Shown here piece by piece: positions 1 through 58,762 of a stretch of DNA of 58,762 bases (the stretch's first letter is position 1; the number at the start of each line of letters is the position of its first letter). The notes beneath the pieces are model-generated. The model had not been told where the DNA came from. It searched no databases and was given only the letters and a program-made list of their open reading frames with translations. The position numbers were made by a program, and so were the translations under genes. The DNA is from Chiloscyllium plagiosum (Eukaryota): contig NC_057718.1 in NCBI RefSeq assembly GCF_004010195.1, forward strand, positions 105,750,283-105,809,044, given 5' to 3'.

Positions 1-124
1 CGGGCATTGGATAGGTATATGGAGGATAGTGGGCTAGTGTAGGTTAGGTGGGCTTGGATCGGCGCAACATCGAGGGCCGAAGGGCCTGTACTGCGCTGTA
101 TTCTTCTATGTTCTATGTTCTATG
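1..124 (+). mobile_element. CR1 LINE 3' end with (TTCTATG)n tail
   Basis: 3' UTR gagggccgaagggcctgtactgcgctgta plus microsatellite tail. Same subfamily as the minus copy at 41897-42567. Confidence 0.85.
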
Positions 125-2455
125 TTAACAGCACTATCCACCTGGGTGACAACTTTCAGGGATGTATGTACATGGACTCCAAGAATCTTTCCACTGACCC
201 AGTACTCTGCCTTCCTGTTATTCTTCCCAAAGTGCAACACCTCACATTTAGCTGCACTGAACTCCATTTGCCACCTCTCAGCCCAATTCTGCAGTTTATC
301 CAAGTCCCCCTGCAACCCGTAACATTCTTCCAAATTGTCCACTACTCTACCGACTTTAGTGTCGTCTGCAAATTTACTAATCCATCCACCTATTCCTGCG
401 TTTAAGTCATTTATAAAAATGACGAAAACAGTGGTCCCAAAACAGATCCTTGTGGCACACCACTCGTAACTGGACTCCAGACTGAATATTTTCCATCAAC
501 CACCACTCGCTGCCTTCTTTCAGAAAGCCAATTTCTAATCCAAACTGCTAAATCACCCTCAATTCCATGTCTCTGCATTTTTTCCAATAGCCTACCATGT
601 AGAACCTTATCAAAGGCTTTACTGAAGTCCATGTATACCACGTCAACTGCCCTACCCTCATCTACATGCTTGGTCACCTTCTCAAAAAACTCAGAGGTTT
701 GTGAGACACGGCCTGCCCTTGACGAAACCATGTTGACTATCTGAAATCAAATTGTTGCTTGCTAGATGATCATAAATCTTATCTCTTATAATCCTTTCCA
801 AAATATTTCCTACAACAGAAGTAAGGCTCACTGGTCTATAATTACCTGGGTCATCTCTGCTGCCCTTCTTGAACAAGGGCACAACATTTGCAATCCTCCA
901 GTCCTCAGGTACTAAACCTGTAAACAATGACAACTCAAATATCAAAGCCAAAAAGGGTCTGCTAGCTCCTCCCTAGCTTCCCAGAGAATCCTCGGATAAA
1001 TCCCATCCGGCCCAGGGGACTTGCCTACTTTCACTCCTTCGAGAATTGATAACACCTGTGCGTAACTAACCTCGATCCTTTCTAGTCTAATATCTTCTCC
1101 TTTACAATATTCTCCTTTTCCTGAGTGAACACCGATGAGAAATGTTCATTTTGCACCCCTCCAATCTCTACAGGGTCCACACTCAACTTCCCACTTCTGT
1201 CTTTGACTGGCCCTATTCTTACCTAATCATCCTTTTATTCCTCACATACCTATAGAAAGCTTTAGGGTTCTCCTTTATTCTATTTGCTAAAGACTGCTCC
1301 GTGTCCTCTCCATGCTCTTCTTAACTCTCTCCTTAAATCCTTCCTAGCTGATCTGTAACTCTCCATCGCCTCATCTGTACCATCTTGCCTCATCAACAAA
1401 TAAGCCTCTTTCTTCTTCTTAACAAGAGATGCAATTTCTGTAGTAAACCACAGTTCCCTTACTTTATCACTTCCTCCCTGCCTGACAGGGACATACGTAT
1501 CCAGACCACATAATATCTGTTCCTTAAACCAGCTCCACATTTCGATTGTCTGCATACCCTGCATTTTGCTACCCCATTCTACGCGTCCTAATTCTTGCCT
1601 AATCGCATTATAATTGCCGTTGCCCCATCGATAACTCTTGACCTGTACCTATCTCTTGCCATCGCTAAACTAAACGTAACTGAATTATGGTCACGCTCTC
1701 CAAAGTGCTCACCTACAACTAAATCAAACACCTGGCCTGGTTCATTACCAAGCACCAGATCCAGTGTGGCCTCACCTCTTGTCGGCCCTTCGACATACTG
1801 TGTCATGAAACCCTCCTGTACACATTGGACAAAAACTGATCCATCTGACGCACTGGAGCTATAACATTTCCAGTCAATATTGGGGAAGTTAAAGTCCCCC
1901 ATAATGACCACCCTGTTCCTTTCACTCCTACTCAGAATAATTTTGCTAATCCTCTCTTCCAACTCCCTGGAACTCTGCGGAGGCTAATGAAAAACTCCAA
2001 GCAGTGTGACCTCTCCTCTCCTGTTTCTAACCTCAGCCCACACTACCTCAGTAGACGTGTCCTCATCAAAAATTCTCTCAGCCACTGTTACACTATCTTT
2101 GACTAACAAGGCCACGCCTGTCCCTCTTTTACCGCCTTGCCTGTTTTTAATGAAAGATCTAAACCCTGGAATCTGCAACATCCATTCCCCATCCTGCTCT
2201 ATCCATGTCTCCGAAATGGCCACAACATCGAAGCCCCAGGTACCTAACCATGCTACAAGCTCACCTACCTTATTTCAGATACTTCTGGCGTTGAAGTAGA
2301 CACACTTCAAACCAGTTTGCTGTCTGCCAGCACATTCCTGTGAGACCGTGAAATCCTGTCCCTGTCCTTCCTACTCTCATCCTCCTGTGCACTGCAACTA
2401 CACCTCCGGTTCCCATCCCCCTGCTGAGCTAGTTTAAACACACCCGAATAGCTCC
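125..2455 (-). mobile_element. CR1 LINE, decayed ORF2 (APE endonuclease + RT), 3'-truncated
   Basis: Fragments [66 protein letters not shown], separated by frameshifts. Confidence 0.93.
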
Positions 2456-2825
2456 AGCAGTTATCTCACACAGTTCCTTTTAATTTCAGCAATGATGACA
2501 AACTGCTGGTCTTTTCGCACTTCAAGAATTGATCAGGTGAACCTATTTGTTTTCTTGTAAGAATTTTTTTCTTTTCAGCTTTCTTAGATTTTCTGTCTAA
2601 CAACTTGCATGGACAGTGGCAGAGCAAGAGATATGTTCACAGTTTGCAGGCTCTGGATGCATCTGACTGCCCACATATTTACTGATTTGCAACAAGCTAA
2701 AAACAAATTCAAGGGCCTTCATCAAGCAGTTTCTCCTCAACTCAAACATTACCTGCGTTGCTCAGCTTCAAAGCATTCTCCTCACTGCTTCGAAAAGCAA
2801 CACTGTCTAGAAATATGCACCACTT

Positions 2826-3940
2826 AGTCATAAAGTCATAGAGATGTACAGCATTGAAACAGACCCTTTGGTCCAACCTGTCCACGCCGACCAGATATCC
2901 CAACCCAATCTAGTCCCACTGCCAGCACCTGGCCCATATCCCTCCAAACCCTTCCTATTCATATACCCATCCAAATGCCTTTTAAATGTTGTCATTGTAC
3001 CAGCCTCCACCACTTCCTCTGGCAGCTCATTCCATACACGTACCACTCTCTGTGTGAAACATTGCCCCTTAGGTCTCTTTTATATCTTTCCCCTCTCACC
3101 CTAAACCTATGCCCTCTAGTTCTGGACTCCCTGACCCCAGAGAAAAGATTTTGTCTATTTACCCTATCCATGCCCCTCATAATTTTATAAATCTCTATAA
3201 TGTCACCCCTCACCCTCCAACGCTCCAGGAAAAACAGCCCCAGCCTGTTCAGCCTCTCCCTGTAGCTCAGATCCTCCAACCCTGGCAACATCCTTGTAAA
3301 TCTTTTCTGAACCCTTTCAAGTTTCACAACATCTTTCCAATAGGAAGGAGACCAGAATTACACGCAATATTCCAACAATGGCCTAACCAATGTCCTGTAC
3401 AGCCGCAACATGACCTCCCAACTCCTGTACTCAATACTCTTGACCAATAAAGGAAAGCATACCTTTACTATCCTAGCCTTCTTCACTATCCTAGCTACCT
3501 GCAACTCCACTTTCAAGGAGCTAATGAACCTGCACTCCAAGGTCTCTTTGTTCAGCTACACTCCCTAGGACCTTATCATTAAGTGTATAAGTCCTGCTAA
3601 GATTTGCTTTCCCAAAATGCAGCACCTCACATTTATCTGAATTAAACTCCATCTGCCACTTCTCAGCCCATTGGCCCATCTGATCAAGATCCCGTTGTAA
3701 TCTGAGGTAACCCTCTTCGCTGTCCACTACACCTCCAATTTTGGTGTCATCTGCAAACTTACTAACTGTACCTCTTATGCTCGTATCCAAATCATTTATG
3801 TAAATGACAAAAAGGAGAGGATCCTTGTGGCACTCCACTGGTCACAGGCTTCAGTCTAAAAAACAACCCTCCACCATCACCCTCTGTCTTCTACCTTTGA
3901 GCCAGTTCTGCATCCAAATGGCTAGTTCTCCCTGTATCCA
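2826..3940 (-). mobile_element. CR1 LINE 3' portion
   Basis: [28 protein letters not shown] motifs; 3' UTR and tail at 2826-2850. Confidence 0.92.
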
Positions 3941-3950
3941 CTTGATGTTT

Positions 3951-5050
3951 TAGAACATAGAACATAGAAAAGTACAGCACAGAACAGGCCCTTAGACTCA
4001 CGATGTTGTGCCGAGGATTAATCCTCATGTAAAATAAAATAACTTAACCTACGCACCCCTCAACTCTGCTATCCATGTGCATATGTCCAGCAGCCGCTTA
4101 AATGTCCCTAATGACTGCTTGCACCAGCACCACTGGCAACGCATTCCATGCATTTAAACTCTCTTCGTAAAGAACCTTCCTCTGATGTCCCCCTCTCTAT
4201 ACCTTCCTTCTAATATCTTAAAACTATAACCCCCCCCCGTGCCAGTCAATCCTGCCCTGGGGAAAAGTCTCTGGCTATTGACTCTATCCATGCCTCTCAT
4301 TATCTTGTATTCCTCAATCAGGTCACCTCTCTTCCTCCTCCTCTCCAGAGAGGAAAGTCCGAGCTTAGTCAACCTCTCTTTATAAGATAAGCCCTCCAGT
4401 CCAGGCAGCATCCTGGTAAAACTTTTTTTCACCATATCCAAAGCCTCCGTATCTTCCCTATAGTAGGGCGACCAGAACTGGACACAATATTCCAAGTGTG
4501 GTCTCACCAGGGACTTGTAGAGCTGCAGCAAAACCTCGCGGCTCTTAACCTCAATCCCCCTGTTAATGAAAGCCAAAACACCATATGCTTTCTTAACAAC
4601 TCTATCCACTTGGGTGGCAACTTTAAGGGATCTATGTACTTGAACACCAAGAGACCTCTCTTCCTCCATACTACCAAGAATCCTGCCTTTAATCTTATAT
4701 TCAGCATTCAAGTTCAACCTTCCAAAATGCATTACCAAAATCCAGGTTGAACTCCTTCTGCCAATTCTCAGCCCAGCTCTACGTCCTGTCTATATCACAC
4801 TGCAGCCTGCAATAGCTCTTGATACTATCAACTGCACCTCCAACCTTTGTGTCATTGGCAAATCTAATCACCCACCCCTCAATCTCCTCATCCAAGTCAT
4901 TTATAAAAACTACAAAGACTAGATGCCCAAGAACAGAGCCCTGCAGGACACCACTCAACACTGACTGCTAGGCAGAATAATTTCCATCTACCTTCTGTCA
5001 GCCAACCAATTCTGAATCCAGATAGCCAAATCTCCCTGTATCCATACTTC
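3951..5050 (-). mobile_element. CR1 LINE 3' portion
   Basis: 194-aa ORF with LVRPHLEYCVQFWSPYY; (agaacat)n tail at 3951. Confidence 0.92.
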
Positions 5051-5053
5051 CTG

Positions 5054-5156
5054 AATGTGCAAACTCCACATAGACAGTCGCCCAAGGCTGGAATCAAACC
5101 TGGGTCCCTGGTACTGTGAGGCAGCAGTGCTAACCACTGAGCCACCGTGCCGTCCC
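5054..5156 (-). mobile_element. HE1-type V-SINE, 5' tRNA-derived fragment
   Basis: Reverse complement GCACGGTGGCTCAGTGGTTAGCACTGCTGCCTCACAG...GGGTTTGATTCC contains pol III A/B boxes. Confidence 0.85.
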
Positions 5157-5159
5157 AGG

Positions 5160-5575
5160 GACAGGCTGAGACTGTTTTCCCTGGAGCGTCGGAGGCTAAG
5201 GGGTGACCTTATGGAGGTTTAGAAAATCATGAGGGGCATGGATAGGATAAATAGACAAAATCTTTTCCCTGAGGTGGGGTAGTACAGAACTAGGAGGGCA
5301 TAGATTTAGGGTGAGAGGGGTAACATATAAGAGAGACCTAAGAGGCAACGTTTTCACGCAGATGGTGGTACATATATGGAATGAGCTGCCAGAGGAAGAG
5401 GTGGAGACTAGTACAATTGCAACATTTAAAAGGTATCTGGATGGGTACATGAATAGGAAGGATTTGGAGGGATATGGGCCGGATGCAAGTGGGACTAGAT
5501 TAAGTTGGGATATCTGGTCAGTATGGGCGGGTTGGACCGAAGGGTCTGTTTCCATGCTGTATATCTCTATAACTC
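5160..5575 (+). mobile_element. CR1 LINE 3' end
   Basis: RGDLMEV, WNELPEE motifs and 3' UTR ggaccgaagggtctgtttcc. Confidence 0.88.
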
Positions 5576-5608
5576 GCTACTATGTCAGTAGTGAGTTGCG
5601 AATGATAG

Positions 5609-5826
5609 ATTAAAAATCACACTGCACCAGGTTATAGTCCAACAGGTTTAATTGGAAGTACTAGCTTTCAGAGCGCTGCTCCTTCATCTGGTGGTTTTGT
5701 CTGTAGCTGATGAAGGAGCAGCACTCCAAAAGCTAGTGCTTCCAATTAAACCTGTTGCACAATAACCTGGTGTTGTGTGATTTTTAACCTTGTACACCCC
5801 AGTCCAACAACATTTTCAAATCATGA
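5609..5826. mobile_element. Short foldback non-autonomous PLE derivative (family A) with two mutated HHR motifs
   Basis: Arms taaaaatcacac...ccttcatc and gatgaagg...gtgtgatttttaa are inverted. A ~40-nt tail lies on the right arm only. Flanking direct repeat gaatgatag at 5600-5608 and 5827-5835. Confidence 0.8.
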
Positions 5827-6058
5827 GAATGATAGTGCGGTTTCTAAAATATTAGCAAAACAACCAGCAGAACTGAGTGAATGACAATTATTATTCTCAT
5901 GGCTTAATGCCTTGTGCCAATTGGTTTTTTAGAACCAAAAGCTTTACAAGAGTATAAACTCTCAACGACAGCATGAAACAGCGTTAATGCAAAATCTGTA
6001 CTGTTGTATTTTAAAAATTACCATTTTGTATGTACTACAGTGAAATAAAACTTTATAC

Positions 6059-6190
6059 CTTCTATATCAGGATCATCATCTGGGTCTCCAAAAGGATTCA
6101 GTCCAGAAGTATCAAACTCTCTAAATGGGTCGAGTCTTGTGATAGGGGGCTCCTCCTCCTCTTCCAAAATATTGAGTTTATTGATAAGTT
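6059..6190 (-). CDS. EHBP1: EHBP1 internal exon (132 nt), NPF-motif region
   Basis: ttttgcag|AA CTT ATC AAT AAA...ATA GAA G|gtataa. Encodes ELINKLNILEEEEEPPITRLDPFREFDTSGLNPFGDPDDDPDIE; ELINKLN and LNPFGDPD match EHBP1. Not in the ORF track. Confidence 0.95.
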
Positions 6191-6959
6191 CTGCAAAAGT
6201 TAGTTACATAACTTTATTCCATATTTTTGCACATGATCTTCAATCTAGTATAAAACTATTAAAAGAGATCAATGTAAAGATATCAATTTAAAAAAGCTCG
6301 GAATAAAACCTGCTGCACTTGCCCAAAATTTTAAAATTTAACAAGGTGGGTAGAATGCGGCATTGAGAGAGAGAGATCATACAGTGGTCAATACAATTCT
6401 ATGAAAAGCTGCATTACGCAGGTACACTGCAAGCAGAGGTGGGGCAAGGAATTCCATTGCAAAGGAAAATCAGGTGGTCTAAAACGGGGAATAACAGATA
6501 GCTCTCAATGACTAACGCAAACAAAACTTCTTGGAGCAAATGATTTGCATCTTAGTGTTTGGAATATGTTACAAGTGAATTAGGAAGATAATGCTTCAGA
6601 AAATAAATTCTCTGCTATAATAAATAAATATTTCAATGTAAATACCAGCATTAATTGTTTTATCTTCAATTACATTTCTTTGAACGTATTCAATTAAGGC
6701 TTTGTAGATACGAGGCCAGTAGAACACAATGAGGGTTTCACACTTGTATCTTTATCGCAATCAATAATATCCTGTACATACTCCAAAATCACAATGAGCA
6801 TGGTACAAAAACAAAGTAGTTTTATTAAATCTTGAAATTACTTAAGTTTAGTCCTTCTATCATAATTTTCAAACTAAAAGCTTTTTTGTAGTAGCATTAC
6901 TAAACGTACCTAGAATCAGTTTTATGAGTCTTTTTTTAAATCAGGACCATCGCAAAGTA

Positions 6960-7393
6960 CTGTATATACTCGAGTAATAGACAAATGTTTTGACTACTTT
7001 TTAAGGTTAAACTTATGGGGTCAACTATTATATGAATACTACTTTTGAGGGGCTGAAATTCATGCTTATCAAATTCATACCATATCTTTAGCAGAAGCCC
7101 AAGTGATCTCTAAACGAATGAAAAAGAAACGAATTATGGTAATTCTGAAAACCTTAATTGGGAAAAAAACAGCCAGCGGACTGGAAGGCTGGGAGCGGAA
7201 CAACCAGCTGACTGGAACACTGGAGCGGGGCGGGACGTGACGGCGGCACACTGACTCATAAACAGTAATATGTTATCTGTGAAGAACTAATGTCGACTTT
7301 TACATGAGATATATTGAAAATTCGAGGTTATTTGGCTAAAACTAAGGGGTCAATTTTTACGTGAGATTAACTATTACTCGAGTATATATACGA
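6960..7393. mobile_element. Tc1/mariner (Tc2/pogo-like) non-autonomous DNA transposon (MITE)
   Basis: TIRs ctgtatatactcgagtaatag / ctattactcgagtatatatacga; TA dinucleotides at 6958-59 and 7394-95; no transposase. Confidence 0.8.
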
Positions 7394-8319
7394 TACCTCC
7401 CCGAAATCTCCTCACCACCAGATATACCCATTTACTATGACAGAACTTGGTTAAAGATAGTTAGTACAATCAGGAGCGTGACCAATATGAAGTTTAATAA
7501 TTAAAATACAAGGAAAGGAAGATGGTGAGGACAGTGGAGCATCTGTTTAATTGAAAAATAACTATAGTTTTTTTTTTGTTTATTTGTTGTAATCCACAAG
7601 TTGTGTTACTAATTCAAAGAGACCTGTCAATATATCTGAGTTGAACTAAGACTTCAAAGACAACTCCAACAAATTTATGAGTTCTGTATTTTCACAATGC
7701 CAGGTCTAAAACCCTCATCAAAATAAGATTTCCACTGTAGTCCAAAATTACAACTTGTTAGTATTTTTCTTGTGCAGTAATGCCTGAGTGGTAAATGCAG
7801 ACTGGGAATTATGCTGAACCAATACAGAAGCAGCAAACTTGCTTTTCCATTTCTGTCAGGAAGAATGAATTCTATCCACCAAGTCAAGTTGAGTATTCTT
7901 ATTTTCACCACCACAACATAGTAAAGAAATGTAATATCTTTGGTCAGATGAAATTGTAACATTATTCTGGTGAATAATGAACATAGTACACAGTGGATTT
8001 TTTCAGGGATGATGGTCATACAGAGCAGGACGACTTAATAATCAAAGCCTGAAACTCCTAGTCCTATAACGTAACTCAGTGCAAGGGTCAATTTTCTGCA
8101 ACTCCTACACACCATGGAATCCAGAGGATCAACCACATTCAGCAGAACATTACTGAAAAGATCAACTGTTGAGAACAAAGCCTTGACTATCATCTCACAT
8201 TTACTAAACCTGGAAAGCAAGGATTATGACATAAAGGTTTTCTAGGTGCAGGTGGAATAAATTAAGCACAAATGATTGCTTCATAGGCTGGGACCCTTTG
8301 CCCCTTGAACATAAGAGGT

Positions 8320-8697
8320 TCAGGGGATGACCTTATTGAGGCTTATAAAATCATGAGAGGCATAGACATGGTGAATACCAAAGGTCTTTTCCTTAGAGTA
8401 GAGGGAGTTCAAAGCTAGAGGGCATTGGTTTAAGGCGAGCAGGGAAAGATTTAAAAGGGACCTAAGGGGCAACTTCTTCACGCAGAGAGTAGTACATATG
8501 AAATAAACTGCCAAAGGAAGTGGTAGAGGTGGGCACAATTACAACATTTAAAAGATATCTGGCCAGATACACGAAGAAGAAAGGTTTAGCTGGATATGGG
8601 CCAAGAGCAGGCCAATGGGACTAGTTTAGTTTTGGAAAAACTGATTGGAATGAACGAGTTGGACCAAAGGATCTGTTTCTGTGCTATATGACTCTAT
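8320..8697 (+). mobile_element. CR1 LINE 3' end
   Basis: gatgaccttattgag...ggaccaaaggatctgtttctgtgctatatgactctat. Confidence 0.85.
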
Positions 8698-9031
8698 CAT
8701 GAAAGTATAACAAATGCAAGCCTTTTGGCCCACAAAAACCTACATTTCCAAAAAAAAAACTAGACTTTCCCTATTTATACCAGTTTAGCAGGTAAAACTG
8801 TACAGAAATACACCATAATCATCAATGGTAATCCAAGCAGAACCCCAAAACCGTCCACTTTCATTCAATCTTCACTGTTCACCCACGCTCAAAGCTTCAA
8901 CGAAAACAAAATTTCAATGAAGTTCGAAATCTGCAATCCTGGTCTAGATATTTATCCATAAATTGTGGAAAAGGAAACTGATGAGATTGAATCATTTTTG
9001 AAAAGTTCACATATCCATTCCTACATAAAGG

Positions 9032-9833
9032 TGTGATGAGATTTCATGAAGTTATTGTTATTTGGAAACCTGAATTTTAAAGTAGACAGAATCATGTCTA
9101 GTTTAGGATTTTTTTTGTAATTTCATATTGTTTTGTTAAGAAAGAGAGGACAGTTTTAGTTACCTGAGGTTTTGTTTACCTGCATCTAAGTGAGGTCTCC
9201 AAACCCTCTGGATGAATAGTTCAAAGCATTAGAAACAAGGTCAAAGAAATAAAATTGTGTTTGCCTGGCAATAAGGTATCCTATGACACCAAGACTGAAT
9301 CATCCAAAAGGCCAGGGAGAGTGTGCAGGTTCAGTCCTACGAGAATAATGCATTAACTTTAGCAATCTCCAAAAGAAAAATCAGAGCTAGGGAAAATGTC
9401 CTGAGTGACCAAGGATCAATTGTTCAAAATTAGAAAATTGCTGGAAGTTTTATATACTTGTTCTGAAAGTGCTTAGAAGTCAATAAGAAGAAAGCTCCAG
9501 GAACCAATGATAGCTGCGCCGATTGAATGTGGAACTTTAAAGTAGACACAGGTGACCTTTCACCAGTATGTGAATATTTGTAAGGATGTTATTGAAGACA
9601 AAAGAGTTGAATATTTATTTGATATTTTTAATAGAATGGTCTTAAATTATTGGTGTATAGTGTAAAATACCTTTTTGTTTTGTGTGTAATAAACTTTGGG
9701 TTTCTTCTGTTAAAACTGTACTGGCACCCTCTCATGAATATGTTCAGTAAATACCATTACAAACAAAACTTATCAAGCCAGGTTTCACATTAGGTCTGAC
9801 TTGTCCAATATTACCATTAGCTTGGATCAAAGC
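9032..9833 (+). mobile_element. Possible old solo LTR
   Basis: Starts TGTGATG, has AATAAA near 9688 and a U5-like end (atcaagccaggtttcac...ggatca). Pattern recognition only. Confidence 0.35.
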
Positions 9834-9994
9834 CCAAAGGGGGAAAACAAAATCTTTCATTTGAGATCAACTAATTTTAAATCCAGTCCATAGCTCTGAT
9901 CTCAAAATCAAAGTTAAAACACTTAATCTAAGAGTGTGAATTTTTGTTCTTGGATTTCTCAAGTTTGGAACCGGGATGGAGATTGAGCACAACA

Positions 9995-10240
9995 GTTAGA
10001 AACCTAGAATTTAGGAGCAGGATTAGGTTACTTGGTTCCTCAAGGCTGCTCTGCTATTCAATAAGATCATGGCTGATCGGTGTTTAGTCTCATCACCCAC
10101 TTTCCTGACTGACTCCATAGCCATCAACTGCCTTGTCTATCAAATAACTCCAAACTCAGCCAAACAAATGGATTCAATGACCTAACCTCCATGTCTTCTG
10201 AGGGAAAATGACCATCAGAGGAAAAAAAACTTTCTTCATT
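9995..10240 (-). mobile_element. Old CR1 3' tail
   Basis: agaaacctagaatttaggagcagg...ttcaataagatcatggctgatc, typical of older CR1 3' UTRs. Confidence 0.65.
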
Positions 10241-10529
10241 TCCAAGGCTTTTACACAATATTAACATATCATTTTACAGACATGAAATGCTCAGCTGTGG
10301 GACTGAGATTTATCAAGCTTGATCAATACAAGATCCTCAAAAACAGCAGAGCAAGGGAACTTTCATCCCATCCAACTGCACTGGAAATGATGAAAGTTTT
10401 GAGCTGTGCAAATACAGTATCCTAACCAATTGTAGAGCTCACTCATCTATATAACTTGAGTATAATCTTTTCAACTTTAGTCTACCCCAATCATTGAAAA
10501 TCATTTAATTCAAATAAAAATTTTACTCT

Positions 10530-12292
10530 TACGTGAGGAATAAGAGAACGATCAGGGAGAAGGTAGCACTGGTCAGGCATAGTGTAGGGACCTTGTACAT
10601 GGAGTCTGAGCAGATAGGGGAAGGCCTAAATTAGTTTCTTGCCTTGGTTTTCACTAAGGAAAGAGACCTTGTCGTGAATGAGAACTTTGAGGTGCTGGGA
10701 TACAGGCTTGAACAGGTCGAGATTGATGAAGTCGATATGCTGGAAATTTTGGCAAACATTAAGATTGATAAGTCCCAGGGCGAGACCAGATTTATCCTAG
10801 GTTGCTCCAGGAAGTTAGAAAGGAGGTTGCTAAGCTGCTAGCGAAGATCTTTGCTTCCTCACTCTCCATGGGAGTCGTACCAGAGGATTGGAAAGAGGCA
10901 AATGTTGTTCCTCTTTTCAAGAAGGGCAATAGGGAAATCCCTGACAATTACAGACCAGTAGTCTTATGTCTGTGGTCAGCAAGGTTTTGGAAAGAATTCT
11001 GAGGGATAGGATTTATGACTGTAAAAACATCACGTGATAAAAGGCAGTCAGCATGGCTTTGTGAGGGGCAGGTCATGCCTCACAAATCTTATTGAGTTCG
11101 AGGAGGTGACGAAACAGTGCAACGAATGTCGAGCAGAAGATGTGGTGTATATGGACTTCAGCAAGGTTCCCCATAGTAGGCTAATTCATAAAGTCAGGAG
11201 GTATGGGATACAGGGAGATTTGGCTATCTGGATTCTGAATTGGTTGGCTGACAGAAGGCAGAGAGTGGTTGCAGAAGGAAAGTATTCTGCCTAGAGGTCA
11301 GTGTTGAGTGGTGTCCCGCAGGGCTCTGTTCTTGGGCCTCTGCTCTTTGTAGGTTTTATAAATGACTTGGATGAGGAGGTTGAGGGGTGGATTAGTACAT
11401 TTGCCAATGACACAAAGGTTGGAGGTGCTGTTGATAGTATGATATAGACAGGCTGCAGTATGATATAGACAGATGTAGAGCTGGACTGAGAAACGGCAGA
11501 TGGAGTTCAAACTGGATAAATGCGAAGTGATGCATTTTGGAAGGTCAAACTCGTATGCTGAATATAGGATTAAAGACAGGATTCTCAGCAGTGTGGAGGA
11601 ACAAAGGGATCTTGTTGTTCAAGTACATAGATCCCTCAAAGTTGCCACCAAGTGGATAGAGTTGTTAAAAGAGCATATAGTGTTTTGGCTTTCATTAACG
11701 AGTTTAAGAGCCGCGAGGTTTTGTTGCAGCTCTACAAGTCCCTGGTGAAACCACAATTGGAATATTGTGTCCAGTTCTGTTCACCCTACTATAGGAAAGA
11801 TATGGAGGCTTTGGAGAGGGTGCAAAGAAGGTTTACCAGGATGCTGCCTGGATTGAGGGCTTGTCTTATGAAGAGAGGTTGACTAAGCTCAGACTTTTCT
11901 CTCTGGAGAGGAGAAAGAGAGGTGACCTGATTGAGGTATACAAGGTAATGAGAGGTATGGATATAGTCAATAGCCAGACTTTTCCCCAGGACAGGATTGA
12001 CTGGCACGACGGGTCATAGTTTTAAGATATTAGGAGGAAGGTATAGAGGAGACGTCAGAGGTAGGTTCTTCATGCAGAGCTGTGAAGGCATAGAATGCAT
12101 TGCAAGCAGTGGTGCTGGTGCAAACAGAGTCATTAGGGACATTTAAGTGACTGCTGGACATGCGCATGAATAGCAGTGAATTGAGGGTGCGCAGGTTAGG
12201 TTATTTTATTTTAGATTAGGAATAATTCTCGGCACATCGTGGGTCGAAGGACCTGTTCTGTGCTGTATGTTTCTATGTTCTACATTCTATGT
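10530..12292 (+). mobile_element. CR1 LINE, 5'-truncated, decayed RT
   Basis: VPEDWKEANVVPLFKKG, QHGFVRGRSCLTNL, LEYCVQF motifs; (ttctatg)n tail. Confidence 0.93.
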
Positions 12293-12732
12293 AGAAAAAT
12301 ACCATAGCTTGCATAGCTTCTGGAACTATATAGCCTTGGATCACCTATAGTGTATCAGAGTAATCTGATTCCTCAAATTCACTTGAATCTGTCAGTTTTA
12401 AGAACTCTAAAATCCTGTCAAAGTGAGGGAAATTACTGAGATCGGCCAACATTATTACTAATACACTTTTGTGAAGCTCTGGACCTTTCTTTATTGAGGT
12501 CTCCTACCACACTGAATGGAACACCTGAAGAATAACTGACGGGCTTACATTGCTAACTTTGGCTTGTTGGCAAGGCAGCTGATTGGTAATATTGCCAGAA
12601 GCTGCAAGTCTATAAATATGACTCAGCATGAATTTCATAAAGGGAGAACTAATGAACGAATGAGACCGGGACTACAAAATAATTGGCACAACTGAACTTT
12701 AAGCTGTGAATATCCTACTTTGCCAGGAAAAT

Positions 12733-13025
12733 AAAGAACATAAGAAATAGTAGTAGGAGTAGGCTATTGAGCCCTTCAAGCTCATTTGCCCATTCAATCA
12801 GCTCACAGCTGATTTTCCATTTCAATAACATTTTTCTGTCCTATCAGCATATCCCTTGATGCTTTTAGCATCCCAACATCTATGGATCTCAGTCTTAAAC
12901 ATGCTCTTGATTGAGCTTCCACAGATTTTGAGGGCAAAGAATTCCAAAAATTCACTACACAGAGAATAAATTCCTCATCGCCATCCTAAATGGATCCCTT
13001 CCTTCGATACAGTGTTCCCTGGTTC
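12733..13025 (-). mobile_element. Old CR1 3' tail
   Basis: aagaacataagaaatagtagtaggagtaggctattgagccc 3' UTR pattern. Confidence 0.65.
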
Positions 13026-13879
13026 AACAAAGTTTTGGATCTTATTCTGAATAAATTTTGAAAACTAGATAAAAGCTGGACAGATAACTAGCAAGATAAC
13101 TACAACTATTCAGTATAAGTACTGCTGGAAAAGTTAAGTAAACTAGCACAAAATGAGGCATTTCAAGAAAAAAAATCATTGAATTCTAAAATATAAAATA
13201 AGGCCTTATAGCCCAGTGTTTGTACAAACTCTCTGAAAGAAAGGCTGCTCTTCCTTTCCCCTTTAATGCTTCTGCTACTAAAATATTTATCCACTTCCCT
13301 TTGAATACATTGCATGTCTTTGGATCATGAAATCCTTGTCTCAACAATACTTCACATAAAAAGAAATCTCCCTGCCATTTATGCTTTTTAGGTAGTGAGC
13401 TTAAAATTATGTCTCATAGTCTGGACAAATTTATTTTCTCAGTATTATCATGTCAAAATACTTGGTGCTTTTGAACAATAAATGAGTGCGTGTTTCTTCT
13501 GCTAAGTCTCTCAATATGAAAGCCTCCCATTCCAGTTTTTGCACCCTCCCAACACCCCAGGGATCCCATTCCCATTTGTATGAAATTCTTTAGCTTGCTT
13601 TCAAATACTGATGACAAAGATGTCTTCGACTATCGCGAAAAGATTAAATCTGCTAACAATTGTGTTGTAGCACTACCACATTGAAAATAGATGAGTCTGA
13701 AAGCTTTAAGTTTGATTATTACATATTTATGACAGCTTATCAGATATTTACATTTAAGAATGTGTTGAATCATGGTTAACTTTGAAAACACTGACATTGC
13801 TGATGATACTGGAATGCAGATGCCTTTCCAATGTTGCTGAAAATTGAACTGAGTTATCAATTAATATGTCATGTTACAG

Positions 13880-15500
13880 AGGTGGTGCTGCTGGATATCT
13901 TAAAACATAAAAGTGGATAAATCCCCAGGACCTGGATCAAGTGTTTCTTAGAACTCTGTGGGAAGCTAGCGAAGTGATTGCTGGGTCTCTTGCTGAGATA
14001 TTAGATTAGATTAGATTAGATTAGATTAGATTACTTAGTGTGGAAACAGGCCCTTCGGACCAACATAGTCACAGGTGAGGTGCCGGAAGACTGGGGTTGG
14101 CTAACATGGTGCCACTATTTAAGAAAGGTGGTAAGGACAAGCCAGGGAACTATAGACCAGTGAGCCTGACATCAGTGGTGGGCAAGTTGTTGGAGAAAGT
14201 CCTGAGGGACAGGATTTATATGTATTTGGAAAGGCAAGGACTGATTAGGGATAGTCAACATGGTTTTGTGCATGGGAAATCATGTCTCACAAATTTGATT
14301 GAGTTTTTTGAAGAAGTAACAAAGAGGATTGATGAGGGCAGAGCATTAGATGTGATCTTTACGGACTTCAGTAAGACATTCGACAAGGCTCCCCATGGGA
14401 GACTGGTTAGCAAGGTTAGATCTTCGGGAATGCAGGGAGAACTAGCCATGTGGATACAGAACTGGCTCAAAGGTAGAAGACAGAGGGTGGTGGTGGAGGC
14501 CTGTGACCAGTGGAATGCCACAAGGATCGGTGCTGGATCTACTGCTTTTTGTCATTTATATAAATGATTTGGATGTGAACATAAGAGTATTGTTAATAAG
14601 TTTGCAGGTGACACCAAAATTGGAGGTGTAGTGGACAGCAAAGAAACTTACCTCACAGCACTATGGGATCTTGATCAAACGGGCCAATGGCCGAGGAGTA
14701 GCAGATGGAGTTTAGTTTAGATAAATATGAGGTGTTACATTTTGGAAACACAAATCAGGGGAGAACTTGTACACTTAATGGTAAGGTCTTGGGGAATGTT
14801 GTTGAACAAAGAGACCTTGGAATGCAGGCTTGTAGTTCCTTGAGAATCACATGTAGATAGGATAGTGAAGAAGGCATTTGGTATATTTTCCTTTATTGGT
14901 CACAGCATTGAGTACAGGAGTTGGGAGGTCATGTTGCAGCTGTACAGGACATTGTTTGGCCACTTTTGGAATATTGTGTGCAATTCTGGTCGCCCACCTA
15001 TCGGAACGTTGTTGTGGAACTTGAAAGGGTTCAGAAAAGATTTATAAGGATGTTGTCAGTGTTGGAGGATTTGAGCTATAGCGAGAGACTGAACATGCTG
15101 GGGCTGTTTTCCCTAGAGTGTTGAAGGCTGAGGGGTGACCTCATACAGGTTTATAAAATTATGAGGGGCATGGATAAGGTAAACAGACAAGGTCTTTCCC
15201 TGGGATGGGGGAGTCCAGAACTAAAAGGCATAGGTTTAGGGTGAGAGGGGAAAGATTTTAAAAGGGATCTAAGGGGTTACTTTTCAGGCAAAGGCTGGTG
15301 CGTGTATGGAATGAGCTGCCAGAGGAAGTGGTGGAGGCTGGTATAATTACAACATTTAAAAGACATGAGTATGTGAATAGGAAGGGTTTGGAGGGATATG
15401 GGCCAAATGCTGGCAGGTGGGACTAGATCAGGTTGGGATATCTGATTGGTATAGACGAGTTGGACCGAAGGGTCAGTTTCCATGTTGTACATCTCGATGA
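13880..15500 (+). mobile_element. CR1 LINE RT to 3' end, interrupted by an antisense HE1/CR1 tail fragment at 14001-14064
   Basis: 156-aa ORF NYRPVSLTSVVGKLLE...DFSKTFDK. Insert is (ttaga)6-ttacttagtgtggaaacaggcccttcgg. Confidence 0.92.
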
Positions 15501-15872
15501 TGAAATGCTCTGGTAAAGCTCACTCACATTGACTGCAGACCTACACCAATATAGAAGGAGCTGGTTGAACTGTTGCTCAGTCAGAAAGTAACATGTGGGA
15601 GAGTCCATTTTTAACTGATACACAAGTGTCCTTTAGGATTGGAAACCTGCCATCCTTACCTTGTCTGGCCTACATGTAACCCCAGGCCCATAATTACGTG
15701 GCTGACTTTTCCCAGACGGCACTTATGGGCAGTAAATGCTTGCCTGGCCAGTGAGTCCCACATCCCATGAATGAATTAAGGAAGGAAGTGCTTTGTCATG
15801 AGGTGAAGCAGTGAAGGGTTAAGGTTGTGAAGGGTCATGCTGTACGTTAATGACCTCCTGTATATACAATGG

Positions 15873-15985
15873 TAAAAATCACACAACACCAGGTTATAGT
15901 CCAACAGATTTAATTTAACCTGGTGTTGTGGTGTGATTTTTAACTTTGTACACCCCAGTCCTACACGAGCATCTCCAAATCATGA
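15873..15985. mobile_element. Minimal foldback remnant of the family A PLE terminus
   Basis: aaaaatcacacaacaccaggtta / taacctggtgttgtggtgtgattttt inverted arms plus the same 3' tail as 5609-5826. Confidence 0.7.
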
Positions 15986-16002
15986 CTCCTTAATGTACAG
16001 TA

Positions 16003-17325
16003 GTTAAAAATCACACTATACCAGCCTACAGTCCCAACAGGTTTATTTATAAGCATTAGCTTTCAGAGCACTACTCCTTCATATGATAGCTGTGGAGCAG
16101 GACCATAAGAGACAGAATTTATAGCAAAAGATCACAATGTCATGCAACTGAAATTATATATTGAACAACTCTAGATTGCTGTTAAGTCTTTCATCTTTTA
16201 GAATGGATTGCAGATTTCAGTTCATTAATATGTAAATCCCAGAACTTCTTTTAAGTCAAGTTCTCAAGATAACTTAAGGTTTTATTTTTTAAAAATGACA
16301 TCTCAGCTCAGACAATGCATTAAAGGTGTGAAGTTAGTGTCTGTCTGTATCCCAATCTTGAGTCAGACTGGTTCTATTTTCGAATGTCCATTTGCAGAAT
16401 TAGATAAAATCAATGACTGCAGATGCTGGAAACCAGATTTTGGATTAGTGGTGTTGGAAGAGCACAGCAGTTCAGGCAGCATCCGAGGAGCAGCATTAGC
16501 AGAATTATATTTGCAGATATATTTTATTTTGTTCAAAATGTGCACAATCAGCAGGCAGTCAATCCATGCATTATTTTATAAATTCTCAGTTCAGCATTTA
16601 GCCTCAGACCTTTGGGTGACTATCCTCCAAGGCAGACTTTGGGATATGCAACAATGCAGAGTGGCCGAGCAGAGGCTGTTAGCCAAGTTTGGTACCCACG
16701 AGGATGGCCTCAACAAGGACCTTGGGTTCATGTCACACTACAGGTGACCCCACTGCACTACATACTCACTCACACACTCTCTCTCTCTCACACATGCACG
16801 CACACACAAATAGGTCTGTGGGGTGAATTATATTTGCAGATACATTCTATGTCGCTCAAAAATCAGCAGGCAGTCAATCCATGTAATATTTTTAAAATTC
16901 CACTTTGGAAATAGAACCAGTCTGACTCAAGGTTGGAATACATAAAGACTCTAACCTCACACCTTTAACACATTGTCAGAGCTCAGATGTCACTTTTTTC
17001 TATAAAACCTTAAATTATCTCGAGAATGTGACTTAAAAGAAGTTCTGGGATTTACATATTAATGAACTGAAACCTGCAACCTATTCTAAAAGATGAAAGA
17101 CTTGACAGCAATCTATGTTTGTTCAATGTATCATTTCAGTTGCATGATACTGAAATATTTTGCTATAAATTCTGTGTCTTATGGTCCTGCTGCACAGCTA
17201 CCTGATGAAGGAGCAGTGCTCTGAAAGCTAGTGCTTCCAAATAAACCTATTGGGACTATAACCTGGTGTTGTGTGATTTTTAACTTTGTCCACCCCAGTC
17301 CAACACCGGCTTCTCCACATCATGA
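16003..17325 (+). mobile_element. Neptune-type PLE remnant: inverted pLTRs (~16003-16380 and ~16908-17284) around a GIY-YIG C-terminal fragment
   Basis: ~375-bp inverted arms. Internal peptide LWVTILQG...RVAEQRLLAKFGTHEDGLNKDLGFMSHY. HHR in the right arm. Family B fragment at ~16410-16494. Confidence 0.85.
17199..17233 (+). ncRNA. Minimal type I hammerhead ribozyme motif (family A pLTR)
   Basis: UAC-CUGAUGA-A-GGAGC agu GCUCU-GAAA-GCUA^GUG: intact core, stem II, palindromic AGCU stem III, short stem I. Confidence 0.8.
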
Positions 17326-18065
17326 CTCCTTTATGTAAACTTGCTTTATGTTCTAGAGATTGACTGTACTTTGTTTAACAAATTACCACATAACTTTCAA
17401 ACCAAATTGCATCAATGATTTCTTTACCTCAGTCTGGCTGACGAGCATATGCACTGAAGTGTCAATAAAACACATGACCCAGTGGCACAATGAATAATAT
17501 TCCTAGTCATCCAGAATTCCCAATCTCAGATACTTTGTTATAGGAAGTGCAAGCTGATGGTCAGGCACTTTCCCTTCCAGCCAACACTATCACACCTTCC
17601 AGCAAATGCTTTCAGAACAGCAGCTTACAGTCGGGAGCAACATGGTTTATTGCTGCAAACTGAAGTGATCAAAGAAAAAGAGCAGCAGGAAAGTGTGACA
17701 TAAGGTAGTTTAAGAAACCCCTATGAGTTTAAGTCTCTTGAAAATAAGAGCATACCAAACATTCAGAAAAGTCGCACACATGTGGGAGGCACTGAAAGGT
17801 AATGTGTGCTTGCCTGAAATGAGAAAGCAATTAATTGGAGGAATTAAAAACCTGGGATGCAAATAAGAATTTTGCAATGCTTGTAGGGAAGATCACATGT
17901 TGTAGTGATTATAATGAGGTCAGCCAAGTGGACCTCATAAAATGAATTCCCTGATTGGGGCTGCTAATCTCATCCAATCATGGAGCTCTGGCTGACAGAT
18001 AAACAGGAGTTTCAGACATTCTGTTTACTCTGAGGGTTGCATCAGTGCCAATGACTCTCCATTTG

Positions 18066-19140
18066 TGTCAGGGGACTGACTCTGAGATGGCTGCCCACAT
18101 CCAGTGTGTACTGCTGCTGTTGGTTTCTGTTTTTTTCTGGGGAACCTGATTCCTGAAGTGGTTTGAACTATACAGTCAGTTTGTTAACTGGTATTCCTTT
18201 AAATTGAGGACTGATTTCTAAACTGGCTGATTTACAGTCAGTGTTTCAGGTATAATTCAGTTCTCATTAGGGAACTGTTGTTTCACTGGCTGATTACAGT
18301 CTGTGTGTTACTCTTTTCTTTTACTTTGAGAAAAGGACTATGCTGATTTTGTGGCAGAGCTTAACCCTTGCATTCTTGGTTTCTTTCTTTTTTTTTTGCA
18401 TGTGTTTTCACTTTTTTGGTGTTTAGATTTAGCCCCTGTGAAAAAATGCACCTTTCCAGATGAACTGTTCCTCTGTAGGTGGACTAGGCTTCTGAAAAGA
18501 CTGAATACTTGTGTGTGCTGGGAAGTGAGCATTTGCTGTGTCCTCCTTTGGGAGTGGACCAAACCTCTGAGTTAACTGCATCTTTACAATGAACCGTTCC
18601 TGATCTTTTGTGGATAGACCAGGCCTTTATGGAGACTGAACATCTGTGGTGTGCACTGTGGGGTGTACATTTGCTGCCTTCAGGAGTGGACTCTGCATAC
18701 CAGAATGGATTCTGCCTTTGGTTGTGGATTCTATTTCTGACAACTTACTCTGTGTGCTGGAGTGGATGGGGAGGACAGGATGTCCGAGAGTTGGCCACAA
18801 GGGGCATGTTGGACTGACAGCCGGAAGGGGTGTAGGGGCAGGCTATCTTTGCGTGGCTGGAAGGTGGGAAGACGGGTGGTTTGCTAAGTTGCCATGGGTG
18901 TCTGTGAAATATGCACTGTTTCATTATTCAGTTTATCAGACTGTTTGTTTGTAATTGTGTCTCCTGTTTTTGGTAAGGTGGGATTTGAAGTTTGTCCTCT
19001 CATTTTGTTTCCCCTGTGAACTGGTTGTATGGTGGGGTTTGGGGGTCTGGCTTTGCCCCCCCACCTTTCCCTATAAATTGCTGTTTCTTGTAAACTGCTG
19101 TTTATTGTTAACTGTTTGTGATTTTACTGGTTAATAAAAT
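18066..19140 (+). mobile_element. Non-autonomous insert 1 in the LTR (possibly Tx1/L1-clade derived)
   Basis: Starts tgtcaggggactgactctgagatggctgcc; T-rich 3' region ends ttaataaaat; shares 5', middle and 3' blocks with insert 2. Clade assignment is inference. Confidence 0.6.
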
Positions 19141-19301
19141 ATAAACAGGAGTGGCAGACATCCTGTTGACTCTGCGGGAACTGGATCAATGTCAAGGACA
19201 TTTCAGTCAGGGGACTGACTGAGATGGCTACTCACATCCAGTGTGTACTGCTGCTGTTGGTTTTTTTTTTGGGAACCCGATTCCTAAACTGGCTGAATTA
19301 T

Positions 19302-20157
19302 GTAGCCAGCGTAGAGTGTGGTGCTGGAAAAGCACAGTGGGTCAGGCAGCATCTGAGGTGCAGGAGAATTGATGTTTCAGGCATAAGCCCTTCACGAATA
19401 AGGCTTGTGGGCTGGGAAAATTGGAAGGGAGGAGGGTGGCGCTGGGAGGCAAGGTAACTGAGAGCCTCCAACCTCATCATCCACGAACCTTGCTCCACTC
19501 TCTTCCACTTCCTACTGAAGATTCCCAAACCTAACTTCCCTGGTTGACCCATTGTCTCAATTGCCTCTTGTCCCACTGAACTCATCTCTGCATACCTTGA
19601 CACCATCCTGCCCCCTCCGCGCCCCCCCCAACTCCAGTCCAGGAACTCCCAACCTACATTCGGGACACCACCCACGCCCTAGTCCCTGTACACATCTACC
19701 CACAACTAAGGCCTCCAAGCTCTCCATTTCTTCCTTTCTCACCATCCCAACCAGTATGACCTTCATCCGCCTGGCTGAACTGGTCCCCACCCTCAACAAC
19801 TTCTCCTTCCAATCCTCCCACTTCCTCCAAACCAAAGGGGTAGCCATGGACCCAGCTATGCCTGCGTCTTTGTTGGGTATGTGGAACAGTCCATCTTCCA
19901 CAGCCAAACAGGCACCATTCCCCACCTTTTCCTCCGCTACATCGATGACTGACTGAATCGGCACCACCTCGTGCTGCCACAAATAGGTTGAAAAGCTAAT
20001 CAACTTCACCAACACCTTTCACCCCAAAGTCACATTTATCTGGACCATCTGACACCTCCCTTCTCTTCCTGGACCTCTCCATCTCCGGCGACCGACTAAC
20101 CACTGAGATTATTACAAACCCACTGACCCCCACAGCTACCTGCACTACACCACCTCC
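19302..20157 (+). mobile_element. PLE fragment: inverted family B pLTR (~19302-19455) plus decayed RT
   Basis: Peptides PIVSIASCPTELISAYLD, LNNFSFQSSHFLQTKGVAM, FLRYIDD are Penelope-type RT motifs. Confidence 0.85.
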
Positions 20158-21087
20158 TGTGAGATAATGCACCTTTCCAGATGAACTGTTCCTCTGTGGG
20201 TAGGCTTAGCCCTTTGTGGGTAGACTCAGCCTCAAAGACTGAACAGGTGTGTGCGCACAGGGAGGTGAACATTTGCTGCATCCTGGAATGGACCATTCCC
20301 TGTGGGTTAACTGCACCTTTTTACAATGAACTGTATTCCTGTGAGTGGGCCTAGTTCTGTGTGGATAGACCAGGCCTCTATGCAGACTGAACACTTGTGT
20401 GTGCGCCTTCAAGCGTGGACTCTGCCTGGGTACTGGAAACTGTGTATTGTGAGAATTTTGTGAATTCTGTTACTGTATGTGGGTTTTGTAATTGATTGTG
20501 TTTGAGTATGGGCTAGTCAGTACATGGGGTAGCTGGGGACTGCAGGGTTGATGACTGATTGTGTACTGACCAATGTGGGAGGGGCTAGGCAATTGATAGT
20601 GTGCTCACAGGAAGGCCAGTATAAGTCAGGCCAGTATAAGTCAGGCCGGTCAGTACGTGGAGAGGCTGAGCCAGGCGGCCGACAGCAACCTGTCGGAAGG
20701 CCAACCAGAGGAGGACTAATCAGTATGTTGGGAGCCATACAGCCGATGATCGGTCCATAGGAACACCGGCCAGGAGAAAAAGTCAGTCAGTACGCTGGAA
20801 GGCCGACAGCCCGACCGTAGGAAAGCAGATTGGGGGTGGCTTGGCCAGTATACTGCGTGACCGGTAGCCTGTGGCCGACGTCCGTCCCGAGGAAAGTGGC
20901 TGGGGAGGGTCAGTCAGGACGGAGACTGGAAGGCCAACAATCAGCCCATATTATTGAGTAAGTATGTGAGGTGCATGGGAGCTGGGTAGTCGACGACTAG
21001 GCTGGAAGAAAACAGGCCTGGGAAGGGTCGGTCAGTACGCAGGGCAGCTGGAGTCTGGAAGACCAACGACTGTCCTGCAGGAAGGTT

Positions 21088-21179
21088 CCTGAAGAAGGGC
21101 TTATGCCCGAAACATCGATTCTCCTGCTCCTTGGATGCTGCCTGACCTGCTGCTCTTTTCCAGCAACACATTTTCAGCT
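21088..21179 (+). mobile_element. 92-bp HHR-only PLE insertion with 13-bp TSD
   Basis: CTGAAGA-A-GGGCttatGCCC-GAAA-CATC core at 21089-21116. TSD ctgcaggaaggtt at 21075-21087 and 21180-21192. Confidence 0.85.
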
Positions 21180-22039
21180 CTGCAGGAAGGTTAGCCAAGG
21201 ATGGTCTGATCAGAGTGTGGTGTGAACTGGTGTCAAGTTTTTTTAAGCTATATTGGGTCTGTGCTTTATGCACTTTTTTTTTCATTTGATTGGACTGTCT
21301 TGTCTGTGTTTGTTACTGTTTACTTTGTGATGCTTGAAAGTGATATTTGAGGTTTGTCCTTATTTCCCTGAAAACTGGTTGAATGGTGGGGCTTGGCTTT
21401 GCTCCCATTCCTCTGTATATAGCTTTTTTTTAACCGCTGCTTTCTGTTTATTGTTAGCTGTAATTTATACTATTAAATAAAATTTTAGCAAAATAAACAG
21501 GTGTGTCAGAGATCCTGTTCACTCTGGGAGCTGGCTCTGCAGGAGCTGGATCAGTATCAAGGACTCTCCACATGTAAATAAATGATGACTTGGCGATGGA
21601 ATACCGCACCCAGAGAAGTACTTCACCTTTAAATACCTGGAAAAAGTCAAAGTGACAGGTGTGTCTCTGATCATCCCAATTGGATATACTTATGGCATAT
21701 AGGCTATAACCATGAAAAACAGGTTCTTCAATAAATTGTACTTTTTGACTATGATATTAAGATGTAATTCAACTCCAACAGCTCATACTAATAGAGAATA
21801 AAAGCCCACATGCAGCACCCTTGAATCACGACTATGTAGAAGAAAATGTACATTATACAGATACTGCTGCACATAGTAAATTGAAAAGCACATGCTCAAA
21901 ATTACAAAATAGCACATCAGCAGATGCAGGAAAATAATATTAGCAAAAGCAAGACAGATGAAGTGACAGAACATTACAGCTCACCAACTATAGTATAGAG
22001 AGTATACAGTAGAGAGAGAAAAGAAGAAAGCTTGTAGAC

Positions 22040-22144
22040 CTTCAGAAGAACTGGTTGATTTAGCTGCAGGCTTATTTGCTTGTTTTAGGTAGTCATCTTG
22101 TTCTTCATCTAAGCTGCTCAGAGCATTCAACTGGTTTACTATCT
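22040..22144 (-). CDS. EHBP1: EHBP1 105-nt symmetric (phase 1-1) cassette exon
   Basis: ctgttcacag|AG ATA GTA AAC CAG...TCT GAA G|gtctac. Encodes EIVNQLNALSSLDEEQDDYLKQANKPAAKSTSSSE, matching the 35-aa segment recalled as absent from shorter mammalian isoforms. Confidence 0.93.
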
Positions 22145-23259
22145 CTGTGAACAGAAGCCAGTTGAAAATAATAAGGAGGTCAGAAATTTCTGCAAAAAGC
22201 AACAGAGGCAAACAACTCCCTAAAGATATTTCTTATCTGATTCATGTTATTCCTCATTTGTAATTCTCACAGGAATTTGATGTTTCTCAAATTGTGCAGC
22301 TGCATAAAAAATGAATCAGATTACTTTCTTCAAAATCCTTTTGCTTGCTAACTTCAAAATATTTAAAATACAAATGCCAGAGTTGTCTTCTATTCTGTGA
22401 AATGATTAAAGCTGTTACAGTTGTTTTAGTACTACCACATTGAAAAAAAGGAGGCTAAAAGCACTGAATTCAATGATCACATTTTTACAACAGCTCTATA
22501 ACGCTTTAATATTTGAGAGTATTAAAATTTATTCAATCCTAAAGACTGAAGAAAATACAATGCTACGCTGAGACTGGCACTTCTGATGACATTATAATGC
22601 AGAAAAGACAGTAAGTTTTAAAAAACCAATACAAACTATAAACTCTAAAACTTGGCTTATAGTTGTGATGTGAAGAACACATGCACAAGCTTCCATTGAG
22701 TTCCTGCCCTCAGTTTCCCAGTGTTGTGAGCTACAAATCAAAGACTCAAGTGGGGTACGATTTTAAAACAAAGATGTCACTTTGGAGAGCTCCTGAATAT
22801 GTTTTAGCAGCGAGTTTCAGAGCTGTGTGACAGAGGTCTACCAGTATGTCATTCTTTTGTTGCATTCTTGGAAATAAAATGGCAGCTCTCTCTTGAACAA
22901 TAAATGAAAGAGATTTGTCAGATTCAGTAGTCCTCCTTCAAAATAAATTCCTCTCTACATGCAGGACAGTTGTCAAAAGCCCCAAGCTCCTTAATTCTTG
23001 GCAGCATCACTAAAGACAATCAAGACTTTCAATAGTTTTATTTGGGATAACTTTCAAACTGAAACCAAAATATCCTTGTTTTGTTTAATTTTATCTGCAT
23101 AGGTATCACTGATGAGGTCAGTAGTTTTTGTCTGCCCTTAATCACCCTCAAGAAAATGAGCTTGTACCAATATCGATAACCAAAGTAGTCCAGAAGGTGC
23201 AGAAACTTTGACAGTTTCACTAAAGAGTTAAAGATTTTAATTCTGCAACAAGTTATTTT

Positions 23260-23960
23260 CATTCATTCACGGGATGCGGACATCATTAGAAGGTCAGCAT
23301 TTATTATGCATCTTTAACTGCCACAAGGTGGTGGTGGGTGAACTGCCTTCTTGAACAATTGCAGTACTTGGGATGCAGGGACACAGACAGTGCAGTAAGG
23401 GAGCAAATTCCAGGCTACTGATCCAGTGGCCATTCAGGAATATTGAAACTGTTAGATTGGGTGGGATTCTAGCAGACAGTGGTATTCACTGTGGATGTGC
23501 ATCCATTGTCCTTCATTATGGTAAAGGTTGCAGATTTGGACGGTGCTGTTGAAGGAGCCATGATGAGTTGCTGTGATGCATCTCAAGTGAAGTGAGTGAA
23601 CCCTGCAGATGATACATAGGGTGCCAGTCAAGTAGATATATTTGTGCTGGAGGAGTCAAACATGTTGATGGAGCTGTACAAAATCAACGAGTGAAGAGTA
23701 TTCTATCATACTTGACTCGTGCCTTGTAGATGGTGGACAGGCTATAGGCAGTCAGGTGGTGAGTTACTAGCTGCAGAATTCTAATTTTCTGAACTACTCT
23801 TGTATGTATAATGTTTATATGGCTGGTCCAATTATCATTCTGACCAACAATAATTCCCAGAATGTTGATGGTAAGGGATTAAGTGATGGACATGCTACTG
23901 AGTGTCAAAGGAAGGTGGGTACATTCTCTCTCAACGGAGACAGTCATTGCCTGGCACTAA
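23260..23960 (-). mobile_element. Old CR1/L2-group LINE 3' fragment
   Basis: attcattcacgggatg...cagcatttatt tail and decayed RT C-terminus; same family as 55780-57075. Confidence 0.65.
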
Positions 23961-25120
23961 TACTCCCTCTAAGGTGCACGCTCCAAGAGTCAGCAGAACT
24001 GTACCACTGACTTCCAATTCCGGAAGTCAGTGCCACGCACAGACCTCTAAGGTATCTACAGAAGAAAAATAAAAATCAGCATATATGCCACATGTCATTT
24101 GTGTGGCAAGAACATTAATTTATTACTCAACAGCCCAACCTCAAATACTGCCTAAATCTTGCAGTATGCAAGCACTGGCTGCTTCATGTATTCATCTTGT
24201 GATCTTATGTGTGGCTTCCCTTAATATTGTTCCAAATATGTTATCAAATGCAATATATTTTTACCCTGTCCTTAGTTGGTTAACCAACACATCACTTTAT
24301 CAGTGTTACCTTTTTCAGATGTATCATATTCCTGGTTTCAAAATGATCAGCTTATCTCACTCATTACCAATTGTTACCATTTAATTTCAAAATACTGCTA
24401 GCCTTCATTGGTTTCCATTTGTGGCATTCAAATGATGTCATTATAAAAGGCTGACTGCATGTTCACAAATGTGTTTTAATTTTGTACATATCAACCCTTT
24501 GAAAACATTTGCAAACAAGCCACATTTTTTGATTCTGCACTATACCAAGCACAATATAGTGACATTAAGGCCTGCAACCAGAGCTCTGCCTTGCTGCACT
24601 GAAGTCAAACTCTGAAAAGGTAGTCGAACTCTCCAGTATACCTTCCATTTCCCTTAGCTGCAGACTGTAGCTCACAACACAAAGATGCTGAAATTAGGAA
24701 CTTAATAAACATCACAATCTAGGTCCTTAATTGCTAACAGAATGGAAATGTTTCAGATTCAAACACAGTTCCCCAAACTAACCCATAATGCTATCTCATC
24801 AATGTGCAGTGAATTTATACCTCTAGATGGCATATTCTTAATGATTTCATAACCTTTCATGGAGATGGTCAGCTGAAATCACAAGTCCTCCTTTGGAATG
24901 GAGTGGTCACTTTGATATTTCCAATGGTTAACTAACTGTCACCCTGTTCAGTTATCTATACCTTTCCAATTGGTTAGCTTTCAGATGAAGTTTTATCCAT
25001 TCGGTAAGTGTGCAACCAGTACCAAAAAAAAACTCATCTACAGGTTAATAGAACGGGGAAAACAGATTTCTATAAGCAATTCCTGCATAGATCAATTAAG
25101 GCTTTTGTCACAGCCCAATA

Positions 25121-25440
25121 ATTAGATTAGATTAAATTACTTAGTGTGGAAATAGGCCCTTCGGCCCAACAAGTCCACACCGACCCTCTGAAGAGCAACC
25201 CACCCAGACCCATTTCCCTACATTTACCCCTTCACCTAACACTACGGGCAATTTAGCATGGCCAATTCACCTAAGCTGCACATCTTTGGACTGTGGGAGG
25301 AAACCGGAGCACCCGGAGGACACCCACGCAGACACGGGGAGAACGTGCAAACTCCACACAGACAGTTGCCCGAGGTGGGCATTGAACAGTGTCTGGCGCT
25401 GTGAGGCAACAGTGCTAACCACTGTGCCACCGTGCCGCCC
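25121..25440 (-). mobile_element. HE1-type V-SINE, full length
   Basis: tRNA head GGGCGGCACGGTGGCACAGTGGTTAGC, V-domain GGAGTTTGCACGTTCTCCCCGTGTCTGCGTGGG, CR1-like tail ending (TCTAA)n. Confidence 0.92.
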
Positions 25441-26407
25441 ATGTTTTCCTTTCAGAAAGTTGACAGAGCTAAATACCTCAATGATACACCAAAAGCTCAC
25501 TTTCTTTTTGAGACCAGGATGCAAAATACCACTGAAATTTCTGGAAATATTATGCCACAAAAGGTCACAATGTGCAAAATGTAGTCTCACAATGTTTTAT
25601 GATTAAAACCATTGTTATCTGCTGCAGAAATATATCATGGACATAGTTTAACAGAAAAGAATAAGGAAAGGCCTCGTCTGTTACACCTGTTCGCTCCAAA
25701 GATATGTGACATATTTTATCAAACTCATTCAATCTCCCAGAGAAACAATTACAAAATTACAAAATTTAAATCAAACAGAATATTCAGCTAATTTTCAATA
25801 GCTTGCACCATTATACATAGCACCCTTAACATTGGAAATAACACCATTTATCAGTGAATAATTGCCTTTCCTAGTATGACATTTTAAGATCTTTACAGCT
25901 TTCTTTCTCAATTCCATTCTCAGCCACACAGTCATACATGGGAAGATACAGCCTACAGGTCTTGTAATCCATTATGCTACACATAGCACCACCAGACAGC
26001 AATGCCACAGCATCCTGAGCTCATGGCTCACTTGACTGCAGATATCTCACAATGATTAGAGAAAATAATAGCTCAAATGGCAATTGCTAAGAGATAAGGA
26101 ACTTTGAACTGCTCAAATGAGATTTTGTGGATACACCACTGATAACTGAAGTATTCCAATTTACCACTTTCCTTGATACTGCCTTGACTGGTGAAATGTA
26201 GAGAAGTTCACTGTCAAGTATACATTCAATTAGTAATAAAACTACCTGAATTGAAGACAACACTTATGACTTTAATAAAAATAATTTGGATAGATTTAGG
26301 AACTCTTGTGCATAATCATCATAAAACACAGGTGCGCACATAGGTCATTCAGCCCATAAGTCAATCTTGATCAGATGGGACAACGGGCTGAGGAGTGGAA
26401 GATGGAG

Positions 26408-26963
26408 GTTAAAAACAATGACTGCAGATGCTGGAAACCAGATTTTGGATCAGTGGTGCTGGAAGAGCACAGCAGTTCAGGCAGCATCCGAGGAGCAGCG
26501 AAATCGACGTTTTGGACAAAAGTCCTTCATCAGGAATAAAGGCAGAGAGCCTGAAGCATGGAGAGATAAGCTAGAGGAGGGGGGGGGTGGGGAGAAAGTA
26601 ACATAGAGTACAATAGGTGAGTGGGGGAGGGGATGAAGGTGATAGGTCAGGGAGGAGAGGGTGGAGTGGATAGGTGGAAAAGAAGATAGGCAGGTAGGAC
26701 AGGTCCGCTGCCTATCTTCTTTTCCACCTATCCACTCCACCCTCTCCTCCCTGACCTATCACCTTCATCCCCTCCCCCACTCACCTACTGTACTCTATAC
26801 TACTTTCTCCCCACCCCCACCCTCCTCTAGCTTATCTCTCCACGATTCAGGCTCTCTGCCTTTATTCCTGATGAAGGGCTTTTTCCCGAAACGTCGAATT
26901 TGCTGCTCCTCGGATGCTGCCTGAACTGCTGTGCTCTTCCAGCACCACTGATCCAAAAACAAA
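26408..26963. mobile_element. 556-bp foldback (palindromic) PLE derivative, family B, with 15-bp TSD
   Basis: 251-bp inverted arms at 26443-26693 and 26708-26958, 14-nt spacer, 35-nt tail on the left arm only. TSD gagtggaagatggag at 26393-26407 and 26964-26978. Confidence 0.92.
26864..26899 (+). ncRNA. Minimal type I hammerhead ribozyme motif (intact)
   Basis: AUUC-CUGAUGA-A-GGG cuuuuu CCC-GAAA-CGUC^GAAU: stem I AUUC/GAAU, palindromic ACGU stem III, predicted cleavage after 26895. Confidence 0.85.
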
Positions 26964-27779
26964 GAGTGGAAGATGGAGTTTAATTGAGATTAATGTGAGG
27001 TGCTGCATTTTGGAAAGGCAAATCACAGCAGGACTTATACACTTAATGGTAAGGTTCTAGGGAGTGTTGCTGAACAAAGAGACCTAGGAAAGCAGGTTCA
27101 TAGCTCCTTGAAAGTGGAATTGCAAGTAAATAGGATAATGAAGACTGTGTTTGGTATGCTTTCCTTTATTGATCAAAGTATTGAGTATAGGAGTTGGGAC
27201 TGTACAGATCATTGGTTAGGCCACTTTTGGAATACTGTGTGCAATTCTAGTGTCCCCTCTATCGGAAGGATTTTTGTGAAACTTGAAAGGGTTCAGAGAA
27301 GATTTACAAGGATGTTGCCAGGGTTGGAAGATTTGTGCTGTAGGGAGATGCTGAATAAGGCCTGGGCTATTTTCCCTGTAGCATCGGAGGCTGAGAGGTA
27401 ACCTTTATAGAGGTTTATAAACTCAGGAGGGACATGGATAGGGTAAATAGACAAGGTCTTTTCTCTGGGATGGTGGAGTCCAGAACTAGAGGGCATAGAT
27501 TTAGGGTGAGAGGGGAAAAATTTAGAAGGGACCTAAGGGGCAACTTTTCCATGCAGAGGGTGGTGTATGTATGAAATGAGCAGCCAGAGGAAGTGGTGGA
27601 GGCTGGTACAATTGCAACATTTAAAAGGCATCTGGATGGGTCTATGAGTAGGAAGGGTTTAACGGGATATGGGTCAAGTGCTGGCAAATGGCACTAGATT
27701 AGGTTAGGATATCAGGTCAGCATAATTGAGTTAGACCAAAGGGTCGTTTCCAAGCTGTACATCTCTAGGACTCTGAGTC

Positions 27780-28545
27780 GGCTCCATCATTCAATTAGAT
27801 CACGGATGATCCAATAATCCTCTACCCTAGTTTCCTTCCTTTTCCTCATAACCTTTAATTCCCTCCCTTGCTAATTAAAAATCTCAGTTTTGAATATACT
27901 TAACGATCCAGCCTCGACAGCTTTCTGCAGTGAAGAACTCTACAGATTTGCTACCCTCTGACAGAAGAAATTACTCTTCATCTCTATCTTAAATGGGGGC
28001 TCACTTATTCTGAGAGGATGCTACCTGGTCTAGCCTCTCCCACAAGAGGAAAATACCTCTCCATAACTACCCTGACAAGCCCCCAAAAAATCTCATACAT
28101 CAATAAGATCTCTCGTACTCATTGGAGTTGAAGAGAATAAGTCTAGCCTACTCAACCTCATCTCGTAAAAGGAATCCCTCCATAGCTAGAAGCAACCTAG
28201 TGAATTTTCTCTGGACTGCCTTCAATGTCAGCATATCTTTCCTTAGCTAAGGGCCCAAAACTGCTCACAGTATTCTAGCTGTGGTCTGACTGCAATCTTG
28301 TAATAGTCTTAGAAAAACTTCCCTATTGTTTGAAACGAAAGCCAACATTTCATTTGCCTTCCATATTACCCATTGAACTTGGATTCTAGCCTTTTATGAT
28401 TCATGCACAAGGACCTCATATTCCTGTAGCTTTTTGTTGTCTTTCTCCATTTAAATAGTATTAAGCTCTTCTATTGATCTTATCAAATTGCATTCCCTCA
28501 CATTTTTCCGCAATATAATCCAAGCTTTTGCTCAATCACTTAAAC
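27780..28545 (-). mobile_element. Old CR1 3' portion
   Basis: Decayed 3' UTR and ccaaaactgctcacagtattctag (reverse complement reads LEYCEQFW). Confidence 0.7.
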
Positions 28546-30041
28546 ATTTTAGCACCTGTTGTGCAAAAAAATCAGTGTGGTCAAGGAAAGTATTAAGACT
28601 ACAACAATTGAAATTAATTGGAAGATGCTTACATTTCTTAGAAAGGGAATGAAAAACAGAAAAAAAACCATGGTGATTTTTGTCTTCTAATATCCATAAT
28701 TTGAGAGATGTTGTTGTTAAAAAGGAGCAGAACTACAACCATTGATGTATTTGGCTCTTATTCAGATAGTTGAGTTCCCAGTGACACCAAAAGTATCCTT
28801 TGGTCCTTAGGCTAGGGATTTGTTCTGAAGACTGATCTAATTCTGCCTTGCACTCAGTGGATGGTGCCTGACCTTCCACTTTGCATAGTGGTATTGTTAG
28901 GATCAGAAACATATCGATAATTTCTGCATGAATTCATAATATAGAATGGCATATCATGTGACCCCCTCATTCCTACTCGCTTCATTCTTACTCAATATAA
29001 AATGGACACACTCAACAATGGCTTAGTAAGCAAATGGGTCCACATGTCCTCGGAGTGAGAATGGCAGAGCAATGAGATTCTCAAGCTCATGGCCTGTTTG
29101 TGCCTAGTCAGTTGAAATCATTGAGGCCATCCATTGAGGCATAATTAACCTCAGTATTTTTGACAAAGGAGTAAAATTCGGTCAAGGTTCTCACAGCTTT
29201 TGGAAGCTCTGCTTTCTAACTGTAAATCCATCTCACCACCTCTACCCTTACCTTTCTCCAGTCAAATAACCCAGCTATACTGTCAGACATAATGACAAAT
29301 AAAAATGGCTTTAAATAAGATATGGGTGTTATACCTTTAAATAAACCATAAGAAGAAATTTGGCAGAATCAAAGTTAAATTCACTTCAATTTTACTGTAA
29401 AGTACATAATTGTTGGAAATATTTTAAGCCCATCCACAATCAATGCTTTAATATCCAAATATTTGTGCAGCAACATTTAGATATTTCTTTCATTGGGTAT
29501 TTATCAAATCCTTTTAAACAGGACAAGAAAAATAGCTTCATGTAACATTATTCTCAAGTTCTGCCAATCTAAACAAAAGATAATTCACTAGAATAGTTTT
29601 GGTTTAATTTTTTTCATAATTTTAACCCTACATGAGGAATGTTTTCCGTTCCTTTCTTCTTCACAACTTGGCCATTCAAATCTGACACATCATCAGAAAT
29701 TCCTCACAGATGACATGATTCTTTAGGGAAAAATAACATATTGAATGAGTTATTCATAAATATTGAGATTTGCCCAGTGAATGATTTATGAAATTAAAAC
29801 AATTATTAATTATCACAAAGCTGTTATGTAAATCAAACATTAAAAAGAAAGAAAATAATCTGAAAAAGAACTTTGCTTCCCACTGTTGCAACAAGCTATT
29901 TTTAAGGGAAGGTAGAAGTGATGTCAGATTGACTAGCAGACAAAATTTGGCAGTGTCAATTTACTTAAGAATTTTCTTTCTACTCGTTAGTCTATCTTGA
30001 CACAAAATGATTTGCAAAGGATCAGATACTACCATGATAGT

Positions 30042-32060
30042 TCACCATGGTAAACTAATAGAGAAAGTGAAGTCGCATGGTGTGCAGAGTGGATAAAGAA
30101 CTCCAAGTCTGAGCCGATCCAAATCTACTGTCTAAACCTGTCGCCCAATTCCTAAGGATCTGTATCCCTCTGCTCCCCACCTACTCATGCATCTGTCCAG
30201 ATGCATCTTAAATGAACCTGCCGTGCCTGCCTCTACTACCTCTGCTGGCAACGCGTTCCAGACCCCACCAGCCTCTGTGTGAAGTACTTGCCGCGTGTAT
30301 CCCCCTTAAACTTTTCCCCTCTCACATTGAAAGCGTGACCTCTCGTTACTGAATTCTTCACCCTGGGAAAAAGCTCATCTCTACCACCCTTCTATGCCCT
30401 TCATGATTTTGTAAACCTCCAATCAGGTCCCCCCTCAATCTCCTTTTTTCTAATGGAAACAAACCTAACCTACTCAACCTCTCTTCATAGCTAGCACCTT
30501 CCATACCAGGCAATATCCTTGTAAACCTCTGCACCCTCTCCAAAGTGTACACCCAGAACTGTACACAGTATTCTAAATGTGGCCAAACCAATGTCTTGTA
30601 TAATTTTAAGATGACCTGCCAGCTCTTATACTTAATACCCCGTCCAATGAAGGCGAGCATACCATATGCCTTCTTGACCACTCTATCCACCTGTGCAGCC
30701 ACCTTCAGGGTACAATGGACCTGCACTCCCAGATCTCTGTGCCCATCAACTTTTCTCAAGGCTCTTCCGTTCACTGTATAATTCGCTCTATAATTAGTCT
30801 TGCCTAAACGCATCACCTCACATTTGTCTGGATTGAACTCCATCTGCCACTTCTCTACCTAACTCCCCAGTCTATCTATATTCTGCTGTATACTTTGACA
30901 GTCCCTTATGGTTTCTGCTACTCCACCAATCTTAGTGTAATCTGCAAACTTGCTGCTCTTCCAGATCATTTATGTATATCACAAACAACAGTGGCCCCAA
31001 TACTGATCCCTGTGGAACACCACTGGTCACCTTTCTCCATTTCGAGAAACTCCCTTCAACTACTACTACTACTACTACTGTCTCCTGTTGCTCAACCAGT
31101 TCTTTATCCACCTAGCTAGAACACCCTGCACACTATGTGACTTCACTTTCTCTATTAGTTTACCATGGGGAACCTTATCAAACACCTTACTAAAGTCCAT
31201 GTATATGACATCAACAGCCCTTCCTTCATCTATCAACTTGGTCACTTCCTCCTCTACCACCCTTCTATGCCCTTCATGATTTTGTAAACCTCCAATCAGG
31301 TCCCCCCTCAATCTCCTTTTTTCTAATGGAAACAAACCTAACCTACTCAACCTCTCTTCATAGCTAGCACCTTCCACACCAGGCAACATCCTCGTAAACC
31401 TCTGCACCCTCTCCAAGGCATCCACATCCTTTTGGTAATGTGGCGACCAGAACTGTATACAGTATTCTAAAAGTGGCCGCACCAACATTGTGTACAATTT
31501 AACATGACCTGCCAGCTCTTATACTCAATACCCTGTCCGATAAAGGCAAGCATACTGTATGCCTTCTTGACCACTCTATCCACCTGTGCAGCAACCTTCA
31601 GGGTACAATGGACCTGCACTCCCAGATCTCTCTGCTCATCAACTTTTCCCAAGGTTCTTCCGTTCATTGTATAATTCGCTCTAGAATTAGACTTCCCAAA
31701 ATGCATCACCTCACATTTGCCTGGATTGAACTCCAACTGCCACTTCTCTGCCCAACTCTCCAGTCTATTTATATCCTCTGTTTTCTTTGACAGTCCCTTA
31801 TGCTTTCTGCTACTCCACCAATCTTAATGTCATCTGCAAACTTGCTGATCATACCAACAGTGCCCTGTTCCAGATCATTTATATATATCTCAAACAACAG
31901 TGGCCCCAGCACTGATCCCTGTGGAACACTACTGGTCACCTTTCTCCATTTCAAGAAACTCCCTTCAACTACTACTCTGTCTCCTGTTGCTCAACTAGTT
32001 CTTTATCCACCTAGCTAGAACACCCTGCACACCATGCAACTTCACTTTCTCTGTTAGTTT
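30042..32060 (-). mobile_element. Rearranged CR1: internal tandem duplication plus short inverted segment
   Basis: ~30380-31250 is repeated at ~31252-32060; 30042-30101 is an inverted copy of the LIEKVKSH region. Confidence 0.88.
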
Positions 32061-32742
32061 AGATTATTAGTAATCCTATCAAGTTTATAATGAAATATTA
32101 CACACTATGAAGTACCAAGAAATGCAACTCACAAGATGCTCATCAGCACTTTACAACTAAAATTAAAGATTGTATAAAGGACTGTATTGCAGCTGTAACT
32201 ACAGACTGAGCAACACAAACCTGATGAAAGTTTCATATCTTGAATTGCTTGTTATTGAGCTATAAAGCCAGTTTCTTAACTAAAATGTGGATAATTTAGC
32301 AAAGCTCTTTTTTGATGAATAAACTTATAATAGCAGAGAAACCCCTTTTAAACTGTTATCACTTAAGAAACCAAAATGTACCACTTCAAATTAATCTTAA
32401 AGAATCAGTGAGTTGATGTCCTGGTGTGCAAAAAATGGTCAAGTTACAAAGTACATCTTCAAAGCAAAGTGGAGGCTGCAGTTTCAATCCAAAGTCATAC
32501 AGAGCAAGAGAAATATAGGGCAAGTTAGCAACATGAAGCTGGTGCACTGTACTCTGTTGCCACTACTGTATCAATTTTGGAAATAATAGGATCAGTCATT
32601 AATTGAACATATGCATGACACTCAGCAACTGACATTTTGTTTTTGAAGAAGTGCAAAACTATGGCACCCATATCCAAATGGTTTATTATTAGATATTCTG
32701 CAAAAATTATATATTTGAAGCAATTATGCCTGTTGCACCTGA

Positions 32743-33400
32743 CATAAGAACATAGTTATAGAAGTAGGCCATTCAACCCTTGGAACCTATCCTACTATTC
32801 ATTGAGATCAGGGATGATTTATGACTTGACTCTGGATACCACTTTTTGCCCCATTTTCTTTAGTAATAACATTTGTTTAAATCTAGATTTGAAATTAACT
32901 TTTGATCTAGCATTAATTGCTGTTTATAGAAGACAGCTTCAAATTTCTATCGTGCTTATATGTAGAAGTGTTTTTTAACTTCACTCCTGAAAAGGTCTGG
33001 CTCTACTTTGTAGGTTTATTCCCTAATCCTAGATGTCCAAGCCAACAATAATAGTTTCTCTCTGCTACACTATTAGTTTTTGTTATCTTAAAACTTTGAT
33101 AAAACCACGACTTAACCTTTTAAATTTCAGGCTACAACTCTGATTTGCCTAACCTTGCCATGTAATTTAACTCTTGGAATTCAGGTATCATTCTCGTAAA
33201 TTTCATTTCTCCAAGACCAACTAATCCTATGATGTGATGACCAGAAATGAACATAGTAATCAAGATATGGTCTAACTAGGGCTTTGTATAACTGTAGCGT
33301 GGCTTCTAATTATGATTGCTCTAGAAGGCAAAAGTTCCATTAGGCTCTTTGATGATCTTCTCTGCCTATCAATAAACTTTTTATGATCTATGTTCATAAA
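32743..33400 (-). mobile_element. Old CR1 3' portion
   Basis: cataagaacatagttatagaagtaggccattc tail pattern; heavily decayed. Confidence 0.6.
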
Positions 33401-33892
33401 CTCTTAAGTCATTTGCCAATCATATGGTTCAATAATTTCCTAATATACCAAATCAGGAATTCAATCTAAATAACAGAATTACATTGGCTGGGTAAGTTAA
33501 CTCTATGTTTAATGAAAAGAAACGAGTTACGGTAAATTGTTTATACCAAAGGACAAACATACCCAACATTAACTACAACAGCACTGAAAAGCTACAGTAT
33601 TCCTTTTTTCAGTAAAATAAAACCATTATCATTTTTAATCTGACCATGTGGAACATAAACAGTTAACTATCCATGACTACCTACTACAGAATTCTCAGAG
33701 GAAAAAAAGCATGAAAACAGCAAACATGGAATTGTACATCAACATGAACCCCAAGGTTGATTTCTGTGCACCAGTGAACACCTTTCTCTCCAAGTGTGTC
33801 TTCAAAACATACTAATAATGACAGACATAACAGAATCAAACATCTACGAGAACACCCAAATACTACTGCCATAAAAAGGATTGAGTTATTTT

Positions 33893-34233
33893 TTAGAATT
33901 CCTACAGTGTGGAAACAGGCCCTTCAGTGCAACAAGTCCACACAGATCCTCCGAAGAACAACCCAACCAGACCCATTCCGCTACCTTGTTATCCTATATT
34001 TACCCCTGACTAATGCACCCAATCTACCAATTCCTGAATAATATGGGCAATTTAGCATGGCCAATTCATCTAACCTGCAAATCTTTGGATTGTGGGAGGA
34101 AACTGGAGCACCCAAAGGAAACCCACGTAAGCTTGGGGAGAATGTGCAAACTCTACACAGACAGTCACGCGAGGCTATAATCGAACCTGGGTTCCTGGCA
34201 CTGTGAGGCAGCAGTGCTAACCACTGAGCCACT
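33893..34233 (-). mobile_element. HE1-type V-SINE
   Basis: tRNA head, V-domain and CR1-like tail as at 25121. Confidence 0.9.
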
Positions 34234-34374
34234 ATACTGAACAGGTGCTTTTGCTGAACATTTTGGGGTGAATGGTGACACCAAGAACATGAATGCCTCA
34301 TCAGTAAATTGTTTTTATAACCATAAACAATCTTAAGGTATATCTTTCTGAATTTGACAGTAAATATATCAAAC

Positions 34375-34514
34375 CTGTAATTTTTGCTGTCTTCTCCTCT
34401 TGATTCACTCGGTTTTCATCATCTTCCTCATTTTCTTCCTCAAAGTCATCTAAGTTTCCAATATCAGCTTGTTTCATACTCATCAGACTAGCCAGACTTT
34501 GCATATCCTCATCC
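34375..34514 (-). CDS. EHBP1: EHBP1 internal exon (140 nt)
   Basis: gagcag|G GAT GAG GAT ATG...ATT ACA G|gtttga. Encodes (T)DEDMQSLASLMSMKQADIGNLDDFEEENEEDDENRVNQEEKTAKIT. Phase 2 to 1, in frame with the neighbouring exons. Confidence 0.97.
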
Positions 34515-35445
34515 CTGCTCATCAGAAACATAACTAGTCAAAAACCTCATGCACATAATTCACAATTTTTTTTTTAAAAGCAATTCATCAGGCAAGGAGT
34601 TGAGACTATTGCTGAGAATCCCAAATGTCTTAGAGAATATGTCCAGTGAATAGTTACAATTACAGCCCAAGCACTTCCCAAGTTTGGTGAGTGAAGTAAG
34701 TTAAATAACAGAGATCAATTGGGATGCTACAATGGGAAGCATAGTCAGCGTCCACATGTTAGCAAGATGAAAACCAAAAAAGGTTAATTTATTTAATAAT
34801 GACTGATGTCACACACAAGCCAAAACAGGTCTGAATGAGATGGTTTACTGGCCACTCTCATGTGAATTCTTTTCTTTATAATTTCATAGGGCAGGAAACA
34901 GTGCCTACAGTGACCCCACGTCCCATGAACGAATAAATAAATTATCCTGAACAGAAAAATTTGGAAATAAAACTGGCTCCATGATCCAACAAGCAGGAAG
35001 TGATCGATATGCACAGATAATTTGATAAATAAGAATACTAGAACCAATGCTTTTATATAAAAAGGTATGCTACTGTCAGATGCTAATCGCTACTTGATTT
35101 TATTTGGAATAATACACTGTTTTATATTGCATTTTAATGCAAATATGATCTAATTATCTAAAACAAATCAATAATTTATTGAAGTTTGGTCTGCACTGTA
35201 GATGATGCTCTTCACTTCAAAAGAAGGAAACATTACAAATACTAATATCTCATTTTAAATTAAAATTTTAAATAACTTTATATTCACAGAAACGGTCTTA
35301 AGAAGGCATTTTATGCTTTCTTGGCTGATATTGATAGGTTAATTAATTTAATTTTCATTTGTCTATAGATGAAAAGTATCCATATTCAACATAATTCCAA
35401 AATCAACAAGAAAAATACATGTTTCTTACTAAACAAAAAAAAAAT

Positions 35446-35575
35446 CAAAGAACTGCAGATGCTGGAAATCAGAAACAAGATCAAAAATTGTTGGAAAAAC
35501 TGAGCTGGTCCAGTAGCATCCGTGGAGAGAAAGCAAAATTAACATTTCAGATTCAGTGACCCTTCATCAGAACCC
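35446..35575 (-). mobile_element. Older PLE pLTR fragment (family C) with degenerate HHR
   Basis: aactgcagatgctggaaatc terminus; reverse complement CTGATGAAGGGTCACTGAATCTGAAATGTTA. Confidence 0.65.
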
Positions 35576-35738
35576 AACAAAATGTTTCTGGTTGAAGGCT
35601 TTTAGATTTCATAGCTAGCAATCTCAAAAATACTTTTAGGCCCCTGTATTGCCATCTGACAAGGTATGAAGAAAAGATTGAGGTTAAAATACAACTGAAG
35701 CATTTGGGCAATGTTCATTCAAGTTCAAAGAAACTTAC

Positions 35739-35920
35739 GTTGCTTTGCCTTCTCTCAAGAAAATGCATGATAAAGAAAACTGCAATGTGGCAGCAACAAT
35801 TTTTTTAGACAAAGGCTTGAATTTCAGCTTTACATCAGTCTGTGTAGGCATCGGACTTGCATACTGTTTCATGTTAATGCTACTGGTGGCAAGAGCTTTT
35901 CTACGGCCTGAAGGTGACTC
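35739..35920 (-). CDS. EHBP1: EHBP1 internal exon (182 nt), C-terminal part of the NT-C2 domain
   Basis: Minus strand reads tctttccag|GAGTCACCT...GGCAAAGCAAC|gtaagt. Translation ESPSGRRKALATSSINMKQYASPMPTQTDVKLKFKPLSKKIVAATLQFSLSCIFLREGKAT is nearly identical to vertebrate EHBP1 as recalled. Phase 0 to 2. Confidence 0.97.
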
Positions 35921-38829
35921 CTGGAAAGAGAAAAGAAAACATCAATGAATAAAATTTGCTCCACTAGATTTAAGAAACCAGTATAACTTTCAGGGTATCA
36001 ATCAGTATTCTTACCAACACATTTTGAAAAACCTAACCATGCCAAAATGCAGAACAACATTTTAGTCGAATTTTGAAAAACAACACTGGTGAAATAACAT
36101 GCCCTATATGTTATAATGCTTTTTGATTTAGTTGATCAAGTTAATAACTTATTCAGCATCTTCTGGTCTGTCTCCAGCTTAAATATAATGTTAAACTTTC
36201 TAACTGTCTCTATACATGATCATATCTGCATATAGTAGATTGCATTTATAGCCTGTAATTGAAGTTGTATACATAATATGTGGACCAGTACTCCAATATT
36301 TAAAGGAACATTTCTTTACTCATTTGCCTTCCATCAAAACATGTGGAATTGAATGTGCTATCTTACAAATTCAGCAAATGAAAGCATCCTGCATCATTTA
36401 AGTACCATTTTTATATGTTAGCATAAATAAATAACAAACAATTCCATTAAAACATGAAAGTCATCATGCAATCTACCAGCTGTGAATCCACTATGTGCAG
36501 ATATAGATCATAATACCAAAAAACACAATCAGTTGAGAACAAGAGGACTATTTAAAGACAATTATACATTAGTGGATTTAATTACTTTGACGAATGACAA
36601 AACCTCAAGTTCTTCAACATTGGAATTTTTGGAGATACAACAATAAGTAAATTATTGTTGTATAAATTAATGAAAAGCACAGCTGTAGCATGAGTCTGGC
36701 AAAATATTAAATGAAACTATATAAAGTACTATATTAGGCTTTCAGTACATCATTAACATTCTGAAAACTACATTTTGCCTTTATTGATGTCCACTGTTAG
36801 CAGGCATATATTTCAGATATTCAGCAGTACAGTACTTGACATTTCTGTTGATATATGAGCTGAGCAGAATAAGTCAGAAATGTAACATGCCATTCTTCAT
36901 AAAAAGTCTTGTTCAAGACCAGCCTTATCTGAGAGATTATGGCTGGCTGCATTATACAGAACTAATAGGGCATGTAGATACCTTAAGAATGAATTTGAAA
37001 ATGCATCAAACACTCAAGGAGGATTTAGGCCCACTCGGAAGAAATACTTAAGAATATGCAAATACTCTCAACAGAATTAGGTTTAACAGATTTGACTAGT
37101 ACAAACAATAAAGGTGCTCTTTTCCCTTGCTGCCACTGTCAATCAGTGAGCGAGATTAATGCCGTAGGTTCTGAAAAACCTGTAAAATGAAATAAGCACT
37201 GTACAATAAAAGCCCAGCAATTTATTACAATACTGCTATCATTATGCTGTTACTGTCAATATAGTTAAGTAGCTCACTATCAGCAGGTGAAGTGAAAATG
37301 GTTGCATGCTGTCTCCAATCTTTAAACAACACTCATTACATCTCATGTAGCTTAGATTGTCACTATATCTTGTTTTTGTTTGAAGTCAATTTTATGCACA
37401 CAATTTGTATGGATGATTAATAAAGCATTCATTCCATTTCATTTAATTTAACAGACTCATGGTAATTAACTAGTTATCTTCAGTGCAGTGAATGTATTAT
37501 GAAATTATTTTTAAATACAATAGGAAAAGCTGGGTGAATCATACAGGAGTTTTCAAATTGCATCAACATAAAGCTAGGACATGAAGTTGTTTATCTTAGG
37601 GAAGAAACAAATATTTCCACACAATATGAGTAAAAGATTGGGCTTCATACTGCTATATAATTTGCAATGAAGCCTTCTTTTAAGGTTTAAGTAAACAATT
37701 TTAAAAGATTTCCATTCTTCTGTGAATACTTTTATATTCTTAAACAACAATTCTTCTAAACTGAAAAATGTTAACTGTCACCCAGAAAGGACCCCTGCAC
37801 ATGGGCTTTCAATGGTATGACAAATTATTTCTCACTCACTACTGTAAAACAGGCACCGGTGTCAATATGAAGCCATTAAAAATTATTCTAACTTTTGAAA
37901 GAAAGTTTTAGTCGTCATGGTCCTCTGAGGAAATTTAATTTATTCAGCCCAAATTATGTTTCAAAAATTATAGCTATGCCACAAAAATTTGAAAATTCCT
38001 TTTCACAAAGGCCCACGAGAGAGATTCCCATTCAATTCTCCAAATTCACAGAAAAGGTACCTAGTTCTAGGAGTTTCACTATCAAAGCCAGGCTAGTGAC
38101 AAATTAATGCTTCGATGTAAATGACAAAACAAATGCAATTGGCCAATTTAATAGCTTGTGAATGAATCGGTATGCACACCCTATTAAGATGCTAAGTTAT
38201 AGATCAAAGGTATTCTCACACCTGGTAAGGTTTGAGTAAATCCCAAGCATGAATGCTGCCCACTTCAACAATGAGTTCTGCCTGGGAATGCGCACTTTCT
38301 TTGCTAACCTTGACCTCTGCAGTTTTGAAGGTTGTAATTTCATCATGTGAGAAAAATGCCAAATAAATAAAGAGCACCTTTACAGGTGTTTTTATAAGGT
38401 TAAAAAAAGCAAGACAAAGCAGTAGGTAACTGAGTCACTATGATCACAAGGCTTAAATTCTCAATGCAATGAATTTTGTCATAACACTCATAAGTCATCT
38501 TTCTCATTCATTTGAATTATAAAATTTAATTTTGCTCAAATGTATCCGAGTCAAAAAATATTTTAGAGTTATGTGAGATAACATGAACAATTTACTAAAC
38601 TGCTCATGTATTGCATTTGGTAAATTTCTGGTGTGAAGAGATTATTAGGTGAAAATAGTCAAAATTATTGGAAAATAAATCCTGCTACCTGTATACCTGT
38701 AGCCAGTGGCCTCCTCAAATTCTTGCACTCTGTCAAAAAATTAGATGCCAGAGAAGCAATTTCTTTACCTTAAGTAAACTAACAATGAGTAGCAGCAAAA
38801 CCTAGCAGTCTTTCCAGCCTCCTTTGTTT

Positions 38830-39245
38830 TATTCATTCATAGGGTATGGGCATCGCTGACTGGGTCAGCATTATTTGTCCATCTCAAATTGGAGATGATA
38901 GAGGGGAGTTGCCTTCTTGAAGTTAAAAATCACACAACACCAGGTTATAGTCCAACAGCTTTATTTGGAAGCACTAGCTTTCGGAGCGCTGCACATTTCT
39001 CAGGTAGTTGTGGAATATATGATCATAAGACATAGCATTTATAGTAAAAGTTTACAGTGTGATGTACCTGAAATTATATACTGAAAAAGATCTGGATTGT
39101 TTGTTAAGTCTCTCATAATCCATGGGCCCACAATGAGGAGGTTCAGGATTCTGACTCAGTGACACTAAAGGAACGGCAATACAGTTCCAAGTGATTTGAG
39201 AGGAATTTACTGGTGTTGGTGTTCCCATTTGTCAGCTGCCCTTTC
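38830..39245 (-). mobile_element. Old CR1/L2-group 3' fragment containing a family A pLTR piece (~38923-39118)
   Basis: attcattcatagggtatgggcatcgctg tail; insert begins gttaaaaatcacacaacaccaggttatagtcc. Confidence 0.7.
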
Positions 39246-40679
39246 CTCTTTTATTCTTAACCATAGAAATTCAAAAATTAAGAAATGAACAACAGAGTAA
39301 CTAAAGGAAGGTGAATTGGACACAGAAAGCATGGGAAAGATTTGAAGATTTGATTAAGGAAGAAAAAAAAAATTAAGAAAAAAATTAAAATTTAGAACTT
39401 AAAACTAACAAATTACTACTTGGAGGCATGACTCTGAACAGTTCAACAGCTCTCCTGGCCAGAGAGAATTACTGACATCACATTTAAATTCAAAATTTTG
39501 TTAAAAGGTACTTGCGCTGTTAAACTATGAGCCTCAACTTCTTGTTGTGAATTCAATGGACAATTAACATACAAATCCAGCATGTACTTAAAAGTAAAGG
39601 AAGGGGAAGTTGAGGGCGAGTTGTGTCAAATAATTGTGTGGCACATTATCAACCAATGAGTTACAAAGACTCACAATTTACAGATATCTTTTTCCACAAA
39701 TGTGTTGGTTGGTTTGCATGTTAATAAAAGGATGTATCAGGAACTCACCCCTATTTTTGAAAAAAATTCAGTCTGCCTTTCTGTACATGAACAGTTGAAG
39801 AAATAATCAAAAAATGACAGTAACGAGCACAAAATTTAGACATACTCTATAAGAAGAGCTGGAGATGAAGTACTCGCTCTCTAATATTTTTATAAATTGA
39901 AAAACTCTTAATTTTAGATATAATTCTTCCCATTTCTGGCAAGTACTGATAACGCTCACAACTAAAAGAAAGAAATAAGGCTGCAATTCAGGACAGGGCC
40001 TTACAAGGTAGAAAATGATGTACATGGGAAGAATAGCAGCATAGCCTGAATTTCTTGAAGCGACAGTGCCCCCAGGTGATTTTCCCATTATGGGATGACA
40101 ATTCCTATTTGTACGAGCAAATTGTCTAAAAGAGAAGAATACATACCAACCATTCACAAAATTAGAGGTAAATTAGATCCTTTTAATCACCTATCTAGAT
40201 TATTATGGAAATTTAAACCAGATGCCATTACACAATACCTGCGAAATATAATACATGCATGACAACTTGATTGAATTCAAATTAATTTTGTTGGTCAGAG
40301 CTAGAATTTCATGGCATTCCATTAATTCGGGTGCACTGGAATAAAATATGGGACACCAAAGCAGCCTCTTAGCATTTAACAGTTTAACAAAACAAATTTC
40401 CAACAACATGTTGCCTCTGTAGGAATACGAGTATAATTGGAAACACTATTCACAATTTTAGTTTTTGATATAATCTGACTGGCAAGGTTAAATTCTGTTA
40501 CAAAATTTTCATTTAAATATAACTTCTTTGCGTATTAATTTAGCATTGTGTCTATTTTGCTAAAATTGTTTTTTTTATCCCCACTTGGGTTCCTTTGAGC
40601 CAAATATCTTTTAATTCCTGAAAAAGGGGGAAAGCATTCACCCTGATCTGAAGCCTCCATCAGAAGGGCTGGTACATAT

Positions 40680-41085
40680 AATCAAGAGCAGGAGCCTTTC
40701 AAGTCTGCTCCACCATTCAACAATATCATGGCTGATTGGATTGTAACCTCAAACCCACACTTCTGCCTCCCCTAATAACCTATGGCCCCCTTGCTGAACA
40801 AGAATCTACCTCAAAAATATTTAAGGGCTTTGCTTCCACTGCTCTTTCAAGTAGAGAATTCTAAAGGCTTACAACCCTCAGAGAAAAAGTATGATCTCAT
40901 CTGTTTTAAATGGACAATCCCAAATTTTTAAACAGTCACCCTATGTTCTAGGTGCCCCAAGAAGAAACATCCTCTCCCAATGTTCTCTGTCAAAACCCCT
41001 CAGGATCCTGTATATTTCAATTGGGTCACATCTTATTCTTATCCAGCAGATACAAGCCTAGCCTGTCCAACCTTTCCCCATAAGA
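40680..41085 (-). mobile_element. Old CR1 3' tail
   Basis: ccattcaacaatatcatggctgat 3' UTR pattern. Confidence 0.6.
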
Positions 41086-41086
41086 T

Positions 41087-41890
41087 GACCTCTTTCATCA
41101 GGCAGAAGATACTAAAGCTTAAACACATGTACCAATAGGTTCAAGGACAGCTTCTTCCCCAGTGTTATTAGATTTAGCTGGTATGGCAACTGTACCATTC
41201 AAGATTGGAGACGGTTACACAGAGTGGTGAACTCAACTCGTAAAACCACAAAGGCCAACTTCCCATCTATAGAATCCATCTGAATCCTTCCTGAAGAAGG
41301 GCTAATGCCTGAAACGTCGATTCTCCTGTTCCCTAGATGCTGCCTGACCTGCTGCGCTTTTCCAGCAACACATTTCCATCTATAGAATCCATCTACCAAG
41401 CCCGCTGTCAAGGAAAGGCTGCCAGCATTCTTAAAGATCCATCCTACCCTGGCATTGTTTTTCTACAACCTCTACCACGGAGAGAAGGTACAGAAGCCTG
41501 AACACGCACTCGCTGGTTTCCGAACAGTTTTTACCCTACTGTTGTTAGAATACTGAATGGACTCTCAAACTCTTAACATTCGCCTGTACCCATGTTTTTG
41601 TTTTTGTCTCTGTTTACCTATTATTTATGTATCTACGCTATGTAACTGTGCGATCTGCCTGTATTGCTCGCAAAACAAAACTTCTCACTGCGCCTCAGTA
41701 CCCATGACAATAAATTCAATTCAATTCTGAATGGACCTCTTAAATTTCAAATCTAATGTTGATCTTGCTTTTAGTGCACCTTCTTTGCAGCCATAACTCT
41801 GTCTTCCTCGCTCTGTTCGATCACCCTAATATCTTTGTATGGTAATGATCTGCCTGCACTGCACACAAAATAAAACTTTTCACCATACCT
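41087..41890 (+). mobile_element. Two nested Rex1/Babar LINE 3' fragments (inner copy ~41175-41725)
   Basis: Inner copy reads KAASILKDPSYPG...RRYRSLNT...NSFYPTVVRILNG and ends aataaattcaattcaattc. Outer copy (RFKDSFFPSVIR) resumes at ~41726. Confidence 0.72.
41282..41375 (+). mobile_element. 94-bp HHR-only PLE insertion with 19-bp TSD
   Basis: CTGAAGA-A-GGGCtaatGCCT-GAAA-CGTC core at 41291-41318. TSD ccatctatagaatccatct at 41263-41281 and 41376-41394. Confidence 0.88.
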
Positions 41891-41896
41891 ATACCT

Positions 41897-42567
41897 TACA
41901 TAGAACATAGAAGAATACAGCGCAGTACAGGCCCTTGGGCCCTCGATGTTGCGCCGATCCAAGCCCACCTAAACTACACTAACCCACTATCCTCCATATA
42001 CCTATCCAATGCCCTATTAAATGCCCATAAAGAGGGAGAGTCCACCACTGTTACTGGCAGGGCATTCCATGAACTAACGACCCGCTGATACGATTTTCCT
42101 TCCATACCAGGCAACATCCTGGTAAACCTCCTCTGCACCCGTTCCAATGCCTCCACATCCTTCCTATAGTATGGCGACCAAAACTGCACACAATATTCCA
42201 GATGCGGCCGTACCAGAGTCTTATACAACTGCATCATGACCTCAGGACTCCGGAACTCAATTCCTCTACCAATAAAAGCCAGTACGCCATATGCCTTCCT
42301 CACCGCACTATTTACCTGGGTGGCAACTTTCAGGGATCTGTGTACATGGACACCAAGATCCCTCTGCTCATCCACACTACCAAGTATCCGACCATTAGCC
42401 CAGTACCCCATCTTTTTGTTATTCTTCCCAAAGTGAATCACCTCGCACTTAGCTACATTGAATTCCATCTGCCACCTTTCTGCCCAGCTCTGCAGCTTCT
42501 CTATATCCTGCTGTAACCTGCCACATGCTTCCTCACTGTCAACAACTCCTCCGACTTTCGTATCATC
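41897..42567 (-). mobile_element. Young CR1 3' portion with internal deletion
   Basis: Open frame DDTKVGG...LEYCVQFWSPYY...WNALP; (catagaa)n tail. Confidence 0.92.
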
Positions 42568-42569
42568 AA

Positions 42570-44450
42570 TTAGGAAGTAGTTCACCTTCTCTGAACTACT
42601 TCCTAAGAAATGAACTTTTACTATGCACAGTACTCGCCAGTGTCCTGTAAATGAAGCATAACTCCCTTCTTTTATATTCAATTCCCCTCACAATAAAAAA
42701 TAACATTCTATTAATTTCCCTAAGTATTTGTTGCACCTGTATTTTTACTTTTGTGATTTATTCACTACCCAACTCCCTCTGCATCTCAGAGCTCTTGAAA
42801 TCTCTCGTCATTTAAATAATATGCTTCTTTTTTATTTTACCTGCTAAATTGGAAAATTTCACATGTTCCCACATTACACTCCATTTGCCAGATCTTTATT
42901 CACTGGCTTAAATTTACTATATCCCTCTAACCTATCGCTATTCTTATGTCCCCTTCATAACTTATTTTCCTAACTATCTTTGTGTCGCCAACACGTTTAG
43001 CAACCATACTTTCTGTTCATTCACCCACATCTTTTTATACAAGTTGTAAACAATTGAAGTTCCAGCACTGATACCAGATGCACACCACTCATTACATCTT
43101 GTCAGCCTGAAAAAAGACCCACTTATGTCTATTCTCTTCTTCTTAGCCAGCCAATCTTCTAGACATGCCAAATGCTTCCCCTACACCATGAGCTTTTACT
43201 TTCTGCCATAGCCTTTGATGTGGCACTTAGATTTCCAGAAGGCATTTGTCAATGTCCAGTACATCCATCCACAGCAGATTAAGTCCTTAAAGAATTTTGA
43301 TAATACAATCATAAGAGATAGGAAGAGGAGTAGACTGTTCGGCCCCCTCGAGCCTGCTCTGTTATTTTATAAGATCACGGCAGATCCGACATTCCTTATG
43401 TCCATTTTCATGCATTTTCCCCATAAACCCCGATTCCCCAACTGATCAAGGATCCATCTCAGCCTTAAGTATACACAAGGGCTCTGCCTTCACAGCTCTC
43501 TGTAGCAAGCAGTTCCAAAGACACACAACCCTCGTAGAAAAGAAATCCTCATCTGAGTCTTAACTTGGTACCTCTTTATTCTAAGATTATGCCCTCTAGT
43601 CCTGGACTCTGCCATGACAGGAAACATCCTCTCATCAATTACCCTGTCAAGCCCCTTAAGAATCATATGTTTCAATGAGACCACTTCTCATTTGTCTAAA
43701 CTCCAATGAGTAGAGTCCCAAACTGCTTAGCTTTTGCTCATTAGACAATCCCTGCATACCAAGGATCATCCTAACGAACCTTGCCTGAACTGCCTCTTAT
43801 GAAATGATGTAGATCCTTAAATAAGGGGACCAAAACTGCCCACAATACTCCACTTTTTACAGTTGCAGTGAGACTTCCCCTACTCTTATACTCTAACTCC
43901 ACCAAAATAAGGGCTAACATTCCAGTCTTCCTGATTACCTTCCAGGATCTGTCTGCACTACACACAATATTTTTCACTATACCTTGGTATAGGTGACAAT
44001 AATAAGTCAAATCAAAAAATTATTACCTGCTGCACCTGGGTGGCAGTTTTGTGATTTCGTGCACAATCACCCCCAAGTCCCTTTGTGTGCAGCTTTCTGT
44101 AGTTTCTCCATTTAAACAATATTCTGTTCTTTTGTTCTCCATTCCAAAATGAACTTTACATGTTACCATATTATACTCCATTTGCCAATTTTTGCTCACT
44201 TACTTAACCTATCTCTCTGTAAACTGATTGTATCTCTCGCTCAGTGGCCTTTCTACTTGTTTTTGTGTCAGCTAAACATGATCAGTTAAACATCATTTCC
44301 TTTTCACAAAACTCAGTTGATTCTGCCTGATCACCTTGAACCTTTCTAAATATCTCATTATAACATCTTTGATAATAGATTTTAGCATTTCTATAATGAC
44401 AGATGTTAAACCAACTGGCCTCAGTCTCCTACTTTCTCCTGTTTTGAATA
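42570..44450 (-). mobile_element. Two adjacent old CR1 fragments (~42570-43270 and ~43305-44450)
   Basis: Decayed SGVPxG and WQM motifs; 3' UTR at 43310. Confidence 0.7.
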
Positions 44451-44489
44451 GTTATATTTTCCATCTTCCAATCTAATAGGTTGAATCAT

Positions 44490-44690
44490 CCACTTCAGAA
44501 CAGGTGAAGGTCAAGTCTTTGGATATGTTTAAGGAAGGACTAGATAGGTTTCTAAAGGCTAAAGGTGTCAAAGAGTATGAACAGAGAGCAGGAATATGGC
44601 CTTAAGATAGAGGATCACATTGAGTGATGGAACAGTCTCATTGGGCTGAATGGTCTCCACCTGTTCCTATTTTCTATGTTTCCTATGTAT
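44490..44690 (+). mobile_element. CR1 3' tail
   Basis: gggctgaatggtctccacctgttcctattttctatgtttcctatgt. Confidence 0.65.
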
Positions 44691-44915
44691 CTATGCATTG
44701 AGGGGGTTTTGGAAAATCAAAATCAATGCATCAACTATCTCATGAACCACATTTTTACATGGCCCTAGCATGACATCCAACAGACCTGGGTAGATGTCAG
44801 CCCAACAATTTACTCAGTACCACTTTTCTGGTGATTGTGATTTTCCTGGAGTTCCTCCCACTCTTCATACTTATGGCTAGATTTCTGTCCAGCTCTAATT
44901 TTTTACTTGTTTATT

Positions 44916-46921
44916 CAAAGCTTGGGAGAAGATTTGTAGCTTGGGTGCTCGTTGTTGTGGTTCTGTTCGCCGAGCTGGGAATTTGTGTTGCAGACGTTTC
45001 GTCCCGTCTAGGTGACATCCTCAGTGCTTGGGAGCCTCCTGTGAAGAGCTTCTGTGATCTTTCCTCCGGCATTTGTAGTGGTTTGAATCTGCCGCTTCCG
45101 GTTGTCAGTTTCAGCCGTCCGATGCAGTGGCCGGTATATTGGGTCCAGGTCGATGTGCTTGTTGATTGAATCAGTGGATGAGTGCCATGCCTCTAGGAAT
45201 TCCCTGGCTGTTCTCTGTTTGGCTTGTCCTATAATAGTAGGTTTCTGTTCTGTATGTCCAGCAGGTTGGCTATTGTTTCTTTGGCTAGGTTTTTGTCAAT
45301 AGAGGTGAACACTGCCGTTACATCGAATGAGACCATAGTTTCTTGTCGATGTGTATATTTCTGATGATGTCCAAAACCCCCAGATTCTATGGACTACGAA
45401 AGTGCACAAACCCGACATCCCACTCAGACCCATAGTATCACTACCAGGGACACCATCACACAAACTGGCTAAAGAACTACAACAGAAACTGAACACCTGA
45501 TCAGCGGATCCAGACACTATACAGTCAACACAGGAATTCTTGGACATCATCAGAAATATACACATAGACAAGGAAGAAACAATGGTCTCATTCGATATAA
45601 CGGCACTGTTCACCTCTATCGACAAAACCCTAGCCAAAGAAACAATAGCCAACCTGCTGGACATACAGAACAGACAACAAGACGGGGAACCTATCAACAA
45701 AGACTGCATACTCAAACTACTGGACCTGTGCCTCACAATACACTTCACATTCAACAACCAAATATATGAACAAGTCAACGGCACGGCCATGGGCTCATCT
45801 ATCTCTGGACTCATAGCAGAAGCGGTAATGCAAAGGTTAGAACAAACAGTCTTACCGCAAATTCAACCCAAACTCTGGGTCAGATATGTAGATGATACCT
45901 TTTGTAATCATTAAAAGCACAGTAATAGAGAACACACATCGGATCATCAACGCCACTCTCTCAGGAATTCAATTCACTAGAGAGGAAGAAAAGGACAACC
46001 AACTCCCATTCCTAGATGTGATGGTACAGAGAACACCGAACAGAGAATTCACCACAAAGGTATACAAGAAAGCCACACACACAGACCAAGTCCTAAACTA
46101 CGAAAGCAACCATCACAACACACACAAAAGAAGTTGCATCGACACTGTTCAAAAGGGCCACAACACACTGCAGTACACCAGAACTGCAAAAAGAGGAAGA
46201 AGAACACCTATACAATGTATTCGCCAAAAACGGATACCCCTGCAATTTCATCAACAGATGCCTAAGGGAAAGACAACAGAATGAGGACATGCCACAACCC
46301 AAAGGACTAGCCACACTACCATACATCAAAAATATTTCTGAACTGACAGCCAGACTACTGCGACCACTAGGACTCATAACAGCACACAAACCAACAGCCA
46401 CTCTCAGACAACAACTCACCAGGACGAAGGACCCGATACCCAGCATGAGCAAAACCAATGTAGTGTACAAACTCCCATGCAAGGACTGCACAAAACACTA
46501 CGTAGGACAAATAGGAAGACAGCTAATGATCCGCATCCATGAGCACCAACTAACCACGAAACGACATGACCAGCTATCCTTAGTAGCCAAACACTCAGAT
46601 GACAAGCAACATGAGTTCGACTGGGACAACACTACTATTATAGGACAAGCCAAACAGAGAACAGCCAGGAAATTCCTAGAGGCATGGCACTCATCCACTG
46701 ATTCAATCAATAAGCACATCGACCTGGACCCAATATACCGGCCACTGCATCGGACAGCTGGAACTGACAATCGGAAGCGGCAGATACAAATCACTATAAA
46801 TGCCGGAGGAAACATCACAGAAGCGCTTCACAGGAGGCTCCCAAGCACTGAGGGTGTCACCTAGACAGGGGATGAAACGTCTGCAACACAAATTCCCAGC
46901 TCGGCGAACAGAACCGCAACA
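44916..46921 (+). mobile_element. Poseidon-type Penelope retrotransposon, 5'-truncated, RT + GIY-YIG pseudogene with inverted pLTR
   Basis: PRFYGL.KVHKPDIPLRPIVS, MVSFDITALFTSI, GTAMGS, WVRYVDDTF, LPFLDV, NVVYKLPCKDCTKHYVGQ. Inverted arms 44951-45240 / 46632-46923. TSD acttgtttatt at 44905-44915 and 46922-46932. Confidence 0.93.
44990..45027 (-). ncRNA. Hammerhead ribozyme motif in the Poseidon pLTR (intact core)
   Basis: Reverse complement GCA-CUGAGGA-U-GUC...GAC-GAAA-CGUC^UGC. The plus-strand twin at ~46845-46884 has CUGAGGG (A9 changed). Confidence 0.75.
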
Positions 46922-46989
46922 ACTTGTTTATTAATTTGTTTAGACATTTTTACGACTTTATATTGTCATTATAAATTGCAGACATTATG

Positions 46990-47150
46990 ACCTTGGGTCA
47001 GTTTGTAACAAGGTTGCCTCTAAGTCAAAAACCTGTTGTCCAAGCCCCACTCCTAGACTTTAGGATGTTTTAAGGCTTACATTCGGTGCAATATTGAGGG
47101 AGCATGGTCTGTAAACATTGACTGTTGAAGTCAAGTGGAAAAGGAATGTG
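46990..47150 (+). mobile_element. Ancient tRNA-derived SINE remnant (SacSINE1/DeuSINE-like)
   Basis: aagccccactcctagactt...gtgcaatattgagggagc resembles recalled Deu-family SINE sequence; related piece at ~53528-53600. Confidence 0.4.
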
Positions 47151-47835
47151 GATGGGGTATATGACAAATGCTTAACCCATTATCCTTGTTCCATGTCATC
47201 CTCAAAGTTGAATTTACGTTATGTTGCTGTTATAGTAACCCTGGCACTGACAGAGGCCTGGAACCAGCTCACCTACGTTGAAAAACAATGGTGGTTTTAT
47301 CTCAAAAGTTTGCACATACAACCAAAATGGGCCGCTTTAACTTTGTCACCCCTAAATAAATTATTTCTTATTTATTATTGCTGGAGAAACAATTGAAAAA
47401 AGTTCAGCAATAAAATAGACAAATAAAACAGTGATTTGGTGGACCTAACTAAAAGTTGACTTCATACTTGTAGTTGATGGTGTATGAAGTGGCATACAGA
47501 GAATGATAAAAAGGAGGAAGGGAGTATGGAGCGCTGTGGTACACTTGAGTGACTGCAAGGGTTTGATAAAATAAAGCAACATATTATCTCTGATTCAAAC
47601 TGTCTGACCAGAATCAGGAGACAGTTTTGAGACACTGAAGATGGATGTTTAAAGTGTGGAGTAAATAGCATCACATACTGCACAGATGAGGGTCAAAGGC
47701 CCATGGTTGTATAGGATGTCAGTGACCCCAGTGTCATCGCGTCAGGGTTATGAGCATGGCAGAAAGCAGAGTGTCAGGTCTAAAACAGGGAGATGCTGGT
47801 GAGGTAGAACCATTAGTGCAAGGCAACAAGGTTTA

Positions 47836-48000
47836 AAACAAAAGCAGAAATTGTTGGAAAAACTCAGCTGCATTTCAGAACTGAAGGATCACTTGACCCA
47901 AAACATTAACTTTGCTTTGTCTCCACAGATGCCAAACCTGCTGAGCTTTTCCAGTAATTTCTGCTTTTGTTTCTGATTTCTGGCATCAGCAGTTTTTGTT
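47836..48000. mobile_element. Old family C PLE foldback remnant
   Basis: aaacaaaagcagaaattgttggaaaaactcagc / gctgagcttttccagtaatttctgcttttgttt inverted arms plus tail; HHR decayed. Confidence 0.65.
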
Positions 48001-48099
48001 TCTTCTTGGTTAAGGTCTAAAACATTTAGGGAAAGTATGAAGAAATTTAGCAACCAGTGGCTTTAACCTTTACTGGAATTAATCGTGAAATATTAATGC

Positions 48100-48265
48100 A
48101 GCCAACATTTAAGAGGCATTTGGATGGGTATATGAATAGGAAGGGTTTGGAAGGGTACGGGCTCGGTGCTGGCAGGTGGGACTAGATTGGGTTGGGAAAA
48201 CTTGTCGGCATGAACGGATTTGACCGAAGGGTCTGTTTCCATGCTGTATATCTCTATAACTCTAA
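48100..48265 (+). mobile_element. CR1 3' tail
   Basis: acatttaagaggcatttggatggg...gaccgaagggtctgtttccatgctgtatatctctataactcta. Confidence 0.85.
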
Positions 48266-48699
48266 GCCTTTCCTATATTTTGAAACGAATTTACAAAAAA
48301 CTGTTGCTAATGGTTCTTCACACACCCTGAACTGAGGATTCTCACCTTAAAGCAGCGTACAAATACAAAAAGACAGACCACATATGAAAGTGCATCATGT
48401 GACATCAAACAAATAGCTGTAGTTTGCTCACTCTTCCTTATTCGAATACTAAAGGTCTGGCAGAATTATAAATGACCAAAATTTTCCTTTTATGCAAATA
48501 TGGAGAATTTTTCTACTTTAATATTTCATTAACCCACCTTTTCTTTTATTTCTACATAGGGATTTCAGTATACAATCAGTTCAAATATATTCATGCACTT
48601 TTAATGTTGGCTAAATTCCTAAATGCAAGAAATCAAAGGTTCTTTGATTTTTCTTCTGCACCATAAATTCAATTTTGTAAATGTGAATCGGAGCACCAA

Positions 48700-49400
48700 A
48701 TAAATTCAAATTCTAACGTGTAACTCCAACTGTGAAAGCAACTGAATATTTATTAGAATCCCTGAAACATTAAAATCTGTTGCTGCATAACTATGGAACA
48801 TGCAATGTTGAAGTTCATTTAACCTAACCCTATGTCACTACTGAATGAGGTCTGCAGATTACGCACGTGATTATACAGGGCATTGGATTATCAGTCATAA
48901 ACCTATTAGAGTTAAACTTGGCCAGCGAGACCACCTTGTATCCACTGCACTTGGCTGGATTATCCTGCAGTAGAAGGTAAAGCTAGCCGAGTTAAACTAT
49001 AGAACTATCTTGGCCATCTGCACCGTCAACTAAAATACAAAGGCAGCTACTGTTTTAGGTGTTAACAATGACAGTTGGCCTGCCTCACAGTACGAGAAAT
49101 ACTTTCTGTAGTCCTCTAAAATAGCTTATTCAGCTACATCTGCCACATTTTAATTAATCACATTAATTGACCAAAGTAACAAAAAGCACTTAAAAAGAAC
49201 AAAGAACTCTAAGTGTGATAAAGCTAATCCAAGTTCTCTACCACATCGTGACAAACTATGCTGCTCTAATTAAATCAATGTAATTTGTATTTGAATAAAA
49301 ACTCACATATTCATTACTTTTCACAACAAAGAATTGAATAAATTCTTACATTGAACACTAAACTCGCAAACAGAACAATGTTTAAAGTGAACTTATTTGA
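48700..49400. promoter_or_regulatory. Candidate intronic enhancer (homeodomain/SOX motif cluster)
   Basis: GGATTA at 48885 and 48957, TAATCC at 49225, AGATTA 48856, CACGTG 48864, TAATTA/TAATTG 49151-49169, AACAATG 49064; no recognisable TE. Function is inferred. Confidence 0.4.
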
Positions 49401-49475
49401 AACGAAAAGCAAATGTGAGTTTTTTTATGCACTGTGATTTTATTATAATGTTAGACAACTAGTGACAGTATCAGC

Positions 49476-50840
49476 TACTGTCCGGTCAGAAACCGCAAGG
49501 TTACATCGATAGAAAACAAGACATGAGCTGCAACTGACAGGGTACCCTTCATTGTCCAGTACTTCCCAGGAGCTGAAACACTACGCCATGTTCTTTGCAG
49601 CCTGCAACACGTTATCAATGAGGATAGGCACCTTGCCAAGACCTTCCCCACACCTCCACTTCTCACCTTTAAACAACCACCAAACCTTGAACAGATCATT
49701 GCTCGCAGCAAACTGCCCGGCTTTCAGGACAACACCATACAACCCTGTCACAGTAGGCACTGCAAGATGTGTCAGACTGTCGACATGGATACCACCATTA
49801 CACATGGGGGTACCATGTATCATGCACACAGCAGGTACTCACGTGACTAGGCCAACGTTCTCTATCTCATACCTCAAGGATGCCCTGAGGCATGGTACAT
49901 TGGTGTGACCAAGCAGAGGCTACAGCAACTGATGAATGGACACTGCACAACAATCAATAGACAGGAGTGTCCGCTCCCAGTCGGAGAACACTTCAGCAGT
50001 CTGGGACATTCGACCTCAGACCTTCAGGTGACCATCCTCCAAGGTGGACTTCGGGACAGGCAACAACACAAAGTGGCCGAGCAGAGGCTGATAGCCAAGT
50101 TCGGTACCCATGGGATGGCCTCAACTGAGACCTTGGTTTCATGTCACATTGCAGGGGACCTCACTGTTCTACGCATTCTCTCACACATGCACACAAGCAC
50201 ACACGCGCACACACATACTCCTACAGATCCATACACTCAAGCAGACCCTCTCTCATATACAAGCTCTCTCTCATACGCTAACACATACACAAGCCCCACA
50301 CACACAGCCTCGCACGGACGTATACCCCTTTACATTCACACACACAGGCACACTCTCTCACAGACACTCATGCACACACACGTATATAAACGTTTGTGGA
50401 ACGAATTTGTACTTGCAAAATTACATTTTATTTTCCCCAAAAACTGCATGAATCCATGTAAGATTCAGTAAATAGAATCAGTCTGAACATTGGGGCACAG
50501 ACAGCCTCACACAGGGCACCTCACACCTTCAATGCATTATCTGGGCCGACATGGCACCAATTGTTAAAGTTCACTTGAGAATGCAACTTTAAAAACAATT
50601 TGGGAATTTACATGTGAAAGAACTGAAATCAACATAGTCATTCTAAAAGATGAGAGACTTAAACAATCCAGATCTTTTTCAATATATCATTTCAGTTGCA
50701 TCACACTGCAAACTTTTGCTATAAATTCTGTGTCTTACGAGCTTATACTCCACAACCACCTGAAGGAGCAGTGCTCCAAAAGCTAGCGCTTCCAAATAAA
50801 CCTGTTGGACTATAACCTGGTGTTGTGAGATTTTTAACTT
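49476..50840 (+). mobile_element. Neptune-type PLE 3' fragment (Cys-rich linker + GIY-YIG + pLTR of family A)
   Basis: RVPFIVQYFPG, FKQPPNL, PCHSRHCKMC, NVLYL...WYIGVTKQRL, PVGEHFS, AEQRLIAKFGTH; CA-rich 3' UTR; terminal ggactataacctggtgttgtgagatttttaac. Confidence 0.9.
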
Positions 50841-51199
50841 GGATAAAAGTAAACATTTTCAAATCTGTGCTCTTATTGTACCAAAATCAATTTTGCACCT
50901 GTCACATAAGCCATCCTGGAGACCTGCAAATTGTTCATTTAATGTGCTTAGCAGCTTGTGTTTTGTTTTGGCAAGGCTCATGGGGATTTGGTGCAAAATT
51001 AACAAATATATTACAGGACTCACAACCATTTGTCAGAAAACTGTCTAACAGTGGTCTAAGAGTTTAATAAACATATAATCAAGCAGCATTACTACAGGTA
51101 ATGCAGGTTCCTCTAGCTGAGTATTTCTGTTTGTTGTTTTCTTCCAGCAGCTGTTTTGTGGAAAGACATAAAAACAGACTGTAAAAGTTTCTATACAAA

Positions 51200-51715
51200 C
51201 ATACAAACTAGAAGCAGAAGCAAATCATCCAACCCCTGAAGCCTGCTCTGTCATTTAATAAGATCATAGCTGATCTCTGTGTTTTGAATTTCATACTGTC
51301 TTCTATCCCCAAAACCCTGGATTGTCTTAAACGTATGCAACGACCTTGCCTCTGTTGCATTTTGAGGCAGAGTGTTCCACAGAAGTCCAATCCTCAAAGA
51401 AAAAAAATCCCATCTCTGTCATAAAAGGGTTGATTCCTAATTTTAGAAGTGCCTTGTTGTCTGGACTCACCCGCAAAAGGAATCGTTTCCATGTTCACTT
51501 TTTCAAGATCATTCAGGATCTTACACATCAACTAAGTGATCCCTCACTTTTCTAAACTCTAATAGAAACAAGCTCAGTCTATCTAACCATCAGACAACCC
51601 AGTCATCCCAGGTATCAATCTATTAAAACTCCAGCAGCACATTTTCAGCTTTCCTCAAAAAAGGAGAGCAAAACTGCAGCCAGTATTCAAGATGTGGTCT
51701 CACCAATGCTCTACT
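51200..51715 (-). mobile_element. Old CR1 3' portion
   Basis: aagatcatagctgatc 3' UTR pattern; continues at ~52480-52650. Confidence 0.6.
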
Positions 51716-51726
51716 TAACCGAGTCA

Positions 51727-52480
51727 GAAATCACACAATACCAGTTTATAGTCTAATAAGTATATTTGGAAGTACTAGCTTTCAGAGTGCTGCTCCTTCA
51801 TCAGTGTTAGTGAGAAAGGAAGATATTAGACACAAAATTTATAAGGAAAAGTCTCACTAACACTTGATGAAGGAGCAGCACTCCGAAAAATAGTACTTCC
51901 AAATACACCTGTTGGACTATAACCTGGTGCTGTGTGATTTTTAACTTCGTCCACCCCAGTCCAACACAGGCACCAACACATCACAGAATTTATGGGCAGA
52001 GAAATCAAGGCCAGAGAGATCATAAGATCATACAAATGGTGTGAATAGAGTGTCGAATAATAAATCTGTACAGGTGACCAAGGGTGTTAGATGGTGCGAG
52101 TAAAAAGTATCAATAACTGGATAACAACATATAGTCTGATTAAATGAGGCAGAGAGATAATCCAAAATTGTACAAACTAATTAACTTGAGAGATCACAAT
52201 TTATCAACGTGATGGTGTCAAAACAGGACAATAAGGAAGATTTTACAGATACAGATCAGTGTGGTGAGATCACATGTAGCACGTCATGAACCCAAGATCA
52301 TGGTTGAGGCCATCTTCATAGGTTTGGAACTTGGCTATCAGTCTCTGTTTGGTGATTCTGCGTTGCTATGCATCTCGAAAGCTGCCTTGGAGGACAGTTA
52401 CCTGAAGATCAGAGGCTGAATGTCCTTGACCACTAAAGTGTTCCCCTCTGGGAGAACTCTTGTCTGATGATTGTTGCTGT
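51727..52480. mobile_element. Family A foldback (~51727-51985) followed by a minus-strand Neptune GIY-YIG C-terminal fragment
   Basis: Inverted arms with HHR motifs; the minus-strand core at 51773-51806 reads CUGAUGA-AGGAGCAGCACUCU-GAAA-GCUA. Reverse complement of 52280-52440 encodes EHFSGQGHSASDLQVTVLQG...LIAKF. Confidence 0.78.
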
Positions 52481-52739
52481 ATAACTGAAGCATAACATCT
52501 TTACCTTTATGTTCAATTCCTCTTACAATAAAGGATATCACCACATTAAACTTCTTGACTACATATTGTACTTGAACACTTTTTTTTAATGAATCATACA
52601 CATGAATACGCAAAGCTCTCTGCATTCTGATTTCCAGTAGAACTTGGGAGTAAATCAAGCAGGTGCTTTGTTCTTCATGGTTTTGAGCTTCTTGAGTATT
52701 ACTGGAGCAACACCCAGGCAAATGGACTGCACTGCATCA

Positions 52740-53250
52740 AATTCTTGACTTGTTCTCTTTAAATGATGGGTAGCCATTGGCAAATCAGGAGATGAGTTAC
52801 TTGCTTCAGAATTCTTACGTCTGACCTGCTGTTGTACCCTCGGTATTTAGATGACTAGTCCAGTTCAGTTTCTGGTCAAAGGTAACCACCAGGATGTTGA
52901 TAGTGGGAGATCAGCAATGATAATGCCACGGAATATCAAACGCCATCGTTTGGACTTTCTGCTTTTGGAGACAGTTGTTGCTTGGACTTGTGTGGTTCAA
53001 ACATTACATGCCACATATCAGCCCAAGCCTAGATGCTATCCAGGACATGCAGCAAATGCACATGGACCCTACCCTGAGGAACTCCTGCAGTGATGCCCTG
53101 AGACAGCGATGTTTGATCTCCAACAACCATCCTCATTTGTGCTAGATATGCCTCCAAACACCAGAGTTTACCCATTTTCCATTGCTTTGCTAGCACTCCT
53201 GAAGCCACACGGGCAAATGCTATTATGAATATGGGGCAGTCACTCTTTGC
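52740..53250 (-). mobile_element. Old CR1/L2-group RT fragment
   Basis: Similar to 23700-23960 and to the reverse complement of 56340-56560. Confidence 0.6.
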
Positions 53251-54309
53251 TAATGATCCGTCTTAGATCCCTTCCAATTGGATCCTTTAGTACTCCTCAT
53301 AGGACTGTAGATGTAAATCTCATTCACTTAAGAATATAATCAAGAAAAATACAAGTGATGAAATGGAGACAATTGATGACTTGAAAAGGACATTAGATAC
53401 GTACTTGAGGGAAATAAATCTGCAATACTCGGGGGATAGAACAAGGCAATGCGACTGACTGGATGACTCTATAAAAAGCCAGCATGGACTCAATATGCCA
53501 ACTAGTTTTCTTCAATGTGTAAAGGTTTTGATACTCCAGTGTAGTACTGAGGGAGTGCTTCACTGTCATTAAAGCCATTTTTCAGATGTGACAATAAAAA
53601 TACAGATGTCACTTACCAAAGTTTACAGAATCATTTTTCATATGTTTGATGTCTAGATTTAGAAAACCTCCTTCAAATGTGTGTGAGCATTTACACAGTT
53701 AATCAATCAAAACAATGCAATTTACCAGCACAAACCAATGGTCAGAAGTAGTCTAGCCAGGACCACCCTACTCATTAGAGTACAAAAACAGAAAACAATA
53801 GTAAAACCAAGCAGGGAAAACAATGACATGGTGGTGTCATTGCTGAACTTATAATTCAAAGACCCAGATAATGCTCTAGAGTCTTTGGGTCAAATCCCAC
53901 CATGGCGGTTGATGGAATTTGAATTCTGATCATGTCTAATAATGACTATGAAATAATTGTCCATTAATCAGAAAAATCCATCTGGTTTCCTAACTCCTTT
54001 AGGGGAATGACATTGGCTAACTAATACTCCAGACCCACAGCAATGTGGTTGACTCTGAACTGCCTTCTGAAATGGCCGAGCAAGCCACTCTGTTGTATCA
54101 ACCACTAGGAAGTCTCAAAAAAAGTAGAGACCAACCATTTGCATTGACTAAGTTTTTGAAAATGACAATGGCAAGAATAGCCTAGCCAACCCTGCAAATC
54201 CTTATTAACATCTCATGCCAAAATTGGAGGAGCTGTCTCAGAGACTAGTCAAGCAACAGCTCAACATAATCACATGCATGGAATCATACCTCATGAACAA
54301 TGCCCTGGA

Positions 54310-55780
54310 CATTAATTACTTAGATGTGAATGTAGACAATGTACATAACAAACAGCAAGGGTCTCAGTACCAATCCCTTTGGTAGACAGCTGGTCACAGG
54401 CTTCCAATCACAAAAGCAACTCTCCATCAACACCCTTTTCCTCCCATTTATAAGTCAATTTTGGATCCAGTTTGCCAATGTGCCTTGGATCCCATGGGCA
54501 CTTACCTCTTGGATCAGTCTTCTATGTGAGACCTTGTCTAAGCCAGTGTAAACTGAAGCAAATGTAAACCACATCAATTGTATTATTCTCATCGATACAT
54601 TTAGTCAACCATTCAAAAAACTCAATTAAGTTTGTTAGATAAGATCTCCCTCCAACAAATCTTTGTCGTCTATACTTGATTAATCCATGCCTTTCCAAGT
54701 CTTGATTAAGCCTGTCCCTCAGAATTGTTTCCAATAATTCTCCTGCAACTGACATCAGATTAACTGGCCTGTAATTATTTGGTCTATCCCTGCTGCCTTT
54801 TTGAGCAAAGCAAACACATGAGCTATCTCCAGTTATCTGGTACTTCACTTCAGGCCAGCAAAGTATTAAATATCTCTGCAAGATTCCCAGCAATTTCCTC
54901 TCTTGCTTCCTGTTGCAGCCTGGGATATATCTCATCAAACCCAGGGGATTTATTCACCAGTATGTCTGTTAAGTATTCAACACTTCCTTCTTATTATTCT
55001 TAATGATTCTAGAACCTCACCATCCAAACTGAAATCCACAGCTACAATGTTTTTCTCTCTTGTGAATCTCGATTAAAAACATTTAAGACCTCACCCACAC
55101 CCTCTGGCTCCATGCACAGGTTGCGCCTTTGATCTCTAATAGATCCTACTCTTCCCCTAGGAGAAAGTGAGGACTGCAGATGCTGGAGCTCAGAATTGAG
55201 AGTGTCATGCTGGAAAAACACAGGTCAGCCCTTCATTTCTGATGAACAGCTTATGCCCGAAACAGCGACTCTCCTGCTTCTTGGATGCTGCCTGACATGC
55301 TGTGCTTTTCCAGCACCACACTTGACCATACTGTTTCCCTGGTAATCCTCTTATTCTTAAGAGTTTGGCTTAATGCTATCTGCCAAAAATATTTCCTTTT
55401 TAAGCAACCTCCTACACCATACATTTGAAGGGCCACCCTTGTTTTTGAAGTGCTGACCTGACATATACTTCCTTCTTTTTCCTTTATCAAACTCTAGATA
55501 TCCCTTTACAACCAGGATTCCCTGAACTTGCTGTTCTTGCCCTTCAATCTTAAAGGAATTCACTAGCCCTGAATTCTTACTTTACTACTTTTAAAAGATT
55601 CTCACTTTCCAGTGCAGACCTACTTGTAAGTACTTGTGCCCAGTCAGTGTCTACCAGATCTGTCCAATGATATTGAAATTGTTTTCCTACAGTTTAGACA
55701 TTTAACTCTAAGTTTCAAAGTCATGATGGAAAAGGATAAGAATAGTGCAGAAGTTATGATCACTATTCCCAAAATTCTCA
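54310..55780 (-). mobile_element. Old CR1 ORF2 fragment
   Basis: NYRPVNLMSVAGELLETILRD, GRSYLTNLIEFFE. Confidence 0.8.
55160..55328. mobile_element. Family B PLE foldback remnant with decayed HHR
   Basis: ggagaaagtgaggactgcagatgctggag tail; gctggaaaaacaca / tgtgcttttccagc inverted; ctgatgaacagcttatgcccgaaacagc. Confidence 0.7.
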
Positions 55781-57939
55781 ATCATCAGTAAAGTGATAGA
55801 AGGTGTCATCAACAGTGCTATCAAACAGCACCTGCTCAGCAATGATCTGCTGAGTAATGCCCAGTTTGGGTTTTGCCAGGGCCAGTTATCTCCTGACCTT
55901 ATTACCGCCGTTGTTCAAACATGGACAAAAAAGCTGAATTCTAGAGGCAACTGCCCTGGACATCAAGGCTGGATTTGACACAGCGTGGTATCAAGAAGCC
56001 CGAGCACATTGGAATCAATGAGAGTCGAGGGAAATCTCTCCACTGGTTGAAGTCATACTTAGGACAAAGGAAGATGGTCGTGGGTGTTGGAGGTTAGTCA
56101 TCTCACCTCCAGGACATCTCTGTACAAGTTCCTCAGAGTAGTGTCCTCCGGCCAATCACTTTCAACTGCAATTGGTTGCACAATGTTCAGCACCGTTCAC
56201 CACTCCTCAGATACTGAAGCAGTCCATAGTCAAAACCTGTACAATATCGAGGCTTGGGCTGAAAAGTAGGAGAAAATTAGATCTGCAGATGCTGGAGATC
56301 AGAGTCAAGACTGTGGTGCTGAAGGTGGCAGATAACATAACTGACAGGCAATGATCATCTCTAACAAGCGGAAATCTAACCATCGCCGCTTGACATTTAA
56401 TGGCATTACTGTCACTGAATACTCTAATATCAACATTTTTAGGTTTACCATTGACCAAAGACTCAACTAAGCAAGCCATTTAAATACCGTGGCTACAAGA
56501 GCAGGTCACAGAGTAGAAATTTGGAGCGGGTAACTTACCTCCTGACTCCCCAAAGCCTGTCCGCTAAAAACAGGACACAAATCAGGAGTGTGTGGAATAC
56601 TCCCCACCTACTTGGATGAATGCAGCTCCAATACTAAAAAAATTTGACACCATCTAGGACAAAACAGCACACTTCATTGGCTCCACATCCACAGATATCA
56701 CTCACTCCATCATCGATGCTCAGTAGCAGCAATGTGTAACATTAACAAGATGCATGACAGAAATTCACCAAGGTTCCTTAGACAGCACCTTCCAAACACA
56801 TGAGCCCTCCTATCTAGAAGGACAATGGCAGCAAATACATAGGAACACCACCCCCTGCTATTCCCCTCCAAGCCACTCACCATTCTGATTTAGAAATATG
56901 TCACTATTCCTTTGGCGTCACTGGGTCAAAATTCTGGAATCCCCTTCATAACTGTATTGTGGGTCTACCTACAACACATGGACTCCAGCAGTTCACTACC
57001 ACCTTCTCAATGACAACTTGAGATGGGCAATAAATGCTGGCACAGCCAGCAACTCTACATCCAATGGGTGAATTAAAAAAGGTCAGACAGCATCTGAGAA
57101 AAGTGGAGCAGAGCTCATATTTCAGATTCGTGATTTTTCACAAGACAAAAGATCACAAGTCTGAAACCTTAACACTTTATCTCCATAGATTCCACCAGAT
57201 CTGTTGAACTTTTGTAGAAATTTGCGTTTGATTTCAGACTTTCAACATCCACAGTATTTTGTTTTCTATTCATTTGAGTATTATTGAGTACGCTGATGAA
57301 ATGTTATCTTAAGCAAATTGGAAAGAACGTGAACTCAGTGAGAGTTCTGCACTCCAGGCTGCATGTGTTCCAGATACTGATCAATCATTAACAGTCACCT
57401 GAAGTAACTGCCAACCTGCCTCAAGAGTTGGCTTATTTTGTCATCTTGAAGTAACTTTGACCTTAAAGAGAACTGAAGCATGAGGACTGCAATCTAATCT
57501 CAGAGTTCAGTTGAAAAATATGTCTGATTTTTGCTCTGATTGTTATGCGAACCTTTAATTTGATAACAATTCTGAAGTCATTCCCCCACTGATTACAAAT
57601 ATGCACCACAAAGCACTCTGCAACATGATTAACACTTGCTTTCAGGTTTTATTTTTATAAGGTGGTTGTGCTCCGATATCTTGCCAATTATTACATAACC
57701 AAAATATTGTGGTGCTATAAATCTGAAATGAAGCAGGAAATGCTGGAAATACTCAGCCAGCCAGGCTGATGGGCTGATTATTTCCAGCATTACTTTTATT
57801 TCACTGATCATTTCCATTTATGGTCGATAAACTGCAAACTTGTAGCCCTATTGTTGCTGGTTTCGAATTAAGATTCTCTTTTTTTGGCAACAGCAGCAGG
57901 ATTCTGCATTTTTGCACGAGCTTCTTGATCACATTTATA

Positions 57940-58762
57940 ACATAGAACAGTACAGCACAGAATAGGCCCTTCAGCCCACAATGTTGTGGCGACCATTGAT
58001 CCTCATGATTAGATTAGATTAGATTAGATTACTTACAGTGTGGAAACAGGCCCTTCGGCCCAACAAGATCCACACCGACCCGCCGAAGCGCAACCCACCC
58101 ATTCCCTACATTTACTCCTTTACCTAACACTACGGGCAATTTAGCATGGCCAATTCACCTGACCTGCACATCTTTGGACTGTGGGAGGAAACCGGAGCAC
58201 CCGGAGGAAACCCACGCAGACACGGGGAGAATGTGCAAACTCCACACAGTCAGTCGCCTGAGTCGGGAATTGAACCCGGGTCTCTGGCGCTGTGAGGCAG
58301 CAGTGCCACCGTGCCGCCCATGTAAGCACCCTCAAATTTCTGTGACCATATGCATGTCCAGTAGTCTTTTAAATGTCCCCAGTGACCTTGTTTCCACAAC
58401 TGCTGCTGGCAACGCATTCCATGCTCTCTCAACTCTCTGTGTAAACCCACCTCTGACATCCCCTCTATACTTTCCTCCAACCAGCTTAAAACTATGATCC
58501 CTCGTGTTAGCCATTTCTGCCCTGGGAAATAGTCTCTGGCTATCAACTCTATCTATGCCTCTCATTATCTTGTATACCTCAATTAGGTCCCCTCTCCTCC
58601 TCCTTTTCTCCAATGAAAAATGTCCGAGCTCAGTCAACGTCCCTTCATAAGATAAGCCCTCCAGTCCAGGCAGCATCCTGGTAAACCTCCTCTCAACCCT
58701 CTCCAAAGCATCCACATCTTTCCTATAATAGGGCGACCAGAACTGGACACAGTATTCCAAGT
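57940..58762 (-). mobile_element. CR1 3' portion running off the window, interrupted by an HE1 SINE
   Basis: 142-aa [24 protein letters not shown]...WNALP; tail acatagaacagtacagc at 57940. Confidence 0.92.
58008..58319 (-). mobile_element. HE1-type V-SINE, young full-length copy
   Basis: CpG-rich tRNA head, V-domain and (TCTAA)n tail, inserted in a CR1 3' UTR. Confidence 0.92.

Follow-up and report, generated by a model that had tools for sequence, protein, structure and literature searches.

Structure of the locus

The window analysed here is the whole 58,762-nucleotide stretch of Chiloscyllium plagiosum DNA, in which two related elements are stacked within a solo LTR of Gypsy type at 17901..21625. 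The layout, LTR 5′ part, T1, body 1, T2, body 2, T3 and LTR 3′ part, where T is the part of the LTR running from its TATA-like site through R, was confirmed with the coordinates given by the sequence-only reading that first described it.

17901..17998 (+): 5′ part (U3) of the solo Gypsy-type LTR, assigned by sequence and colinear with ~235-nt LTR copies
17999..18061 (+): T1, rebuilt LTR segment, TATA-like site through R region, with a 13-nt deletion
18062..18112 (+): head of element 1, a short linker plus a segment with homology both to the subtype-B LTR R region and to the autonomous Tx1's 5′ head
18062..19140 (+): element 1 (body 1), a 1.08 kb member of the non-coding family, shortened internally
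19141..19204 (+): T2, second rebuilt LTR segment, with the 13-nt deletion
19205..21492 (+): element 2 (body 2), second, independently diverged copy of the family, broken by two later insertions
19309..20155 (strand not assigned, ends approximate): later insertion in element 2, with an inverted terminal repeat and a broken RT-like fragment
21088..21179 (+): later short insertion in element 2, with the same terminal repeat as 19309..20155
21493..21569 (+): T3, full-length TATA-to-R segment belonging to the LTR itself
21570..21625 (+): 3′ end of the solo LTR, with AATAAA and terminal CA

The outer pieces form a real solo LTR, other copies of which are ~235 nt long and run from TG to CA; among the 29 other copies viewed, 5 had a PBS-like flank downstream and 7 had a purine tract upstream. 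The 5-nt flanks of the window's LTR (17896-17900 and 21626-21630) match at 3 of 5 positions, and its U3 contains CCAAT at 17974-17978. Two LTR subtypes, A and B, could be distinguished, mostly by differences at T positions 18-25, and both carry an Inr-like motif 28-30 nt after a TATA-like box, a word that varies among LTR copies and is degenerate in the window's LTR. The Inr-like A of T1 is 18027. The head following T is homologous to the R region of subtype B, a relationship that the sequence-only reading had missed.

The first 38 nt of T1, T2 and T3 are 82-87% alike, and the 13 nt of T3 reported to be absent from T1 and T2 are indeed missing from both. Element 1 contains internal ~135-nt repeats, a T-rich tail, AATAAA and an A-rich end, and in both bodies AATAAA and an A-rich run precede the next T. 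Identity between the two elements is 79% over T plus head and 79% over the tails. The bodies differ substantially, as had been claimed, but ~0.94 kb of this difference consists of the two later insertions in body 2, which had been overlooked. The larger insertion, which takes the place of ~250 nt of body 2, gave no Pfam match in the three frames searched; its motifs suggest that it is Penelope-like. The smaller is bordered by a 13-nt duplication (21075-21087 and 21180-21192).

A non-coding family at one LTR site

The two stacked bodies are one instance of an abundant genome-wide family of non-coding elements, ~1.2-2.4 kb in length and without an ORF, with a head that is LTR-derived by homology, a body with long T runs and an A-rich 3′ end after a polyadenylation signal. 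Many copies are 5′-truncated, which together with the A-tails marks their sequences as insertions of LINE type. In 18 units checked for ORFs, no Tx1 similarity was found except for one short piece in one unit. Among the papers listed by literature searches, the bamboo shark included, none was seen to describe this family or its 5′ junction.

Loci, tails and heads were sampled among the matches listed, namely the best 40 per search. Among these matches, 58 of 75 distinct tails lay in this Gypsy-type LTR family, compared with 0 of 300 control positions. LTR R directly followed 42 of the 75, and a further 16 showed the site motif plus another insert, or an LTR end within 0.4 kb, R or an LTR end being present at 0 of the 300 controls; 8 showed only a motif, also present at 43 of the 300 controls, and 9 were without any LTR sign. 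The flanks were not random, supporting the earlier proposal of a non-autonomous family at one site of this LTR family, and their share in one repeat places the family among the target-specific elements as defined by >20% of flanks (PMC4494074). In the first head search, 25 of 29 distinct heads among the matches listed were scored as preceded by A-type T, the others being, by eye, 3 B-type-looking and 1 degenerate.

Insertions occupy the TATA-like site in a single orientation. LTR sequence extends past the AAC of the site in 41 of the 54 truncated inserts that could be measured, by a median of 11 nt (8-15 nt in the family, n=9; 5-14 nt in Tx1, n=32), and the short duplication of truncated copies ends ~11-12 nt past AAC, a boundary common to the family and Tx1. 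A fresh target is left after insertion, as had been proposed, but an ordinary short duplication leaves one too. The body tree was star-like and poorly resolved, with bootstrap unsettled; since neighbours in two arrays (L076 and L367) are sisters on it, local duplication contributes to arrays.

A Tx1 LINE at the same site

An autonomous Tx1 LINE of ~7 kb, encoding APE and RT, was found at the same LTR site with the same 5′ boundary, supporting the predicted Tx1-clade partner with an APE-RT ORF2. Pfam identified APE (PF03372) and RT (PF00078) domains in ORF2, whose best named near-full-length match was the Xenopus Tx1 149 kDa protein (52% identity over 98% of 628 aa); ORF1 frames are present, and the one read by Pfam gave no match. 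LTR parts lay within 1.5 kb of 24 of 30 Tx1 tail loci among the matches listed. T plus head at the Tx1 5′ end and in the non-coding family are 67-73% identical over 135-144 nt.

The common site, the common 5′ boundary and the homologous 5′ head make the Tx1 LINE the likely mobiliser of the non-coding family, as judged from sequence. Tail and body of the family showed no homology to three long Tx1 copies, and Tx1 ORF2 occurred within 1.5 kb upstream in 1 of 30 family tails, that one being a stack neighbour. No autonomous element bearing the family's tail or body turned up among the tails examined, which leaves site, boundary and head as the grounds for mobilisation in trans. The family fits an internally deleted Tx1 only in part: its 5′ end is shared with the LINE, whereas its 3′ end, set against the three long copies, is not.

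The upstream T as a target/element chimera

The T upstream of an insertion was compared with the terminal T of the same locus at 22 loci (19 family, 3 Tx1). Similarity at T positions 15-28 was 0.832 within loci versus 0.705 between loci (p=0.0001), and at positions 29-77 it was 0.804 versus 0.792 (p=0.07), a test that is weaker past position 25 because the subtype differences lie mostly before it. Clean single insertions numbered 2, and the position test on subtype B had n=5. The first ~28 nt of the upstream T are local LTR and the remainder mostly travels with the element, with the switch at the Inr-like motif ~30 nt after the TATA-like box. For T1 in the window, the proximal part is likely target-derived and the distal part element-borne.

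Distal T was joined to non-T DNA in 18 of 30 Tx1 5′ ends and was carried into a different LTR subtype at L198 and L200; read from these junctions, distal T is element-borne. The Tx1 copy L197, which adjoins an assembly gap, has a ~160-nt duplication from the nick to the T homology. The claim that each element carries a captured copy of the target at its 5′ end therefore holds in that LTR-derived sequence is carried, but fails for the first ~28 nt, which come from the local target.

The types of the 5′ end and of the 3′ LTR were compared in 63 copies, giving A-A 21, B-B 16, B-A 3 and A-B 0, with 23 unclassified; the type at the 5′ end thus goes with the subtype of the 3′ LTR. A and B types were intermixed on the body tree (28 changes versus ~33 when shuffled).

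Predicted promoter use and mechanism

We consider it probable that the bodies are copies of a non-coding, A-tailed family at one Gypsy-type LTR site, likely inserted by the endonuclease and RT of the Tx1 LINE, with predicted transcription from the LTR promoter, which each full-length insertion would rebuild. Promoter use is suggested by position: full-length copies restore the LTR start region ahead of themselves and would thus be transcribed from the promoter that they interrupt. The earlier version, in which a CCAAT-TATA promoter was rebuilt each time, holds only for the 5′-most element of a stack, which has CCAAT upstream; inner ones follow an A-tail.

Insertion is seen at the TATA-like site in one orientation, with truncated copies leaving a short duplication. 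RNA of the 5′-most full-length copy would start at the LTR Inr-like motif and so begin with LTR R sequence. After reverse transcription, the cDNA end may pair with the matching R located immediately downstream of where the new target is nicked, and the stretch from the nick to the point of pairing would be copied; cDNA-target pairing has precedent in R2 (PMC3774820). The resulting upstream T would be the chimera observed, ~28 nt of local LTR followed by largely element-type sequence, with the TATA-Inr spacing restored. The recurrent deletion in T could arise by mispairing of two short direct repeats in T. Each insertion would leave targets on both sides, so that stacks could grow.

With less assurance, we lean slightly towards a broader proposal, in which a Tx1 system made up of the LINE and its non-coding passenger lacks its own promoter, cuts the LTR at the TATA box and uses an LTR-derived cDNA 5′ end as a homology guide downstream of the cut, so that each full-length insertion would rebuild TATA-Inr and adapt to the LTR subtype; in one Tx1 subfamily, the guide appears instead to be part of the element's own 3′ region.

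The joining of the LINE 5′ end is a long-open step, and thousands of natural events at one defined site here present two regimes, a short duplication in truncated copies and a homology-extended one in full-length copies. The young Tx1 family, with copies 98-99% identical, makes 5′ joining testable. If promoter use is true, one transposon lives on the Pol II promoter of another while truncating its transcript, and downstream homology at the RNA 5′ end could let an APE-type enzyme insert full-length copies precisely, a matter examined until now mostly in R2.

Alternative explanations

It is possible, though unlikely, that Tx1 insertion and the homology-guided 5′ junction operate as proposed but that the RNA comes from host or upstream-array read-through or from an internal promoter, the rebuilt promoter being a by-product. 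Reads and contigs of related runs on the Tx1 5′ end and on 17820-19220 showed no start pile-up, but their depth was mostly U3 of LTRs at other loci, so that they do not bear on where transcripts start. Sequence from upstream of the presumed start is present at three B-type 5′ ends located in A-type arrays, indicating that some RNAs began further upstream, and an internal piece of subtype-B U3 in copies L068, L073 and L354 likewise shows that sequence upstream of the Inr was at times part of the RNA. Against this, the Inr-like motif is close both to the point where target gives way to element sequence and to the free 5′ ends of Tx1 heads, and both LTR subtypes carry such a motif 28-30 nt after the TATA-like box.

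Very unlikely is a plain, long (~75-nt) target-site duplication from a distant second-strand cut, with the element carrying nothing. Agreement of 5′ and 3′ types in 37 of the 40 classified copies favours it, as does a looser pair set with array neighbours, in which the within-locus excess extends to position 45-60. Truncated copies, however, have the short duplication only, the 18 of 30 Tx1 5′ ends and the subtype mismatches above show distal T without proximal T or in a non-matching LTR, and in L061 and L006, for example, the upstream T keeps the common distal variant whereas the terminal T has another.

We give still less credence to the original proposal that the element carries T in full as a fixed component, with the deleted form as the family type, notwithstanding that the upstream T of A-type copies ends at one fixed point before the linker and that the deletion is six-fold enriched upstream by odds (16 of 41 upstream copies versus 8 of 83 LTR-own copies). 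The other 25 upstream copies are without it and it ranges in length from 12 to 17 nt, so that it is recurrent rather than fixed; positions 15-28 match the local LTR as well, unless later gene conversion explains the match.

The T-body-T-body-T order resembles an array of the LTR-internal-LTR kind, formed by an LTR or split-repeat element, and the sister neighbours in two other arrays would speak for such an array or for local tandem duplication. For this locus both readings are refuted. In blastn, none of 11 stretches of internal region from the LTR element matched the bodies, which showed neither a PBS after a whole LTR nor a purine tract before one; the family has A-tails and 5′-truncated copies; and each window tail is closer to relatives elsewhere (82-84%) than to its neighbour (79%). 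The sequence-only reading had likewise argued against a recent tandem duplication.

Comparison with known systems

Targeting of this kind is not in itself new; what is new is a 5′ end that is chimeric and restores the promoter. LTR-targeting Tx1 LINEs, the crocodilian Tx1-8_Crp and Tx1-4_AMi, were published earlier (Kojima 2015, PMC4494074), the text of that paper giving no position in the LTR and no link to a promoter; unlike them, the elements of the window are non-coding, with LTR R sequence at their start. Xenopus Tx1L, whose ORF2 provided the 52% match, likewise targets another transposon (PMC4494074), but its target is the piggyBac-type Tx1D rather than an LTR.

R2 relies on the target's transcription, as proposed here, and has non-autonomous passengers, the SIDEs (PMC3774820, PMC3414825, PMC6895275); target sequence on its RNA 5′ end has been proposed to anneal to the target and yield uniform 5′ junctions (PMC3774820). 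In these accounts, R2 carries sequence upstream of the cut and has an RLE endonuclease, a ribozyme and little or no duplication (PMC3774820, PMC3414825, PMC6895275), whereas the sequence carried here comes from downstream of the cut, giving a longer duplication and a rebuilt start region of Pol II type. SVA, too, is a non-coding Pol II retroposon of ~2 kb that is mobilised in trans, and one of its subfamilies is described as using an upstream gene promoter (PMC4494074), but SVA lacks site specificity and its borrowed promoter is not regenerated on insertion.

SINEU-1/2/3 and Tx1-Mar, as described in PMC4494074, resemble the present system in comprising non-autonomous retroposons that have a transposon target in common with a Tx1 group and often occur in tandem, with 5′ heads common with the LINE and no common 3′ end. 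Transcription from the flank has been proposed for SINEU, and SINEU-2B has a 5′ extension resembling its target (PMC4494074). SINEU heads are of U1/U2 snRNA, the elements usually measure <500 bp and their target is a Mariner (PMC4494074), whereas here the R region of the target itself serves as the head, the length is ~2 kb and the 5′ junction is a chimera of target and element.

Host LTR and arrangement of the insertions

The layout given by the sequence-only reading was borne out: two related bodies interrupt a solo LTR at its TATA-like site, each with the LTR segment T (from the TATA-like site through the R region) repeated in front of it. The relevant features of the window are the following:

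17901-21625: solo LTR, in the order LTR 5' part, T1, body1, T2, body2, T3 (the LTR's own copy), LTR 3' part
19309-20155 and 21088-21179: two later insertions in body2 of an unrelated repeat, which we take from its motifs to be Penelope-like
16448-16493, 26453-26536, 26865-26948, 41288-41381 and 55236-55323: further copies of the short terminal repeat of this abundant, presumably Penelope-like repeat
16002-16384 and 16904-17285: inverted repeat with long arms upstream of the LTR (284 + 94 nt, 86-88%), probably formed by two copies of one dispersed repeat in opposite orientation

The window LTR is a genuine LTR, which we assume to be of Gypsy type. Other copies are ~235 nt long, with a PBS-like flank downstream in 5 and a purine tract upstream in 7 of the 29 viewed besides the window's, and internal regions adjoining LTR copies translate to RT- and integrase-like fragments.

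A non-coding family with a fixed target site

The head (the family segment just after T) and both window tails were searched in the 3.56-Gb genome, with the best 40 of 941-1337 first-look candidates scored per search. Repeat content and a stingray hit suggest that this genome belongs to a cartilaginous fish. Tabulating the flanks upheld the site-specific insertion proposed from sequence alone: LTR R sequence directly followed 42 of the 75 distinct family tails (the window's two included), the site motif together with either another insert or an LTR end followed 10, and an LTR end lay within 0.4 kb of 6, whereas R or an LTR end occurred at 0/300 control positions. The site motif alone was found at 8/75 tails and 43/300 controls, and 9/75 tails were without any LTR sign. 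Full units span 1.7-2.4 kb, T copies included, and contain no Tx1-like reading frame; the bodies have no match to the internal region of the LTR element. Many copies are 5' truncated, abutting the 5' part of the LTR and accompanied by a short duplication. Since each window tail had closer relatives elsewhere, among the best 40 candidates scored per search, than in the neighbouring tail, body1 and body2 are two separate insertions. The family is well supported as a real site-specific non-autonomous retroposon.

The same position was also struck in a third subtype of the LTR, which has a different R region (L198, L200, L407 and L254). Two loci on one contig (L002/L061 and L004/L063, C40) have identical T and head sequence, which suggests a segmental duplication, and were counted once where sequences were de-duplicated.

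A Tx1 LINE at the same site

A second tail type at this LTR site belongs to a LINE of ~7 kb that carries ORF1 and an ORF2 with APE and RT; its RT region is 52% identical to the Xenopus Tx1 149 kDa protein. Young copies (97-99% identical in RT) exist, many adjoining assembly gaps, and older LINE tails (84-92%) overlap the age range of the family (76-89%). In truncated inserts of both the family and the LINE, the LTR sequence ends at a common point, a median of 11 nt past the AAC motif of the site (41/54 measurable cases). Because the two have only the 5' T and head in common (67-73% identical over 135-144 nt), we infer, rather than observe, that the family is moved in trans by the Tx1 LINE.

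Instead of T, 18/30 Tx1 5' ends join, at nearly one point, a fragment of the ORF2 end or 3' UTR of Tx1 itself that is truncated on its 3' side (L374, L376, L378, L379, L385-L387, L389, L391-L399 and L383; also L195, L198, L204, L206 and L210), which may reflect a subfamily that, in stacks, takes its 3' region as pairing partner, or else recurrent template jumping. One Tx1 copy next to an assembly gap (L197) is flanked by a ~160-nt direct duplication that starts at the nick and reaches the T homology (approximately 1767-1925 and 9657-9800), including older insert tails.

Origin of the upstream T

Insertion occurred at a fixed site and in one orientation, with a short duplication in truncated copies and a chimeric long duplication in full-length ones. 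Judging from the truncated copies, duplication is ordinarily short, which leaves the ~75-nt T in need of another source; the T upstream of an element was therefore compared with the terminal T of the same locus. In 22 loci, identity at T positions 15-28 was 0.832 within and 0.705 between loci (p=0.0001), and at positions 29-77 it was 0.804 and 0.792 (p=0.07), with lower power past position 28 because fewer sites there differ between LTR subtypes. The pattern recurred in a stricter set of 9 (p=0.008 for positions 16-30, no excess beyond). In a looser set of 23 pairs, which included array neighbours, an excess extended to position 45-60 and was absent at 61-77.

Distal T is attached to non-T DNA in 18/30 Tx1 5' ends, and in L198 and L200 it was brought into a different LTR subtype; these junctions show the distal part to be carried along with the RNA. 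A second LTR subtype, B, whose R region is the family's head, is also targeted. Among 63 copies with both ends, in which the B set was enriched by targeted search, 5'-3' types were A-A in 21, B-B in 16, B-A in 3, A-B in 0 and unclassified in 23; on the body tree, which is weakly resolved, the A and B types intermingle. The T deletion that T1 and T2 carry was found in 16/41 upstream versus 8/83 LTR-own copies (p=0.0002); across copies its length varies over 12-17 nt, and a short direct repeat lies on either side of it.

Proposed mechanism and promoter use

A Tx1 enzyme would nick the LTR at the TATA-like site and reverse-transcribe an RNA that starts with LTR R sequence, so that the cDNA end could anneal to the R sequence lying immediately downstream of the nick in the target, after which the gap would be copied. 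The switch between target and element lies at a motif resembling the Inr consensus; its distance downstream of the TATA-like box is ~30 nt for subtype A and 28 nt for subtype B. Because this is where LTR transcription would be predicted to start, the upstream T could act as a rebuilt promoter. Three discordant copies show that some RNAs began further upstream, and the promoter claim would fully apply only to the first element of a stack. As a structure, the promoter-rebuilding junction, which is the interesting part of the finding, is well supported; as a transcription strategy, it is likely on sequence grounds.

Kojima 2015 (PMC4494074) reports Tx1 families from LTR elements, together with non-coding SINEU passengers; these have target and head in common with Tx1, and transcription from the flank was proposed for them. 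For R2, non-autonomous passengers are described (PMC3414825), and pairing of cDNA and target via upstream target sequence has been proposed (Eickbush 2013, PMC3774820; PMC6895275), whereas here the homology lies downstream. A literature search outside Repbase and the PMC4494074 supplements turned up no published description of this family or of a junction made through downstream homology.

In the family copies L073 (L016), L354 and L068, part of the U3 of a subtype-B LTR, with CCAAT and a TATA-like box, lies internally between two heads as a predicted captured core promoter, and is present twice in L073.

Follow-up and report, generated by a model that had tools for sequence, protein, structure and literature searches.

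The 94 bp enclosed by a repeated 19-mer at 41263–41394 of the window (the whole stretch of 58,762 nt that was analysed) raise the question of whether a hammerhead ribozyme with little else attached can move as an element in its own right, as the earlier note proposed, or whether it is a remnant of something longer. Our analysis favours the latter: the insert is probably a truncated terminal piece of a high-copy Penelope-like element (PLE), as opposed to an independent element that consists of the ribozyme alone.

The flanking 19-mer, CCATCTATAGAATCCATCT, is present in two exact copies on the plus strand (41263–41281 and 41376–41394). An exact extension to the left is absent (22 nt match at 95%), and across the whole window, three short tandem arrays aside, this pair is the sole exact repeat of at least 19 bp within 300 bp. 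The interrupted host sequence is a non-LTR retrotransposon 3′ remnant (41170–41730, plus strand, limits approximate), which we take to be Rex1-like; it has no match in Pfam, and an Atlas search gave PF09004 at 0.82, a lead by our usage (under 0.9). Scripted excision of the 94-bp insert and one copy of the target-site duplication (TSD) makes the left coding frame continuous with the right frame, a single copy being sufficient for the host frame. The host repeat is multi-copy, and its other copies, in DNA and RNA runs, lack the insert and hold the 19-mer singly. Because the reading frame of the LINE remnant is restored, the 94-bp insert is a true insertion; both the TSD and the pre-insertion empty site expected of a truncated PLE (EN+) insertion are present. 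The earlier description of a 94-bp insert with a perfect 19-bp TSD is therefore confirmed, and its further reading as a bona fide retrotransposition product near the minimum size is supported, its length lying towards the short end of the size range.

Family sequence makes up 88 of the 94 inserted bp (41288–41375, plus strand). This stretch is a tail-less terminal module of a PLE family, here named A, and is identical at 81/88 positions to a sibling at 21086–21173. The other six nucleotides, GAATCC (41282–41287, plus strand), form the 5′ junction and are foreign to the family, whose reads show CCTCA before 41288. The same 6-mer also occurs inside the TSD (background rate 0.8%), and the target is its probable source through re-copying; a weaker alternative derives it from the bases past the cut site, copied over 5 nt in inverted orientation. 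The 3′ end lies at +84 from the core, in the tail-less class described below and 6–9 nt before the point where family A copies usually end. The first six nucleotides of the right TSD copy agree with the next family bases at 4/6 positions, and this match may have shifted the start of reverse transcription, which is only a guess; since PLE priming occurred without target homology according to the available text of one study (PMC11167929), this agreement at the 3′ junction could equally be fortuitous.

The hammerhead anatomy listed in the earlier note (CUGAAGA, GGGC/GCCU, GAAA, CGUC and about 57 nt of 3′ sequence) was found, and it is that of a PLE-type minimal motif. The predicted minimal type I hammerhead (41291–41318, plus strand) comprises the core CUGAAGA (41291–41297), an extra A (41298), a 4-bp stem II GGGC/GCCU (41299–41310), GAAA (41311–41314) and the palindrome ACGU (41314–41317), with a predicted cut after C41318 that leaves 57 nt downstream, up to 41375. 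This arrangement fits the minimal hammerheads (min-HHRs) of PMC4209133 in the part of that account available, and accords with the PLE characteristic of a type I min-HHR within the terminal repeat. Rfam returned no hammerhead at gathering score in the window and none at E ≤ 10 in 40800–41900, so the assignment is made from the motif by itself. Stem II of the 94-bp copy closes with a G–U pair, the family having mostly G–C (41310 is C in 76% of the depth of run X1). A single minimal hammerhead shows no cleavage as a monomer in the accessible portion of PMC4209133. The 94-bp copy is probably inert now: as a monomer it lacks the partner on which a minimal hammerhead depends, and it no longer has the G–C closing pair of stem II. 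The locus folds no better than its shuffles (z −0.43), and the in-register stem I has a probability of 0.003 in the fold; an intact-core sibling is also out of register, as judged from its minimum-energy structure alone, so this value does not discriminate, and misfolding was dropped as an argument against ribozyme activity. In both folded copies, nucleotides directly 5′ of the core base-pair with it and with the first part of stem II (41286–41300 and 26859–26877). By this folding model, such a hairpin could keep the ribozyme off and offer a possible fold-back point.

In other copies, family A runs on upstream of the inserted stretch and about 35–40 nt downstream of it. Behind 41375, 585 RNA-run reads come loose and yield a 30-nt tail consensus (agreement 0.52), and the inverted arm at 55.2 kb contains this tail; before 41288, 333 RNA-run reads come loose (agreement 0.57 over 30 letters), about half of them with one upstream sequence. 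As 0.9 of the aligned reads in the raw RNA run continue into other sequence and both strands are covered, these reads report on the family and not on the 41-kb locus. Besides the core at 41291, core-bearing family A copies in the window lie at 21089 (plus), 55239 (plus) and 19398 (minus). The first is the sibling, a 92-bp insert (21088–21179) within 21075–21192 on the plus strand, which has its own 13-bp TSD, the same 5′ start and a 3′ end 6 nt further on. The second belongs to a head-to-head insertion (55147–55340) with a fully tailed inverted arm, a tail-less direct arm and a decayed TSD of about 12 bp. The third is a family A end on the minus strand that, together with upstream sequence, is joined to a plus-strand coding fragment resembling reverse transcriptase (RT; 19308–20160). 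This RT-like fragment, at 19.4–20.1 kb and in opposite orientation to the family A end, gave an Atlas lead to RVT_1 at 0.83 and no Pfam match; one inverted junction and this lead tentatively tie family A to an RT, and no endonuclease was traced for the family. The fragment ends abruptly at a different repeat (20160–21330), into which the 92-bp sibling was inserted later; by eye, 18900–19140 resembles 21200–21400. Pattern scans for further copies gave 0 in the viral, metagenome (two patterns) and prokaryote collections.

Visual reading of 24 arms and fragments in this one window (5′ ends were determined likewise) sorts their 3′ ends into two classes: relative to the core, 13 lie between roughly +73 and +97, and 11 between roughly +100 and +140. 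Long DNA contigs depart from the family sequence some 8–14 nt behind 41371–41375 (211, 621 and 489 contigs in X1). An optional 30–40-bp tail is described at PLE ends (PMC8557442; PMC3846280), and a tail of 30–40 nt is defined by two internal RT start sites (PMC11167929), each in the portion of the source available; here the optional 3′ tail appears as the two end classes and in the RNA-run reads. One tailed and one tail-less arm make up every clear head-to-head pair (7/7; at 5.7, 15.9, 16–17, 26, 47.9, 51.8 and 55 kb), in a tally that omits the 45–47-kb pair, which looks alike and has an unconfirmed end, and the untraced 19-kb pair. In our analysis this pairing is best read as the two-start signature of PLE reverse transcription. 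The inverted, 5′-truncated partner copies typical of PLEs occur for family A at 55 and 19 kb and for related hammerhead-end families of the window (labelled B, C, D and P in this analysis) at 26, 5.7, 51.8 and 47.9 kb; the 94-bp insert itself is solo.

At the 5′ side, 6 of the 18 core-bearing arms start no more than 12 nt upstream of the core (cores at 41291, 21089, 55239, 5690, 5707 and 51863), two more starts in this zone are tentative (35570 and 47878, family D), and the remaining 10 arms extend from about −48 to beyond −400. Counted per insertion, 5 of 13 in the window have an arm starting within the zone, for which P = 0.011, 0.0006 and 0.00002 under exponential truncation with means of 100, 200 and 400 nt, respectively; the 12-nt zone was picked after inspection, so that these P values are post hoc and describe one window. 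The excess is present in families A and C, with the two tentative cases in D, and the 94-bp insert and its 92-bp sibling have a common 5′ start. Inserts starting at the cut site (+28) are absent from the window, and one poly(A) single-cell RNA run, considered along with one set of RNA contigs, revealed no place at which many reads start or stop. Contigs with a loose end at 41288 number 380 in X1 and 383 in X9, which indicates many loci with a nearby junction. We rejected these counts as proof of a 5′ peak, because contigs break in high-copy sequence and only junctions within about 15 nt are visible. Thus, of the discrete unit that had been proposed to start at the 5′ edge of the hammerhead, the recurrent boundary stands (the sibling; 5/13 insertions), but not the self-contained unit, since family sequence lies on both sides.

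The insertion, the extent of the family and the two end classes were observed directly; which enzyme acted, on what template and why copying stopped are inferences, set out as follows. The stub would probably have arisen by target-primed reverse transcription of the kind usual for PLEs. A PLE protein produced elsewhere and acting in trans would have cut the old LINE remnant with a 19-nt stagger, of which the duplication and the empty-site frame are the visible trace. On a PLE RNA that was linear and uncleaved, reverse transcription would have begun internally, from the inner, tail-less start about 85–90 nt downstream of the core, a placement suggested by the two 3′-end classes and by the internal start sites given in the available text of PMC11167929. 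Copying would then have continued across the cut site and through the core, to end 3 nt beyond it, in the preferred stopping zone seen in the window sample. Run-off at the RNA 5′ end would be the likeliest cause of this stop, and a stop or fold-back at the upstream-base/core hairpin the next; the joining step would have re-copied the six target nucleotides. In vitro, ribozyme-dead RNA inserts normally and uncleaved, unprocessed linear RNA is the main PLE substrate, according to the same partial source (PMC11167929). Since insertion proceeds from uncleaved RNA there, spanning the cut site requires no circle, and the earlier statement that the template was uncleaved or re-ligated/circular is true but uninformative.

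A more specific version is possible, although we consider it less likely than not: the inserts of about 90–130 bp might be strong-stop-like run-off products, in which transcription starts a few bases 5′ of the hammerhead, the protein binds the 5′-most repeat and begins reverse transcription there, and the cDNA reaches the RNA end. If this is true, the stubs would record, family by family, where transcription begins and where the RT starts, and PLEs would yield a SINE-like class of insert without a separate non-autonomous element. The term “strong-stop” occurs in neither of two papers found by a literature search.

A discrete non-autonomous mini-element of about 90 nt, retrozyme- or SINE-like, with its own transcript, perhaps cleaved as a dimer and closed into a circle, and mobilised by PLE protein acting in trans, would account for the common 5′ start of both solo family A copies with clear TSDs and for their lengths of 94 and 92. 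Several joints back to 41288–41290 (three in X1, one in X9 and one in X15) also accord with it, the X9 joint being a contig from a related organism that links 41375 to 41288 with two letters between and may be a head-to-tail dimer; animal retrozymes, moreover, derive from pLTRs and leave dispersed monomers, as stated in the accessible part of a preprint (bioRxiv 10.64898/2026.07.22.740005). However, the two solo copies differ in their 3′ ends, both of which fall in the tail-less class of the parent. The joints come mostly from DNA runs, where joints similar to the go-back joint of the one X15 contig are found, which argues for rearranged genomic copies and not circles. The RNA run has no start or end peak, a poly(A) single-cell run being ill-suited to small circles, and the retrozymes tested as circles carried canonical, not minimal, hammerheads in the available text of PMC7229834. 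A retrozyme comprises two or more hammerhead-bearing units in tandem succession; the 94-bp copy is a monomer, no tandem array of the unit occurs in the window, and boundaries of its own, apart from those of a longer element, were not found, although the 5′ start does recur. The border between a stub and a retrozyme monomer is partly definitional, and it is the tandem-unit working definition that the 94-bp copy fails. We consider a mini-element unlikely, and the designation of the insert as a ribozyme-only mobile unit or retrozyme is not supported, given that the family continues on both sides, that one copy adjoins an RT-like fragment and that the window is free of tandem arrays of the unit.

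No more probable is plain random 5′ truncation of a PLE, by which the stop before the hammerhead would be chance and the ribozyme motif a passenger. The clustering of starts in the 12 nt that precede the core, more than this explanation would predict (5/13 insertions; families A and C, tentatively D), stands against it; it otherwise agrees with the spread of the other arms (starts at about +63, +59, +57, +37, +34, −48, −60, −109, −176 or more, −187, −293 and beyond −400), with the RNA-run reads that come loose before 41288, about half of which share a single upstream sequence, and with the very short 5′-truncated PLE insertions known from the part of PMC9977147 available. An origin outside retrotransposition, namely DNA repair, local duplication or misassembly that left a TSD look-alike, appears very improbable: the exact 19-bp TSD, the restored host frame, the sibling with its own 13-bp TSD and the 3′ end in an RT-start class all oppose it, even though six junction bases look target-derived and none of the contigs listed spans the whole filled locus.

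Truncated PLE insertion, the reading that we prefer, places the insert among described systems. On most tested features it is a truncated PLE insertion with a solo minimal hammerhead, an already known type. According to the available portion of PMC4209133, most min-HHRs are solo and associated with truncated PLEs; they have the same CUGANGA core with an extra base before stem II, a palindromic 15.2–16.2 segment, no loop 3 and thousands of dispersed single copies per genome. The 94-bp copy differs in its G–U at the 10.1–11.1 pair, and that portion of the account is without cartilaginous fish and mapped insertion ends. PLE architecture, in the accessible parts of PMC8557442 and PMC3846280, comprises the pLTR, an optional 30–40-bp tail, an inverted 5′ copy and a variable duplication. 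Tailed and tail-less ends, head-to-head pairs, insertion from uncleaved RNA and an internal RT start 3′ of the hammerhead are shared with these and with PMC11167929 (likewise seen in part); in contrast, only 88 family bases are present here, and the TSD is 19 bp as against 8–10 bp in rotifer copies (PMC8557442; PMC3846280, same parts). The preferred 5′ stop at the hammerhead edge seen here is not among the features described in the available text of these PLE accounts.

Animal non-LTR retrozymes (PMC7229834; bioRxiv 10.64898/2026.07.22.740005; both from partial texts) are likewise non-coding, pLTR-related and equipped with a type I hammerhead, and they exist as dispersed monomers, with consensus lengths down to 51 bp. 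They are defined by tandem hammerhead units, and circles are shown for canonical motifs; unlike them, the 94-bp insert is a minimal-motif monomer with no local array and is continuous with longer PLE ends. Owing to 5′ truncation, new insertions of the Chlamydomonas Chlamys PLEs are short, with a median length of 128 bp (PMC9977147, available part), so the size of the present insert is ordinary for PLEs. Chlamys elements belong to a different clade, are mostly hammerhead-less (PMC8557442) and target microsatellites (PMC9977147), as far as the text available from these sources goes. Among open-access articles, our literature search found no account of such inserts or of mapped ends in cartilaginous fish.

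As one among very many PLE end stubs, the single locus is of little weight. It is a clean case with a demonstrable empty site, showing that PLE machinery can insert under 100 bases spanning a hammerhead that was not cleaved. The copies taken together are of greater value than this one: a 5′ pile-up, if genome-wide, would offer a handle on the start of PLE RNA and on the role of the hammerhead.

Several further elements of the window were noted. Family B forms a head-to-head pair (26393–26983) in which each arm extends some 187 nt 5′ of the core, with a TSD of 20–22 bp. A second PLE (44770–46930), presumably Poseidon-like, has plus-strand RT and endonuclease-like frames together with an inverted copy of its end; its hammerhead, whose stem II is longer, occurs at 45024 (minus) and 46848 (plus). 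Of seven short frames compared with Pfam, only the 45.5-kb RT frame gave a match (RVT_1, E = 8.8e-07, slightly under the curated cut-off); the GIY-YIG label of window elements other than family A is our assumption. A third hammerhead-bearing PLE family has GAAAGCUA directly after the core and the same tailed and tail-less ends (5610–5810, 15866–15990, 16002–17330, 38920–39116, 49500–50845 and 51720–51985). A family B end lacking the hammerhead core (16407–16494) lies inside a composite of this third family, and the third-family copy at 49.5–50.1 kb is preceded by a frame with a CX4CX2C motif, which we assume to be Neptune-like. Family D consists of older, diverged hammerhead-type ends, one of them solo with a possible 11-bp TSD (35430–35582) and the other a head-to-head pair with a 13-bp TSD (47828–48024). 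No host gene is evident among window frames of at least 120 aa. Decayed LINE coding fragments, which we take to be CR1-like, occupy 100–5600, 14079–14567, 26994–27401, 30358–31518, 41974–42687 and 54522–54953.
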